From Amphiscolops sp. MND2022 (lineage: Eukaryota): a stretch of DNA of 64,000 bases. Position 1 is the stretch's first letter. Every line of letters starts with the position of its first letter. This document shows positions 1 through 64,000 of the stretch, piece after piece. The stretch is taken from NCBI GenBank assembly GCA_964187785.1, contig OZ076409.1, positions 15,502,001 to 15,566,000 of the forward strand. Direction: 5' to 3'. A model generated the notes under the pieces. That model searched no databases. It saw only the letters and a list, made by a program, of their open reading frames with translations, and was not told the origin of the DNA. Made by a program: the position numbers and the translations under genes.

Positions 1-311
1 GTTGACGGAGTAAATTGGGATATTTATTTTCAACGAAATTACTAATTTGCAGTGGTTTCGTTTGCAGTTCCGACGATCTTCCGACAAGACATTGTTCCAC
101 TTGGAAGCAGAAAGTGCCGGTTTAAAATTCCGGCTGGAGTTTTTTAAAAAGCTTTTGGAAGAATACTGACAGTAGGTACGATATGTTGTTAATCGTTGTT
201 TAAAAGTTCGAGACGTTTCCTTTTTCAACCTTGAGTAGGGCGCCGACTTCGACCGTTTCTTGCTTTTTTTCGTTTGAAGCGCATCAATTGATGTCAAAAT
301 ATGTTTTGCAG

Positions 312-690
312 AAAAGTTCAGCGGCTCTCACTGCAAGTGGTTTGAACTCGCGTCAAGACTTCACGTCAAAACTGAGAATAGCATCACACGTGACCTTTCA
401 CGAGGACAAAGACGAGGTCATCGATGAAGGAGGTCAAGGTCATACCTCTGTGACCCCAACCGGAATGGAAGCCGAGGAGGATGCAGCCACCTTCATTTCG
501 GAGGATAACGAGTCGGTGTATTCGGAGAGCAGTGCTGGAATCAGCTCGACAACGGGGGGTAACCTGATTGGCTACTTCGGTCGCTTCAAAGAGAGCCAAT
601 CAGGTGAGGTGTACACTTCGCTCTTCCCTTCATTGCAGGACTTCAAAGACAACATTGTGGGATGTTTCAACATATTCGAGGAGACTGTTG
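312..690 (+). CDS. dynein heavy chain exon (tail)
   Basis: ttttgcag acceptor, gttagt donor; phase matches next exon. Confidence 0.7.
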
Positions 691-3600
691 GTTAGTTAGA
701 TGCTATTACATGCAATAAGAATTTTATTACTCATCGGTTGGCTTTTAAGAGCCAATTTATTCAGAGTCAAATTTTCTATTGAACTGTTTAGCCTCAAGTT
801 ATGCGGATTTGAAAAATAGTTATCCAAAAATGATTGTTTTCAGACAAATCAAGAAAACTATAATGTGATAAAACTTGATGAAACAATTTTGCAATTTTCC
901 TGTCTTTACTTTTACTGAATATGTGTATCAAATTTTAATCATAAAAAATTTTACAAGAGCTGTTCCATGAAATTGGTTGTTGCGTACTTGCAAGCTTAGG
1001 GAGCATCCTCAAAATCTGTCAAAAAAGTTGGAGCGAAGGTCCAACTTACATCATGATGCAATTTTCCTTCCTCGAAAAACCGAAAAACATGCACGCCTTT
1101 TCTCAAATTTTCCTTACTAGCTTTTTCCCGGAAAAATTCACGGGCCGTGAATTCTAGGTCAAACTTACTCGTTGCTGCGTGAACCCAAACTGAAACTGTT
1201 CTATGAACAACCAAAAGTAGTCATACCCAAATCCCCTCGCCAGGACAAGCCGACGAAAAAGTCAAAGTCGAATGCTGGTGGAAAACTCAAGACTAGCAAA
1301 TCCAAACTTGTTCGATCCCACAGTCCCACACCTTCCCCTTCGCCTATTGCTCTCCTGGAAGAGGATGAACTTTCCATGCAGTACTTGCACCCGTGGCCCG
1401 ACCTTGACCTTGTGTTCGGACTTGACACGTGGTACCAGGGAAGCATTGATAAGCTGATCACTCTGTTCAATGACCTGTTCGAGGAAATTGATGATTATGC
1501 CATTGTTAGCTTTTGTCACTTTTCTCATTGCCGTTCTCATTCACTCTAGTGAATTTTTGGCTAGGTTAAATTAATTTATCTGGAATCAGGGCATCAAAAA
1601 TGCACTGACTTTGATTTCTTCAGCAAACCTGAAAACCGCAAACAGTTTAACGAAATTAGTAGATGTTGCGAAAATTTGGACCTTGAAAAATTGGACCGTT
1701 CAGTGTGAGGTCTGTTGTCTGGAGAAGAAAAGTCACTGTAAGGGTCGGGCATTTTTGTTTCACTAAAAGTGTCTACTAAAAACAGGTTGATTCTATTATG
1801 ATTTTATTAATTCCAGGTTTTGAATGTTTTTTAAGCAAGCGTTTAAAATATCATCATCGTTTAAAGGAAATTTTAGCGTTTAAATATCATTTAAACCGTC
1901 AACACTGCTTTTGACTTTCCGGCGTTATAGGGCTTTTTTCCTGTTAAAAATGTTTTCCATTTTTTTCTTCAAAAAATTGTGTTTTTGATATCTCGAGTCA
2001 GAGAAAAGCGGTTTTCGAGAGTTATGCGTATCCCTTCGGGTGTTTTTCGGCACTTTAAATTCGATAGAAATTTTTATAATTTTGTTCGCCAATTTAGAAC
2101 ACTTAGCGTTCCTTTTAAACTTTGAGCGGGGCGCCGACTTGAGCCGTTCCCGGCTTCTCGGACAGAAAACAGGCTTTGAAGGTTGTGAATCATGCGCTAA
2201 ACAACGCCTTGCGAGAATATATTTCGTACTTTTTAAATGATGATCACTGCGTGTTAATTTTTCAGCAATTCGACCAGTTCTGTGAAATGGTGAACAAAGC
2301 TCGAAGAGTGGATGTGGACTACTCCATGAAGCAGAAAGAATGGTACCCTGAAGACTTTTTCCATGTGCTCTCCACCCACACCGAGCAAAGGAAACTCATG
2401 CGAGAAATGCCCTTGTTGAAATTCGTTGGCATGCTCAAAGTGGACACGGAGCATTTCAAAGACGTCTGTTTGCCATACCCCATGAAAGTTCTCAACTCAG
2501 TGTACCAGAAACTGCCCAAAATGGCCAACCAGCGCAATGAAGACTTGTTGAGTGTCGTCAGGGTAACTTTAAAATCTTTCGTTTTCCATTTTTATCTGTG
2601 GTTCAGTTCGCGTACTGCTGAAAATTGAAAACTTTTTTTTTTACATTTTTGATTGCCTGGCTATGACACCGGACGTTTTCGGCCCCAAAGAGCTTTGAAA
2701 ATCCGATTAGAAAAAAGTTATTAGCATAAATGAAGTGAACTGTACTAAATGTTGATATTTCAGAACTCGAACAACAAATTAGACCATTATCCAGACAGCG
2801 TGGAGGAGTTTGTGGAGCATTTGACTTTCTTGCAAAAGATGCAGTCGGATATGCCCACTTTGGAGAAAGAGTTTGGAATTGTGACGCGTCTCTTCACCCT
2901 GATAAAAGATTTTGAGGTGCCCATGAATCCAGAGCACCAAGCCTTGTTCCAAACTCTGGCTCCAAGCTTCCAAAGTTTGAAGGTACTTACCAACTTTAAA
3001 TGATTTTCCTTGCAGTCTTTTTTGGTCGAGTGTTGAGGTGTATGGCTGATAGCTGACAGGCTTGATTCAAGTAGATATATCAACCATAAAACGGCCATGT
3101 TTGCTACAGATATTTATAGATTTGTCATTGGGATTTTCTACCTATAAGCGTTTGGTTTAGCTTTCTCAATAAAATCTTCATTATTTTGAAACAATCGTGA
3201 TTACAGGATTGTCACGAAATTGTTAATTCGAAAAAAAATGACCGAACAGCAATAGACTAAAATAATCTATATAGGTTCTATTCTTTTCTATCATAAAAAC
3301 TATTCTTGTTGTTATCTTTAGTTGCTTGTTCTCCTGTGCTTAACCTATGGTTCATTTTTAGTCTACCATTCTTTACTGTGAAGCAAAGAAGGATGAAAAC
3401 ATTCGAAAGTTCAGCGATGACCTTGAGAAGATAATAGCAAGTCTGCGAGACAAACTGATGGGCATCCGGATCAGGGTGCAGCATCCAGATCTGCTCAACA
3501 ACGAGACTCCGCCCCAGGTGGCTATCGAGACTATCCGACTGCTGAGTGACGAAATCGAGAAGCTGACTGGTGCTGCGAGGAGTTACTCCAGCTACCAAGA

Positions 3601-6600
3601 GAGATTCGGCTCAACATTGGCTTCTTCAAAGAAGAAAGGCGGAGAGTGAGTCAGTTTTGTTGTAAACCGGTGTTTTGGTTACTTAGTACTCGCTTTCTAA
3701 CCTAAGCAATAAGTCTCAAAAAGTGTTACGAAAAGGAAGATAAATTAAAACTGGAGGTTTACAGTAAGTAGAATTTTGTTAAGTCCTGCAAATCGCTGAC
3801 TTGTAAAATTTATAATGTTCTGTCAATTTTGGGACTCTTTGTCCTTTCAATTTTGGGGGATTTTCAGAGAGCAAGAGAGAAGGAAAATTGAGAGAAGAGA
3901 AAAGAGTTGTTGCTTTCTCAGTGTTCCGCGTTGGAATTGGTACCTGTATTTTTCTTTCCAGCTCAGGACAGTTCTACTGTCGCGTGGCTTTTTCCTATTG
4001 GTTGAGCATTAAAGGAATTTGGGAATTCCAATTTCCTTTTAGCGCGTTGCTATTCGCTTAGAAAATAAAATGCTCTAATAATTCCGCTTTGGAAATTATT
4101 ATGTCTCTGAGTCAATTTCCTCTGTTGGGAAAATGAACTAAATTAGAAATAGCGCATTGCTATAACTCACCCCAGTTGACAGAGAAGACTGCATTAGTCG
4201 TAATACCAAATCAATTAATAAATATAATGGGTATAAAATGGGTATAATGGATAATGGGTAAAACTTATGTAAAGTTTACGTTAAGATAAAGAAATTTTAA
4301 AGGTTAAATAAGTTTAAGCAAATTATCAAGTTAAAAGAGTTTCAGTTTTGGTTGGAGAGCAGTTTATAGGGGGCTTTCAATTATTCCTTCCAGTTGGCAC
4401 TTGCTTGAATTTATGGGCCAGGGTAATCGAGTACATTTATTCTTCCACTCGGGGTCTTTGTCAAAATTGTATGCAATGGGATAGTAGACTGTTGAAAGTC
4501 GGGTTTTGACATTTCCTCGTTTTACGTTAAAAATGGAGTACTTTTCGTATTGTTGCCAATCCCAGTGATCAGCATGGGTTAGCAGGGCGTGTAAGCATTT
4601 TTCCAGCTTTTCATACTGTTTTGCATCTACTGCCTGGATCAATTGAATAGCCTCGGCTCGTTGAATGTCGATTTCGACTCTCATTGTCTGCAGTTGTTTG
4701 ACCAGCTTGTCAATTTCGGTTTGGTCCTTTAATTTAGTGTCCTTTTTATCAAGAATTTCCTTGAATCGTTTATTTGCCACATCGAAGGCATCAAGTTTCT
4801 CCTTTAGGAGGATGTTTGTCTTGTTTGATTCTAAAAGTTCACTTTGAAGTGACTCCGCTTTGGAGGTCGCTTCTTCAATTTGGCTTTTCAGTTCCTTATT
4901 CTCATCGAAAAGGTCTGATGTTACTCTTTCGGAGATTTCTAACTTGAATTCAGCTCGATTGGCACTCTCTTTAGCCATTGCTCGTGACCGATTGGCAGAG
5001 CAGAGAGCATTCTTCAAATTGGCTAGTTCAATGTTCAGGCTGCGATTTTGTTGTTCAAATTCGGCAATTGCGAATTCGGTTTTCCAAAGAGCAGCGGTAA
5101 GATTGGTATCAGGTGTATCGATCCACTCTTCATTCCCAGTTTGTGTAGTCGCATTGCCTGTGGATCTAGTATTGGATGGAATATGGGGATTATCGGCGGA
5201 CACTTCCCTGAAGGAGGATGTACTATCTGACGAACTGATTGTACTTGTATTATCGTTGAAAAGAGGGTTTGGATCGTCAGGGAACGCGGTGATAACACCA
5301 AAGGGGGCCTTTATCATGGAGTCAAGTTGATGATTATAAACTACATACTTCCTTTCTTCAGGAAGACGGTCTTTTAACCTCCATTGGTTCATGTCCTTCG
5401 GAAGAGTAACTTTTATGGCTGGGCAATTGTCGGGGGGAATAACAATAGAACAATTCAACTTTTTGTTGACAATTTCAATTCCTGTTTTAGGAGTGGCAAG
5501 GAACCATTCATTATGGTCCTTCCGTATACCATACTTTAGGAATTTGATGAATTTGGGGTCGTCAGTGTCCACATTTTTTTCGCGGGATTTTTGGATTTCA
5601 AGCCTTTCTTTAAGGCTTGGAAACCAATTTTTTTCTTTGGGTAACCCATCGTCGAGTCTCATTGACACGCACGAGGGGCCTTTAATTTTCCCATCACCGA
5701 GTCTCTTTGACAGGCGGTTAGGGTCGAAATTCACATTATTTCCGAATTTAGTAGCTTTTCTTGGCCAATTTGGCTCAGGGTCGGTAGAGGCTAATCGCTT
5801 GTTAGCCTGGTTGTGATGTTTTTGAAAACAGGGTTTAACCCGTTTTGTTTTCCGGGACCTAAAGGTTACATTAGAAGGACGCAGGTCATCAGGGATGAAA
5901 CCTTCAGGCTCGAATAGGTCGATAGCATCAGACATCGTGGGTAGGAGTAATTAAGTGTCGTTAAATTCTAAGCTGATAATTAAAGAACAACAAAGGATAA
6001 CTTGGAATAACTGGTAGTTGGTAGTTGGCGACTATACTAAATTTTAGAAAGCGAGTTATATAGGGTTTGTAAGTCAATTTGTGCTTGTGTCATTAATAAT
6101 GACTCATTATGTTTGTGACCAGAAGAAAAACATCAACAATCACAGTGGTATCTATTCCAGGAAGCCTTATCACTTTTAAGTAAGAGAAATTTCACTAAAG
6201 AGTAAACGTTTTTTGTAAACTTTATGGTGGGGGTAATGGAGCATTTCCATTACTGTTGTTATTTGAGGTACTAGGAGTGTTTTCATTGACAGTAGTCGGA
6301 GCATTTCCAGAACTGTTATTGCCATTGTTATTTTGTAAAAAGGTATTTAATGTACTAGGAGCATTTCCTGTTTGATTTAATACATTTGAGTCAGCTCTTT
6401 GTCTTTCATTAAGAGTAGAACCAATCGCAATCGGATTGTTTCAGTCTGAAGTGAGAGAACAAATAAATTAAAAGTTGCGCCTAACATAGTTCTGACAAAA
6501 CCAAAAGTGGCACCAGAAACTTTTCGAATTTCAAGTCCTCGGAGGACAATGACAACAACATCAATAACGAACTTTACCAAAAGGAAACAAGCAAAAAAGT

Positions 6601-9600
6601 TTCCTAAACATTGGATAATATATCCCAATTCGCCAAAAGTTTCCTTGAATTTATCGACGAAAAAAGAAGGCGTCAACAAGTGATCCAACAGAAGTCTATC
6701 ATTTAGACTCAAAAGACGTTCCAAGTTTCCCGGTTCGGAAATTCGAACTGAGTTACCTCGAGTCAAAATAGTCCGAGTAAGCTTCTTCAATAATGTATCA
6801 GAAGCAGAGTTGTGGATTACATTATCCCAAAAATTTTTCATTTGATTTGGGGTGTACATTCCAGCACGCCTGGTGTCGAAAGTTGGAAACTGAGTAATAT
6901 GTCCAAGTTCAGTTGGCTTGAACAATAAAGGTTTATTGAAAGGCATGGGCTCAGGTAAAAGTTGGTACCAGGAATTGTCATTTTCGAGATCAAGTTGAAA
7001 CACATTTGTGTAATCTCCCAAACAGGGTATCTCGGATGCAAAATCATAAGTCTGACGGGTGATAGGATCTACAAATTTCGTAGACCGTTCAAACATGATC
7101 GGGATTCGATCATAACATTTATCAAGCACTTTCAAGGGCGACAAAAACTTCGGACAATGGTATAACCATGCGACACTTCCATCGGTGTCAAGGAACATAG
7201 ACCTGTTTCCAGTTAACATGTAACCGGCAAGTCTTGTGTTTTGCATTGCTAACATTAAAATAGTTAACATTTGAGTTCGTTCGAGTTCGCATTGACTCTG
7301 CAGAAGTGTCATTTCAGAATGCCTCAATTGCTTCGCATTGAAGTACATTATATAGTCTAACTTTGTTCCCAAGTGCAATTCATAATCAATTTCATCCGCG
7401 CCGACGGTATGCCAAGGCTGTGCACCAATCCATTGGCCATTTGATTTGCTGAAAGATAATGACGAATAAGAGACCTGGCTAGAGTTGTCAATGGAAAATT
7501 GGTAGGCGTTAAAAGCATGTTCTTTAGTTCGTAGTTCTCCACCTGGCATTGCGAAACCTCCTTGGTAAGTCACAAATAGACTCTCAAAATTTGTTTTGAA
7601 CAATCGCTCAGGTTTCCCACATAGCTCATAGCTTTCAGGGAAGACTTTTATTTTGAGGTTCATTCCTTTGCCAGTCTCATTATATTCGCTGATTAGGAAA
7701 AATTGGTTTTCGTTTCTGTTCGTTGACAATGGATACTTAAGCATTTTTGCTTCCTGAGTGAGGATTTTTGTCATCACGCAGTTTTCGGGAGTATCCCACG
7801 TGTAAGCGAATGGGTCTAAAGTAGTGGTCTCGCAACCACCCTCCATTAAAAGACATGGCAATTTTTGTTTATTTGGATTGGAAACCTCTTTGGTTCCGTA
7901 ATCGAATGTCAAATTCACACGTTGCATGAACGTCTCGAAGGTATAGTGCTGTACTTGACCACTTGAGCAATGAATGGTTGTGCGGACTGATTGTCCATCA
8001 TTGAAATTCGATTGTTTCTTTGTATCGAATTCAATTGGGGCATCGAAGTTTTCGCTAAAAGACGAAATTTTAATTTTGTTCGTCTTTGATGCCTGTCGGC
8101 ACATTTCAGGGGTAGCGATGAGGTCATACGTTATACTATTTTGAGTATGAACGTAGGACGAATGCGAAAACATTCCACAATTGTAGCGGAAGACACGGGC
8201 CTTGACAGAACACATTGTTGCTGCCAGATCAGTCCGATAGTTCTTCTGATAAAGTGTGATAGTAGCCGGGGTGACATACAAGTTTTCTGGTGTGATCTTG
8301 CAGTCTGCTACCTTGTTCAGGGAGTACATTCGATTGTCTTGCATTTTTGTGCAATCATAATGAGATACAAACAAGTTCTTTGACACATTGTCAAAGTCAT
8401 CACTTGCACAAGAAAAAGGAAAAAGGAAAAGAATAAAGTAAAACATCTTGTATAAATAGAGATAGAAACAGTAGAAAGATATACAAATGCGCTTTGCATA
8501 GGATTTGTTTGGAATGACTTGGCGAGAGGGAGTAGAAAAAGAGAAATGATAATAATATTAGAAATAAGGCTTTCCGTACCACTCTCTAGGAATGTTTCGT
8601 AACGTTCCTGTATTTCGTGAGCGTGGAGCAGCGGCAGTACTAGTTGAAGGAATATTGCGGGGTAAAGGACTAGGTGTGGTTGGCTGACTAGTTATTGCTG
8701 GCGATTCTCCTTGAAATGAAATAGGAGTCTGAGGAGATGACTGAGGGATGCCAGAGTCGGGTGAGCTCGCTAAGAAAGTCGGTGTCGAATGAGCGGAGCC
8801 GCATTTAGCAGGCGAACTATAAGTCGTGTTCATCCTGGATGGACCAGGTGTGTCGGGAAATATAGGTAAGTATTCTTGTACGTGCTGTCGTTCAGCAAGC
8901 GTTTCAATTGGTTTGTTCAATTCGGAGAGTCGATTCTTTGCATACTCGTTGTAAAAATGTTCGGTTCTGTCGTCGTTGACAGGCTTTTCGTAATTGGACA
9001 ACAATGTCGGTAAGTCATTATTACGAGGGAAAAATTCAACGAGATGATTACGATGAACGACATGAATCCTCGTTGGATCCGAATCGAGCGCGACTTCGTA
9101 GTTCACTTTCGTGATCACTTTAGTCACAGTGTACGGTCCACTTCGGAGCTCGCACAGTTTTTGTGATTTCCCGAATGGGACTTGATGATTTTCGAGTAGT
9201 ACTTTTTGTCCAACACGTAATGGTTTAGCAAGTTTGTACTTGTTTCGGTACGGCAGAGATCGATGATTCGCTTTACGAACCTTTGTATATACTTTTCTGT
9301 ATATGTTTTTGAATTGTGTTTCTCTGTGTAACAAATCCAATGAACACTTTGACGTCAGTAAGGAGTCGATGCAAGAATGTTTCGTGTCTTTATTCAGGTG
9401 TGAATGGTCAGGTAAAGACTGACAGAATTCGGATTGACACAAATCATTGTCGTCTCTTACGAGACCTAGTTTCAACGAAATCGGAATTTGTGGTTTAAAT
9501 CCGAAAACAACTTCGTAGGGGGTTGTTCCTGTACTGGCGTTCACTGAAGTGTTATGAGCGAAGGCGAATTGAGGAGCCAGCTTGGCCCAATTATTTCCTG

Positions 9601-12600
9601 CTTCGGAAAGATAGCATCGAAAATATCGACTGAGGTGTTTGTTTTGGATTTCAACCTTGCCGTTAGTCCAAGGAGACCATTTAGTTCTTGGGGCATGCGT
9701 TATGCCTAAATCCAAGAGAAAGGTTGAGAAATCGGTGCTCATGAACGATGTTCCTCTATCATATACAAGTTTTTGAGGAATACCAAACGAAGTAATGAAA
9801 GAAGTCATGGCTTCAATGGTATTACTTGCATCAGTCGACTTGACTGGGTAAACTTGTATAAATCGTGAGAATGCGTCAATCACAACCAAACAGTGATGTT
9901 TCCCGTCGCTCATCGGATTCAGAGGTCCTTTGTGGTCGATGTGAACAGTGTGAAAGGGATAAGGAATTTCTTCTCCCCATTTTTCATTTGGAGCGGTGTT
10001 TTGATCCTTTCTGACTTGTTTATTTTTTCGGCATATCAGGCAGCTCTTCGTTAGAGTCCGCACCCATTTATACATACCAGGCCAATAGAAAAATCTTTTC
10101 AGAGACAAAAGTGTCTTTTCACATCCGGGATGTCCTGAAAGTCGATGGTCGTGTGCAACATTGAAAGCTTCAATGAAACAGTTGCGAGGCAAACATATTT
10201 GTCGTGATGAATGCTTGCTAGTTTTACAAACAAGATGGGTTTCTTCATCGATGAACAATTTTTCAAATTGATTTGAGTAGCCAAGTAATCCCTTGCATTG
10301 TCTTGACTCGACATCTTTTGACGGCACTTTGCCTTTAATTATCCATGATTTAACAGTGCTCAGGACTGGGTCATCCTGTTGGTTTGCCAAAATATTGTTT
10401 AAATCAAGGTTATCGGTAACAAGTTTCAATGGTTGTTGTGAGTCTTGAATGGTAAAAATGGAGAGGATGAAAGGAACATCTTCTTTAGATGCATTTACAA
10501 CCTCTGTGTTCAATAGAAGATCTTCGTCAGAAGCTTCATTGTCACTATTGTCGGTTTCAGAGTCAATTTCGGAATAATGATTTTCCTGAACTTCGGCTTC
10601 CACAACCATTGGTGGGGTTTGCCATTTACGTCGAATGTTGATGTCCTTACCTTCACGGAAGGAGTCAGAAACATCAAAGAGCGCTTTCGGAGAGTTTGGA
10701 TCGTATACCGTACAAATAAGATCTGTACCATCATTTTTCAGGTGAAGTTTCTTTGTTTCACCCAAGTGAGTGCAAACAATTGGGTAGAAATCATCGTTGG
10801 CGCTTTCAGCAGGGCTGTTGTGGTCTATCAGATACTGAACTTCGTGTCCACTTTGGCTGAAGAACTTTATATCTTTTGGAATTTCTTTGTGAAGCAATTG
10901 GTGCCCGTTGAGATCTTTCAACGACACATTTCTGCTTAGCAAATCTGGAAACGCTAAATTCTTTCCAGGGGTCCAAATGATTTGCAAATTAGTGAACTGA
11001 GTGATAATCACTTGGTAGCGGAAGAATCTATGAGATAATCTTCCTTTGCGTGCCCATAGATACAGGAGGGGCTTGTGATCACAGAATACCTTGATGGGAT
11101 GCCGAGATCCAATTATGAAATGCTCATACGTTTGTAGAGCAGAAATGGTTCCGCACAGTTCTCGATGTAGCGTTGACATCTTTTGTTCATCCTTTGTAAA
11201 GACTCGCGAATTGAAGGAAACTATACGTTTCCCGGAAGGAAAATCTTGAATTAAGATTGATCCCGTACCAATACTGGAGGAGTCAACATGGATGTGGAAC
11301 GGATACTTTGGGTTTGGTACAGCTAAGATGGTTTCTTCGCTGATTCTATTTTTTATGTCTTGGAACAAGTTCTCATGCTCTTTTGTCCATTTGAATGGAG
11401 TGTCATCTCTCAGAAGTTCGTAGAAAGGTTTCGAATCTACATGTAAATTTTTGATGAAGGTGCTGTAGAAACCTAAATTTCCTAAGATGCGCATTACATC
11501 TCTTTTGTTCTCAGGGCTTTTCAGGTTTTTCAAATCTTGTACCTTTTTGGCTACTGGCTGGATTCCTTTGTCGGAGACAATGTGTCCAAGAAACTGAACT
11601 TTCCTCAAGAACAGTTTTGTTTTGTTCGGTGCAGCTTTCAGACCTGATGATCTCAAGCACTTGAAGTATGAATCCAAATTATTCCACATTTCTTGTTTGG
11701 TTTTTGCCTGTAAGATAACATCATCAATATATGTTATCACTTGTTTCTTGGCTATCATTTCAGCGAAATGAATAGTCATTATCCGACTGAAGAAGTTTGG
11801 TAGTCCGCAAAGACCATAGAATCCTCGTTCGAACATGTACTGTTTTCCACCAACAATAAAGCTTGTCAACTTCTTCGTATCCTCGGTGAGGGGTACTTGG
11901 TTATAGGCGGAAGCTAAATCACTCGTTGTGTAATAAACTCCATCAAGTCGTGTCAGTAACATTTGTACTGGTTCAAGGGGCCATGAGTAGTTAGTCAAGT
12001 CAGTGGTTGAGTTAAGATAACGTGCGTCAATCACAAGCTTCACGGTATCTCCTTTTGGTAAAATGATGATAGGGTTTGTGAATAGGGAACCCATTTCCAC
12101 ATCATTTCCCATTTCTCGAATGATTCCAGCTCGTTGCAGTTCATTCAGAAGAATTTCAAGTCGGTCTCTGTAGTGCAGAGGGACTTTTGAGGGCCTTTGT
12201 TTTCGCAATTCGTACATTTGTTTTTCTTCAATTGTACATGAAATGCTTGTGTGATTTTTCCAACATCATAAGTAAATTTTGAAAACACGTCATTGTTTTC
12301 AACTAAAACTCGGAGAAGATGTTGTAATTCACGGTCATTTATATCGGATTCAGAAAAGTCAAACTTTTCTAAAAAGTTGCGTTCGGCGGGACTAAACTCG
12401 GCGTAAAATTCATCGTCGAGTTGTTTCCTTTTAATATCGGAAGCAGTTTTGGGCATTTTCGGTTGTAATGATTCCACCTCATTGGAGAAATCAGTAGCCA
12501 GTTCATTTTGCGAAATAGCGCTTTCGGCCATTTGTTTCCGTGAATCAATTTCCGTTAAGGAATAAATATACGGTTCGGTCGAACAAACGTGTAAATCCTT

Positions 12601-15600
12601 GTTCCATTGAGACTCAGAAGTTTTGAGATACTCAATGAAAGCGACATTGTCAACGACACTCATCAATTGCGAGGTCTCTTGGACGCTGTCGAGCAATGTG
12701 TATCCAAGAATTCCTTTACGAATAGTAATACTATTCGGGTTCGGATTGTTCAGCATTAAAGGATATTTCGACTCGTCTTGTGAGCAATACACGTGATACG
12801 TGTAAATGCCAGTATCTAAAATGTCTTGGTGTAAACGGAAATTTGTTCCCTGTTTGAACAAATGTTTATCTTCATCTCTAGCAATTAAACTCAAAACTCG
12901 GGTCGAATACGGTGCAATTGTAATGTCTTGAGTCAATTCTACTGAATTAACCTGGGAGAAGTAGGGAAAAGGCTTGTCTAAATAAGGTGACAGTTTAACA
13001 CATTTGCCGGGGAAGACCGTTAAAATTAGCATTGGATTTCTCAAGTTAATGAATTCACCAAAATTTGCCAAAAAATCCATTCCAAGAATGTTCATTCTCG
13101 CCTCGGGGGAATCAGACACATAAACAGTGTGTTCGATCACACAAGAATATTCTACGTCAAACGCAGACTGAATAATAGTTTTCCCTTTCATGGGCATTGC
13201 GTGTCCATTAGCAGCTAAAGGCGATTTCTCGAGAGGCGTTACAACTAAAGGCTGAATTTTGTTAATTTCAGTGAATGTCTCACGGTTGATAATGGAGCAC
13301 GTTGCGCCAGTATCTATGAGAAATTGAGTGCTAAGGCCATTATTTTTATTTTTGTCTCCGACGGCGTATTGAAATAATTCTATATAAAAATGTTGGCCGG
13401 ACGTTCCAGCAGTTGGAATGTGAGGGGTTTCATTTGATTCCTCACTTTGTTGGTTCGGAGACTTGATTAGTTTAAAGGATTGCATGACTGCAGAGTGTCA
13501 TACAAAGAATTCACCTTGTCAGGCTTTGCTTCGAACCGAACAGCTCCAGAGTAGCTGTTACTTCTGCTTCGGTAGCCATTTGAAACATAAGGACTATTAC
13601 TTCTGCCTCTTTGGCCGTTGGACCGATTGTCCGATTGTGATGTGTTATTATTCGGAGACTTGGGTCGACTTGGATAGTTTTGCGCATATGTTTCTTTTGG
13701 TTGGGGAGGAGGTTTTTCCTCGTTTTCTTTCTTCTTTTTCAATGTCCAACAGTACTTGATTGTGTGTCCGGATTTTTTGCAATAGTTGCAAAATCTAGTA
13801 AAGTCTTGTTTCATTTTTGGGTTGTTCGGATCATAGGTAGCATTGATTTGATGATTTTTCACCATGTTGGTGATTTCATTCAATGTTTTCTCTATGTTAG
13901 TGAAACGGGCGTCCATTGTCCCTGTTGAAGTTTGGGAACTTGAAGGTTGCAAGCCGGACATTTCGGCACTCACAACTAAACTCATATCTTTATTTATGAT
14001 AAGAGCCTGTAAAGCGTCCCATGATTTGTTGGGATCTTCAATCATTGCTTGATGGGCTTTCTGTTTAAGACCCGGGGGCATTAAGCCTCTTATGAAGTAG
14101 TCTTTGTACTTCCCAATTCTCTGATTTTCGCATGCTGTGATAGCCTCTTGATTCGCATTTGACGGTGTTGGCCAGCCTTTGTCTACCAACGTTTTTATTC
14201 TGTGGATGTAACTTTTTATGTTTTCATCAGGCTGTCTTTTCAGATTCTCGGCCTCAATTCGGAACCGATATTGCATTTTTCCATCCGTAAACCTGTTTAT
14301 GAATTGTGTTTTCATTTCTTCCCATGCTAACGCAGCGTCTAATGAATCAAACCACTCAGCCGCAGGTCCGCGTAGAACGGATCCGAAAAGTTCTTTTCTG
14401 CGGTCGTCATACACGGTTTGTTGGCCATTTTCATTTGCCGTAGGCCTACTTCCTAAAGAAAAGCTGATTTTCTTTTCTAATAGACGTATAAAAGCAGTTG
14501 GGTCCTCACTTGAATCGATTCCAATGAATTTCTCTAATGCTAAGTCAGGGTACGCTACAGTGTTTGCCATTTGTCTATTTAATCACGTTTACTTTGCTCC
14601 TTTATCACACTTTACAATTTTATTATTATTTTTGGCAATAACAGACTGGATTTTTGTGTAGAAGTTTCTTTGCTCCAATACACATGTAAAAATTGTTTAC
14701 AAAGGAATCTCTTCGATCCTTTCGCAAATAAATAATTTTTGGAGTTTTGTTGCTCCTTTGAAATGGACAGTTTCTGCGTATTTAAGCCTTAACACGGAAT
14801 GTTAAATTCCAAGGCAGCAGGCGAGGTGAAATATGGGCTTTCCATTTTCTTGCGAAACCTCGCTGGGATCGTGCAATTTAAGGAACACTCGTGTGTCAGA
14901 AATAAATTTCTTCCACGGAACCCGCACACGCTAATACCGAAGCTAGCGTAAGTGGATACTGTTTAGACTCAGTACCAAGAGTTGTGCAATTTAAGGAACA
15001 CTCGTGTGTCAGAAATAAATTTCTTCCACGGAACCAGCACACGCTAATACCGAAGCTAGCGTAAGTGGATACTGTTTAGACTCAGTACCAAGAGTATGAA
15101 ATTTTGTTTAGTATCTGCTTTAGATACTAAATGTTGTCAAAAAGTGAATTTTTGTTTAATATCTGCTTTAGATATTAAATGTTGCACAAACAGTTATTAT
15201 TTTTCAAGAAATATTTGCTTTAAATATTTCAATTTTGCAAGATAAAACCCACCACGGGGAAAAGATTTTTGTTTTGTACGCTCGGTTTTATGGTCGTACA
15301 AATTGCGGTGTGAAATTGTTCTTTGCTCTGGTCGCACCAGATGTTGTAAACCGGTGTTTTGGTTACTTAGTACTCGCTTTCTAACCTAAGCAATAAGTCT
15401 CAAAAAGTGTTACGAAAAGGAAGATAAATTAAAACTGGAGGTTTACAGTAAGTAGAATTTTGTTAAGTCCTGCAAATCGCTGACTTGTAAAATTTATAAT
15501 GTTCTGTCAATTTTGGGACTCTTTGTCCTTTCAATTTTGGGGGATTTTCAGAGAGCAAGAGAGAAGGAAAATTGAGAGAAGAGAAAAGAGTTGTTGCTTT

Positions 15601-18600
15601 CTCAGTGTTCCGCGTTGGAATTGGTACCTGTATTTTTCTTTCCAGCTCAGGACAGTTCTACTGTCGCGTGGCTTTTTCCTATTGGCTGAGCATTAAAGGA
15701 ATTTGGGAATTCCAATTTCCTTTTAGCGCGTTGCTATTCGCTTAGAAAATAAAATGCTCTAATAATTCCGCTTTGGAAATTATTATGTCTCTGAGTCAAT
15801 TTCCTCTGTTGGGAAAATGAACTAAATTAGAAATAGCGCATTGCTATAGTTTTCAGTAGAACCGTGGCGTGAACTTTCGAAAAATCAATTTTTAGGCGAC
15901 GGTTTTGAAGTTGGGGTAAGGGCTTACCGTAACAGTGGATTGCTTTTGAACTGCGAAAGCATGTGATCCGCCGTAAAACTTCAAAATCTAGAGGACAAAA
16001 ATTGTCCTTTGTATTTTTCGCGAGCATTCAGTTGGATGTGAATGATTCCAAACTTCACCGCTACTTTGGTTTTAGTATTTCTGCGTAAGTTGAAATGTAG
16101 AAGCCGTAAATGTGATTTTTTCCAGATTTCTATTGTCCCTCTTTACTATACAATTCTCGTAGCAGCGCGGCAGCGCTTTCCTTGAGATGAAGCGAACGAG
16201 TGTTAATTATTTAAATACGAATGCGAAACATCATATGCGCTGAGCAGTTGTATTTTTTGTTCAAGTTACAAATCTTATCGTCCGAGAAGAATCAAAGGCG
16301 GTGTTAACTGGTACAGTGATTAATTGCGCGCTATATCCTAGAGAAAACAGGAGTGTATAGTTCTTTCAGCTATGTTTTCATTATTGAATATTGAAATTAT
16401 TGATTATTGTAGCCTAAAGCCTAAAGAAATAATACTGCCCATTTTTACTGGGGCTTATTTTTCCAGCCGGGAGCCTACAGCAAACGTTCTCGGGTTTTTC
16501 TCATGAAAGCGATTGTTTTTACAAAATATACTTCATTGTTTTCAGCTTCTGGAAAATAATGTCGGGGTAAATGTTTGTTGGCTTGTAGTTTTGTGTGGTT
16601 TGTGTTCTGTAATTGTTTTTTTTGTAATGGGAGCGCTCCACTAGCTTTCAAATTACTGAAGCATTTGGAAAACTTTTCTTTGTGTTCCGTACCAAAACTG
16701 ATTTTGTATTGCTTCCAAAACGAAATAAAAGTCTCTTATCAAAATGTCGCTACGTTTCATCATACACCATTTGCAAAAAATCTTTGATAACCTAGTTATT
16801 AATGGTTTTGTCGCGAATAACCGTAATTTACTTCTACCAATAAATTAATTTACCTCACTTCAAAGTCTATTTTTGTGTCTAGATCTTCTTTCTGTGTGTT
16901 GAAAGAATATATAATCAAAATGATATCCTTTTGCACATGACGAAGTCAATGTGCATTGCAGTCCAGCTAAAGAAGTTTTTTCCACAATAGTCAACTTGAT
17001 AATGAGCGCCTTTTAGATAAAAGCCAAAACCCCAGAGAGATTCGAACCTGCAGCCTCCCGATTGCACGGCATAAGTGTTGACCACTGTGCCATAGGGACG
17101 TTATTGAACAAAGTTGAACTGTTGAATATATACGCATGCGATTAAAATAATATATTAAAATAATCGATGTCTTCGTCATGTGTTGCGAAGCACCGCTTCG
17201 CCTCTGTGTTTCACATACTCCTCTGAGAATATCTCAGTGTTAAAAGCAAAAATCTCTTCATCTATAGTTTGAAGAATTATTAATTAAGTGAGTGTTTTCG
17301 AATGTTGTTCTTTCGGAATACCAAAACTAAAAAGGTGATGATCGTAAGTTATAATTCATCAGTAGAGGTAATAGTTATTTCTAACCCCTAGTAATAACCT
17401 GGAGAGTTTCCGAGCAACAATCAGCGACAGGTGTTGCAGCGGCGTAGGTTTTTGTTTAAAAAGCCCGTTCTAGTTTTCTGTATTGAAATGCTACATTTCT
17501 TCTAAACCTTGTCTTTCGTGATTTTATTTTTGATTGCGAGAATGATGAGCTAGCAAGCTGCTTTAAGAAAGAGGCCTTCTTCAAGTGGACATTGGCTCTT
17601 GGTAGGTCTTATTTGGTCAGAAGTTTCTGTTTTTGTACTATTTGTGTTTGTAATAGGTATGGCCAAATGAATTATTAATTAGTAATGATTTCAGCGATGC
17701 ACCCAGTGTGTATGCCAGTGAGATCAGTGCCCAGACTGTGCAGAGTGAGTTGAATGAGATCGAGAGGGAGCTGACCCTGAGACGGATGCTGTGGGAGTCA
17801 CAGGAGGAGTGGATGGAGTTGCTCTACGAGTGGACCCACACCCCCTTCGTTGAAATCGTCGTGGAGGCTGTCCAGAAAAACGTCAACAAGTTCAACCAAA
17901 CCATTTTCATGCTCGAAAAAGGTCGGTCGGTCAATCATCAAATACTTTCCAGACCGCAGAGACCAAATAGCCTGTTTTGAAAAAAAAACTTAGACTAGAA
18001 TTTTTTGGCAAGAGGTGCGGTATTGTATTGAGCAATCATGTAACAGGAATCAATTGAATATACAAAGATGTATTTGCTGAAACGTTTCCCTTATAAGTTT
18101 CGTTAACATTATGAAAAGCTTGTTCGTTTTTGATGGAAGCGGGATTTTTTGAATAGTATTTTGAACAATTATGCTTTTCAGTAGGCGCCTTTTTTGAGAA
18201 AAAGTGTCCGACTCTCATACTGCGGCAAGTTTTTTGTCAGATGACAATCATCACACTGAAAGGTCCACTTTTTTGCTATTTCAGCCTAACGTCTGAAAAA
18301 TTCTTAAAGGCCAAAAAGTCATTCCTTTGATGTTTGCGCATTTTCACACCATGTTCGAAACCATATGAGTCCAAAAGACCCCTTTTGCTTTTTGGCACTG
18401 GGAGATTTTTCAGAATTTTCATAAAAACAGCCTTCAAAATATTTGAAAGACTTTGCGCTTTTCGAGCCTTAAACGGGGCACGGACTCAAGACGTTCCCGT
18501 CTTGTTGATGTTCAATCTTGAAGTCACTGCCCATGTTTTTGCAGGTTTGCCCTTGAATGAGATCCTTCCCCAACTGAAGGAGAGAGTGTCTGGTTTCAAG

Positions 18601-21600
18601 GTTCTCATGCCTCTCATAGTAGCGCTTAGGAATCCCAATTTGAGAGATCGTCATTGGATGGTTATCTACGACTTGGTTGGAAACACAAACATCACCGAAG
18701 TTACATTCACTTTGGGCAATCTGATCGAAACCAAGGTATTGCTACATGTAATCTAAAGAACTATAGTTCCATTTCATGAAAACCTGTTTTTGTTTCGAAC
18801 CGGGCGTTCAAACTTTGGTTTTACATTTTTGCAAGTCAGTTTTCAAATTCAATTCATAGACATGTTTTCAGAAGTTTGAGCGCAAAGCGTGAAAACTGTT
18901 TCGTATACGTCAAATTGTCTGTAGTTAAGAACAAAGCACATATGTCAATGTGAAAATTTCTTTAAAAAATTGAAGCTTTTTTGAATATCTATTTCTCCCA
19001 AATGTTTTTTTCCTATTAGTGTTTGGTTTTAGGCCATGCTTCACAAAGACACGATCGCCGACATCTCCCTACGAGCGACGAATGAGTCGACCTTAGAACA
19101 GATGTTGCAAAAAGTGATTGACTTGTGGGCAGTAACCGAGTTCAGACTCGTGTCCCACCAGCAGCAGGGCATCATGATACTCGCAGGGGCAGACGACATA
19201 CTCACACAACTGGAGGAGTGCCAAGTCACTATCGGTTTGTTGCTTTTTAAATCTTCCGAGAAAGTTTTTTTTTCAAAGCGATTTGTTTAAATATTGCAAT
19301 ATTAGTTCAAAATTTTACTTGAATTCATTATTTGTTCATACCCCGGAACAATCGAGTTGCCTTGCTTTTTGCACATGACGAAGTCAATGTGCATTGCAGT
19401 CCAGCTAAGTAAGTTTTTTCCACAATAGTCAACTTCATAATGAGCGCCTTTTAGAAAAAAGCCAAAACCCCAGAGAGTTTCGAACCTGCAGCCTCCCGAT
19501 TGCACGGCAGAAGTGTTGACCACTGTGCCATAGGGACGTTATTGACCAAAGTTGAACTGTTGAATATATACGCATGCGATTGAATATATACGATTTATAT
19601 ATAAACAACGTACAGTAGTGATATTATTAAAAGCAACAAAGCACGCGGAAAGAGAGCAAATAAACAAATCTCATTGGCTAAATAACGTCTCACGCGCTCA
19701 TTTCATTGGTGGAGAGCGATTTCCAAAACATCAATTTTTAGTTTTTTGAATTTTTGACCCACTTACAATTTTTTGATTTCAAAATAATTTTGACAAAAAA
19801 ATTCTCCCAAACATTTCGAATCTGACAATATAATTTTTTCTCGAAAATTTTGTAAATTGTATTAGTACGAGCTTGTTTTAAGTGGCTATATTTCAAAATC
19901 GTATCTTAATACATGTATTTTCAAAAAAAAACTCAATTTTACAGCGTATTTTCTTTGCGATTGGAGAATGATTTCTTAATCAAAACATATCAGGGGCTTC
20001 AGTTAAATCAGGGGTGCCAATTGAACATAAAATTTTTCAAAAATTTTGAGCAAAAGTATGTCAAAAACGAGAAAAATCTCAATTTTGGCCAAAATTCGGC
20101 TAAAAATGGCCTATCGTAACTTCTAAAATTTTCATCGCATAATTTCCAAACAAACATATTTGTAAACTAGATAAAATTCGAAGAAACTTTCACTTTTATC
20201 ATTTTTCAAAATTCGCTGCTGTTTCAGAGATATTCGGTTTTGAGATTTGCCTTTTGTTACTTTTAATAATATCACTACTGTAGAGCTATCTTTAAAATAA
20301 TCGATGTCTTCGTCATGTGTTGCGAAGCACCGCTTCGCCTCTGTGTTGACTTTGATAAGTCCCGCAGGTTGGCTGCACTCTAAATAACAACTTCGTTTAG
20401 TCGTAAATGTGAGCCCATGCTGATGGAAGACGCATCATTTTGGAACCAAGTTTGCCTAGAGTGGCGACTGTCAAGTTAAGAAGAAAAATTGTACTTTTTT
20501 GTACGCATTAATGAGTCAACCAATAATTTTGAAATTAAAAGAAAACAGAACACTCTTTTAAATATTACTTTTAAATATTACTACGGAGTGTGAAAGGCTT
20601 TATGACAGGAAAACCAACAACGATCAAGTTTGGGGAATATCTATTGAAGAAATTCAAACTGAAATTTAAACTGGCGGAGAAATGAAATGAAGATTCAGAG
20701 GTCACAACATGTTTGATTGTAAAAAAAAGTTATTTTGAAAAGCCTCCTTGAGAAATTGCTTGCGATGCTTTACCGAGGCCGATAGCTGCTGATGGGTAAA
20801 CTGTATACATTTGTAACGATGTTCCGACTCGCGAAATTGAAGGGCTCATAGCCAATTTACGCGTTCAATTTTTGTTTTAAAAAGTACATTTCTTCTGTTT
20901 TCAAACTTAAATTTGAATTGCTCCATTTAAACTTAACCCATTAGAATAAATTGAAATTTGAAAGTTTTACATTGATTTAAATTCCCATACCGCTTGCTAA
21001 TGCAGCTTTTAAAAGGATTATAAATTATTAAGTCCTTTCAATAGTAATTTCCTTTTCAAAAACGCTTCAGATGGAATTGTTTTCAGGAACAATCAGAGGC
21101 TCACGGTTTGTGGATCCCATCAAAAGTTCAGTTGAGGAATGGGAGCGGAAGTTGATCCAATTCGCCAAAGCTCTGGATGAATGGATGACATGCCAGAGAA
21201 ACTGGGTTTATCTGGAACAGATTTTCAACACTCCAGACATCCAGAGACAACTGCCCAACGAATGGAAACTGTTTTCCATGGTCGACAAACACTTCAAAGA
21301 CATCATGAGGAGAACCGAAGATAGACCCAATGCATTACAGGCCGCAACCGTTCCCGGTACCATTGAGATTCTTCAAACGAGTAACGGGAACTTGGAAAAA
21401 ATAATGCAATGCTTGGAAGTGCGTTTTTGATTACCAAAATTTTTGAAACCCACTGATAATATATGGTGCGAGTTTTTCAGTTTTTTGTGGTTTTAGGACT
21501 ACCTGGAGACCAAGCGATTGATATTTCCACGGTTCTACTTCCTGAGCAATGACGAGTTGTTGGACATTTTGGCCCAATCAAAAGACCCAACGGCTGTGCA

Positions 21601-24600
21601 GGTAGAATGTGAAAAGTCCATGAAATGTTTACACTGATAAAAGCAAAACCATCCCGCATCTTTGTTTTTTTTTCAGCCCCATTTGGTAAAATGCTTCAGC
21701 AACGTCAAGGCATTGGACATGACATCGAGCATTAACAAACAGACTTTTACTGTGTCTCAAATGATATCAGCCGAAGGTAAGGTGAAATGTTCAAAAAAGG
21801 ATTCAACTCTATGTAACTGCTATAGAGAAGTATCAAGTTATGATTCATAGGTGAAATTCTGAACCTATCCAAGTCTATCCGCATCCGAGGAGCAGTGGAG
21901 TCGTGGTTAGGAAGTGTGGAAGCAGGCATGTTCGAAGCAGTAAGGAAACACATGCGAACAGGAGTGAAGAACTATTCTGATGACAACTTGAAGAAATGGG
22001 TCATCCAAAACCCTGGACAAGTTGTCCTGTCTGTCGTGAGTATTTTCAACACCCAATTTCAAACAAGGCGTTATAGCACCGTTCGGTGGGAGTAGAAAAC
22101 AACCAAGTTATCAAAATAGCCATCCTGGGTGGGTCGGCTCTTTTCCCTTTTCCCCCACACTTTTTAAAGAATAGGGAAAATAGTGTGAACAAAGTTTGTA
22201 TCTCAATTTTAAACTGTCACTCTGGAAATACATTTAAAATTGAAGGATTCTAGTTTGTATTCAAGTCTTTTTGTTATTATAATTAATTGCAAAACCATCA
22301 TCTTGAAAAGTGCGGGGGGAAGGGGAAGGAAAAAGTTCCCCTGGGTCACCCATCTCTTTCGTTTCACAATGAAAAACGTGTTTACAACCAATGAACAAGC
22401 AAAGTTTCAGCATTCTCTGAAACAAGAATTATGTTTAGTAGCTAATTGTTCGTTTTGTCGTCCAAATCTGTAGCTATTCATATCCACGACAACGTTTTAG
22501 AAACTGTACAAATATTGCAGAAAATTGTCAAAAATTGGAAACTTTTGGTATTTTTGGCCATTGTGGGGCACTTCTCGTTAACCTCGACAGTGATTTCGTC
22601 CTCAAATGAAGACAGCGATTTTTTTGCAATCAATAAAAAATACGAAACACAAAAAACATATAGGGAAACGAAAATTTGTCTTTCTTATCAACAATCTATT
22701 AATCTATTGGACTATCTGGGGCGAGTTGTTATTTATGTCAATATAGTTTTTTCCGAACCACCAGCAAAAAAATAACTGGAAAAAAGTGAAAAAAAACTTT
22801 TCAGAAAATGAGCTTTTTCTTTCTCAATAACAGCAACTGTTTGCTAAGTTACTGTCACACTCTAGTAACACAGTTTGTCACCATTGAAAAGGCATATAGA
22901 AGTATTTTCAATGAAGCTTCAGCCATGAGCACGACCGGCATTTGTAAAGCCCTGCGAAGCTCTCGCCGTTTCCACCCCCAAAAAGTGGCACCAACACCGA
23001 GCCTAATTAGTGTGCATTGGAAAGCTTAGGTAAAGGGCTTTCAGGAACAAAAAACAGATTTGAGCTGCGGCTATTATTCGTGGAGAAGTTAAGCTCCGAG
23101 CTCAGTGTCTGAAAAAAATTGCCACGGTTTTTTGGCGCACTGTCGAGGTTATGGCACTTTTTCCGAAAGAACGTTCAAAGTTTCATTTCGACGTTCCCTC
23201 GACATCTACTGACATAATCAAGGATCTGAAAAACAGGTATGTGAATTTTCCGGGCAACCAGATCCGCCTGTAGTCTCTGAATTCGGAATCTTTCGTAACT
23301 TTAGCATGTCGGTATCTTTCTTGTTTCAGTCTCAACTTCTATTCTGCAACGCGGTGGAGGAAGCCTTGAAGTGTGGTCCGGCCACTGAGTCTGCCCTAGA
23401 GACTTACCACTCAACTCTGATTGGTCAGCTGACTCGACTCACAGAACTGGTCTCTCAGTCTCTCTCCACTTACAACAGATTCGCTTTGGAGGCACTTCTC
23501 ACCATCTCCGTACACTCTCGGGACATACTCAGCGAGTTAATTGACAGTGGAATATCCAGTGCCGAGGAGTTCGGTTGGACAAGGTTCGACTTATAAAATT
23601 TTTACTTTTACTTTAATTTACTTAAAAAATGTAAATTATTTTAGGAAATTCAATTCTTCAATTTTACTCATGTTTAACATTCATCGTTTTTTCGGACTCT
23701 ATGGTACTTATCATAGCGTTTTTAGTCGGCGCCTCATAAAGTGAAACGTCAATAATACTGACTTTTTTTCAATCCACACGAACTGACCACTGATTACAAG
23801 TTCTACAAAATTTTAAGAGGCCAAATTGTACCAATTGGCCCAGAGATCTAAACTATAATAAATTAGTTATTCCTTTTTTGGGTTACATACAAAACTGGAC
23901 GAGACTAAAAGGTCCCCCTTTCGATTTTCTTCGGCACTGTTTTTTTCCGAAAATTTTTTAAATGTCTAAATGAGTCCCCCTTCATTTTTTTCATAATTTG
24001 CAACAATGGATTTTAAAAAGTCCAAAAAGAGTCCCCTTTTAACGCGCCAGATCTGTCCCCTTCTTGTTTTTCGGGTACTGTGGAAGAGAATACTTGACAC
24101 TTTGAAGTCCTTTTGCATTTTTGAGCCTTATGCGGGGCGTCGACTTATGCCTTTCCCCGCTTGTTGTCTATGAAATTGAAATCATTTTTTCCAAACTCGC
24201 ATAATTTGTTTTTTGGGCAAAATTTTTTTACAATATCCACCTTTTAATATTTTTTGTGTATATCTATTTTGACGTTATTCCGATTGGATATCTTGCATGT
24301 ACGCTTTTGCGTACTTCTTCGTCGATATTTTGAATAGTTGATTGGCAGTCATATTTTTTTGCCATGTAAGAGAATTTCTTATTTGATAATAACGTTTCCA
24401 TGTTGTATTTGCAGACAGCTAAAGTTTTCCTGGGACGACTCTCGCAACATAATGCTCATCAAACACGGGGTCGCCTGCTTCGAGTACGGGGACGAGTACT
24501 TGGGCTGTTCCCCCAGATTAGTCATAACCCCCCTCACTGACAGATGCTACATGACCCTGACCAGTGCTCTCCACATGCACTTGGGCGGAAGTCCAGCTGG

Positions 24601-27600
24601 TCAGTCCACTGCTCTCATATTACACTGGAATGTTTCCAAAAATAAAGAAAACGTGTATATTTATGCCAAACCAAGTTGGTTATCTGTTACGTATTTTGTG
24701 TTTCGCAAAATCATGGGAGTTTTTGATCAATGGGAGTTTTTTAATCATCTTTTTCCATTTTTTTTTCTCTTTTTGGAAGCCATAAATCTGTAGACCGTGC
24801 GCATAGAAACTACAGATCGTTAGGTTGATAGGTTTCAGTGCTAGTTGAACAAACCCCACGCTGAGCACCGGAAATTTCTTGCCTGGATTATCTTGGCAAA
24901 AACATGTTTTTGGGGCTCGAGCGAAGCCGGAAGATCACAGATTTTTCACGAAAAATTTTAAATATATTGATAATTTTGACACTCTTCGGGTCTTTTTAGA
25001 TCACGTTCGGCACTTCCTTTTCAAAAACGTCGTACTTTGAAACAAAAAGTATTCTTGTTTTGTCTTTCACATTTCTGGATATTCATATCCACGGAAATCT
25101 TTAAGAATCTGTACAAAAATTGGAAATTTTTGGCTATTTTGTTGTACTCTTGGTTTAGTCACGTCTTTCGAAAGCCGCTAAAGGTTTAGAAGAAAAAGTC
25201 TTCCGTTACACTGTGAACAATCATTTTTCCATTTATATGCTGCTTTTTTGTACCAGGTCCCGCTGGAACTGGCAAGACCGAAACAGTGAAAGACCTCGCC
25301 AAAACGATCGGCAAGTTTTGTGTCGTGTTCAACTGCTCGGAAAGTCTGGACTATAAAATGATGGGCAAGTTCTTCAGCGGTGTCGCCCAATCCGGATCCT
25401 GGGTCTGTTTCGACGAGTTCAACAGGATCGACATTGAAGTGTTGAGTGTGATTGCGCAACAGATCCAGAGCATCAAATCGGCCAAAAGTATTTCTGCCGC
25501 CCGTCTGATGTTTGAAAACCGAGACATTAAACTCAACATAACATGCGCTTACTTCATTACGATGAACCCCACGTATGCGGGAAGAGTTGAGCTTCCTGAC
25601 AATCTAAAGAGTCTCTTTAGACAAGTAAGCAATAATTTTAGTCGGCGCCTTTTCCTTTAAGGAAAAAAGCCCCACTATTACAGTGGGTAGTTTTTTTCAG
25701 CTGACAATCTCACTCTGTGTGGTCCACTTTTCTTACAATTTTCATCTTGCAAAGTATTCACCTTGAATTTCATTTTGCATACAAGCTTGCAACGTATTTT
25801 ACATCATTTAAGAAACTCATCGGGACCTAAGGGTACTCGGATATAACGTTTTCAAAGTTCGGATGTAACGTTTTCAAAGTTCGGATGTAACGTTTTCAAA
25901 GTTCGGATATAAGGTTTTCAAAGTTCGGATGTAACGTTTTCAAAGTTCGGATATAAGGTTTTCAAAGTTCGGATATAACATTTTCATTTCTCGTATAACA
26001 TTATCAATTTTCCCCCGAAATTTCACAAAATTTGCGTCTAAAGTAATGCTTTAAGGTCAGGTTTTCAGTACTATAATTTTTTTGGATTTTTGAGCCTTAG
26101 ATATGGCGCCGACTTGGGCCGTTCCCGGCTTGTTGAAAATTTGATGGTTTATGAAGTTTACAAATTTTCTTTTAGAAAAAACGGAGCACCAATTATAAAA
26201 ATGTAAGAAAATGCCACTCGAACCTGAAAATGGCGTCTTCACTGAAAACCCGATTGAGAATTCTCGTTTACCCCAAGACAAGATTTTAAAAAAAAATTCG
26301 CTCCCATCTTTAACACGTTGCGTGCATATGTAGAAACCAATATGTGACCTTGACTTTGAATTACTGCTGTTGACTTTGTACAGGTGGCAATGATGGTTCC
26401 CGATTACACTCTGATTGCGGAGATCATCCTCTTTTCGGCCGGTTTTTCCACAGCCAAATCCCTCTCCACCAAGATAGTGAATTTGTACCAACTGGCAAGC
26501 AAGCAGCTGTCCCAACAAGACCACTATGACTTCGGCATGCGAGCCATAAAGTCTGTCCTGGTGATGGCTGGCCAACGCAAGAGCAACATCATTGCTTCGT
26601 TAGTGCTTGTGTTAATGTCCTCCAAACTGTGATTGTTTTTAGTCGGCGCTTTTCTTAAGAAAAGAGCCGACTATTAAGCGACGAACGTTAAAATTAACGT
26701 TCAACTACTAAATAAGTACTAAACTACTGGACCGCTAAAGGCAAACGGGGAGCGCATTCATTTACTTTTTAAACGTTACATACAAGCCCGGACGGGACTA
26801 AAGTTCCCCCCCCCCCTTTCGATTTTTTTCGGCGCTGTGAGACTTTTTTCGAAATTTTTTTAATGTCCCCAAAGGGTCCCCCTTTGAGTTTTTTGTTATT
26901 TTGCTACAGAATGCGTGTTTATAAATCAGAAAGGGTCCCCCCTTTACATTTTTCGGCACTGTGCGACATTTTCCGAAAGAATTTTTTTTCGAAAATTTCA
27001 AGTTTTTTTCCAAAAAAAATGTTTTGCGCTTTTTGAGCCTTAGATATAGCGCCGACTTGAGACGTTCCCGTCTTGTTCTCAGCTTTATTCTATTATAAGT
27101 TCTTGAAATGAATTGTTAGCTTTTCCATTTTTAGTCTGCGCATTTTAGAAGAAAATGTGTCCGACTATTACACTGTCACGTTTTTTACACTGAATGGTCC
27201 ACTTTTACAATCGTCGGCCGCCACACTCCCGCGGACGCCATGGCCTAGCACGCTATTTCCAAAAATTTCAGGTTTTATCCGAAGTAAAGTTGTGTTTCAC
27301 TGAAGAGGAGGTGGATGCTCGAAAATATTGCGCTATATCCAAATTTTTGACGTTATATCCGAACTTTTGACGTTATATCCAAATTTTTGACTTTATATCC
27401 GAACTATATTGCGTTTTACTAAGGAGGAGGCAGATGTTCGCAAAAAGCGCTCCTATTTCTCCCAGCACGCTATATCCGAAGTTTTGACGGTATATCCGGA
27501 GTAAATTGTGTTTTAAAAAGGAGGAAGCGAAAGTTTGAAAATGTTGCGCTCCCACGTGGCCCAGCCTGCTATATCCGAACTTTTGAAACTTTTGAATCCG

Positions 27601-30600
27601 GAAATAATTTTTTGTTCACAATGTTCAAGAAACCCGTCATTGACTAATTACATCCAAAAACTTTGAGCTCCCTGGTGTTTACATCTAAAAAGATTATCAC
27701 AAATCCGAGGTCTTAATTTTTATAATCTTTAGCATGCAACATCATAGATTTAGAAACAAAGTTTTGGTTAGTACGCTCTTGACTCGTTAGTCATTGGAAG
27801 AATTTCTAACACTTTTGTATTGGTCTGTGTTCAACACAAGTTGTTCGTTTTGCAGGAAAAAGACAATCAATTTTACTGAAGAAGAAGAATCCTTCATTCT
27901 CATTTCTTCCCTCCAAGACGCCAACTTGCCCAAATTCTTGGCAGAAGACGTTGTTCTCTTCGAAGGCATCCTAGCTGATCTTTTCCCAGGAGTGGTTACA
28001 CCCCAATCTGATGATGTCATTCTGGAAAAAGCGATCAATTTGGCTTCTCTTGACCTCGGAGTGAGCCACTGGAAGTCGCAGAGGGAAAAAGTTGTGCAAC
28101 TGTATTCTCAATTGTTGGTCAGACATGGTGTTATGTTGGTGGGTCCGACAGCTGGGGGTAAAACTGTAGTGCGAAGCATTCTCCAGAGAGCTCTCTATTA
28201 CTTGCCAGCTCTCGACAAGGATACTGACGAGTATGAATTGCATTCAAAGGTGCGTTTACTTTTTTTCACCGAATGGTTTGAAACAAAATGATTCAATGAT
28301 CATGTTTTATAGAATTTTCATAAACACTTCGGCGGGATTGAAAAAAAAACGAAAAGCCACTATAATGATCGCGTTTCATTTCATAAAGCGACGACTAAAG
28401 ATACATAACATTTCGTTCGGTTGACAACCATGAGTATTACGGCAACAGAACGACCACAAAAACATCGGACAAAAAAGCAAAAAAGCGCGTAAAATTGCAT
28501 CCCATGGATTGTGAAAATCGGTCAATTTCATTAGTTCAGTGTCCACAATAACCGTAATTCGAAAAAAAACAACTTGGTGGCTTTTCGTTGTTTTTTTTCC
28601 AATCCGGCCGAAGTATTTATGGAAATTCTATAAAATATCAAATTGACTGAATTGCTGTGCGCATTCATATTTTGACGTACTTATTCGGATTGAATAAGAA
28701 TTCGATTGTTGTTTTCGACACTGTGCAACTTTTTGGTGAAAATTTCCACTTCACAAAAACACAAAAAAGTTTTCGCTTTGGTTTTTTTGATGTTTTGACT
28801 GAGAAAAAAGCAAAAAAAGCTTCTTTATCTCAAAGAGTTTCCGGGATTTTTGGCATTGCGAAATAATTCTCTGAAGTACTTTGAGCCTTGAGCGGGGCGT
28901 CGAGTTATGCCGTTTCGGCTTGTTACTAAAAATACCCTTATTTCAGCATATTCGCAAAAAAGGAAGATGTGAAAGCGTATTGGTAAACCCGAAATGCATC
29001 AGTCTTGGCGAACTTTACGGTGAAATCAACGTGAACACTCTCGAATGGCGTGATGGTGTGTTAGCTACCCATATTAGGAAGTTCGTCACGCATTCTTCTG
29101 AGAACAGCAACAAAAACGTGACATCCTCTGAGTCTCTATCTGAAGCCTTCCGGTCCATGTCTGAAGTTCACGATCCGGCCACTACTAACCATGACTGGAA
29201 ATGGTTGGTTTTGGATGGTCCTGTGGATACTCTGTGGGTAGAGAATTTGAACACAGTCCTGGATGACAGCAAAGTTCTTTGTCTGGCTAATGGTGAAAGA
29301 ATCGGTCTAACTCCCGATGTACGACTCATGTTCGAAGTCGACAACTTATCTCAAGCTTCTCCCGCAACCATATCGCGCTGTGCCATGGTGTACATGGACC
29401 CAGTGGACTTGGGGTGGAAACCGTTCATTGAAACATGGATCAAGAAACTTCCCAAACAGGTGAGAAGTAGAAGTCGGCAGTTTTATACTGCAACTTCGCG
29501 CCGAAGAGGATCACTTTTAATGTTTTCGGATCCGATGAATGTTCAACCGGGTGTAAAACTATTTTCGTTGTTGAAACTAATTGATGCCTCTATATGCATG
29601 GCAGGTACTAATTGCACGAGTGTTGATGTTAAGTCGTTTGAGACAGTATGTGGTGTTTAAATGAGATGGGGTCTAGAAACAGTTTGCTTGCTTATTGCGC
29701 AATCGTTCATGCTCAAAAAGTCGGGATTGGTCAACAAGTTTAACACTTTGCTTGTTTATTGTGCAATCGCCAGCTCACACTGAAAAAGTCGGGATCGCTG
29801 AACAAGTTTCGCCAATAGAATCGCCACTTAAATACTAATGCAAAAACTTTATTCAAAGAAAAATGTTGTACAGTCAACTCCGGCTAATTCGTATCCGTAT
29901 AGTTCGGATCTTCGTTTGATTCGTATGTATCTGTGAGTCCCATTTCACGACGACCAAATTGATATCATCCGGTTAATTCGTATTTTTATCTATTCGTGCT
30001 ATTTTACTCGGTCCCTGGCGATACGTGTTAGGCGGATTCAACTTCAGTTAAAAAATTATGCTTTAAATTAAACAATTTTCAAAAATTAAATTAGTTATTT
30101 TTTGATATAGAATAACAGGATTCTGACTTTTTGTCGCAAGCTGCCGCTTGTGACGGTAATTTCTACCAAATCGCCTCAGAAGGAGATAATTACAACCCCA
30201 TCAGGTGTTCTGCCGAAGGTGTAATATTCAAGGACCTTAAGTCTGACCGGTCAGAGCAGAGTACATGATTGGGAACCTAATTCAAATTTCATTTATAATC
30301 TTTTGTTTTATGTAATTGTTTTCTGCGCTTATTCTATTTAAATTATGGTTGGAATGAAAAGTTAAAACAATGTAATAAAAATTAAGAATTGATTAGCTGT
30401 AAGATTGAATACAATAGTAACAAGTGCAAAGCAAATAGGAAACGCGTATAACTGATACTCTGCTATGGCTCGGTGGACGCGTTGTCCGATTTTGCTTTGA
30501 CCATAAGATTGCAGTACCAGCCTATAATGTTTTAGTACATAAGCATATACTGTAGCTAAACAGACTTTACGTCCCATACGGTTCCATTCTAACTTTCATT

Positions 30601-33600
30601 GACTGCATGTTGTGTAATATTATTGCTATTATTTTGCTACCTACATGTAATTTGTGTAGTAGTTTTTCCCAATAGTCTTACTTAATTCAAATGACGCAAT
30701 TTGACGTCATGTCTGGATAACCCTGACGCTATAAGGCAATTACGTAAGACTGAGGGTGTTACTATTTATAGTGCGATGACCCCTTATTTTATGACTGTCA
30801 CGTGCAAGGTATATATAGCGGACCACCGATGAAAGGGGCTTCTGAATTCTCTGATTGATCTCAAACACAGAACTCAACTCTCCTTCATTTTAATCAGTGT
30901 TGCTACTTACCATAATATCAATTTCTCTGTACAATATTACGCTTTTGTTGAGATAAAACCTCCCAGTAATAGCGTCTGTCCTCTCAGTAACCTGTCAGTA
31001 ACATTTCTTCAATGCCTTCAACACGTAAACAAAAGGCCAGAGAAAAGCGCTCAAGACAATCAGACGTAATGTCTGATATAGAAAACTTGGGTGTAAATGT
31101 TAGGCAGCTATTCCGGAAATGAGGCAGAAATGGTGTAAAACGTGAAAATGAGGAAAACGCGGACCTTAGGTCTAGCGGGCGACAGGATGACATTAATTCC
31201 AATGGCAAGGATTTTACGACACTTTTGAACACCAATAGCAAAGGGAGCAGCGAATTCACTGCAGAAACAGTCAGAATGATAAACAGTGAAATTACTGGTC
31301 AAGTTTCAAGCAACCTAAATGAGATTAAGTTTGACCTAAGTTCTCAAATCCGTGAGGCTATAGAACAAGCAATCACTGATCAGGTTCTTCCGTTTATTCG
31401 AAATACTCCTGGTGAACAAGAAATGGGGTCCAAGACTAAAGTGGACCTAACGTCTAGTGGGCGACACAGGAGGAGCCCGAATTAGAAACTACAAAGAAAG
31501 CTTGGAGAATCATCCAAGGACTCATAGGAATATTAGCAATCAAAATCGGCATATTGGTGAAAATTTTTTGGGTTCTCAATCAAGTGAAGAAGATCGCCAC
31601 ACTTTTGTTTTAGTTTCCACCGAAAGGACGCGAGTTTTTGATGGGCATGTTTGATCACTTTGTGGACCCTGGATTGAAATTTGTGAGAGAGCGTGCTGGA
31701 GATCAGCATATCCAGGCACCCGAACTGAGCATGGTCAAAACTCTCTGCACTCTTTTGGAAGCGTACATTGACTTCTTGCGCTACAACGGTGGCTTTGGAA
31801 TCGGCCCCTCTGGTAAGAAACTGCATTAAATACTTTTACATTGTGTATCACTTTCGCTGATCACTCAACTTGATCATTCAACTGAAATCTTAGAAATATT
31901 GAAATTTCTTTAGCTATTGGTAGGTATTGAAGTCATGGGATCGTTGTGAACTAGGTTTTTGAGACCACCTGTTGGCAGGGTTTTGACATCGCTATTTTTT
32001 TGCTAATCGCTAAACCGCTAATTTCAAAATCGCTATTTTACTGAAGTACTCTTTCTTCAAACTATTAAACGTTTGACAAGTATGTTATGAAATTGAATAA
32101 TAACTTAATTCAGCTTTTTGCGAGAAAAAAACAAGAATTTTTCATACTGTATGGGTTTTACCAGGGTAAAAGTTACAATTTTTCGAAATTCATTTTGAAA
32201 CTCCGTGTATTTTTCGAGGAATTTTCGAATTTGGGCAACCTATCAGATTCCACTAATTTCATTGCTAATAAAATCGATGGAAAAATTCAGCGCGTTCGCT
32301 AAATCGCCTTCTAGGGGTGTCAAAACTCTGCCTGTTAGTCCAATCATAATTTAGAGTTAGTTGAATTCTATTCTCGTTTAGTTTCCGAAGTGCTTCAGAT
32401 GTATATCATAGACTTAATGTGACCAATTGGAATCAAATGATGATTATAAGGATTTTCTTCCTTTTTGGGCGGTTAATTATTACCAACTTTGTTTCTAACA
32501 GACGAAGATGACGAAACAGAGGGAAGCAGTTCTCGTGTTTCGTTCACTGGGAAACCGAAGAAAGTTCCTCAGAAAAAGTTTGTATCAGTCATTTTTTAAA
32601 AAAATATTTGAGTGTTCTAACCATCAGTGAAACGTGAAACTGTTGCAATTCAACATATTTATGTCAAAGTGGTTAATCCCTGTGATATTCATAACACAAC
32701 CTGGGATGAACAAAGCTCCGTATCCCGTTTTTGACTGATGTTTAATTTATATCTATCCGCAAGATGCTCTTCACTTTCATCTGTTTTTTTTTGCATCGAT
32801 ACGGTTCTGGTACTTTTGAGAGATATGAACATAGCTTTAGCTGATAAGATACGTCATCATTCAGATGCATTGAGAAAAGACCTACAGTAGCGTTCTAAAA
32901 GATTGCAACCTCTTGATCAGTTTTCTAGGCAAATAGCAAGTATCTCAGACTCTAGGGTATACCCTAGAGTCTGAGATACTTGCTATTTGCCTAGAAAACT
33001 GATCAAGAGGTTGCAATCTTTTAGAACGCTACTGTGGGTCTTTTCTCAATTACCTGCTATAGCTAGAAAAGTGAAGGATTCAATCAACAGGTAATTTAGC
33101 AAGATTTTTCATAAAAGTTTGTGTCTTTTCATTCTTATCAGCAAAGATGCATCAAACCTGTGCTACAGATAGAGCAAATATTAATACTTTATATCGCAAA
33201 AAAAATCAGTTTTTCTCAGAGTTCCAAAATATTGAGCATCCATAAAAGCACCGTTTCACGTGTTGTTCGGAGATTTCTGGAACGAAGAACGATTCAGGGC
33301 AAATTAGTCCGAAAGACATCGAAAATGCACTCAATTTACCGAAGAAGCAATTGCTCAGAGCTGTGAAAAAAGACCTTCTTCTTAACAGCATCAGAAATTG
33401 CCCAAACTTCACAAATAATGATTGCACCTGCTATGGTCCGCAAGATTTTGCGTAAATACAACCTGAAGGCAAAAGTTTACAACAAAAATGTAGTATTTCC
33501 CACAAATCGGGTGGAAAGAATCAGCTTTGCCGAACAAAGTGGCATCAAAAATCGGCAAAAAATGAGCCAAACTGGTGGAATCCTTTTTCTGACGAAACGA

Positions 33601-36600
33601 TAATTGAGTTACAACTTACAAGTCCGATACTTGTCAGAAGACCACCAAGTTTTATATTTCATCCATTATTCCATCTCCAAAATGCAAAAAACATTGACCG
33701 CAAAATAACTGATGATTATGGGATGTGTCTGATCGAATGGCGAAAGATAGATTTTTCCATCAAAATCAAAGTCAACTCCATCAACTGTTTGAAAGACAAG
33801 GTTCTACCATTTCTGGATCCCCATGAAGTTTCTCTGTAGGACAATGCACCGGTCCATACAGCTGAAAAACGATGATTTTTTCAAGAGAATGCTTTTGCCT
33901 CACTGGAAAACTGGCTCCCACAATCACCGGATTTAAATTTCATCAAATATTTGTGGCGCATTCTGCAGAAATATGTTATTCGAAGAAATCCCGAAACATT
34001 GGAACAATTTTGAAGTTACACTAAGGAAGAATTTTACCGAATTCCAAAGGTACATAAAAATGCATTATGAATCTATTCCGAGACAAAAAAAAACAGGGAA
34101 TTTTGACAAATTAAGCATACCCGACAAAGTATTAGACTCTTAATAACGTTTTCTTACCTTGATCCTTTTTTGTACGATGTATTTTTTGTGGCCTAATTCA
34201 ATTTTGAATTTTTGTTTTTATTTTCAAAGAGTTGCAAAATTTTAGATCGCTACTGTAGAAATGCAACTAATCCATAAGAAAGGACGAACCCAGTTCACAT
34301 CACAAACAAGTGCGACTGGAGACAATCGCACACATTCTGGGAAATATTAACTTGACAATCAAAACTGCGTGATACTGTAAATTATGACCTCCGCCATAAC
34401 GAAAACCAGTTATTTGAACTTTTGTTTCAGGACTTCATCTTCGGGCAAGTGGTTTCTGGAGAAGCAGCCAGCCTCGTTGGAGCTGATCATGGGCAAGTTG
34501 TTTGTGTTCTGCTTCACCTGGTCCATGGGCGGAAACTTCCGACGAGTGGACGACGCCGAAGACTCAGACTCCTCCTACACGGATGTCGGATACGAGTTTG
34601 ACAATTTCGTACGCGAGCTTTTCGAGTGTGAGCCGCCCTACGGTTAGTTATACAACTATGTTCATCTTGAAAAAATGGAAAATTCCTTAAAAAGCAGCCG
34701 ATGGTACTTTTTTGAGAGTGAGAGAGAGAGAGAGGAAACAGTTCCTCAAGTAATACCGTATTTTTTAAATTTCAGGTGTACGGTTACCGACTGGTAATCA
34801 AACAGTTTATGCGTATTTTGTGGATCTAATGAACGGAACCTTCGTTACTTGGGACAAACTAGTTCCTTCGACAAAATATTTGGTGGAAAAGGGAATCGGA
34901 CCACTCGGTTAGTTTAGTCATTATGACGTCACTCCATCTTTCCACAAACGTTCCAAGACCTGGTTGACTTCATAGTCTACCTAACCATAATAAACCATAT
35001 GCTTAGCTGCTCATGCTTCGTAATAACTATAATATGTCAACTAACAGATGAACCAGTGAAAGAGAAGAAAAAAGGCAAATCCAAGAAAGGTAAGGACGAT
35101 CTTCAGCAAAAGGTAGTGCTTCAATTTTGGGGCTCATTTTTGTTGTGCCAATCTCATCGTTAGCAGCTTGTTGAGTCTCATTCAATGTTTGCAATGTCAT
35201 GGTCATATTCCTCAACTCAGTTTGGAACCTCAACTAAAGTAGTGATATAACAGTGTGTGATGCTGAATAGTTGGTAAACGACATTCAAAAATTAAACCGC
35301 TCGGCAGCAGCTTGTTTGTGATTGGATAATTAAATAAAATAGACAATCAAATTTTCACAAATAACCTTCACTGAATTGACAAGATAACCACGCGCTGTTT
35401 TTAGTCGGCGCTTTATCCTTTTAAAAAAATGCCCGACTATAGCAGTGACCTTTTTTTTCCTCAGACTACAATCCTCACACTGATCGGTCCACTTTTTACA
35501 ATCCTGAGCAGAGCACCTCAGCACCTCAGGCCAAGTCCGCCCAAGGCAAACTTTACTCCAAAGGGTCCCCCCTTTCATTTTTTACTTTTTCAAGGAAACA
35601 TACAAAACCGGACGTGCCCAAAGGGTCCCCCCTTTGGATTTTTTTCGGCACTGTGCGACTTTTTTTCCCGAAATTTTTTTGTCTCCAAAGTGTCCCCCCT
35701 TTCATTTTTTACTTTTTTAACGTAACCTACAAAACCGGACGTGCCTCAAGGGTCCCCCCTTTGGATTTTTTCGGCCTTGTGCGACTTTTTTTCGAAAATT
35801 TTTAATGTCCCCAAAGGGTCCCCCCTTTGAGTTTTTTGATATTTTGCAACGGAATGTTTGTTAATAAATCCAGAAGGGCCCCCCCTTTTACATTTTTCGG
35901 CACTATGCGACTTCTTTTGAAAGAAAAATTTTTTTCCAAAAATTTCAATTTTTTTCCAAAAGGGTTTTACGCTTTTTGAGCCTTAGATATGGCGCCGACT
36001 TTAGACGTTCTCGTCTTGTTATGCTATTGCCGAGCGGGACCACACCACAGTTTTATGCTGCTATTGAAAACAAATTATGCGGCTGTAAACAGTAAATTAT
36101 GTCCAATATGCTCTCAAAATTTAACATATTTACATTATAGTAGCAAAAAAGAGAGTCAATAAGATTTCGATCAGACATATTACTCCTAAAAGGCGTTTCC
36201 AAGATACTGAGTTTACTGTAACTGCGTTCAACATCCGCACTTGACGCTGAAATCCATATGCTGCGAGCTATTTTTGAAATCAAGGGGTATTCATCACCAT
36301 TTGCTTCCCAGTAGTTTAGTATATCAATATTGTCAAAATCCACATGAGAATTGTAATACCAATTGTAGTGTCTATGATATTACAAATGTAATGAACTAAG
36401 TCTTTTTCTTTAAATAATTCATAGCTTCAGATATTCATGCTCTGTGTTGCTTACTTTGAACGCTAAGATAGAGTTTTCTTCTGTTCAGGACGCTCAAATT
36501 TTTACTTATCGATTGACCTCGTATTATGCTTTGTATCGTATTTGCTAATTGTGCGTATTATGCGGCGAGCACAAAACTGGTCCCTGTTGGAGTTGTAAAA

Positions 36601-39600
36601 AGAATGAAAATGTTGCTTCGCATAGCGGTGCAAACTTTCAATCTTGATTACACGCTGTTTTAAAATTTTGAATGTCGTTTATTAAGTTTTCAGCGTCAAA
36701 TAGTTTATTAAAAGCAACATAGCGTACGGAATGAGCAAATAAACAAACCTCATTGGCTCATTAATATCTCACGCGCACTTTTCATTGGTCGAGAGCTGTT
36801 TTCAAAACATCATTTTTTTGTTTTTTGACTTACACTTTCCTAATTTCGAAATAATTCTGACGGAAATTTTCTCCCGAACATTTCGAATCTGGCATAGTTT
36901 TTTTCTCGAAAATATTGTAAATTGTATAAGTATGACTTTGTTTTATGTTGTTAGGTTTCAAAATCGTGTCTCAATGCATGTATTTTCGAAAATGTCTAAT
37001 TTTACAGCTTTTTTCTACATATTCAGAATTATCTGTAAATCAAATCATATGGGATTCAGTAAAATTAGGGGGTCAAATAAAATAAACATAAACTTTGAAC
37101 ATAAATTTTAGGCAAAAGTAGACCAAAAGTTAAAAAAACTTCAATTTTGACTCCAATTTGGCTAAAAATGACTTATCGTAGCTTCTGCACTTTTCTTCAG
37201 AAAATTTTCCAACAAACATATTCGTGAAGTAGATAAAAATCTAAGAAACTTTATATATATTTGAGACAATCGATTTTGAGATTTGCCTTATGTTGCTTTT
37301 AATAATGCAATAATGCAAATTTGGTGTTATGTTTCTTGCGGCATTGGCTAAACCTAATTTGTTCATTTTTTTCATATTTCATCATTAGGGTTTTCATTTT
37401 ACTCATGCAATATTCTAGTTTTTTATTTTCAGATAGTTTCCAGATGATATTTGGTAAAAATCACCTTTCCCCCTTGAACTGACTAGCAATATGACATAGC
37501 TCTTTAGTTGATTTATTTTCTGAAACGTAGACAGGATCTCAAACGTTTTGAATGCACTTTTTCTAGCGACATTCACTTTTCTAAATTTTGCAATTGATCC
37601 TTGAAATTTTCGATACCGTGTATCATTAGCCTATACAATATTGCATAGTAACAATGCTGATATATGTTTCGAGGATGGGTAGTTGTAGTGAATTGACTCG
37701 TGAACTGAAAATCGTGTATGATGTTTTTCGTGTATTTTTTTATGTTGCATCGGTATCCTGTACAAAAAAATTATCGCGAACGGTAACACGTATAGACTGT
37801 GAAACATCAGTTTTTCAAAAATGCGTAATTTCATTCAGAAAGCACAAATTATGTGGTAAAAGTCTGTTTCGTGTCAGCATATCTCAAATTACGAAAGAAC
37901 ATTCTTCTCACTGATCCAGAATTGGCCGGAATTGACAAGGTCTCCAGAACTAGATTTTCAATCCTTTTTCCAGTTCCTTTTTTCGCCAGAATGTCAGGAT
38001 AGTTTCATACCTTTCCGAGTCATTTTCGTGTTCGAGCAAACACCGAAAAACTTTTATACTCATTTCGGAAGCCAATGAAATTGCTTCATTTTCTCGTGTA
38101 AATCGTGTATTTGGAGTAAATCGTGTGAATCGGTAGTTCGTGTAACAGTACCAGAAAATTCGTGTGTTCCGGTACGGTACATGTAGCTCCGTCAATTCAC
38201 TGGTGAGCTGTATGAGTTTTTAGGTCACAACAACGAGCAACTGGACCCGGAGGCAATCCAACTGGTGCCAACTGTGGACAGTGTGAGGTACTCGTTCCTC
38301 ACCGTCCTCCTCACTCTGTACAAAAACCCAGTTCTTCTCACTGGTTGGTACGACTACCACTTTTTAGACCCCTCAGCACCGACACGTATCCGAAATCCAC
38401 ACTGAACTTCGTTCGGTTTTCCGATATTTTTCTGTTAATAGTTCGATTACTTTTCGGAGTCTAAACACAAGGTTTGCCGCAAAAGGAAAGTTTCGGAGGA
38501 AACGGAAAACGCCTGGGTAGTTCAGAAAAAGATGATCTGGAAAGATTTGCTGAGAAAGTTTTGAAAAATACGTTTTTGCTTCATTTAGTTGTCTTGCCAC
38601 TGCCGCGTAAAACATAAATTATCGTAATGTATTCATTATACAATTATACTGTTTTATTCGGTGAGTCAGGATATGTGAATTGGTCTTTTTTGCCTCCACG
38701 TGGCTATAATCTATTTGAAAGTGGATACATTTGGAACAAGAAAAACTTTTGTAAAAAAATTCACAATGCTGATATAAGTCCAAGAGTGCTTCATTGGAGG
38801 CTTGAAGCGGCTAGAATTACTCAGGAGATAACGTTTGGACCCTTTGGATACTTTTAGATTTTTGGCGGGCTCAAAAGGCGCAAAGAATCGTTTTTAGAAA
38901 GTTTTTTTTTAGCTGAAAACAAATTAGTCAAGATGGCGGGGCAAGTTCGGTGAAACAGAAAAAATTTACAAAAAAAGTCGCAAAGTGGCGAAAAACCTCA
39001 TTGCTACAGTCTAGCCTTGTAATATGGTCCTTGATACATTTTAAACCTGCAGCACGGCGATTTGAAACCTGCAGTAACGAAGTTAGACAAAATCGACAAA
39101 AAAGTGCCAGTGGACACTTCGCGAGGCTGAAGAAAAACTTTTTCAAAAATCTCCGACTAAAGACAAGGCACAGACGTCTCAAGTCGGCGCCGCGTTAAGA
39201 CTCAATAAACACTAAGGTTTTATAACATGCTGCAATGTTGTTTTTAAAAAAAGACTGGAAATTCTCCGAGAAATTCTCCGAGAGTAGTGAGTCACACTAC
39301 TCAAAAAAGGCTTTTCCCAACTGGAATGATAAAAAAATTCGAATGTCGGATTTTAGTTTAAAAACGTGTGGAAGCAACTGAACATGTCCGAATTCCTTGT
39401 GTATTATTTGGACGAGTTAGACTTGTATACGTTCCGTCAGAAAGTGCCATTTGTATTTTAAAAAAATGAAAAAGTCGGCTTTTGCTAGATTCAGAATATC
39501 CACCTAGATTCAGAATATCCACCTCTCACTTGGCTAAATGCAATTCAGTCGGAATTTTTGACACTATGTCCGGAGTACGTAGTTTCTATACGTTATATAC

Positions 39601-42600
39601 GAGACACTATTTGTATAGCTCAATTTGGTAGAAAATCCTGGCGGGAATCGAACCCTGCGTTGTTCGGCTTCTCTAGCCAACCCTTTTCTGTGAAATTTCC
39701 TCTAGCCAGCTTTACAAAATTTATAGAAAGTGACAGCTGGAGAACAAAAACTTGTCACAGTAAGAGTCGTATTCATATGCCACGCAAAATTTTTATAAAA
39801 TTTGTTTCATTTGTGTTTATACAAAGATCTCTGTCTCTGACTATAATCAATTTTTATTTCCAATTTTTGGTTTTCGGGATGTGATCTGTTTTAGGGGAAT
39901 CTGGTGTCGGGAAATCTGCTATCGTGCAAGATCTTCTGGGAAAGATCAGCCAGACATCTGGACTGGCCACCCATGGAGGAACTGTTTTGGGGAGAGTTCT
40001 CAATTATTCCGAGAGGGACACTGACGTGCTCGACAACGTCAGCCATTTACTGGCTATGAGCGATTCCAGAGACAAAGGTTGGATTGAATCTAATCAGAAT
40101 GAAACTGTTATCCTCCAAGGAACAAAAGTTAAAAGTAACGAATGTTATATAGTCGAACTCGGATAAAAGAAACATTCGGATATAAGAAACGCTTTCACTC
40201 CTCCGATTTTATGCAAGTCAAACTCTCTACGTTACTAGGACAACTGATAAAAAAACTATGGATAAAAGAAACCCTTTTCTCACCGCCCAATGAGTTTCTT
40301 TTATCCGAGTTTGACTGTATTCATATCCTTGTTGAGAAAAAAATGTCAAGATCCTCACATTTAATACATCCTTTGAAAGATCTTGCAAGTAAATTTACAC
40401 CTTGCAAGAATCTTACACGGAGATGTGATCCTTGTGAGATCTTCCAAGAAAACAACTTCCAAGGAAACAACAACAAGTTTTTTGCAAGGAAAGCATTGCT
40501 AGCAAAGATCTTGCAAGGATCCCATTTGAGCAATGATCAAGTTTCTTTCAAGGAATTCAGGGAAAATTGCATTATCTTGCAAGACCTTGCAAGATTCTTG
40601 GAAGGAAAGCAAATTCTCTCAACCAGAGTTGTGAACTGTATAATCTTGGATGGTTGGAGGGAGATTGATGGAATTAAATGTTTCAAAAATCATTCTTGTG
40701 GTTAATTAGGGAGTTTTCTTTTTTTTTTCAGAAAAGACGCGACGTGAGTATGAGTAACTGCATGATATGTATGAAGCTTTGTTTGGGTGATATCATTCAT
40801 AATGTGTAGGTTTGATCAAATCATAGAGTTTTCTTTCCATAGAAAAGATATCAGACGGATTACCTTTTCCTACAAATTCCCAATGTAAAAACTTCCTTTG
40901 TTTTGCTACAGGAGGTACAATAGAGAGCACTACGGACGAAACTGCGATGCTGTCCACAGCTGCTAAGGAAGGTCTTCGAGGCACTGTGATTCCGACCATC
41001 ATTCAGTTTTCTGCCCAAACCCACCCCCACAAAGTTCAATCTCAGCTGATTTTCAAGCTGATCAAACGAGGCAAAGACGGACTGACAGCCCCGAAAGGTG
41101 AGCCAAGTTGTACAATTCAAGTTGATCTCGCTCGTTTTTGATGTTCAATTGATCACAAATTAATTAATTACTCTTCAGTTGAAGTGAAACCTCGAGAAAC
41201 GCCTCTTCTGTAGTACACTAAAAGTCTGGAATGATCACATCTCGAAAAGGAAAATAATGAACTGCATGTAATTTATTTTAAATCAACACAAACATTAGTC
41301 GGAATTGGTTGTCTAATAATATAACATTGTTACCAACCACCAGGGAAGTTTTTCATGTATGATTGAAAGTAAAAGGAAATGTCAGTGATCAAACAAGTAC
41401 AGTTTTTCAAGCCTGTACTTTTCTTGAATTGAACTTTCCTCCTGAAAAAAAAAGATTTTGAGAGTCATAAATTCCAAGTTGATATAGGGTCCTGAAAATA
41501 TTGAGTAATTTTGAGGTATACTTTGTTGTTCGTTGGTTGTACTAATCACGGCAATTTATTTTGAAGCGTGCGTCAATACTGTTCTAGGTAAACGAGTTGT
41601 TGCTTTTATCGACGACCTCAACATGCCGTTCCCAGAACAATTTGGCTCACAGCCACCTCTGGAATTGATCCGGCAAATGCTGGAAACAAATGGGTTCTAT
41701 CTTTTCTCCAAGTTACAATGGAAGAACATCCACGACCTGTCTGTAATTTCTGCCTGTGCTCCCCCTGGCGGAGGCCGTCAGAAAATGAGTCCCAGACTTC
41801 TGAGCCAGTTCCGGTTGCTGGCATTGCCTCACCCTTCCGAGTTCTCATTGCGACATGTCTTCACAGTCCGACTCGGGCACTTCCTGGAGTCACGTGACTT
41901 TCTCAATGACGTCAAAGAGCAGCGGGAGGCTCTGGTTAATGCTTCAATTGGCATATACCATTCCATGAGCAAGACTATGCTTCCTACCCCTACCAAGATT
42001 CACTACACCTTCAATTTGAGAGATTTGGCTCAAGTAAGTTCTACGCCGAAACCTAAAAAATCCGTCTTCAAAGGTTCGCGTATGTTCTCAATTTGATGCG
42101 AAGCATGGTAAAGAACATGTACTTAATCGAAGTTACTTGAATTCTTTTGCAATGAAATTTGTCAACAAACGCACCCCTTGTAAAATATGCTGGAACTTTG
42201 AACGATTGTTGATTGACTGCCGGATACCGGTACAGAACCGCACTAAACTGAAATTCAACCAAAATGGGGCAACCGGAAAATTCAAATAACGTGTCGATGA
42301 AAATAGCTATTTTTGGTTTTTCTCTGCACAGTTTGTACTCACGGAAAAAGTTGAAGAGGGTTACTGTTAGCAAAATCAGTTTTTTTAAAAAATCAGAATT
42401 TTTCGAAACTGATGATCTGTACATGAAACTGCAATATAAGACATCGCATTCATTGTAGGAAAAATGGTTTCCTTCAGGAGTTTCCAGTCTTTAATAAGCA
42501 ATTCAACAGATCTATTAGATATTTATATGATATCTATAAAAAAATATCAGATACCACGTGGGTAATAAATGAATTCATTACATTGGTTGTCACTCATTAC

Positions 42601-45600
42601 ATCTTTACTCAAATGACTCAAATTTTTCATTTTAGGCAATCGGAAACTGATTGACTTCGTGTTTGAAAATGACTAGTTTTCATCAGTTATATTATGATTA
42701 CTTTTGTCAGTTCTCTCCATCACCCTGCAGAACGACATTGCTTCCGCCCGTGATGCAATTAATCCCGCGTTCGTGTCATTTTGAGCTCTTATCTCTGGTA
42801 GTCATGATCATTTTGCAGTCTTGGGCCAGTAAAGTCGGGCATCAGATGTGCGGAAGCGGCTAGATCTTATATGTAGTCAATGGACACGAGCTCCAATTTT
42901 TTCAAGATTTTCGATTTGTTTTCTCCCTTTCTCGTGTTTTACCTCGTTTGAGGCTATTTTCTTAAACTGCTAACTGTGAAGAAGATAACGTTACACGACG
43001 CCAATTCAAGTGGACTCGTGTACTATCTTTTATATACGATATTTAACATTATCAGCAAAAATTTTCCAATTACTTGAGTTTGTTTCGCTTCTTCACCTAC
43101 TCAAGTGTTTGCTTGCCACAAACTACATTGGTAGTAGAAGAAGTTTGAGTTATAGGAATAAAGGCTGTCTTAAAGGATTCGGCCACGTGGTGTCCAGGAA
43201 TTGACTTAGCTTTTTCCTACCTGACCTTACTGTTTGAGGAACATAGGAATTTGATTTATGAAAAAAGTTAAAAATCTTTCAGACACGACTCATTTTCTTT
43301 TTGATTGTTTTGAGGCTTCCATTAGACGGGCTTTTGCCTCTGAAAGTCTCTTCTGCTCAATGTGTATATTGTAAGTTGTTCGTTGTTTTGTTTGTAACAT
43401 TCAACAGATAAATTTTATTATTTTTATTATATTCTTCCTATGATTATTATGATGATTCATTTCAGTCTATTCTGATATATTCACAAAAATGCTCCGTTAA
43501 CTAATCATTAATCAACATTTATTTTCACGAACTTCGACTAGTATGGGGGAAAGAAAACGTTCGAAATGTTGTTATCGATGTTGCATTTGGTAATCATTGT
43601 CCTATCCGATAGTCTACTCCAGGTAATAACGGGACTGTTCCAAGCGGATGACACTGTGGTCATATCCAGGGAGTCGGCGGCTGGTCTTCTTGCCCACGAG
43701 TCCATCCGAGTGTTCCACGACAGACTCATCGACGACGACGATCGGAGACATTTCTTCAAGATCTTGGCCGAACAACTGCACAACCATTTCAAGGTACCTA
43801 ACGACGAGTTGAATACTCCCTACAGCTTTGAGCCATTCATTATTAAATCTTGTTGATCATTAAAACTCGCAAGAAAAGGTTGACCAACGTTTGAACATTA
43901 GTTATAACTAGCAAGTCACCCTTTCCAAAGAACATGTAAAAGAAGTGTATCGATGCAATCACAAAAGGAGTATCGGAAACGGAATCTTTCACACCATTGG
44001 CTTTTTAAGCTCTGGTCTTGATTCGACCTCTGAAAACAGCAGTTTGAAAATCAAAACCAGACTTGGCAATCAGTCCTCCTTTTATGGTTGTGTTTCGTAA
44101 CAATAAAATTAAAATTCGAATTATTCATTTTCACACATAAAGAGTCTTAAGGAAGTTTTAGGCCTTTACAATCGAGTCTTATTCTTTTTTGAAGCCTTTT
44201 CCGTAACCGTTACAATTTTGATTGAATGAAAAATCCTAATCTTTTCGAGTCCAATGACGTCATTTCTCGTTGTCCAATAAAATTCAATTGCGGAAATGAC
44301 GTCAATAGGAGAGACAAGGTATTATTATTCAGCATTATATTATGATGATGAGGGTGATTCCCTTTTGAGTATGTTTCCACGTGCAAACTGTTCATTCAAA
44401 CCAGTGGTAATGTTTCACATTTTCAGATCAAACTCACAGTGGAGTCCCTGGAAAAATCACCCTTGCTCTATGGAGACTTCTTGGACCTGAATGCACCTTC
44501 AAATGCGAGAATCTACCGGCCCATGCAGAACATCGGCCAGATTGCGTCTATTCTGGAAGAGTTTCACTTACGCAACAGTTTCGGCAGTTCTGCAGGAGGA
44601 GCCAAAGACATGAGTTTCTTCAAGGACTCTGTTGTTCACATCTGTCGGTCGGCCAGAGTATTCCGCCAACAAGGTATCATTCTTTTTAGGAGTCGGGAAA
44701 TTTTTTCGACCACCTATGCAATCATACCTTTTTTCTCTTAACCTTTCAATGAAAATTTCAAATTTCTCAAAAACTGTCCATACGATTTTTGTTATTTCTG
44801 CGATAGCAGGAATTTTATTGAAATCTCAAGATGTCTACTTTTTTTCAGTAAAATTTTTGTCGTGATACTGAATAATTCAGATATTTTGCTCGGCAGTGAG
44901 TATAAGCGTGAGATTTAAATTTCTCAAGCTACCTACAACAATTCGTTTCTCGTGCGATGCAACGAGCGAGTGGTAATTATGCATTCGTACGCTGACGTCA
45001 TTGAGATGAAGTGAGCGAATGTTCGTAATTATGCTTTCGTACGTCGAGTTATTGAGATGAAGCGAATGAGTGTCAATTATTCGTTCGCCGAGAGCTTCGC
45101 CTGCATTCAAATGCGAATGCGAAACTTTGTCGACGCTTAATAATTGTATTTGCTTTAGTCCGAGATTTAAAGGCGGTATAAACTGGTACAGTGATTAATT
45201 GTGCGCTAACTAATGATTAAATAGGAGTGTATTGGTATTCCAGATATGATTCATGATATTATTAATGAAAGATTAAAGCAGAAACAATTGTGTGCCCACA
45301 GGGGCCTATTTCCATAAAATTTTTCGCACTCATTCTACACCCAAAGATGTTCCTGCGTGAACAATGGTATCAAAATCGTATGACTGGGATCTGAGAAACA
45401 TGGCCAAAATTTGTCCGAAAATGAAAAAATGACAGTAAAGTAGTTTATTTGTTTTTCAATTTTTTAATTCGTTTCCGATTCCTTTACCGCACATGCGGCT
45501 CTGGTTGCGATTTTAGATGATTGAAAAAGATTCAACCAAAAATTGAAATCGAGTTTCTGAGAGGGCACATATATATATATATATTTTTTTTCGAAGTTTT

Positions 45601-46389
45601 TCAAACCAAGAATTCCTTGGAGCCCTTTGTAGCTTTTTTTCAACTAAATTGACGGATTTACAGAAAGTTTTCATTTCAGTTCAGAAAGATGATTCTTTTT
45701 CTTAATTCGCCTGAACGGGAATCGAATAATTTATGTAAGTGAGTTTGAACTATTACTCCCATCATTTCTAATATTTTGTCCAGATGAAAAAGGATAAGCG
45801 AACCGTTTCCTATTTTTTACGATTGAAGTCTCCTTTTTCCACCAATTTTCAATGTTTTTTTTTATTTTTGAAGGTGGTCATCTGCTGCTCGTGGGACTTG
45901 ACGGAACTGGGAAAAGGACAACGGTGCAATTGGCTGCGAAAATTGCGCAGTGTGAACTGTACACTCTAACAATAACAAGGAATTATGGAGTCGCTGAGTT
46001 CAGAGAAGAACTGAAGACTATCTTCAAGCTCTGTGGGGGCTCCGAAAGTAGACCGATTGTGTTCCTTGTCGCTGATAATGATTTGATCATGGTAACGATA
46101 TTTTCGATAGCAATAACTTCAAATTTCGATAGCAATTTCCTCAGATTTCCAATTTTACCGTTCATCCGTTACTTTCTGTTGCCAAAGTGACTCATTAGAC
46201 GTTACTGTGACATTGTGTGACATTTAGGAGGATTTCTTGGAAGATATCAACTCTATTCTCAACAGCGGAGAAGTGCCCGAACTCTTCGATAAGGAAGAAA
46301 TTGATGGAATCTGCATCGACATCAAAAGTTTAGCAATGGAAAAACAGATTCCTGATACGGAGACAGCTTTGTACAACTTTTTCTTGGAG
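312..46389 (+). CDS. Axonemal dynein heavy chain (DNAH14/DNAH6-like), partial; 30 exons in window, gene extends beyond both ends
   Basis: GT-AG exons join in one continuous frame (phases checked for all 30). P-loops GPAGTGKT (AAA1), GPTAGGKT (AAA2), GESGVGKS (AAA3), GLDGTGK (AAA4); motifs [47 protein letters not shown]. The AAA4 loop GLDGTGK suggests DNAH14-type (inference). Confidence 0.95.
1158..1504 (+). CDS. dynein heavy chain exon (tail)
   Basis: ttctag/gttagc; [10 protein letters not shown]...DDYAI. Confidence 0.8.
2266..2562 (+). CDS. dynein heavy chain exon
   Basis: tttcag/gtaact; QFDQFCEMV...SVVR. Confidence 0.85.
2764..2982 (+). CDS. dynein heavy chain exon
   Basis: tttcag/gtactt; [11 protein letters not shown]. 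Confidence 0.85.
3362..3645 (+). CDS. dynein heavy chain exon
   Basis: ttttag/gtgagt; [10 protein letters not shown]...YQERF. Confidence 0.85.
3658..4164 (-). repeat. 3' LTR
   Basis: Near-identical to 15342-15848; preceded by a short G-rich tract GGGGTGAGT (weak PPT). Confidence 0.95.
4364..5935 (-). CDS. Orphan ORF4 of the LTR element, coiled-coil C-terminal half
   Basis: Intact 523-aa ORF between env and 3' LTR, same strand as gag-pol; heptad-rich segment; no family recognised. Confidence 0.75.
   Translation of the reverse strand: MSDAIDLFEPEGFIPDDLRPSNVTFRSRKTKRVKPCFQKHHNQANKRLASTDPEPNWPRKATKFGNNVNFDPNRLSKRLGDGKIKGPSCVSMRLDDGLPKEKNWFPSLKERLEIQKSREKNVDTDDPKFIKFLKYGIRKDHNEWFLATPKTGIEIVNKKLNCSIVIPPDNCPAIKVTLPKDMNQWRLKDRLPEERKYVVYNHQLDSMIKAPFGVITAFPDDPNPLFNDNTSTISSSDSTSSFREVSADNPHIPSNTRSTGNATTQTGNEEWIDTPDTNLTAALWKTEFAIAEFEQQNRSLNIELANLKNALCSANRSRAMAKESANRAEFKLEISERVTSDLFDENKELKSQIEEATSKAESLQSELLESNKTNILLKEKLDAFDVANKRFKEILDKKDTKLKDQTEIDKLVKQLQTMRVEIDIQRAEAIQLIQAVDAKQYEKLEKCLHALLTHADHWDWQQYEKYSIFNVKRGNVKTRLSTVYYPIAYNFDKDPEWKNKCTRLPWPINSSKCQLEGIIESPL
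6377..8446 (-). CDS. env: Envelope glycoprotein, class III fusogen (chuvirus G / herpes gB type)
   Basis: N-terminal signal peptide, Cys-rich ectodomain with YDC...SLNKVADC...C...CGMFSH and KLDY...QCELER motifs resembling Jingchuvirales G, C-terminal hydrophobic helices. Confidence 0.8.
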   Translation of the reverse strand: MFYFILFLFPFSCASDDFDNVSKNLFVSHYDCTKMQDNRMYSLNKVADCKITPENLYVTPATITLYQKNYRTDLAATMCSVKARVFRYNCGMFSHSSYVHTQNSITYDLIATPEMCRQASKTNKIKISSFSENFDAPIEFDTKKQSNFNDGQSVRTTIHCSSGQVQHYTFETFMQRVNLTFDYGTKEVSNPNKQKLPCLLMEGGCETTTLDPFAYTWDTPENCVMTKILTQEAKMLKYPLSTNRNENQFFLISEYNETGKGMNLKIKVFPESYELCGKPERLFKTNFESLFVTYQGGFAMPGGELRTKEHAFNAYQFSIDNSSQVSYSSLSFSKSNGQWIGAQPWHTVGADEIDYELHLGTKLDYIMYFNAKQLRHSEMTLLQSQCELERTQMLTILMLAMQNTRLAGYMLTGNRSMFLDTDGSVAWLYHCPKFLSPLKVLDKCYDRIPIMFERSTKFVDPITRQTYDFASEIPCLGDYTNVFQLDLENDNSWYQLLPEPMPFNKPLLFKPTELGHITQFPTFDTRRAGMYTPNQMKNFWDNVIHNSASDTLLKKLTRTILTRGNSVRISEPGNLERLLSLNDRLLLDHLLTPSFFVDKFKETFGELGYIIQCLGNFFACFLLVKFVIDVVVIVLRGLEIRKVSGATFGFVRTMLGATFNLFVLSLQTETIRLRLVLLLMKDKELTQMY
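8558..12217 (-). CDS. pol: Pol RT-RNase H-integrase
   Basis: YIDD RT motif, HVDSS...ELCG...DHKPL RNase H, H-x4-H...CLIC integrase Zn finger, HIDH...YDRG...NGKVE DDE core, GPY module. Confidence 0.95.
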   Translation of the reverse strand: MYELRKQRPSKVPLHYRDRLEILLNELQRAGIIREMGNDVEMGSLFTNPIIILPKGDTVKLVIDARYLNSTTDLTNYSWPLEPVQMLLTRLDGVYYTTSDLASAYNQVPLTEDTKKLTSFIVGGKQYMFERGFYGLCGLPNFFSRIMTIHFAEMIAKKQVITYIDDVILQAKTKQEMWNNLDSYFKCLRSSGLKAAPNKTKLFLRKVQFLGHIVSDKGIQPVAKKVQDLKNLKSPENKRDVMRILGNLGFYSTFIKNLHVDSKPFYELLRDDTPFKWTKEHENLFQDIKNRISEETILAVPNPKYPFHIHVDSSSIGTGSILIQDFPSGKRIVSFNSRVFTKDEQKMSTLHRELCGTISALQTYEHFIIGSRHPIKVFCDHKPLLYLWARKGRLSHRFFRYQVIITQFTNLQIIWTPGKNLAFPDLLSRNVSLKDLNGHQLLHKEIPKDIKFFSQSGHEVQYLIDHNSPAESANDDFYPIVCTHLGETKKLHLKNDGTDLICTVYDPNSPKALFDVSDSFREGKDINIRRKWQTPPMVVEAEVQENHYSEIDSETDNSDNEASDEDLLLNTEVVNASKEDVPFILSIFTIQDSQQPLKLVTDNLDLNNILANQQDDPVLSTVKSWIIKGKVPSKDVESRQCKGLLGYSNQFEKLFIDEETHLVCKTSKHSSRQICLPRNCFIEAFNVAHDHRLSGHPGCEKTLLSLKRFFYWPGMYKWVRTLTKSCLICRKNKQVRKDQNTAPNEKWGEEIPYPFHTVHIDHKGPLNPMSDGKHHCLVVIDAFSRFIQVYPVKSTDASNTIEAMTSFITSFGIPQKLVYDRGTSFMSTDFSTFLLDLGITHAPRTKWSPWTNGKVEIQNKHLSRYFRCYLSEAGNNWAKLAPQFAFAHNTSVNASTGTTPYEVVFGFKPQIPISLKLGLVRDDNDLCQSEFCQSLPDHSHLNKDTKHSCIDSLLTSKCSLDLLHRETQFKNIYRKVYTKVRKANHRSLPYRNKYKLAKPLRVGQKVLLENHQVPFGKSQKLCELRSGPYTVTKVITKVNYEVALDSDPTRIHVVHRNHLVEFFPRNNDLPTLLSNYEKPVNDDRTEHFYNEYAKNRLSELNKPIETLAERQHVQEYLPIFPDTPGPSRMNTTYSSPAKCGSAHSTPTFLASSPDSGIPQSSPQTPISFQGESPAITSQPTTPSPLPRNIPSTSTAAAPRSRNTGTLRNIPREWYGKPYF
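12145..13485 (-). CDS. Aspartic protease region of Pol (entered by -1 frameshift)
   Basis: LIDTGATCS active site, ILGMDFL motif. Confidence 0.9.
   Translation of the reverse strand: MQSFKLIKSPNQQSEESNETPHIPTAGTSGQHFYIELFQYAVGDKNKNNGLSTQFLIDTGATCSIINRETFTEINKIQPLVVTPLEKSPLAANGHAMPMKGKTIIQSAFDVEYSCVIEHTVYVSDSPEARMNILGMDFLANFGEFINLRNPMLILTVFPGKCVKLSPYLDKPFPYFSQVNSVELTQDITIAPYSTRVLSLIARDEDKHLFKQGTNFRLHQDILDTGIYTYHVYCSQDESKYPLMLNNPNPNSITIRKGILGYTLLDSVQETSQLMSVVDNVAFIEYLKTSESQWNKDLHVCSTEPYIYSLTEIDSRKQMAESAISQNELATDFSNEVESLQPKMPKTASDIKRKQLDDEFYAEFSPAERNFLEKFDFSESDINDRELQHLLRVLVENNDVFSKFTYDVGKITQAFHVQLKKNKCTNCENKGPQKSLCTTETDLKFF
13467..14570 (-). CDS. gag: Gag
   Basis: 367 aa; LRGPAAEWF motif, [18 protein letters not shown] zinc knuckle. 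Confidence 0.92.
   Translation of the reverse strand: MANTVAYPDLALEKFIGIDSSEDPTAFIRLLEKKISFSLGSRPTANENGQQTVYDDRRKELFGSVLRGPAAEWFDSLDAALAWEEMKTQFINRFTDGKMQYRFRIEAENLKRQPDENIKSYIHRIKTLVDKGWPTPSNANQEAITACENQRIGKYKDYFIRGLMPPGLKQKAHQAMIEDPNKSWDALQALIINKDMSLVVSAEMSGLQPSSSQTSTGTMDARFTNIEKTLNEITNMVKNHQINATYDPNNPKMKQDFTRFCNYCKKSGHTIKYCWTLKKKKENEEKPPPQPKETYAQNYPSRPKSPNNNTSQSDNRSNGQRGRSNSPYVSNGYRSRSNSYSGAVRFEAKPDKVNSLYDTLQSCNPLN
14871..15095. repeat. 113-bp tandem duplication in retroelement leader
   Basis: gtgcaatttaaggaacactcg... starts at 14871 and 14984. Confidence 0.9.
15325..15339 (-). promoter_or_regulatory. Primer binding site (TGGTGCGACCAGAGC), possibly tRNA-Gly
   Basis: TGG (complement of tRNA CCA) 2 nt inside the 5' LTR end; tRNA identity is only a guess from the ...CGCA-CCA ending. 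Confidence 0.75.
15342..15848 (-). repeat. 5' LTR
   Basis: Near-identical to 3658-4164; followed on the minus strand by the PBS. Confidence 0.95.
16929..17210 (+). mobile_element. Helentron-associated (HINE/DINE-1-like) family A copy containing a tRNA-derived segment
   Basis: Subterminal IR CACATGACGAAG/CTTCGTCATGTG, 3' hairpin GCGAAGC-acc-GCTTCGC, T-rich ends. Confidence 0.75.
17695..17921 (+). CDS. dynein heavy chain exon
   Basis: tttcag/gtcggt; ELTLRRMLW; phase 2 matches exon ending 3645. Confidence 0.85.
18177..18506 (+). mobile_element. HINE-like family B copy (degenerate)
   Basis: agtaggcgc start; ...agacgttcccgtcttgtt hairpin end. Confidence 0.55.
18545..18735 (+). CDS. dynein heavy chain exon
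   Basis: ttgcag/gtattg; [11 protein letters not shown]. Confidence 0.9.
19033..19234 (+). CDS. dynein heavy chain exon
   Basis: ttttag/gtttgt; [11 protein letters not shown]. Confidence 0.9.
19366..20347 (+). mobile_element. HINE family A copy interrupted by a MITE
   Basis: Same termini as 16929-17210; MITE 19613-20280 inserted. Confidence 0.75.
19613..20280. mobile_element. Tc1/mariner-type MITE
   Basis: TIR CAGTAGTGATATTATTAAAAG..., TA duplication on both sides. Confidence 0.88.
21087..21418 (+). CDS. dynein heavy chain exon (linker)
   Basis: tttcag/gtgcgt; [11 protein letters not shown]...DIQRQLP. Confidence 0.92.
21497..21601 (+). CDS. dynein heavy chain exon
   Basis: [25 protein letters not shown]. 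Confidence 0.92.
21677..21776 (+). CDS. dynein heavy chain exon
   Basis: PHLVKCF...MISAEG. Confidence 0.9.
21851..22035 (+). CDS. dynein heavy chain exon
   Basis: GAVESWL...PGQVVL. Confidence 0.9.
23330..23583 (+). CDS. dynein heavy chain exon
   Basis: [12 protein letters not shown]...FGW. Confidence 0.9.
23719..24165 (+). mobile_element. HINE-like family B copy
   Basis: ttttagtcggcgc start, gcgtcgactt end, GGTCCCCC internal repeats. Confidence 0.6.
24415..24599 (+). CDS. dynein heavy chain exon (AAA1 start)
   Basis: [19 protein letters not shown]. Confidence 0.93.
25257..25624 (+). CDS. dynein heavy chain exon (AAA1 P-loop)
   Basis: [37 protein letters not shown]. Confidence 0.95.
25636..26134 (+). 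mobile_element. HINE-like family B copy with internal 22-bp minisatellite
   Basis: AGTCGGCGC/GCGCCGACT IR plus GCCG-ttcc-CGGC hairpin. Confidence 0.65.
25837..25985. repeat. 22-bp tandem repeat (about 6.5 copies)
   Basis: TCGGATRTAASGTTTTCAAAGT, period 22. Confidence 0.9.
26384..26598 (+). CDS. dynein heavy chain exon
   Basis: VAMMVPDY...[18 protein letters not shown]. Confidence 0.93.
26636..27077 (+). mobile_element. HINE-like family B copy
   Basis: AGTCGGCGC...GCGCCGACT, AGACG-ttcc-CGTCT hairpin. Confidence 0.7.
27856..28249 (+). CDS. dynein heavy chain exon (AAA2 P-loop)
   Basis: [21 protein letters not shown]. Confidence 0.93.
28308..28632. mobile_element. MITE with ~50-bp imperfect TIRs
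   Basis: tatagaattttcataaacacttcggc... / ...gccgaagtatttatggaaattctata. Confidence 0.6.
28947..29459 (+). CDS. dynein heavy chain exon (AAA2)
   Basis: [39 protein letters not shown]. Confidence 0.93.
29871..30045. mobile_element. pogo/Tigger-like MITE (degenerate)
   Basis: TA-cagtcaactccggctaattcgtatc left end and degenerate inverted right end. Confidence 0.5.
30132..31601 (+). mobile_element. Solo LTR (1470 bp) containing a decayed gag-like 5' ORF
   Basis: TG...CA ends (TGTCGCAA / TCGCCACA), 5-bp TSD CTTTT at 30127-30131 and 31602-31606, TATA run near 30810, frameshifted [21 protein letters not shown] from 31012. Confidence 0.8.
31614..31812 (+). CDS. dynein heavy chain exon
   Basis: ttttag/gtaaga; FPPKGREFL... 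Confidence 0.85.
31976..32330. mobile_element. hAT-type MITE
   Basis: TIR CAGGGTTTTGACA / TGTCAAAACTCTG, 8-bp TSD cctgttgg/cctgttag. Confidence 0.85.
32502..32577 (+). CDS. dynein heavy chain small exon
   Basis: ctaacag/gtttgt; required to keep phase between neighbours. Confidence 0.75.
32869..33050. repeat. 182-bp spacer-less palindrome
   Basis: 91-bp arms centred at 32959/32960, one mismatch. Confidence 0.95.
32885..34255 (+). mobile_element. Decayed Tc1/mariner transposon
   Basis: TIR CAGTAGCG(T/A)TCTAAAA...TTGCAAC, TA TSD, broken transposase with [19 protein letters not shown] remnants. Confidence 0.88.
34431..34642 (+). CDS. dynein heavy chain exon
   Basis: [11 protein letters not shown]. 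Confidence 0.88.
34776..34907 (+). CDS. dynein heavy chain exon
   Basis: [14 protein letters not shown]...WDKLVP. Confidence 0.88.
35398..36020 (+). mobile_element. HINE-like family B copy
   Basis: Same termini; internal AAGGGTCCCCCC repeats. Confidence 0.7.
36053..36343 (-). pseudogene. hAT transposase C-terminal dimerisation domain remnant
   Basis: YW...[23 protein letters not shown]. Confidence 0.8.
36705..37305. mobile_element. Second copy of the 19613-20280 MITE family (ends clipped)
   Basis: ttattaaaagcaac.../...gttgcttttaataa, body similar to 19613-20280. Confidence 0.75.
37686..38202. mobile_element. Possible hAT-like MITE
   Basis: TAGTGAATTGAC / GTCAATTCACTG termini, repeated aatcgtgt motifs; TSD degenerate. 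Confidence 0.5.
38224..38343 (+). CDS. dynein heavy chain exon
   Basis: VPTVDSVRY...PVLLTG. Confidence 0.9.
39895..40077 (+). CDS. dynein heavy chain exon (AAA3 P-loop)
   Basis: GESGVGKS. Confidence 0.9.
40150..40317. mobile_element. pogo/Tigger-like MITE
   Basis: TIR tagtcgaactcggataaaagaaac / gtttcttttatccgagtttgactg, TA flanks. Confidence 0.8.
40912..41097 (+). CDS. dynein heavy chain exon
   Basis: QFSAQT...APKG. Confidence 0.9.
41588..42033 (+). CDS. dynein heavy chain exon (AAA3)
   Basis: [31 protein letters not shown]. Confidence 0.95.
43623..43793 (+). CDS. dynein heavy chain exon
   Basis: [11 protein letters not shown]. Confidence 0.92.
44427..44673 (+). CDS. dynein heavy chain exon
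   Basis: LLYGDF...[14 protein letters not shown]. Confidence 0.9.
45874..46091 (+). CDS. dynein heavy chain exon (AAA4 P-loop)
   Basis: [17 protein letters not shown] acceptor. Confidence 0.92.
46228..46389 (+). CDS. dynein heavy chain exon; last exon in window
   Basis: [18 protein letters not shown]; gtcagt donor opens an intron of >17.6 kb. Confidence 0.92.
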
Positions 46390-46448
46390 GTCAGTCAAAA
46401 TGTTTTGGATTGCAACAACTTTAGAGTACATCTTGAGTGAACGGTGCC

Positions 46449-46745
46449 TTTTTGCACATGACGAAGTCAATGTGCATTGCAGTCCAGCTAAGTAAGTTTT
46501 TTTCCGCTATAGTCAACTTCATAATGAGCGCCTTTTAGAAAAAAGCCAAAACCCCAGAGAGATTCGAACCTGCAGCCTCCCGATTGCACGGCATAAGTGT
46601 TGACCACTGTGACATAGGGACGTTTTTGAACACAGTTGAACTGTTGAATATATACGCATGCGATTGAATATATACGATTTTTCGGCATCTTTAAAGTAAT
46701 CGATGTCTTCGTCATGTGTTGCGAAGCACCGCTTCGCCTCTGTGT
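46449..46745 (+). mobile_element. HINE family A copy
   Basis: Same termini and body as 16929-17210. Confidence 0.75.
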
Positions 46746-46795
46746 ATTAAATTATCAAGTCTTCGGAAACGACGTAATTGTAGACTATTATTACC

Positions 46796-48576
46796 CAGGG
46801 CTGTTCGATTGTTAGTTAAATATTATTTTTAACGTTAATAACAGTTAAAAAGCAAAAAAAACATGTAAATTATGTTAAAAATGTTGAAAACATAAAACTG
46901 AGATCAACATATTATTTCAACATATAAATACGTTCACATGTTCAGTTGCCTGTACAAAAAGGCCAACTTTCCTGCCTTTTCCACTCCCATTGACGTTCGA
47001 AGATTGCCATAAGTATATCCAAGAGTCAAGAAACACCTCTCAAGTCCTCCTGAAGACGATGTACCAGAAACCAATGATAATGCTACCTCAACGAATCGCT
47101 TATCAAATCCAAGTTGAAGTGAAGATCTCCACCATGCGGTAGGTTCTGCGAGGCTATACGGTGGCTCAAAGTATTCCGTACTGTACGACGGGTGTTTAGA
47201 CATAAAGTTCATGACATGTGGCACAACATCTGGATCAATTTCCTTAAAATAATCGAGAGCACTTTTCGTATCTTCAGAATCCATGTTTTTTTTCCAGTGT
47301 AACGATGGTCTAACAGATTTGCAGCCAAAATTACCGGATTATCATTCACTGCCTTTTTGTAGCGCTCACATGTCTCATCATTAAATTGGTCAGGGGTTTT
47401 GTTTCGTAGCTCTCACCATATTTCAAAGCATTCAGAAACGACGCACGAATCTCGTTGCATACGGTCAAGAGCTTTGCTCATCGGGCCAAATATGCACAGG
47501 AGATCGGAAGCAGTTCGCTTCAATTGGACATCCTCCATTAAACGATATATGGCATCGGTGGTTGTCATGAATTGATGACAACCACAAGTGTAGACCAATG
47601 ATCAACAAAGTACTGGAGACTGTCAGCAAACGAGTTCCATCTTGTTTCTACTGGTATCGGAGGTCGCGGAAGACGATGTTCTCGCAGAAGCGCGCTTTCA
47701 GAATGATGATTACGAAGATGCTTCAGCACTTGGACTATCTTCTCAATTGGGTTCTTTAGCTTGTCTTTGATAGCTTTTGCAAGCAAGTTGACATGATGAG
47801 CCTGACAGCCATACGAATGAAGTAAAGCCGAGGGATCCTTTACAAGACGACGCATACCAGCCATGTTACTCGCATTGTCAGTAACAACAGAGCAGCAGAA
47901 TGAAACACCCCATTCTTCTTCCACCTTCTCCACCTGTGACTTAAAGACATCGACTAATCACTCAGTCGTGTGTGGCTGTCCACTTGTGTCCAGAGTATCG
48001 AACAAGTAGGTGTTGCCATAACAGTTACAGCGACGCCCACCACTGGCTGCAAGACCCTGGTAGACCATACATCCAAGGCTAATGTGCCCAATTGAATCTT
48101 GACCAGTTTCTCAACTTTGCCTTTCTCTTCTTCAAACACTTTGTCTAACAATGGTCCTGCGATCAATTGTTTAGTGGGGATTTTAGTTCCTGGCCGCAAG
48201 CCTTCAACTAAACAGCGGAAATTCTGGTTCTCAGCATGCAGAAATGGTCTGTTGGTCCCAATGATGAACTTTGCAATGAGAATGTCAATCTCCTTTTGCT
48301 TGGATGCACTGGTGGTTGCGACATTCAGTGTCGTTTGTGTTAAACATCTCTGCTTTGGCTGGGTAGCTTCAGATACGACAGTGGAAGCCCTCTTGCTGCA
48401 AGAATTCCAATGCCCCCTCATTCGCTCAGCGTTGTTGACCATTTCATGGCTGCACTTTCGACATCTTGCTCTGACATTGCCATCGAACTTCAATTCCTCA
48501 TAGTGATCCCAAATGTTGTCTTTAGTCCTTCCCATTAAGCATCTGAAAAACGAATGGAAATCGAGTCATTACAGTG
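46796..48576 (-). mobile_element. hAT transposon, 3' part; 5' end displaced by a large insertion
   Basis: CAGGGCTG terminus at 46796, transposase pseudogene; partner TIR not in window. Confidence 0.75.
46934..48535 (-). pseudogene. BED-finger hAT transposase, frameshifted
   Basis: IWDHY...ARCRKC...HWNSC BED finger, LALDVWS, VTDNASNM, CQAHHVNLL, ETRWNS, SSGGLERCF spread over four ORF pieces. Confidence 0.9.
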
Positions 48577-48974
48577 CACAGGCAAGCTAAATTTGCTCAA
48601 AGCACAATTTTGTGCTTTCAATACCTCGGATTCCACGACCATACCTTTAACCGTGCAAAATTGGCAAATTACGTCATTTGTCGTGGATTCCACGGATTTT
48701 GTCGTGGATTCCAGTAACATATGCTTAGCTGTACAAACTGTCGGCATGCAGCGGTGTCCCGGATTCCACAAAAACGTAAGTTTTCCGAAATGAACCAATC
48801 AGATTGCAGAAATCGTAAATTTCCTGGATTCCACGACTTTATGCTTGACGCGATACGCGGCATTTCTTGTTTGAATTAAATTCAAGTGGATGACTGAACA
48901 AACATGATATTATGCACTACTTTTCGTATATTAATTCAAAATGAATCAGACAATCACACCAATATCACACAAAA

Positions 48975-49740
48975 TTTTTGTATTTTTCAGTTTAGTACCA
49001 GTTTTGGAGAAACTACCAGATCATCACAATCTGCCATTATTTGATGACATGCTTCAATTTTGGTACCAGTCACGAGTATCTCTATTCGTACTTTGGGATT
49101 TTTCGTGTCAATCAAAACAATTTCCTTTGATATAAATTGATTTAATTCAAGTTCTTTTGCCTTTCTAATAATGATCATGCAAAATGAATATTATTTTACA
49201 CAAATATTCGTATTTTTCAGTTTAGTACCAGTTTTGGAGAAACTACCAGATCATCGAAATCTGCCACTTTTAAATGACATGCTTCAATTTTGGTACCAGT
49301 CACGAGTATCTCTATTCGTACTTTGGGATTTTTCGTGTCAATCAAAACAATTTCCTTTGATATAAAATTGATTTAATTCAAGTTCTTTTGCCTTTCTAAT
49401 AATGATCATGCAAAATGAATATTATATTACTGTTTTTCAGTTTAGTACCAGTTTTGGAGAAACTACCAGATCATCGAAATCTGCCACTTTTAAATGACAT
49501 GCTTCAATTTTGGTACCAGTCACGAGTATCTCTATTCGTACTTTGGGATTTTTCGTGTCAATCAAAACAATTTCCTTTGATATAAAATTGATTTAATTCA
49601 AGTTCTTTTGCCTTTTAATAATGATCATGCAAAATGAATATTATATTACGCAAATATTACTGTTTTTCAGTTTAGTACCAGTTTTGAACAAACTGCCAGA
49701 TCATCACAATCTGCCATTTTTCGATGACATGCTGCATGTC
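48975..49740. repeat. ~230-bp tandem repeat (3.3 copies)
   Basis: tttagtaccagttttg at 48991, 49221, 49441, 49671. Confidence 0.9.
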
Positions 49741-50518
49741 TCTCTGACTTCTAATAGCAATGCAATTTGGCTAAAAAAGTAATTCAAATGTGAAATGAAT
49801 CATGAATATTTTGGGCCCAATCGTGAGTAATTTTAGTGAATGTCGGACATTCATTAACAGACGACTCAATATTATAATTTGCCAAATTTTGCTGAGCTGT
49901 AATTTTTTGATTGGTTGCCCCGTACACCGACCACTGAGAAGGTTTGGAATTTTTACGTAATTTTATAGCATAACCTAAACCCATAACATCTAGTTTTTCA
50001 CTTTTTCGAACAATGGATGAAAATCAAAGTAGCTATCGATTCTGAATGACCCAAACAACAATTCGATATATTGTCATGGTTTCCACCATTTCGAGCATAA
50101 CGTCCTGATTTCCACCAAAGTACAACTCATTGCTCAATGGCCACGAAAACAACTGTGGAAAGTAAGACCATATCTTTAAACATGTGTCGTGGAAACCACA
50201 TACATATATTAAACTGTAAGAAAACAACTACCAAAGGGGGTAGTACGTTAATATTTAAATCTGAATGTATTTTCCTGGTTTCCACCACCTGGTTTCCTGG
50301 TTTACGAGAAAATTTAGCGGTCAAAAGCATTCACAATTCAAAAGATTCACTGAAAAAAGTGGGGAAATTACAAATAAATTTTTCTGAGTTCGATTGTTTA
50401 ACCGGGTATTCGTTTTATTTTTATGTTATTTGAAACTAATTTCATTTTTATGTTATTTGCTCTTATGCTATTTGGTACATAATCAATTGGAGAAGGGGAA
50501 CAACCAATCAGAGCCGAG

Positions 50519-52261
50519 TTGGCAGAAATGAACGAGCGCGCGAAAACGGAGAAAGCGGCAAGTGTGATAGACGAGAATAAACAGACTAAACGAACACTGA
50601 AGAGCATAATTGCCACAATTAACGAGAACAACAGCGACAGTAATTCAGACAAAATGAGCTCAACGGAATCAGAAAACGAAACAAGTACAATCGAATTTGC
50701 ACATAAACTGCCTCTGAAAACCCCACTTTGCTACTCAATGGATCAAGTTGAAATTTTGCAAACATTGGGCAACTACACATTTGCTGCACACTTTGAAAGC
50801 GACGAATTCCTTCAAAAGATATTAAATTTAATGAAAACGCCAGATTCCACGAAAATAAATCGATTACCGGCTCCATGGCGCGAGAAATTTCGCTGCTTTA
50901 GTAGAGACAGCAACGATTACATTTATATGGACGAACGACTGGTAGTTCCAAAAGCATTGCGCCCCATCATTCTACGAAGTTTACACTATGGCCATCCAGG
51001 ACGTGACAGTATGTTGGCAATAGCCGCAAACGTGTGGTGGCCAAGATTACATCGGGACGTAGTGGGACTAGCAAAACACTGCCAACAATGCCAAGCATCT
51101 GGTAAGAATATAAAACCAATGCATATAAAACCAATGAATATAAAACCAAGGCAAAAGGGAATAGGTCACTTACCGAAATGTATTGAAATTAATCAAGAAA
51201 TAGCAAAAGATTTGGCAGGCTCTTTCCAAGACGCAATTAATGCAAGGAAATACCTATTAGTATCAGTTGATCACTCTAACGGATGGTCAGAAGCAAAATT
51301 TCTGAGGTTGAGAGCAAATAAGAAAATAATCACCCAAAAGGACTTATCTGGATTGTCTGAAATATTATTCGCTCTGAGAATGAACCCATCAGCCAATAAG
51401 AAATCACTATTTAAAAGATACACTGGGCAGGAACCAAATACGATAAAAAGTTTGGTAACTAATCACCCTCGATCTATTTCAGAACATCCAGAATTCAGTC
51501 TGACGGAAGAGGACTTCGAATCCGGACAGGATTCCACAATCTTAGTACGTGAACGTACCAAAGGCTCGAAGCTCGAGGGAGCATACAAAAAGAGACGAGG
51601 AGTTTTGCTTGAACAGAGCAATCACTCAATAACTTTCCTCACAGCTGGACCATCGAGAACAACGGTAATCTCAAAAAGAGACGTTGGACAACAAAATACA
51701 ACATGTTCTTCAAAATGGAGACAACCCTCAAAACTGCCAGTATTGAAAAAAATGGCAGAACACGAAAAAACTGCAACAAGCGATAAACAGTCAAAAATCA
51801 CAACCACATCAAGCTCGCAGAGTGAACAAAATCAACGCGAATCAACAGACCAAGCAGAAATGACGGGAATCAATGATCAAGCAAGGAAGAATCAAACAAC
51901 GGCGTTGGCCAGCTTAAAACAAAAGATGAGAAAACGACTATTGGTTGAAAACAGCAAGCGAACAAAACGACAAAAACAATGGATTGAGCAAAACACAATC
52001 CAAACGGAATCAGAAGGCGAGAATGAAGAAATTAACCAAAACCCAGAAAAGTCAGAGGGAGAGAGACGAGAGGACGAGGATCAACAAAGAAAAAACAATC
52101 AACAAGTGGAACATGAAGTAAACAACCCGGTAACCGGAGAACAGAACGAAAACCGCCGAAGCCAAAGACACCGGAATAAACCCAACTTCTTTGGGAACAA
52201 CGTAATGGTGACACAGGTGTCCCGATTGGAAGATATAAGAGAAAGCTCACCTGAATACTGA
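50519..52261 (+). pseudogene. Degenerate Gypsy pol fragment (integrase region with internal deletions)
   Basis: RLVVP...LHYGHPG...WWP...CQQCQ; DDE core partly deleted; GGGGGAA-TG PPT/LTR-like junction near 52459-52467. Confidence 0.8.
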
Positions 52262-54100
52262 GCAGTAAAACTCCATTCAAAACTTTAACCCTAAAACTAC
52301 TACATTCTAGTACTGTACGTGAACAGTAAAACATTTGAGTTGCTAATTTTATACACATTTGCGTTGCTATAGCTTACCATTTACATTTATATTAAAACCG
52401 AAGCATATATTCATATTGAGTACTGTAAATGCATAGACCTGAATTCTTTTCCATAATTGGGGGAATGTGGCAGAGCAAATACCGCTAGCACTACGTAACC
52501 TCTTTCAAGAAATTCATGACAAACACAATCGAACTCGAAAAAGATTTGAAAAGAATCATTACCATATGGTCTAATCAAAATACATGGTTACTCTAAATTC
52601 AATAGTTTTATCTAAAGAAGAGAGTTAGCTACAACACCATATTACAAGGATGGAGAATTTATAAACGGTAACAAATTCAAAGCCATGACAGACACCGGCT
52701 CTCCAGTACCCACTTTTGAACTGGATGAAATATGACAAATAATGAAAAGCGAAAAGTTGAAAGTACGCCCAATGATCGAAGAGGAAAAAAATGTGGAATA
52801 GAAAAGCAATAGAACCAATCAATAGAAAAGGACAAATACCAAATGCCAAACCTAGAAAATTTACTAGATATGTTTGCAGAAAAGTTAGATACCGCGCCTA
52901 ATCCTTGTTTGCTAGCGTAGTACGTTAATATTTATATCTGACTATAGTGTCTTGGTTTCCACCATTTTGAACATATTGTCGTGGTTTCCACCAAAATAGC
53001 ACTCATTGCTCAATGGCCGCGAAAACAACTGTGGAAAGTAATACCATATCTTTATACATTTGTCGTGGAAACCACATACATATATTAAACTGTAAGAAAA
53101 CAACTACGAAAGGGGGTAGGTAGTACGTTAATATTTAAAGTTTTATAGACCGTCCTATGGTCATGAAAATATTGCTCAATGTTTGAATGGCGTTTTAAAA
53201 TAACCTGGCATTTAATATTATTTTGCTTGTGATTAAAATATGGCAGATTTGGTTAAACTTCAACTTTTCAACTGGTTTACCATGGTTTATCATGCCATCT
53301 ACTTCTCGCGACGTAACGAGGTCTGATATGTTGGTTTCTCCTTCACTGTAGCTGATCTTAGGACTTCACGTTTTAGCAGAGTATGAAAAATATAGTCTCT
53401 TACAACTAACTTGAATTAGGATGTATTCTTATTACAGAGATACCCAAATTAAAGAACAGAATTCTGATGGTTTGAAAGAGTAATGTATCGCTAGATATGA
53501 ACTCAAATGTCAACACAGCATAATTATCACAAAATCTTTTTTCATTTTAGTATACAAAAAGGCCTCCGTTTTGTCCTCATGAAAGATTTTCTGGACATTT
53601 TTCGTCTCTCTAACTTCTAATAGCAACGAATTTTGGCTAAAGAAGTAATTCAAAGGTTTATCATGTCCTCTACTTCTCGCGACGTAACGGGGTACAATGT
53701 GTTGGTTTCTCCTTCACTGTAGCTGACCTTAGGACTTCGCGTTTCAGCAGAGTATGAAAAATATAGTCTCTTACAACTTACTTGAATTAGGTGTGCTCAT
53801 TAGAGATACGCAAGTTAAAAAACAGAGTTCTAATGGTATTATTTTGAAATATCAATGTATCGCTAGAAATGAACTCAAACATCAATACAGCATGATTACG
53901 GTGTCCCATTTTTCCCCACAGCATTGTTGTACTCTGGGGTACACAAAGTAATCTCACAACATTCTTCATCTACGTCGTTGTCATCATCAATGTTGTCAAT
54001 TTCTCCGGCAAAAGTGTCCTAATCATGCTTGCAAAAGAAGTTTGGTAGTCTCTGGTTCGAGGAAAATTACTTCAGGGGCGATGGTGTAATCTTTGGTGCA

Positions 54101-54554
54101 AGGGTGTTCAATAATTTATTCGAATATCATTATTGCCTATAAATGAATTATTTCATTTTCACTGTGGAAAAAAATGAGTTTATTATTTTTTTGCTAACAT
54201 CTTTGTTTTTATTCTCAACGAAAAACGGATATCAACAAAAACTTTAATTAGCCATCCATAATCGGGCCAAAACAGGGGACAGGGTTTTTCTAATGGACTC
54301 TTCGACCGTTTGAGTAAGTAGCCCAAGGCATTTAACAAAAGTATTTTAAGAAATTAGCTCAAGATTTCAGTTTTTCCGAATTCAATTGGCTGACAATATG
54401 GTGAATTAAGCGCTTTCAGTTTTAGTTATCTCAAGAATAAATATTTTAAAAGGTCCAAAAACAATTATTTTTAATCATTCAAGTGTAAAATTGAAATATT
54501 TTATTTTATTTGTTGTAATTATTCTTACCCATAAGTTTTTATTGAACACCACTG
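54101..54554. mobile_element. Tc1/mariner-like MITE inserted in a decayed transposase 3' copy
   Basis: AGGGTGTTCAATAA / TTATTGAACACC termini; flanks rejoin to match about 56975-57060. Confidence 0.65.
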
Positions 54555-54848
54555 CTTTGGGTCTAACAACGTAACTACCTTTTTGACATCCATGATAAAA
54601 TTCTTCTTCGAAAAGAAAAAGTTAGGACTCCTTGGCAGGCCAAGTTAATAAGGACAGGTGAAACAGCCATTGTCATAATGCACTATATAAAAGGTTAGTT
54701 ACTTCACATCAGTTAACCTGTTAACAAAATTTTAACTCAAAATCTAGAACGCGTGCATTGTATGACAAGTACAATGTAATACGTTACCAATGTATTATGT
54801 TCAAGTTCATGACTGGGCGGTTTCATCTCGATTTAGAAGTCTCTTTTT

Positions 54849-55088
54849 TCACCTCATTCTAAATCCGAAGAACGGGTCGATTCTCACGCTTCCACTCGGC
54901 CCGTCCCGTAGGACACACTGCTTCCGGCAAAGGGGGCATGCAACTTCTAATCTCGCCTGGGCCCACCCTCTGCGCTCGTTGTCGCGATCCTTTACGTCAA
55001 TCCAACGATTGCGGCATTCCTCACAGAGGAAGTGTTGGTCGTGGAGGCTCGTTCGTGTTTCTTCATGGCAGACCATGCACTGAGGCAT
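54849..55088 (-). CDS. Small RING-finger protein
   Basis: 79 aa, CxxC...HxxCxxC...CPxCR spacing. Confidence 0.65.
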   Translation of the reverse strand: MPQCMVCHEETRTSLHDQHFLCEECRNRWIDVKDRDNERRGWAQARLEVACPLCRKQCVLRDGPSGSVRIDPFFGFRMR

Positions 55089-55609
55089 TTTGCGATATAA
55101 GATGGCGGTATCAAAAACTAAGGTTAAAAAATTTCGAAGTTCGGCAAGTTTTTGCTAGGCAGTATTGCAAATGAATGACTGGTTAAACCAGTAACCGAAA
55201 TTTCAGCAAACATTGAAAGATTTCAACTAAAGGGAACGTCCCTTTTGTTCACGGTACCTTGGCGTTTTTTCAAACTTAAACTGGCTTTGATGCATTACTT
55301 GCTTTCTTTACTGAACACGCGGACATTGATAAACAACCTTTTTCGAGCTAACAATTAATTAGAACCTTAATTACGGACAAGTGAGATCAACAATTTCTCT
55401 TTGTTCAGCAATTGCTATTGAACCGTGAATAAGAACATTTTGAAAATGAATATGAACATTGTAAACGCGACCAGGCCGCCCATATTTTGTCCCCGGTGTC
55501 CCAACCATCATGACATGTAATAGCAACGAATATTTGTCTCTTTGACTTGTAATAAACACGAAATTCGTCTCAAAAGTCCTAGTCTCACGAAAACACTGAT
55601 CAATTTTGC

Positions 55610-56170
55610 ATGGCATTTTTCGGAAACGTGACATTTATTTATAACTGTCTTGTCATCAAAATATGGCAGATTTTTATCAACTGCCAGTTTTTTATAAGCA
55701 TTCAACCAATGAGCTCGTTCTTGAATGGTCCTAAAACGACTGTGGAAAGTAGGACCATATCGTTATACATGTGTCGTGGAAACCGCATACATATCTTAAA
55801 CTGTAAGAAAACAATTACCAAAGGGGGTAGTAGTACGTCAATATTCAAATCTGACTGTATTGTCCTGGTTTCCACCAATTTGAGCATATTGTCCTGGATT
55901 CCACCAAAATAGCATTCACTGTTCGATGGCCACGAAAGCGACTGTGGAAAGTAAGACTATATCTTAATACATGTGTCGTGGAAACCACATACATATCTTA
56001 AACTGTAAGAAAACAACTACCAAAGGGGGTGGTACGTCAATATGTAAATTTTAATATACCGTAATAGTGTCCTTGAAATATTGATCGAAATTGAATGACG
56101 TTTTAGAAAATTCTGGCAATAATTTATATCTGGCTTAAAATTGAAATCTGGCAGATTTTGATGATTTGGT
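55610..56170 (+). repeat. ~200-bp-unit repeat module
   Basis: Two units of ctgtggaaagta...gtggaaacc...gggggtagtacg; related copies at 50075-50290 and 52916-53260 (+). Confidence 0.85.
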
Positions 56171-56736
56171 ACATTTTCGATTAGTTAGCATTTTTAGAGG
56201 CCGGCTTTTTGGTCTCTCTGACTTCTCATAGCAACGAAAGTCGGCTAAAAAAGTGATTCAAAGGTGAAATAAATCATGACTAATTTTGGTCCCAATCGTG
56301 AGTAATTTTTTTACTCACGATTGGGACCAAAATATCACAAAATCTTTTTTCATTTTAGTATACAAAAAGGCCTCCGTTTTGTCCTCATGAAAGATTTTCT
56401 GGACATTTTTCGTCTCTCTAACTTTTAATAGCAACGAATTTTGGCTAAAGAAGTAATTCAAAGGTTTATCATGTCCTCTACTTCTCGCGACGTAACGGGG
56501 TACAATGTGTTGGTTTCTCCTTCACTGTAGCTGACCTTAGGACTTCGCGTTTCAGCAGAGTATGAAAAATATAGTCTCTTACAACTTACTTGAATTAGGT
56601 GTGCTCATTAGAGATACGCAAATTAAAAAACAGAGTTCTAATGGTATTATTTTGAAATAGCAATGTATCGCTAGATATGAACACAAATATCAACACAACA
56701 TAATTACGGTGTCCCATTTTTGTTGAACTCTGGGGT

Positions 56737-59700
56737 CTACAAAGTGATCTGAGAACATTTTTCATCTATGTCGTCGTCGTCGTCATCATCAATGTTGTCA
56801 ATTTCTCCGGCAAAAGTGTCATCATCATTCTCGAAAAAGAGTTTTGGTAATCTAGTTTGTCCATTTCTGTATCGTTTGAGATAAGCCACAGCCGATATAT
56901 TCTCATTTGATTTTTTCCCTGATATTTGATCAATGAAGAGTGGTCTCATATCATTTACTCTGGCTCGACGAAAATTACTTCCGGGGGCGATGGTGTAATC
57001 TTTGGGGTCTAACAACGTAACTCCTTTTTTGACATCCATGATAAAATTCTTCTTCAAAAAAGTTAGACCTCCTTGGGCAAATTTTTGAGCAATTTGTGAG
57101 TATTGGGCGGTTTCTTTTTTCTGTTTTGCTGTGAGTTGCGATGATGGGTATTGACTGTCCGAATCTGAACACTGGGACGTGGAAAGTCTTAGTTTTTTCG
57201 CCGGCGGCATCTTCTTCTTCAGTTCTTCAATTTCTTGCACAGAGCCTGTGGCGAATATTAGGTCTTCTTTGTCTTTGACCAGAACGAAACAATTAGGCAA
57301 CTGTGAATGAGTCTTCATGAGGGTGTCTGCTTGATCGTGTTCAATGAATATACCCCCATCTCGTTGATGAGTTTAATCAGAACATCCTTCGTCAACGAAA
57401 TCCCATCAACTACCCCTAATCTTCCAATTGAAGTGAACCTCATACCACTTAAAAGTTGGGATTCGGGATGCGACTTCCCGATTGCAAGAGAAATCGAGGA
57501 AATTTGGGTCTTAGAAATTTCGAGGTACGTTGGTCCGGGGTATTTGGCATCCAAATCATCAACAAGTTTTTCAAGTATTTCAGATATTTTCAAGCACTCT
57601 TGCTTCATTGTTCTCATTTCAATGGACGTACAGAGTAACTTTCCAAATGAAGATGACAATTCCAGGAAAAGAGGATCTTTATGGTAAATTTTACCGCCAC
57701 CACGCATGGTTTTTGTCTGGAAATAGCGATTCGCGTGATGGTTGGATTTTTCAAGCCCTTCGCACATGTGGTCAAATGGTCTTTCCACAAACCCTCCTTC
57801 TACAATCTGTGGCATCATTGCGAGCTTCAACTTATATGGTGTCAATGAGCTTTCACCAAATAACAAAATGCTTGTCTGATAATATATTTCAGCCCATTTC
57901 TTGTAGCATTGGGCGTCAAACTGCTCAGATCTCAAGAGAATTGCACAGCGGTTTAGGCTGGAGCGCAGCAATTCACATGCATCTGTCTTCGAGATGTATA
58001 GATTGGCGGATGTCTTGTCACTAGGGTGGGGCTTATCGAAAAGTTCTGGGAGAAGTTGGTTTAGTATTTGTGCACTAGCAGCAGAATCACTCCCAATAAC
58101 AATATCGTTTTTGGGATCCCACACATCTTCAAAAAGATTCCCTATCGAACAATCATTTGCGCCAGCCAATTCCTCTTTTTCTGCTATGATACATAGGGCA
58201 TTACTTCCGGCTAATGACACACTGTTTACAGTACCAACACCTGAACCTAGTTTTGTGTTCACATTGAAGTGGAAATATGGCCTTTTTGCATCACGTCGTG
58301 TAAGATTTTCTTCGAAGGCTTTGAGTGAGGGGCCATAATCGGGATACTTGTCAGTGATTATTTTCTGCGCCACTCTCTTCAAGTCGTTTTCAACACATCT
58401 GGTGATCATGTGCGTCGGGTCAGGGCATATACATCGTACGTCTTGGAAATAAACAAGGGATGTTTTTGGCAGTTCCTCTCGAAAAGGTATTTTGAGATCG
58501 GTTCTCAGACCTGTTTCGGGATGGCAATTTGTTGGCAAAAAGCTACTATCAGGAACATGAAGTGGCATTTTTGATTCGAAATTCGTTTCACAAGAAATTC
58601 CAAGTATCAGGCGTAACAAAAATGGTGTATCTCCACTGTAGGTTAGATTAACTCCACGATCTGACAACTCCGATGTTTTCTGGTAGAGCCAACCCGAACT
58701 TTGGTCACCAGCTACAGTTGGTCCAAGGTTCTGTTCCATCGCGAATCGGCTGTCTTTCCCTCGATACGATGCAAAACAGAACACTGAATTTGATGACTGG
58801 CAACTAATTTTTTCTGATAACACTCGAAAGGCAAAACGGGTTGTTTCCAGGCCTCCAATTTCACAACCGTCGCCCCAGATATCAATTCTCAAACCACGTA
58901 AATCATAAATTCCGAACAGGTATGCGGCCAGCTCAACACATTTTATCAGATCGCATCGGAAACCGGAGAAAGTTCTTTCGGGCTGACATATTGAAACAAA
59001 ATACGTCTGGATTTCAGCTGTTGATTTCTTGATCAAGCGTATACAGGGTACTACGTTGTATCCCAAGCCAACTACCGAAAGTTTTGATCTGATAAGTCTT
59101 ATGACTGCCTCTGTATTTCCAGTTTGAGCAGTAAGTGATAAAATGTGCCTGAATTCCTTGGTGGATCCTCGATTCTCAAAAAGCCGGTCGATTAGAATTT
59201 TCACCACATTCACGTCTTCCTTCTTTGTGAATCCCTGGGATTTCCGTTTATTCATATTGTCTTTCACTTGTTCTACAAACTCAGTGAACCCAATTTCTTT
59301 ATTATTGTTGGCCTCATCGATGACATTTTTCCAAAAACAAGTGGCTGCTTCTTTGTTCAAGCTGTTTGTTCTCTTAAACGATGCACGCATCTCTTTAGGA
59401 ATTGGACTTGTCACTGCAACAAGGTCCATTATTGGTGGTGCATGCAGATCCGAGGTATGTAGTGCAAGGGGATTCAAGGTTGGTGTTACAAAAGGACAGA
59501 AAGTGAAGGTATCTTCGTAAGGAATCAAATGTCGAGGGGCGAAGCATTCCACAAACCTTTTCCTTGCATCAGTCCAGTGGAAATCCTTGAACCCTCGGAA
59601 GATTAGAAACATCGCAATTTTTGCCTGTAAAGAAATTTTTTGAAAAAGGTTTTTGTGGTAGATGTGTAAATTTTTAGTAAAGTAATTAGTAAATGTCGTT

Positions 59701-60306
59701 TTAGTAATTGAAGATGAGGAACAAAAGGAGATGGAACAGGAAGAAAAGGCTAAATCCCCAAGAATAGGCGGACGAACAAGATCAGGCAGAATGGTAAAAA
59801 ACACTTGTTTTACAGTTATTGTCATTTGTTACAAATTTGCCAAATTCAACTGCTATGGCAACTTTCTTACTTTTCGCCAATATCAGCTAGAACTAAACAG
59901 TTTTTGTTGAAGATTTTGAAATATTATTTAAGAAAAAAATTTGTACACTAAAAAAATTTGCTCCGGTACAGAGGACATGGAAACAAAAACATTGGCGATC
60001 CATCGTTGTTTTTCTTCTTTTGCTTTAAATCAAGGCAGCTCTTTCTCAAACAACAATTTAGAAAAAAAAGTTACTTACTGCTATACACACAGTCGGTTTG
60101 CTTTGTCCTTTCATGGGAATTCTCCGGAGAAGGTCTTTGGTATTTAACCCACACCCGGCGAATGCATCGTCAATGATCGTTTCGAATTTTCTGTATTTGT
60201 TCGTGAATTGTTTCTCGGCTATGACTTCGAACATTTTGCAGTCGATAAACTGCAAATTCTCATCGACTTGTACTGAATGGGCATTCCAAAGTGCTAAGGG
60301 TTCCAT
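56737..60306 (-). CDS. RAG1/Transib-like DDE transposase with C-terminal BRCT-like domain; 2 coding exons (60306-60079, 59624-56737), one 1-bp frameshift at 57353-57357
   Basis: WGDGC, SGDT, DPTHM, TPY, CEGLEKSN motifs; GCA|gtaagt donor and tttacag|GCA acceptor in phase; adding one G joins the 836-aa and 193-aa ORFs through LINEMGG. Confidence 0.7.
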
Positions 60307-60559
60307 TGAAAAAGCGTTGATATGAGATGTCAACAATGTTGTATTCAACTCAACTAGTGATGAAGATGTACGATGGTCACAGTGACTATCTGAAATATAT
60401 TTGCAGAATGACGCTTTGATTAAAAAGTTGAGATTAGGAGTTTAGATGAACCGACACGTTAACAAAAAGAGGGTTATTCAACACCATAATAAAAACACTA
60501 AGCTCATTCGTTAAAGTAAACCAGTCGAAAAAACAGAAGTTTAGAAGAATCTGCGCGAT

Positions 60560-61300
60560 TTCGATGACAAGCCAGATATAAATAAAGGCCAGAATATTCT
60601 AAAACACCTTCTAAATTGAGCAATACTTGCATGACACTACTACGGTACATTAAAATTTCAATATTGACGTACTATTTTCGCTGAATGTCAATCTGAAAAA
60701 ATGGCAGTTTATCAAAATCTGCCAGATTCTAATTACGAGCAAAATGATAATAATTGCCAGAATATTATAAAACTCAAAATTGGACAATGTTTTCATGACC
60801 ATAAGACGGTTTATAAGGTTTGAAATATTGACGTACTACCCCTTTTGGTAGTTGTTTTCTCACAGTTTAAGATATGTGAGTGGTTTCCACGACACATGTA
60901 TAAAGATATAGTCTTACTTTCCACAGTCGCTTTCGTGGCCATCGAACAGTGAATGCTATTTTGGTGGAAACCAGGACAATATGCTCAAAATGGTGGAAAC
61001 CAGGACAATACAGTCAGATTTGAATATTGACGTACTACCCCCTTTGGTAGTTGTTGTCTTACAGTTTAAGATATGTATGCGGTTTCCACGCCACATGTAT
61101 AAAGATATAGTCTTACTTTCCACAGTCGCTTTCGTGGCCATCGAACAGTGAATGCTATTTTGGTGGAAACCAGGACAATATGCTCAAAGTAGTGGAAACC
61201 AGAACAACATACGGTATAGATGAATGATTGAGCTCAATCGGTGAATGTCAACCAATGAAAAAATGACAGTTAAACAAAATCTGCCATGTTTGAATGACAA
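60560..61300 (-). repeat. ~200-bp-unit repeat module, inverted relative to 55610-56170
   Basis: actttccacagtc cores near 60916 and 61115. Confidence 0.85.
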
Positions 61301-61695
61301 TTGTATTTGAAAAAAATTGCTTCTTTATCAAACTTGACCTCGCAAAATTGATCCTTTTCTATTAGTAACCGGGGCAAATTTCTTGAATCAGTAGAAGCCT
61401 TTTAAACATTCAGTTTTTTGCTTCTCACCTTTTTAAACCAATTAGTAAGTTATTTTCCAATTCTCGCTCAGCTGGAAATAGAAATCAAATTTCAACTCAA
61501 CTTACTTTTACAAAACAACATCTGCTCCAAAACACTTTTAATTTGTACATCTGGTTGAAAATCTGGTTCAAAGTAAATCGTTCGGAAAGTGAGCAAAATG
61601 AATACTGTTTTTTGAAGAAAAAAAAACAAAAAGAAGTGTTCAGAATAAATGGACTCTTAAAAAACACAGGAAGATGTTTGTCACCGAGTCGCCTT

Positions 61696-63298
61696 TCACG
61701 AAAAAAGGGACCGAGCTGTCGGGTCCTCGTAATCGAATTTCAATTCTTCGAAAGGGCTTATATCTCTTATAGCCCTGAAGCAGCAAACTCGGGTCTGGTC
61801 ATAAAGCACAATGTCAGTTTGCTTTATGTTTGCATCTTTGGAGCAGTGGTTAATCAGGCGTCCCAAACATCGAATTTTTGGGTGACTTCCACATATCTCA
61901 GAGGAAGCGTTGATCAGTCTCCGCCCGGGACCTTTCACCTGGAACAAAGAAGTTTCAAGAACACCTTACAAAAGTCCACAAGTTTTAACGAACACTGAAC
62001 CTAAGTCCATGAGATTTTCTATAGAAAATTACACATCCAACAACATACTAAGAAATCATGTTTTGAAAAGCAAAAGTTTTGTATACTTTCTTTCAGCTAC
62101 GTCCTAGTTGAAACTATTGATTTTTCCTCTTCACTTTTAGCTCTCGAGGTCCAAAATTGATAAAAGAACAAATCCTCATACTTTGACTTTTTAGATCTAT
62201 TTTTATTTCTCTTTATTCACTTGGTATGTACCTAACAAACGAACTTTACATTACTTACCTCCATCAGATACTCGGTCTGTACGCCTTCCATCGCTAGAGC
62301 TTGTGTCAATGTCATTTTCTCGAGTATTTCACTGTGGTAGTCAAGAACAATCTCGTTTTTAAAAAACATCTGTGTGCTGACCACTCCGCGTCCATAAGAT
62401 TTGAAATTGACTGGACATACGCCTGGCCAGCTCTGCGTGTCACATCGTTCTAATAGGAAGGTCTGACACTCGAAATCCATGTTATGTGCCATCCCTTTGT
62501 ACATTATTTTGGCAGAACCATCACTGTCCATCCGCCTCGAATCTGGATTTTGTAGCATAGGTAGAACCAACAGAAACACTTTTCTAATGTCCTGTTTGAC
62601 GTCTTCTGGGGTTGTCCATTTCTGCCTCTGGAAAAATCCTTCGATTCTTTTCTCCAAGATGTTCAAGTCACATTTCCCGTTCATATATTTGAAGAACGTT
62701 GTGGCTCGAGCTGACTGTCGTGCGTATCGTTGAGCATCTTGATGCTTTCTCACGCATGTTTTGATAGTATCCTGGTCAAATTTATTGCCAAATTTTCCTT
62801 GCACTTCCCTGATTTGATTTTTCAATTTTGGCAATCGTGCTTCAGGGTCGTCAACAATTGGATAGATGAGTTCTAATTTGAACTTCAGCTGATTGGCTGG
62901 TTTTTTACATTGTTGAAGTACCTGAAATACATGCTTTAGATTAAATATATGATCTTTTGCACTAGAACTACAATGGTTTAGCAGATGTAGATTTTTCAAT
63001 CGAAGTTGTTTTGAAAACTCCGAATTATATAAAAAGCAAAAAAAAACAAACGTACAGGGATCAAATACTGGTCGACAACATGGCTCCGTCTAAAACAAGA
63101 CTTCCCAACAGAATTGACGAACAGGAGCTCAGTCACGACTGGTCGGTCATCACTTTCGGAGACACATCGTTGGAATTTCACACCTTCGGTTTTGTTGAGA
63201 AAGTCAGGTCTCGTGTGGCTTGCATACTCAACCAAACCTTCGATTAACCAGCGTGGTGTATTGTATTGTACTCGAGAAACAGAATCTGCAAAAGACAT
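61696..63298 (-). CDS. SET-domain lysine methyltransferase (SETD8/PR-Set7-like); exons 63298-63056, 62921-62259, 61938-61696 (about 382 aa)
   Basis: GRGVVST...VLDYH, LGRLINH, RDI..FEELKFDY; GT-AG introns all phase 0. Confidence 0.82.
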
Positions 63299-63519
63299 TT
63301 AACTTTGTGGATTATGCTAGACAGAATCTTTCAGACTGTAGATAATTAGTCTAGCCCTTAATGTATTTATACTCCATATTTATATTAGTTGCTTGTAAAC
63401 AACCTGTACCTGCCACCTGTAAATAAGTTTCGAGTTTTCAGGTTTTTTTGAAATTTTTATTATTAGAAAGACAAAATAGGCCCAAAATATTTTCGCCTCT
63501 GAGAACTCTAACCAATCGG

Positions 63520-64000
63520 AAAGCTGGCACTTGAACAAAAGTTGCCAGATTTTGATGAAAAGCCAAATAATATTAAATGACATGTTATTTTACAACGCAA
63601 TTCAACACTGAGCAATATTTCCATGACCATATGATGGTTTATAAGGTTTTAAATTTTGATGTACTACCCCCTTTGGTAGTTGTTTTCTTACAGTTTAAGA
63701 TATGTATGTGGTTTCCACAACACATGTATAAAGATATAGTCTTACTTTCCACAGTCGCTTTCGTGGCCATCGAACAGTGAATGCTATTTTGGTGGAAACC
63801 AGGACAATTCAGTCAGAATTAAATTTTGACGTACTACTACTACCTTTGGTAGTTGTTTTCTTACAGTTTAAGATATGTATGCGGTTTCCACGACACATGT
63901 AAAAAGATATGGTCTTACTTTCCACAGTCGTTTTAGTACCATTCAAGAACTAGCTCATTCGTTGAATGCTCAAAAAATGGCAGTTGATAAAATTCTGCCA
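63520..64000 (-). repeat. ~200-bp-unit repeat module, inverted copy of the 55664-56160 module
   Basis: Window end reverse-complements to tggcagaattttatcaactgcca...gactgtggaaagta seen at 55664. Confidence 0.85.

Follow-up and report, generated by a model that had tools for sequence, protein, structure and literature searches.

A 40-kb transposon with a RAG1-fold transposase carries SET, JmjC and Tudor-like genes that may act on its own chromatin

We analyzed a window of 64,000 nucleotides (the whole stretch of DNA studied; Amphiscolops sp. MND2022, contig OZ076409.1) and found that its final part belongs to an element of 39,994 bp, window 48567 to 88560, which runs beyond the window end. Positions above 64000 refer to the contiguous extension of the contig, on which window position n is contig position 15,502,000 + n. 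It is practically certain that the element is a DNA transposon that moves as one unit. Along with its transposase it carries a SETD8-like SET gene, a zinc-finger JmjC gene and a Tudor-like gene, and we put at roughly 55% the probability that this cassette, as its sequence suggests, serves to control the element's own chromatin in a form of self-directed anti-silencing.

The original prediction was of a transposon of more than 15 kb that interrupts a hAT element within a dynein intron. This was borne out, and the element proved to be larger than claimed: when the other terminus was sought past 64000, it was found to end at 88560, with the hAT-like element resuming at the next base (Table 1). 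The predicted left end at 48577, with its CAC start, was ruled out, as every copy breaks at 48567. An empty site with the duplicated dinucleotide present once was observed in three of five other fetched copies of the hAT-like host element. The surrounding gene encodes a dynein heavy chain, with an AAA_8 exon at 45798-46187 on one side and, on the other, dynein exons that come next at about 105.6k and 106.7k. Target duplications of 2 bp were observed in 21/21 copies for which both ends were read; just one of the 21 would fit 3 bp as well, and TA is the duplicated dinucleotide in three. Six further copies are approximately 99-99.8% identical to the element studied, two of them with large internal deletions. 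The 40-kb element is recently spreading and its copies are young. Multi-kilobase inverted repeats around RING had been suspected because RING pairs are inverted in some copies; for the copy studied, with its single RING and its 23-bp repeats, they were ruled out. The ~230-bp array is kept in non-autonomous derivatives of 0.8-1.0 kb, and no relatives were found among viral contigs.

Table 1. Features of the element and its insertion site (ext., in the extension beyond 64000)
Feature	Position	Strand	Remarks
Decayed hAT-like element, host site	46796..48566	-	DUF659 E 1e-4, below cut-off; resumes ext. 88561
GT target duplication	48565-48566		abuts left terminal inverted repeat
Element, left 15.4 kb	48567..64000		rest to ext. 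88560 (contig 15550567-15590560)
Left terminal inverted repeat	48567..48589	+	23 bp, perfect
Left subterminal 9-bp motif copies	48627..48833		5 sites; 4 more at ext. 88415-88514
~230-bp tandem array	48962..49736	+	also ext. 87900-88344 near right end, and internally
Captured gypsy-type integrase fragment	50483..52258	+	Integrase_H2C2
RING-like ORF	54849..55088	-	79 aa; seen in family 1 only
Repeat module with inverted motif pair 84 bp apart	55733..56050	+	more near 50.1k and 52.9-53.1k, plus nine locations past 64000
Transposase	56737..60306	-	exons 60306-60079, 59624-56737; GT-AG intron 60078-59625
Module copies between transposase and SET	60825..61207	-	opposite in orientation to those at 55.7-56.0k
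SETD8-like SET gene, in-window part	61696..64000	-	inferred exons 63285-63056, ~62921-62259, 61939-61696
Module copies in inferred first intron of SET gene	63648..63937	-	
SET gene first exon (inferred)	ext. 65097-64362	-	
Tudor/BAH-like barrel gene	ext. 65660-68446	+	head-to-head with SET
C2H2 zinc-finger + JmjC gene	ext. ~73598-69544	-	PHF8/KDM7-like
Candidate 82-codon frame in triplicated segment	ext. 74795, 77775, 86119	+	
Two further gypsy-type integrase fragments	ext. 80624-82455, 83509-84915	-	
Right terminal inverted repeat	ext. 88538-88560		then GT

The minus-strand DDE transposase gene was correctly predicted from the sequence, and it has a GT-AG intron. In intact copies its product is ~1,040 aa long, with a RAG1-like fold and a C-terminal BRCT domain. 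The copy studied has a run of five G residues near 57355, compared with six in 6/6 near-identical copies, and the frame shifts in the BRCT region as a result of either a mutation or an assembly error. The RNase H-fold/RAG1 structural match expected of the long protein was found (Foldseek E 4.4e-6; Z 17.1, rmsd 3.9, 381 aligned), RAG1 being followed by BbRAGL (Z 16.4) and HzTransib (Z 11.8), all at 9-13% identity. The catalytic D-D-(DxxH)-E columns of the homologue alignment are D248 (24/24), D328 (30/30), H401 (34/34) and E618 (34/34), which we take, from their motifs, to be the counterparts of the RAG1 residues. [quoted passage not shown] None of 33 homologues matches a transposase Pfam model at E 0.05, 10 of the 33 match BRCT_2, and a PDB sequence search with the transposase profile returned weak BRCT matches and nothing else. 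Relatives of the transposase form 201 clusters at 50% identity that match at E 1e-30. The proposed RAG1/Transib likeness holds for the fold, but the element is not a Transib/RAGL member, given its 2-bp rather than 5-bp duplications, its CAT rather than CAC ends and its lack of zinc motifs.

The cargo differs from the SET and RING genes originally proposed in that the conserved partners of the transposase are the SET, JmjC and Tudor-like genes, the latter two lying beyond 64000. The SET gene, first placed at 61696-63298, does encode a SETD8-like SET domain (PF00856 in exon 61699-61965, E 1.4e-7, above cut-off) and moves with the transposase, but homology with the single-ORF SET of family 4, which guided the exon assignment, indicates that an upstream exon near 65097 is probably its start and that 63298 lies in a splice-acceptor region. 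Its best match is SETD8, a distant one (E 2e-5 to 1e-4); for family 4 another SET entry, 4ldg, ranks higher. Because of this distance, H4K20 is an assumed substrate. The NH and xDY motifs are intact in all four families of the element, and the position of SETD8 Tyr334, the mono-methylase switch, is occupied by Phe in all four. Since Y334F in SETD8 yields di-methylation, the product is probably a di-methyl mark; H4K20me2 is not obviously an activating mark. The JmjC protein matches PHF8 best (E 7.5e-13), with WHxD..K intact in 4/4 families and the distal His matched in 3/4, in agreement with the HxD..H triad and 2OG Lys of KDM7/PHF8. C2H2 fingers are found in place of the N-terminal PHD finger of KDM7/PHF8, and the first exon of this gene is uncertain. 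A candidate second SET gene at 69.5-70.3k proved to be the 3' part of the JmjC gene. The model of the Tudor-like protein is of low confidence (pLDDT 53), with Z values up to 8.8 that lie within the range of common barrels, and an atlas search with it returned nothing above 0.78. An A run in this gene is 11 long in the copy studied and 9 in four of five other copies. Homologue searches retrieved 18 proteins for SET and 10 for the Tudor-like protein, in each case without genomic context.

A RING-like ORF is present where a RING gene had been predicted, but it does not belong to the conserved genes: no fetched copy of families 2-4 has it, and RING-like matches (56-69% identity) occur also at places without a listed transposase match. 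We therefore regard it as an add-on of family 1. Its best Pfam match is below cut-off (E 0.0012; 19.3 bits vs 50), and with His at the third ligand position it departs from the canonical C3HC4 pattern. The dN/dS ratio over its 79 codons is 0.105.

The genome contains four families of the element, with transposases 47-100% identical to one another, common CATTA..TAATG termini and a common set of transposase, SETD8-like SET, zinc-finger JmjC and Tudor-like genes in three gene orders. Among the 73 family-1 transposase matches listed, SET lies within 25 kb of 70, JmjC of 62 and RING of 65, with ~0.7% expected by chance for each. Thus, the genes are neither single-copy nor independent of one another. 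SET matches of 42% identity looked like independent genes, with no transposase among the matches listed; however, 19/26 lie within 25 kb of a match from a separate search (compared by eye), and two fetched copies proved to be the fourth family with all four genes. Between families 1a and 1b, dN/dS is 0.27 for the transposase, 0.22 for SET, 0.25 for JmjC and 0.33 for the Tudor-like gene; between families 2 and 3 it is 0.13, 0.10 and 0.11 for transposase, JmjC and Tudor-like, SET synonymous sites being saturated. Judged by these ratios, purifying selection has maintained the SET, zinc-finger JmjC and Tudor-like genes across deep divergence and in three different gene orders.

The predicted separation of the genes by the same repeat module was upheld, with corrections: modules do lie between genes, but both orientations are represented, and several modules sit within putative introns of SET, Tudor-like and JmjC. 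The inverted pair of 9-bp motifs 84 bp apart is kept in all four families, with one family-3 pair aligning in another register. This spacing corresponds to eight turns of the helix, roughly a single nucleosome gyre. Motif density is 0.7-1.5 per kb inside the elements and 0-0.16 per kb in their flanks, and pairs at 83-84 bp number 11, 6, 3 and 4 in the four families, compared with means of at most 0.15 under random placement; the family-1 units are copies of one another and are therefore not independent. The module is not a free MITE on this contig, where 59/59 listed exact matches, compared by eye, lie in or beside family 1.

We propose that the motif pairs surrounding each gene and close to either end would be bound by an accessory protein with sequence specificity, the zinc-finger JmjC being the likeliest candidate. 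As the motif is found subterminally as well, the transposase itself may be the binder. PHF8/KDM7 remove H3K9me1/2, H3K27me2 and H4K20me1, as described in PMC6130214, and the JmjC protein would strip repressive H3K9me1/2 or H3K27me2. The SET protein would add a methyl mark, at H4K20 by descent, and the Tudor-like protein would read such marks. As a result, the element would stay transcribed and its ends would stay open to the transposase. Family 1 may have grown by module amplification and recombination and through the capture of RING and integrase fragments. Several observations count against the proposal: the distance of the SET protein from SETD8, the low-confidence model of the Tudor-like protein, the doubtful activating effect of H4K20me2, and 23 short metagenome loci in which neither motif pairs nor SET nor JmjC were seen.

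Other roles for the cassette are less likely. Captured host genes might simply hitchhike without helping the element, and family 1 does contain passive-looking integrase fragments and duplications, while the two sister copies with deletions persist. We consider this very improbable: cargo dN/dS matches that of the transposase, which largely refutes it, and the set is kept in four families and three orders with catalytic residues intact. It is unlikely, though more credible than mere hitchhiking, that the proteins steer repair, with SET making H4K20me2, the Tudor-like protein reading it and BRCT recruiting repair factors so as to bias repair of excision and insertion breaks, in mimicry of the SETD8-H4K20me2-53BP1 axis; in family 1, RING would add ubiquitin signaling. 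The invariant Phe and the BRCT_2 matches are consistent with such steering, as are structures 3F9W and 3F9X, which are of Y334F, one with dimethyl-lysine (PMC3529403), and the accounts in PMC8897848 of 53BP1 Tudor reading H4K20me2 and of SETD8 working with RNF8/RNF168. However, repair steering leaves the motif arrays around genes and the zinc-finger JmjC unexplained, most H4 already carries H4K20me2 in the cells reviewed in PMC8897848, and RING was not found in three families.

Slightly less likely than repair steering is a role in the transpososome and target choice, in which the Tudor-like protein, as a TnpA- or RAG2-like partner, would bind histone marks or the subterminal motifs, help to bring together ends as much as 40 kb apart and pick insertion sites, the internal motif pairs being copied end sequences. 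In families 1, 2 and 4 the motif does cluster at both ends, and the Tudor-like gene is the sole partner seen beside distant transposases (38-40% identity) in other records (4/23 loci, E 2e-21 to 7e-5). Such a role, however, leaves two catalytically intact enzymes unexplained, and the fixed 84-bp pairs are internal rather than at the ends.

Anti-silencing functions carried by transposons have been demonstrated in the plant VANDALs but elsewhere are only a proposal, frequently for elements that have decayed. With four families of young, nearly identical copies, enzymes that are intact and a candidate site of binding already defined, the anti-silencing idea is directly testable here. A distant RAG1 relative without zinc motifs bears on the evolution of RAG and Transib enzymes, and 40-48 kb evidently moved as a single unit is of interest for large-cargo delivery. 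More tentatively, the element may represent an undescribed superfamily-level lineage (RAG1 fold, zinc-less core, BRCT tail, 2-bp duplications) whose ancestral form had a full histone writer-eraser-reader kit aimed at its own DNA via the conserved 84-bp motif pair, an enzyme-based VANC counterpart outside plants. A literature search, with Repbase outside its scope, found no description of this gene set.

Among known transposons, Mirage makes 2-bp duplications. Lanisha is described in Repbase Reports. We compared the element with published descriptions of CMCT, Transib/RAGL, PlavakaB and ESTA and with Pfam models. The CMCT clade (EnSpm/CACTA, Mirage, Chapaev, Transib, Plavaka, ESTA, Lanisha), as outlined in PMC12730594, shares with the element CA..TG termini, a RAG1-like DDE core and a duplication range of 2-5 bp that includes 2 bp. 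In contrast to that description, the C(2)C/H(3-4)H motifs are not conserved in the element, which adds the C-terminal BRCT and the SET, JmjC and Tudor cassette; lacking those conserved motifs, it is called CMCT-like rather than filed as a member. PlavakaB termini, CATCA..TGATG, differ by one base, and its 2-3 bp duplication accommodates that of the element, whereas the TA-specific duplication of ESTA does not. Transib, RAGL and RAG1 have a similar catalytic layout and are the best structural matches, but of the 5-bp duplications, CAC ends, ZnC2/ZnH2 site and RAG2L partner described in PMC7204232 none was seen in the element, with no kelch (RAG2L-type) match among the subset of ORFs scanned.

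The closest precedent is the red-algal Plavaka with PAG1-3 (bioRxiv 2025.02.11.637652), a large element of the DDE type whose three accessory genes, a SET domain and a 2OG oxygenase among them, lie beside inverted-repeat arrays, and for which self-modification was proposed. Its reported cargo is an adenine methylase-SET fusion and a ParB-oxygenase, whereas ours is SETD8-like, PHF8/KDM7-like JmjC with C2H2 fingers, and Tudor-like; in addition, our transposase gives no Plavaka Pfam match and our copies are young. HarbingerS, oomycete MuDR, SET- or oxygenase-carrying Helitrons and fungal TET-carrying elements likewise carry chromatin enzymes but belong to other superfamilies, generally with one enzyme and, in the descriptions available, no writer-eraser-reader set. 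The VANDAL elements of Arabidopsis (PMC5735166) have a Mutator transposase, and VANC acts on DNA methylation, its binding being shown there and only inferred here. Nevertheless, in both systems a short motif is amplified in non-coding parts and homogenized within each family, and the layout here parallels that of VANC targets, which lie in introns, intergenic and terminal regions.

Extension of the sequence beyond position 64000 located the right terminus of the element at 88560, and a search of the 1.07-Gb genome assembly revealed dispersed copies, with at least 98 scored matches to 430 amino acids of the transposase (at least 73 at 90-100% identity, at least 17 at approximately 67% and at least 8 at approximately 64%). 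All six of the closest-type (family 1) copies that we fetched align from 48566/7 to 88560, with approximately 99-99.8% identity in long blocks. Four are full length at 39.8-40.6 kb, bearing out the original prediction of an element longer than 15 kb, and two have internal deletions (29.9 and 27.4 kb) with breakpoints at the repeat modules. The three ORFs and the modules described in that prediction were likewise confirmed at their positions. The termini are 23-bp perfect inverted repeats that start with CATTA, and 2-bp target duplications of no fixed sequence flank 7 of 7, 2 of 2, 10 of 10 and 2 of 2 copies in four fetched sets; in one of the sets of two, two further copies had one end only. 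The terminal 18-mer occurs 881 times in the genome, compared with once for a control pattern. Six closely spaced 18-mer pairs that were fetched are non-autonomous derivatives of 139-981 bp, and four widely spaced pairs are the borders of 47-48 kb elements. The element is real. Positions above 64000 refer to the contiguous extension, on which position n corresponds to G000:C1 15,502,000 + n. Elsewhere in the assembly, same-orientation terminal 18-mers at 1.6-kb and 2.7-kb spacing (G000:C1:37549067-37560052 and 40103609-40109124) suggest tandem arrays of element ends.

The proposed interruption of a hAT-like element is supported by an empty site in three of five other copies of that host element. 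Dynein exons are found again near extended position 105.6k, in agreement with a location inside a dynein intron, which is therefore approximately 59 kb long. The dynein heavy chain gene (window 1-46400, extending to approximately 107k) has very large introns full of nested elements. Judging by this intron-rich gene, by the kinds of retroelement present and by the atlas neighbours, the eukaryotic host is probably an animal. An earlier intron holds a Gypsy-type LTR retroelement (4367-14582, minus strand) with long open gag, protease, pol, an env-like 726-aa frame and one further ORF, as labeled from translations, and with LTR-like repeats near 3.8k and 15.5k. A second gypsy-type retroelement (89510-96116, loci L051-L052) directly adjoins the element's right end within this intron, and a short dynein-intron repeat at 44810-45288 is 90% like the flank of a non-autonomous copy (L118). 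At another locus (L112, G000:C13:52695001-52705000), a family 4 copy borders a Polinton/Maverick-like region with Pfam double-jelly-roll and rve integrase matches and polB-like and ATPase-like ORFs.

The predicted transposase model (pLDDT 77.7) has RAG1 as its top structural match (Foldseek E 4.4e-6; Z 17.1, rmsd 3.9, 381 residues), followed by BbRAGL (Z 16.4), HzTransib (11.8), P element (11.5) and Hermes (8.2), and an atlas search placed RAG1 clusters near the top (0.91-0.93). These matches support the RAG1 part of the predicted RAG1/Transib-like assignment; by the defining tests of Transib/RAGL, the Transib part is not supported. Residues D248, D328, H401 and E618 are invariant wherever covered among 34 homologues. 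Kojima describes C(2)C and H(3-4)H motifs as common to all CMCT lineages (PMC12730594), but neither is conserved among these 34, which have conserved H615 and H625 instead. Across 33 aligned transposases, BRCT (matched in 10 and 6 of the 33) was the sole match in more than one protein in a Pfam copy that may predate the newest RAG1 models. Relatives occur widely, with 595 clusters at E 0.001, the weak ones of which may match via BRCT alone, and 201 at 1e-30. A family 1b transposase (L095) has an N-terminal linker in which an expanding 13-aa peptide repeat extends the open frame to approximately 1,175 aa; in several distant homologues, this position is occupied by unrelated repeats. The element's ends, target duplications and transposase fold together imply that it transposes by cut-and-paste, with cuts staggered by 2 nt.

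Cargo genes of the element extending beyond the window
Feature	Position	Strand	Remark
Probable first SET exon	beyond window end
Tudor-like gene	65660-68446	+	beyond window; beta-barrel model
C2H2-finger + JmjC gene	beyond window	-

The same four genes (transposase, SET, Tudor-like and JmjC) are present in the fetched copies of family 2 (n=1, 17.1 kb), family 3 (n=2, 17.8 kb) and family 4 (n=2, approximately 16 kb; transposase identity 47-51%). The first 11 terminal bases are the same in these copies, with one mismatch at one family 4 end. Three gene orders occur across the families, family 1 included, with SET and Tudor-like genes head-to-head in all. The predicted co-occurrence therefore held for SET and transposase, found together in fetched copies of all families, and did not extend to RING in families 2, 3 and 4, in whose fetched copies RING was not found. 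Among the matches listed, family 1 transposases have SET nearby in 70/73 cases, JmjC in 62/73, RING in 65/73 and all three in 56/73, the RING count being built on 115 of 150 RING matches, with one of those left out adjoining a family 1 transposase. Family 3 transposases have SET and JmjC in 8/8 each, and those of family 2 have JmjC in 15/17 and SET in 0/17 among the matches listed, although the fetched family 2 copy does carry SET, so that further SET matches probably exist outside those listed. Conversely, a listed transposase lies within 25 kb of 64/73 close SET and 60/75 close JmjC matches listed. In 23 metagenome loci, on contigs of just 1.1-7.4 kb, no SET, JmjC or RING was found; a Tudor-like homologue lies beside the transposase in four, upstream and on the opposite strand, the match in one of these (L082) being weak and abutting a partial transposase. 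Two loci (L072, L075) have integrase-like or low-complexity ORFs next to the transposase.

The JmjC exon alone falls under the Pfam cut-off and matched PHF8 at E 7.5e-13. The Tudor-like protein has no Pfam match and is so named because beta-barrels in its low-confidence model (pLDDT 53) match Spt5 KOW, Agenet, Tudor, PWWP and BAH domains. SET has Phe at the SETD8 Tyr334 position in all four families. Where synonymous sites are not saturated, single-pair comparisons place every core gene at a dN/dS of 0.10-0.33; the value is 0.105 for the RING ORF, and a small triplicated frame gives 0.42. Some family 1 copies, the window's not among them, have a second, inverted RING approximately 21-25 kb away (G000:C3:32848799 and 32870088; C7:18416232 and 18440884; others). 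Clusters of RING-like ORFs that share 64-69% identity with the RING of the element (G000:C2:51.84-51.97 Mb, C1107, C424) have no transposase match listed close by and are a possible source of its capture.

A module-derived 35-mer occurs 710 times, and all 59 matches listed on contig C1 lie in or adjoin the element family. A 9-bp motif was first recognised in both the module and the subterminal regions of family 1, and its occurrences in families 2-4 were counted afterwards. Family 1 has 55 sites within 40 kb of element and 2 in 74 kb of flanking sequence; the corresponding figures are 20 in 17 kb and 2 in 23 kb for family 2, 12 in 18 kb and 5 in 32 kb for family 3, and 24 in 16 kb and 0 in 14 kb for family 4. 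Inverted motif pairs at 83-84 bp spacing number 11, 6, 3 and 4 in families 1-4, exceeding all 5,000 random placements in each. The 110-bp units are alignable between families and homogenised within each, although a BLASTN search with the module gave no hit in family 3 or family 4. The 23 metagenome loci contain eight single sites and no motif pairs.

Selection and retention imply that the cargo serves the element, and cargo that is merely carried along is very improbable. We favor self-directed chromatin control, with a probability of roughly 0.55. The JmjC protein, with its predicted fusion to DNA-binding-type fingers, would be an eraser of the repressive marks on which PHF8/KDM7 act (PMC6130214), and the fixed motif is distributed across non-coding stretches of the element in a layout like that of VANC targets (PMC5735166). 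Steering of repair by the cargo would fit the resemblance of several components (the SETD8-like and Tudor-like proteins, the BRCT domain and the RING-like protein) to the H4K20me2-53BP1-RNF168 axis (PMC8897848), but leaves the motif arrays unexplained, and we consider it unlikely. The Tudor-like gene fits a TnpA/RAG2-like helper role, which seems slightly less probable still. Chromatin control, repair steering and a helper role are not mutually exclusive.

We did not find this gene combination in the literature searched, but neither subscription journals nor Repbase Reports were part of it, and the family may already have a name. Chromatin-enzyme cargo is already known in kind (PMC12730594; bioRxiv 2025.02.11.637652), and large elements on record include EnSpm at 16-20 kb and Teratorn at 41-182 kb (PMC6431247). 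The element falls outside Transib/RAGL and ESTA by their defining tests and outside PlavakaB by its termini, and its transposase is without the zinc motifs of the CMCT lineages; we have therefore filed it in none of these. Nevertheless, its way of working is like that of CMCT transposons, and its build is similar to that of red-algal Plavaka, in which SET and oxygenase genes are described as adjoining repeat arrays (bioRxiv 2025.02.11.637652).
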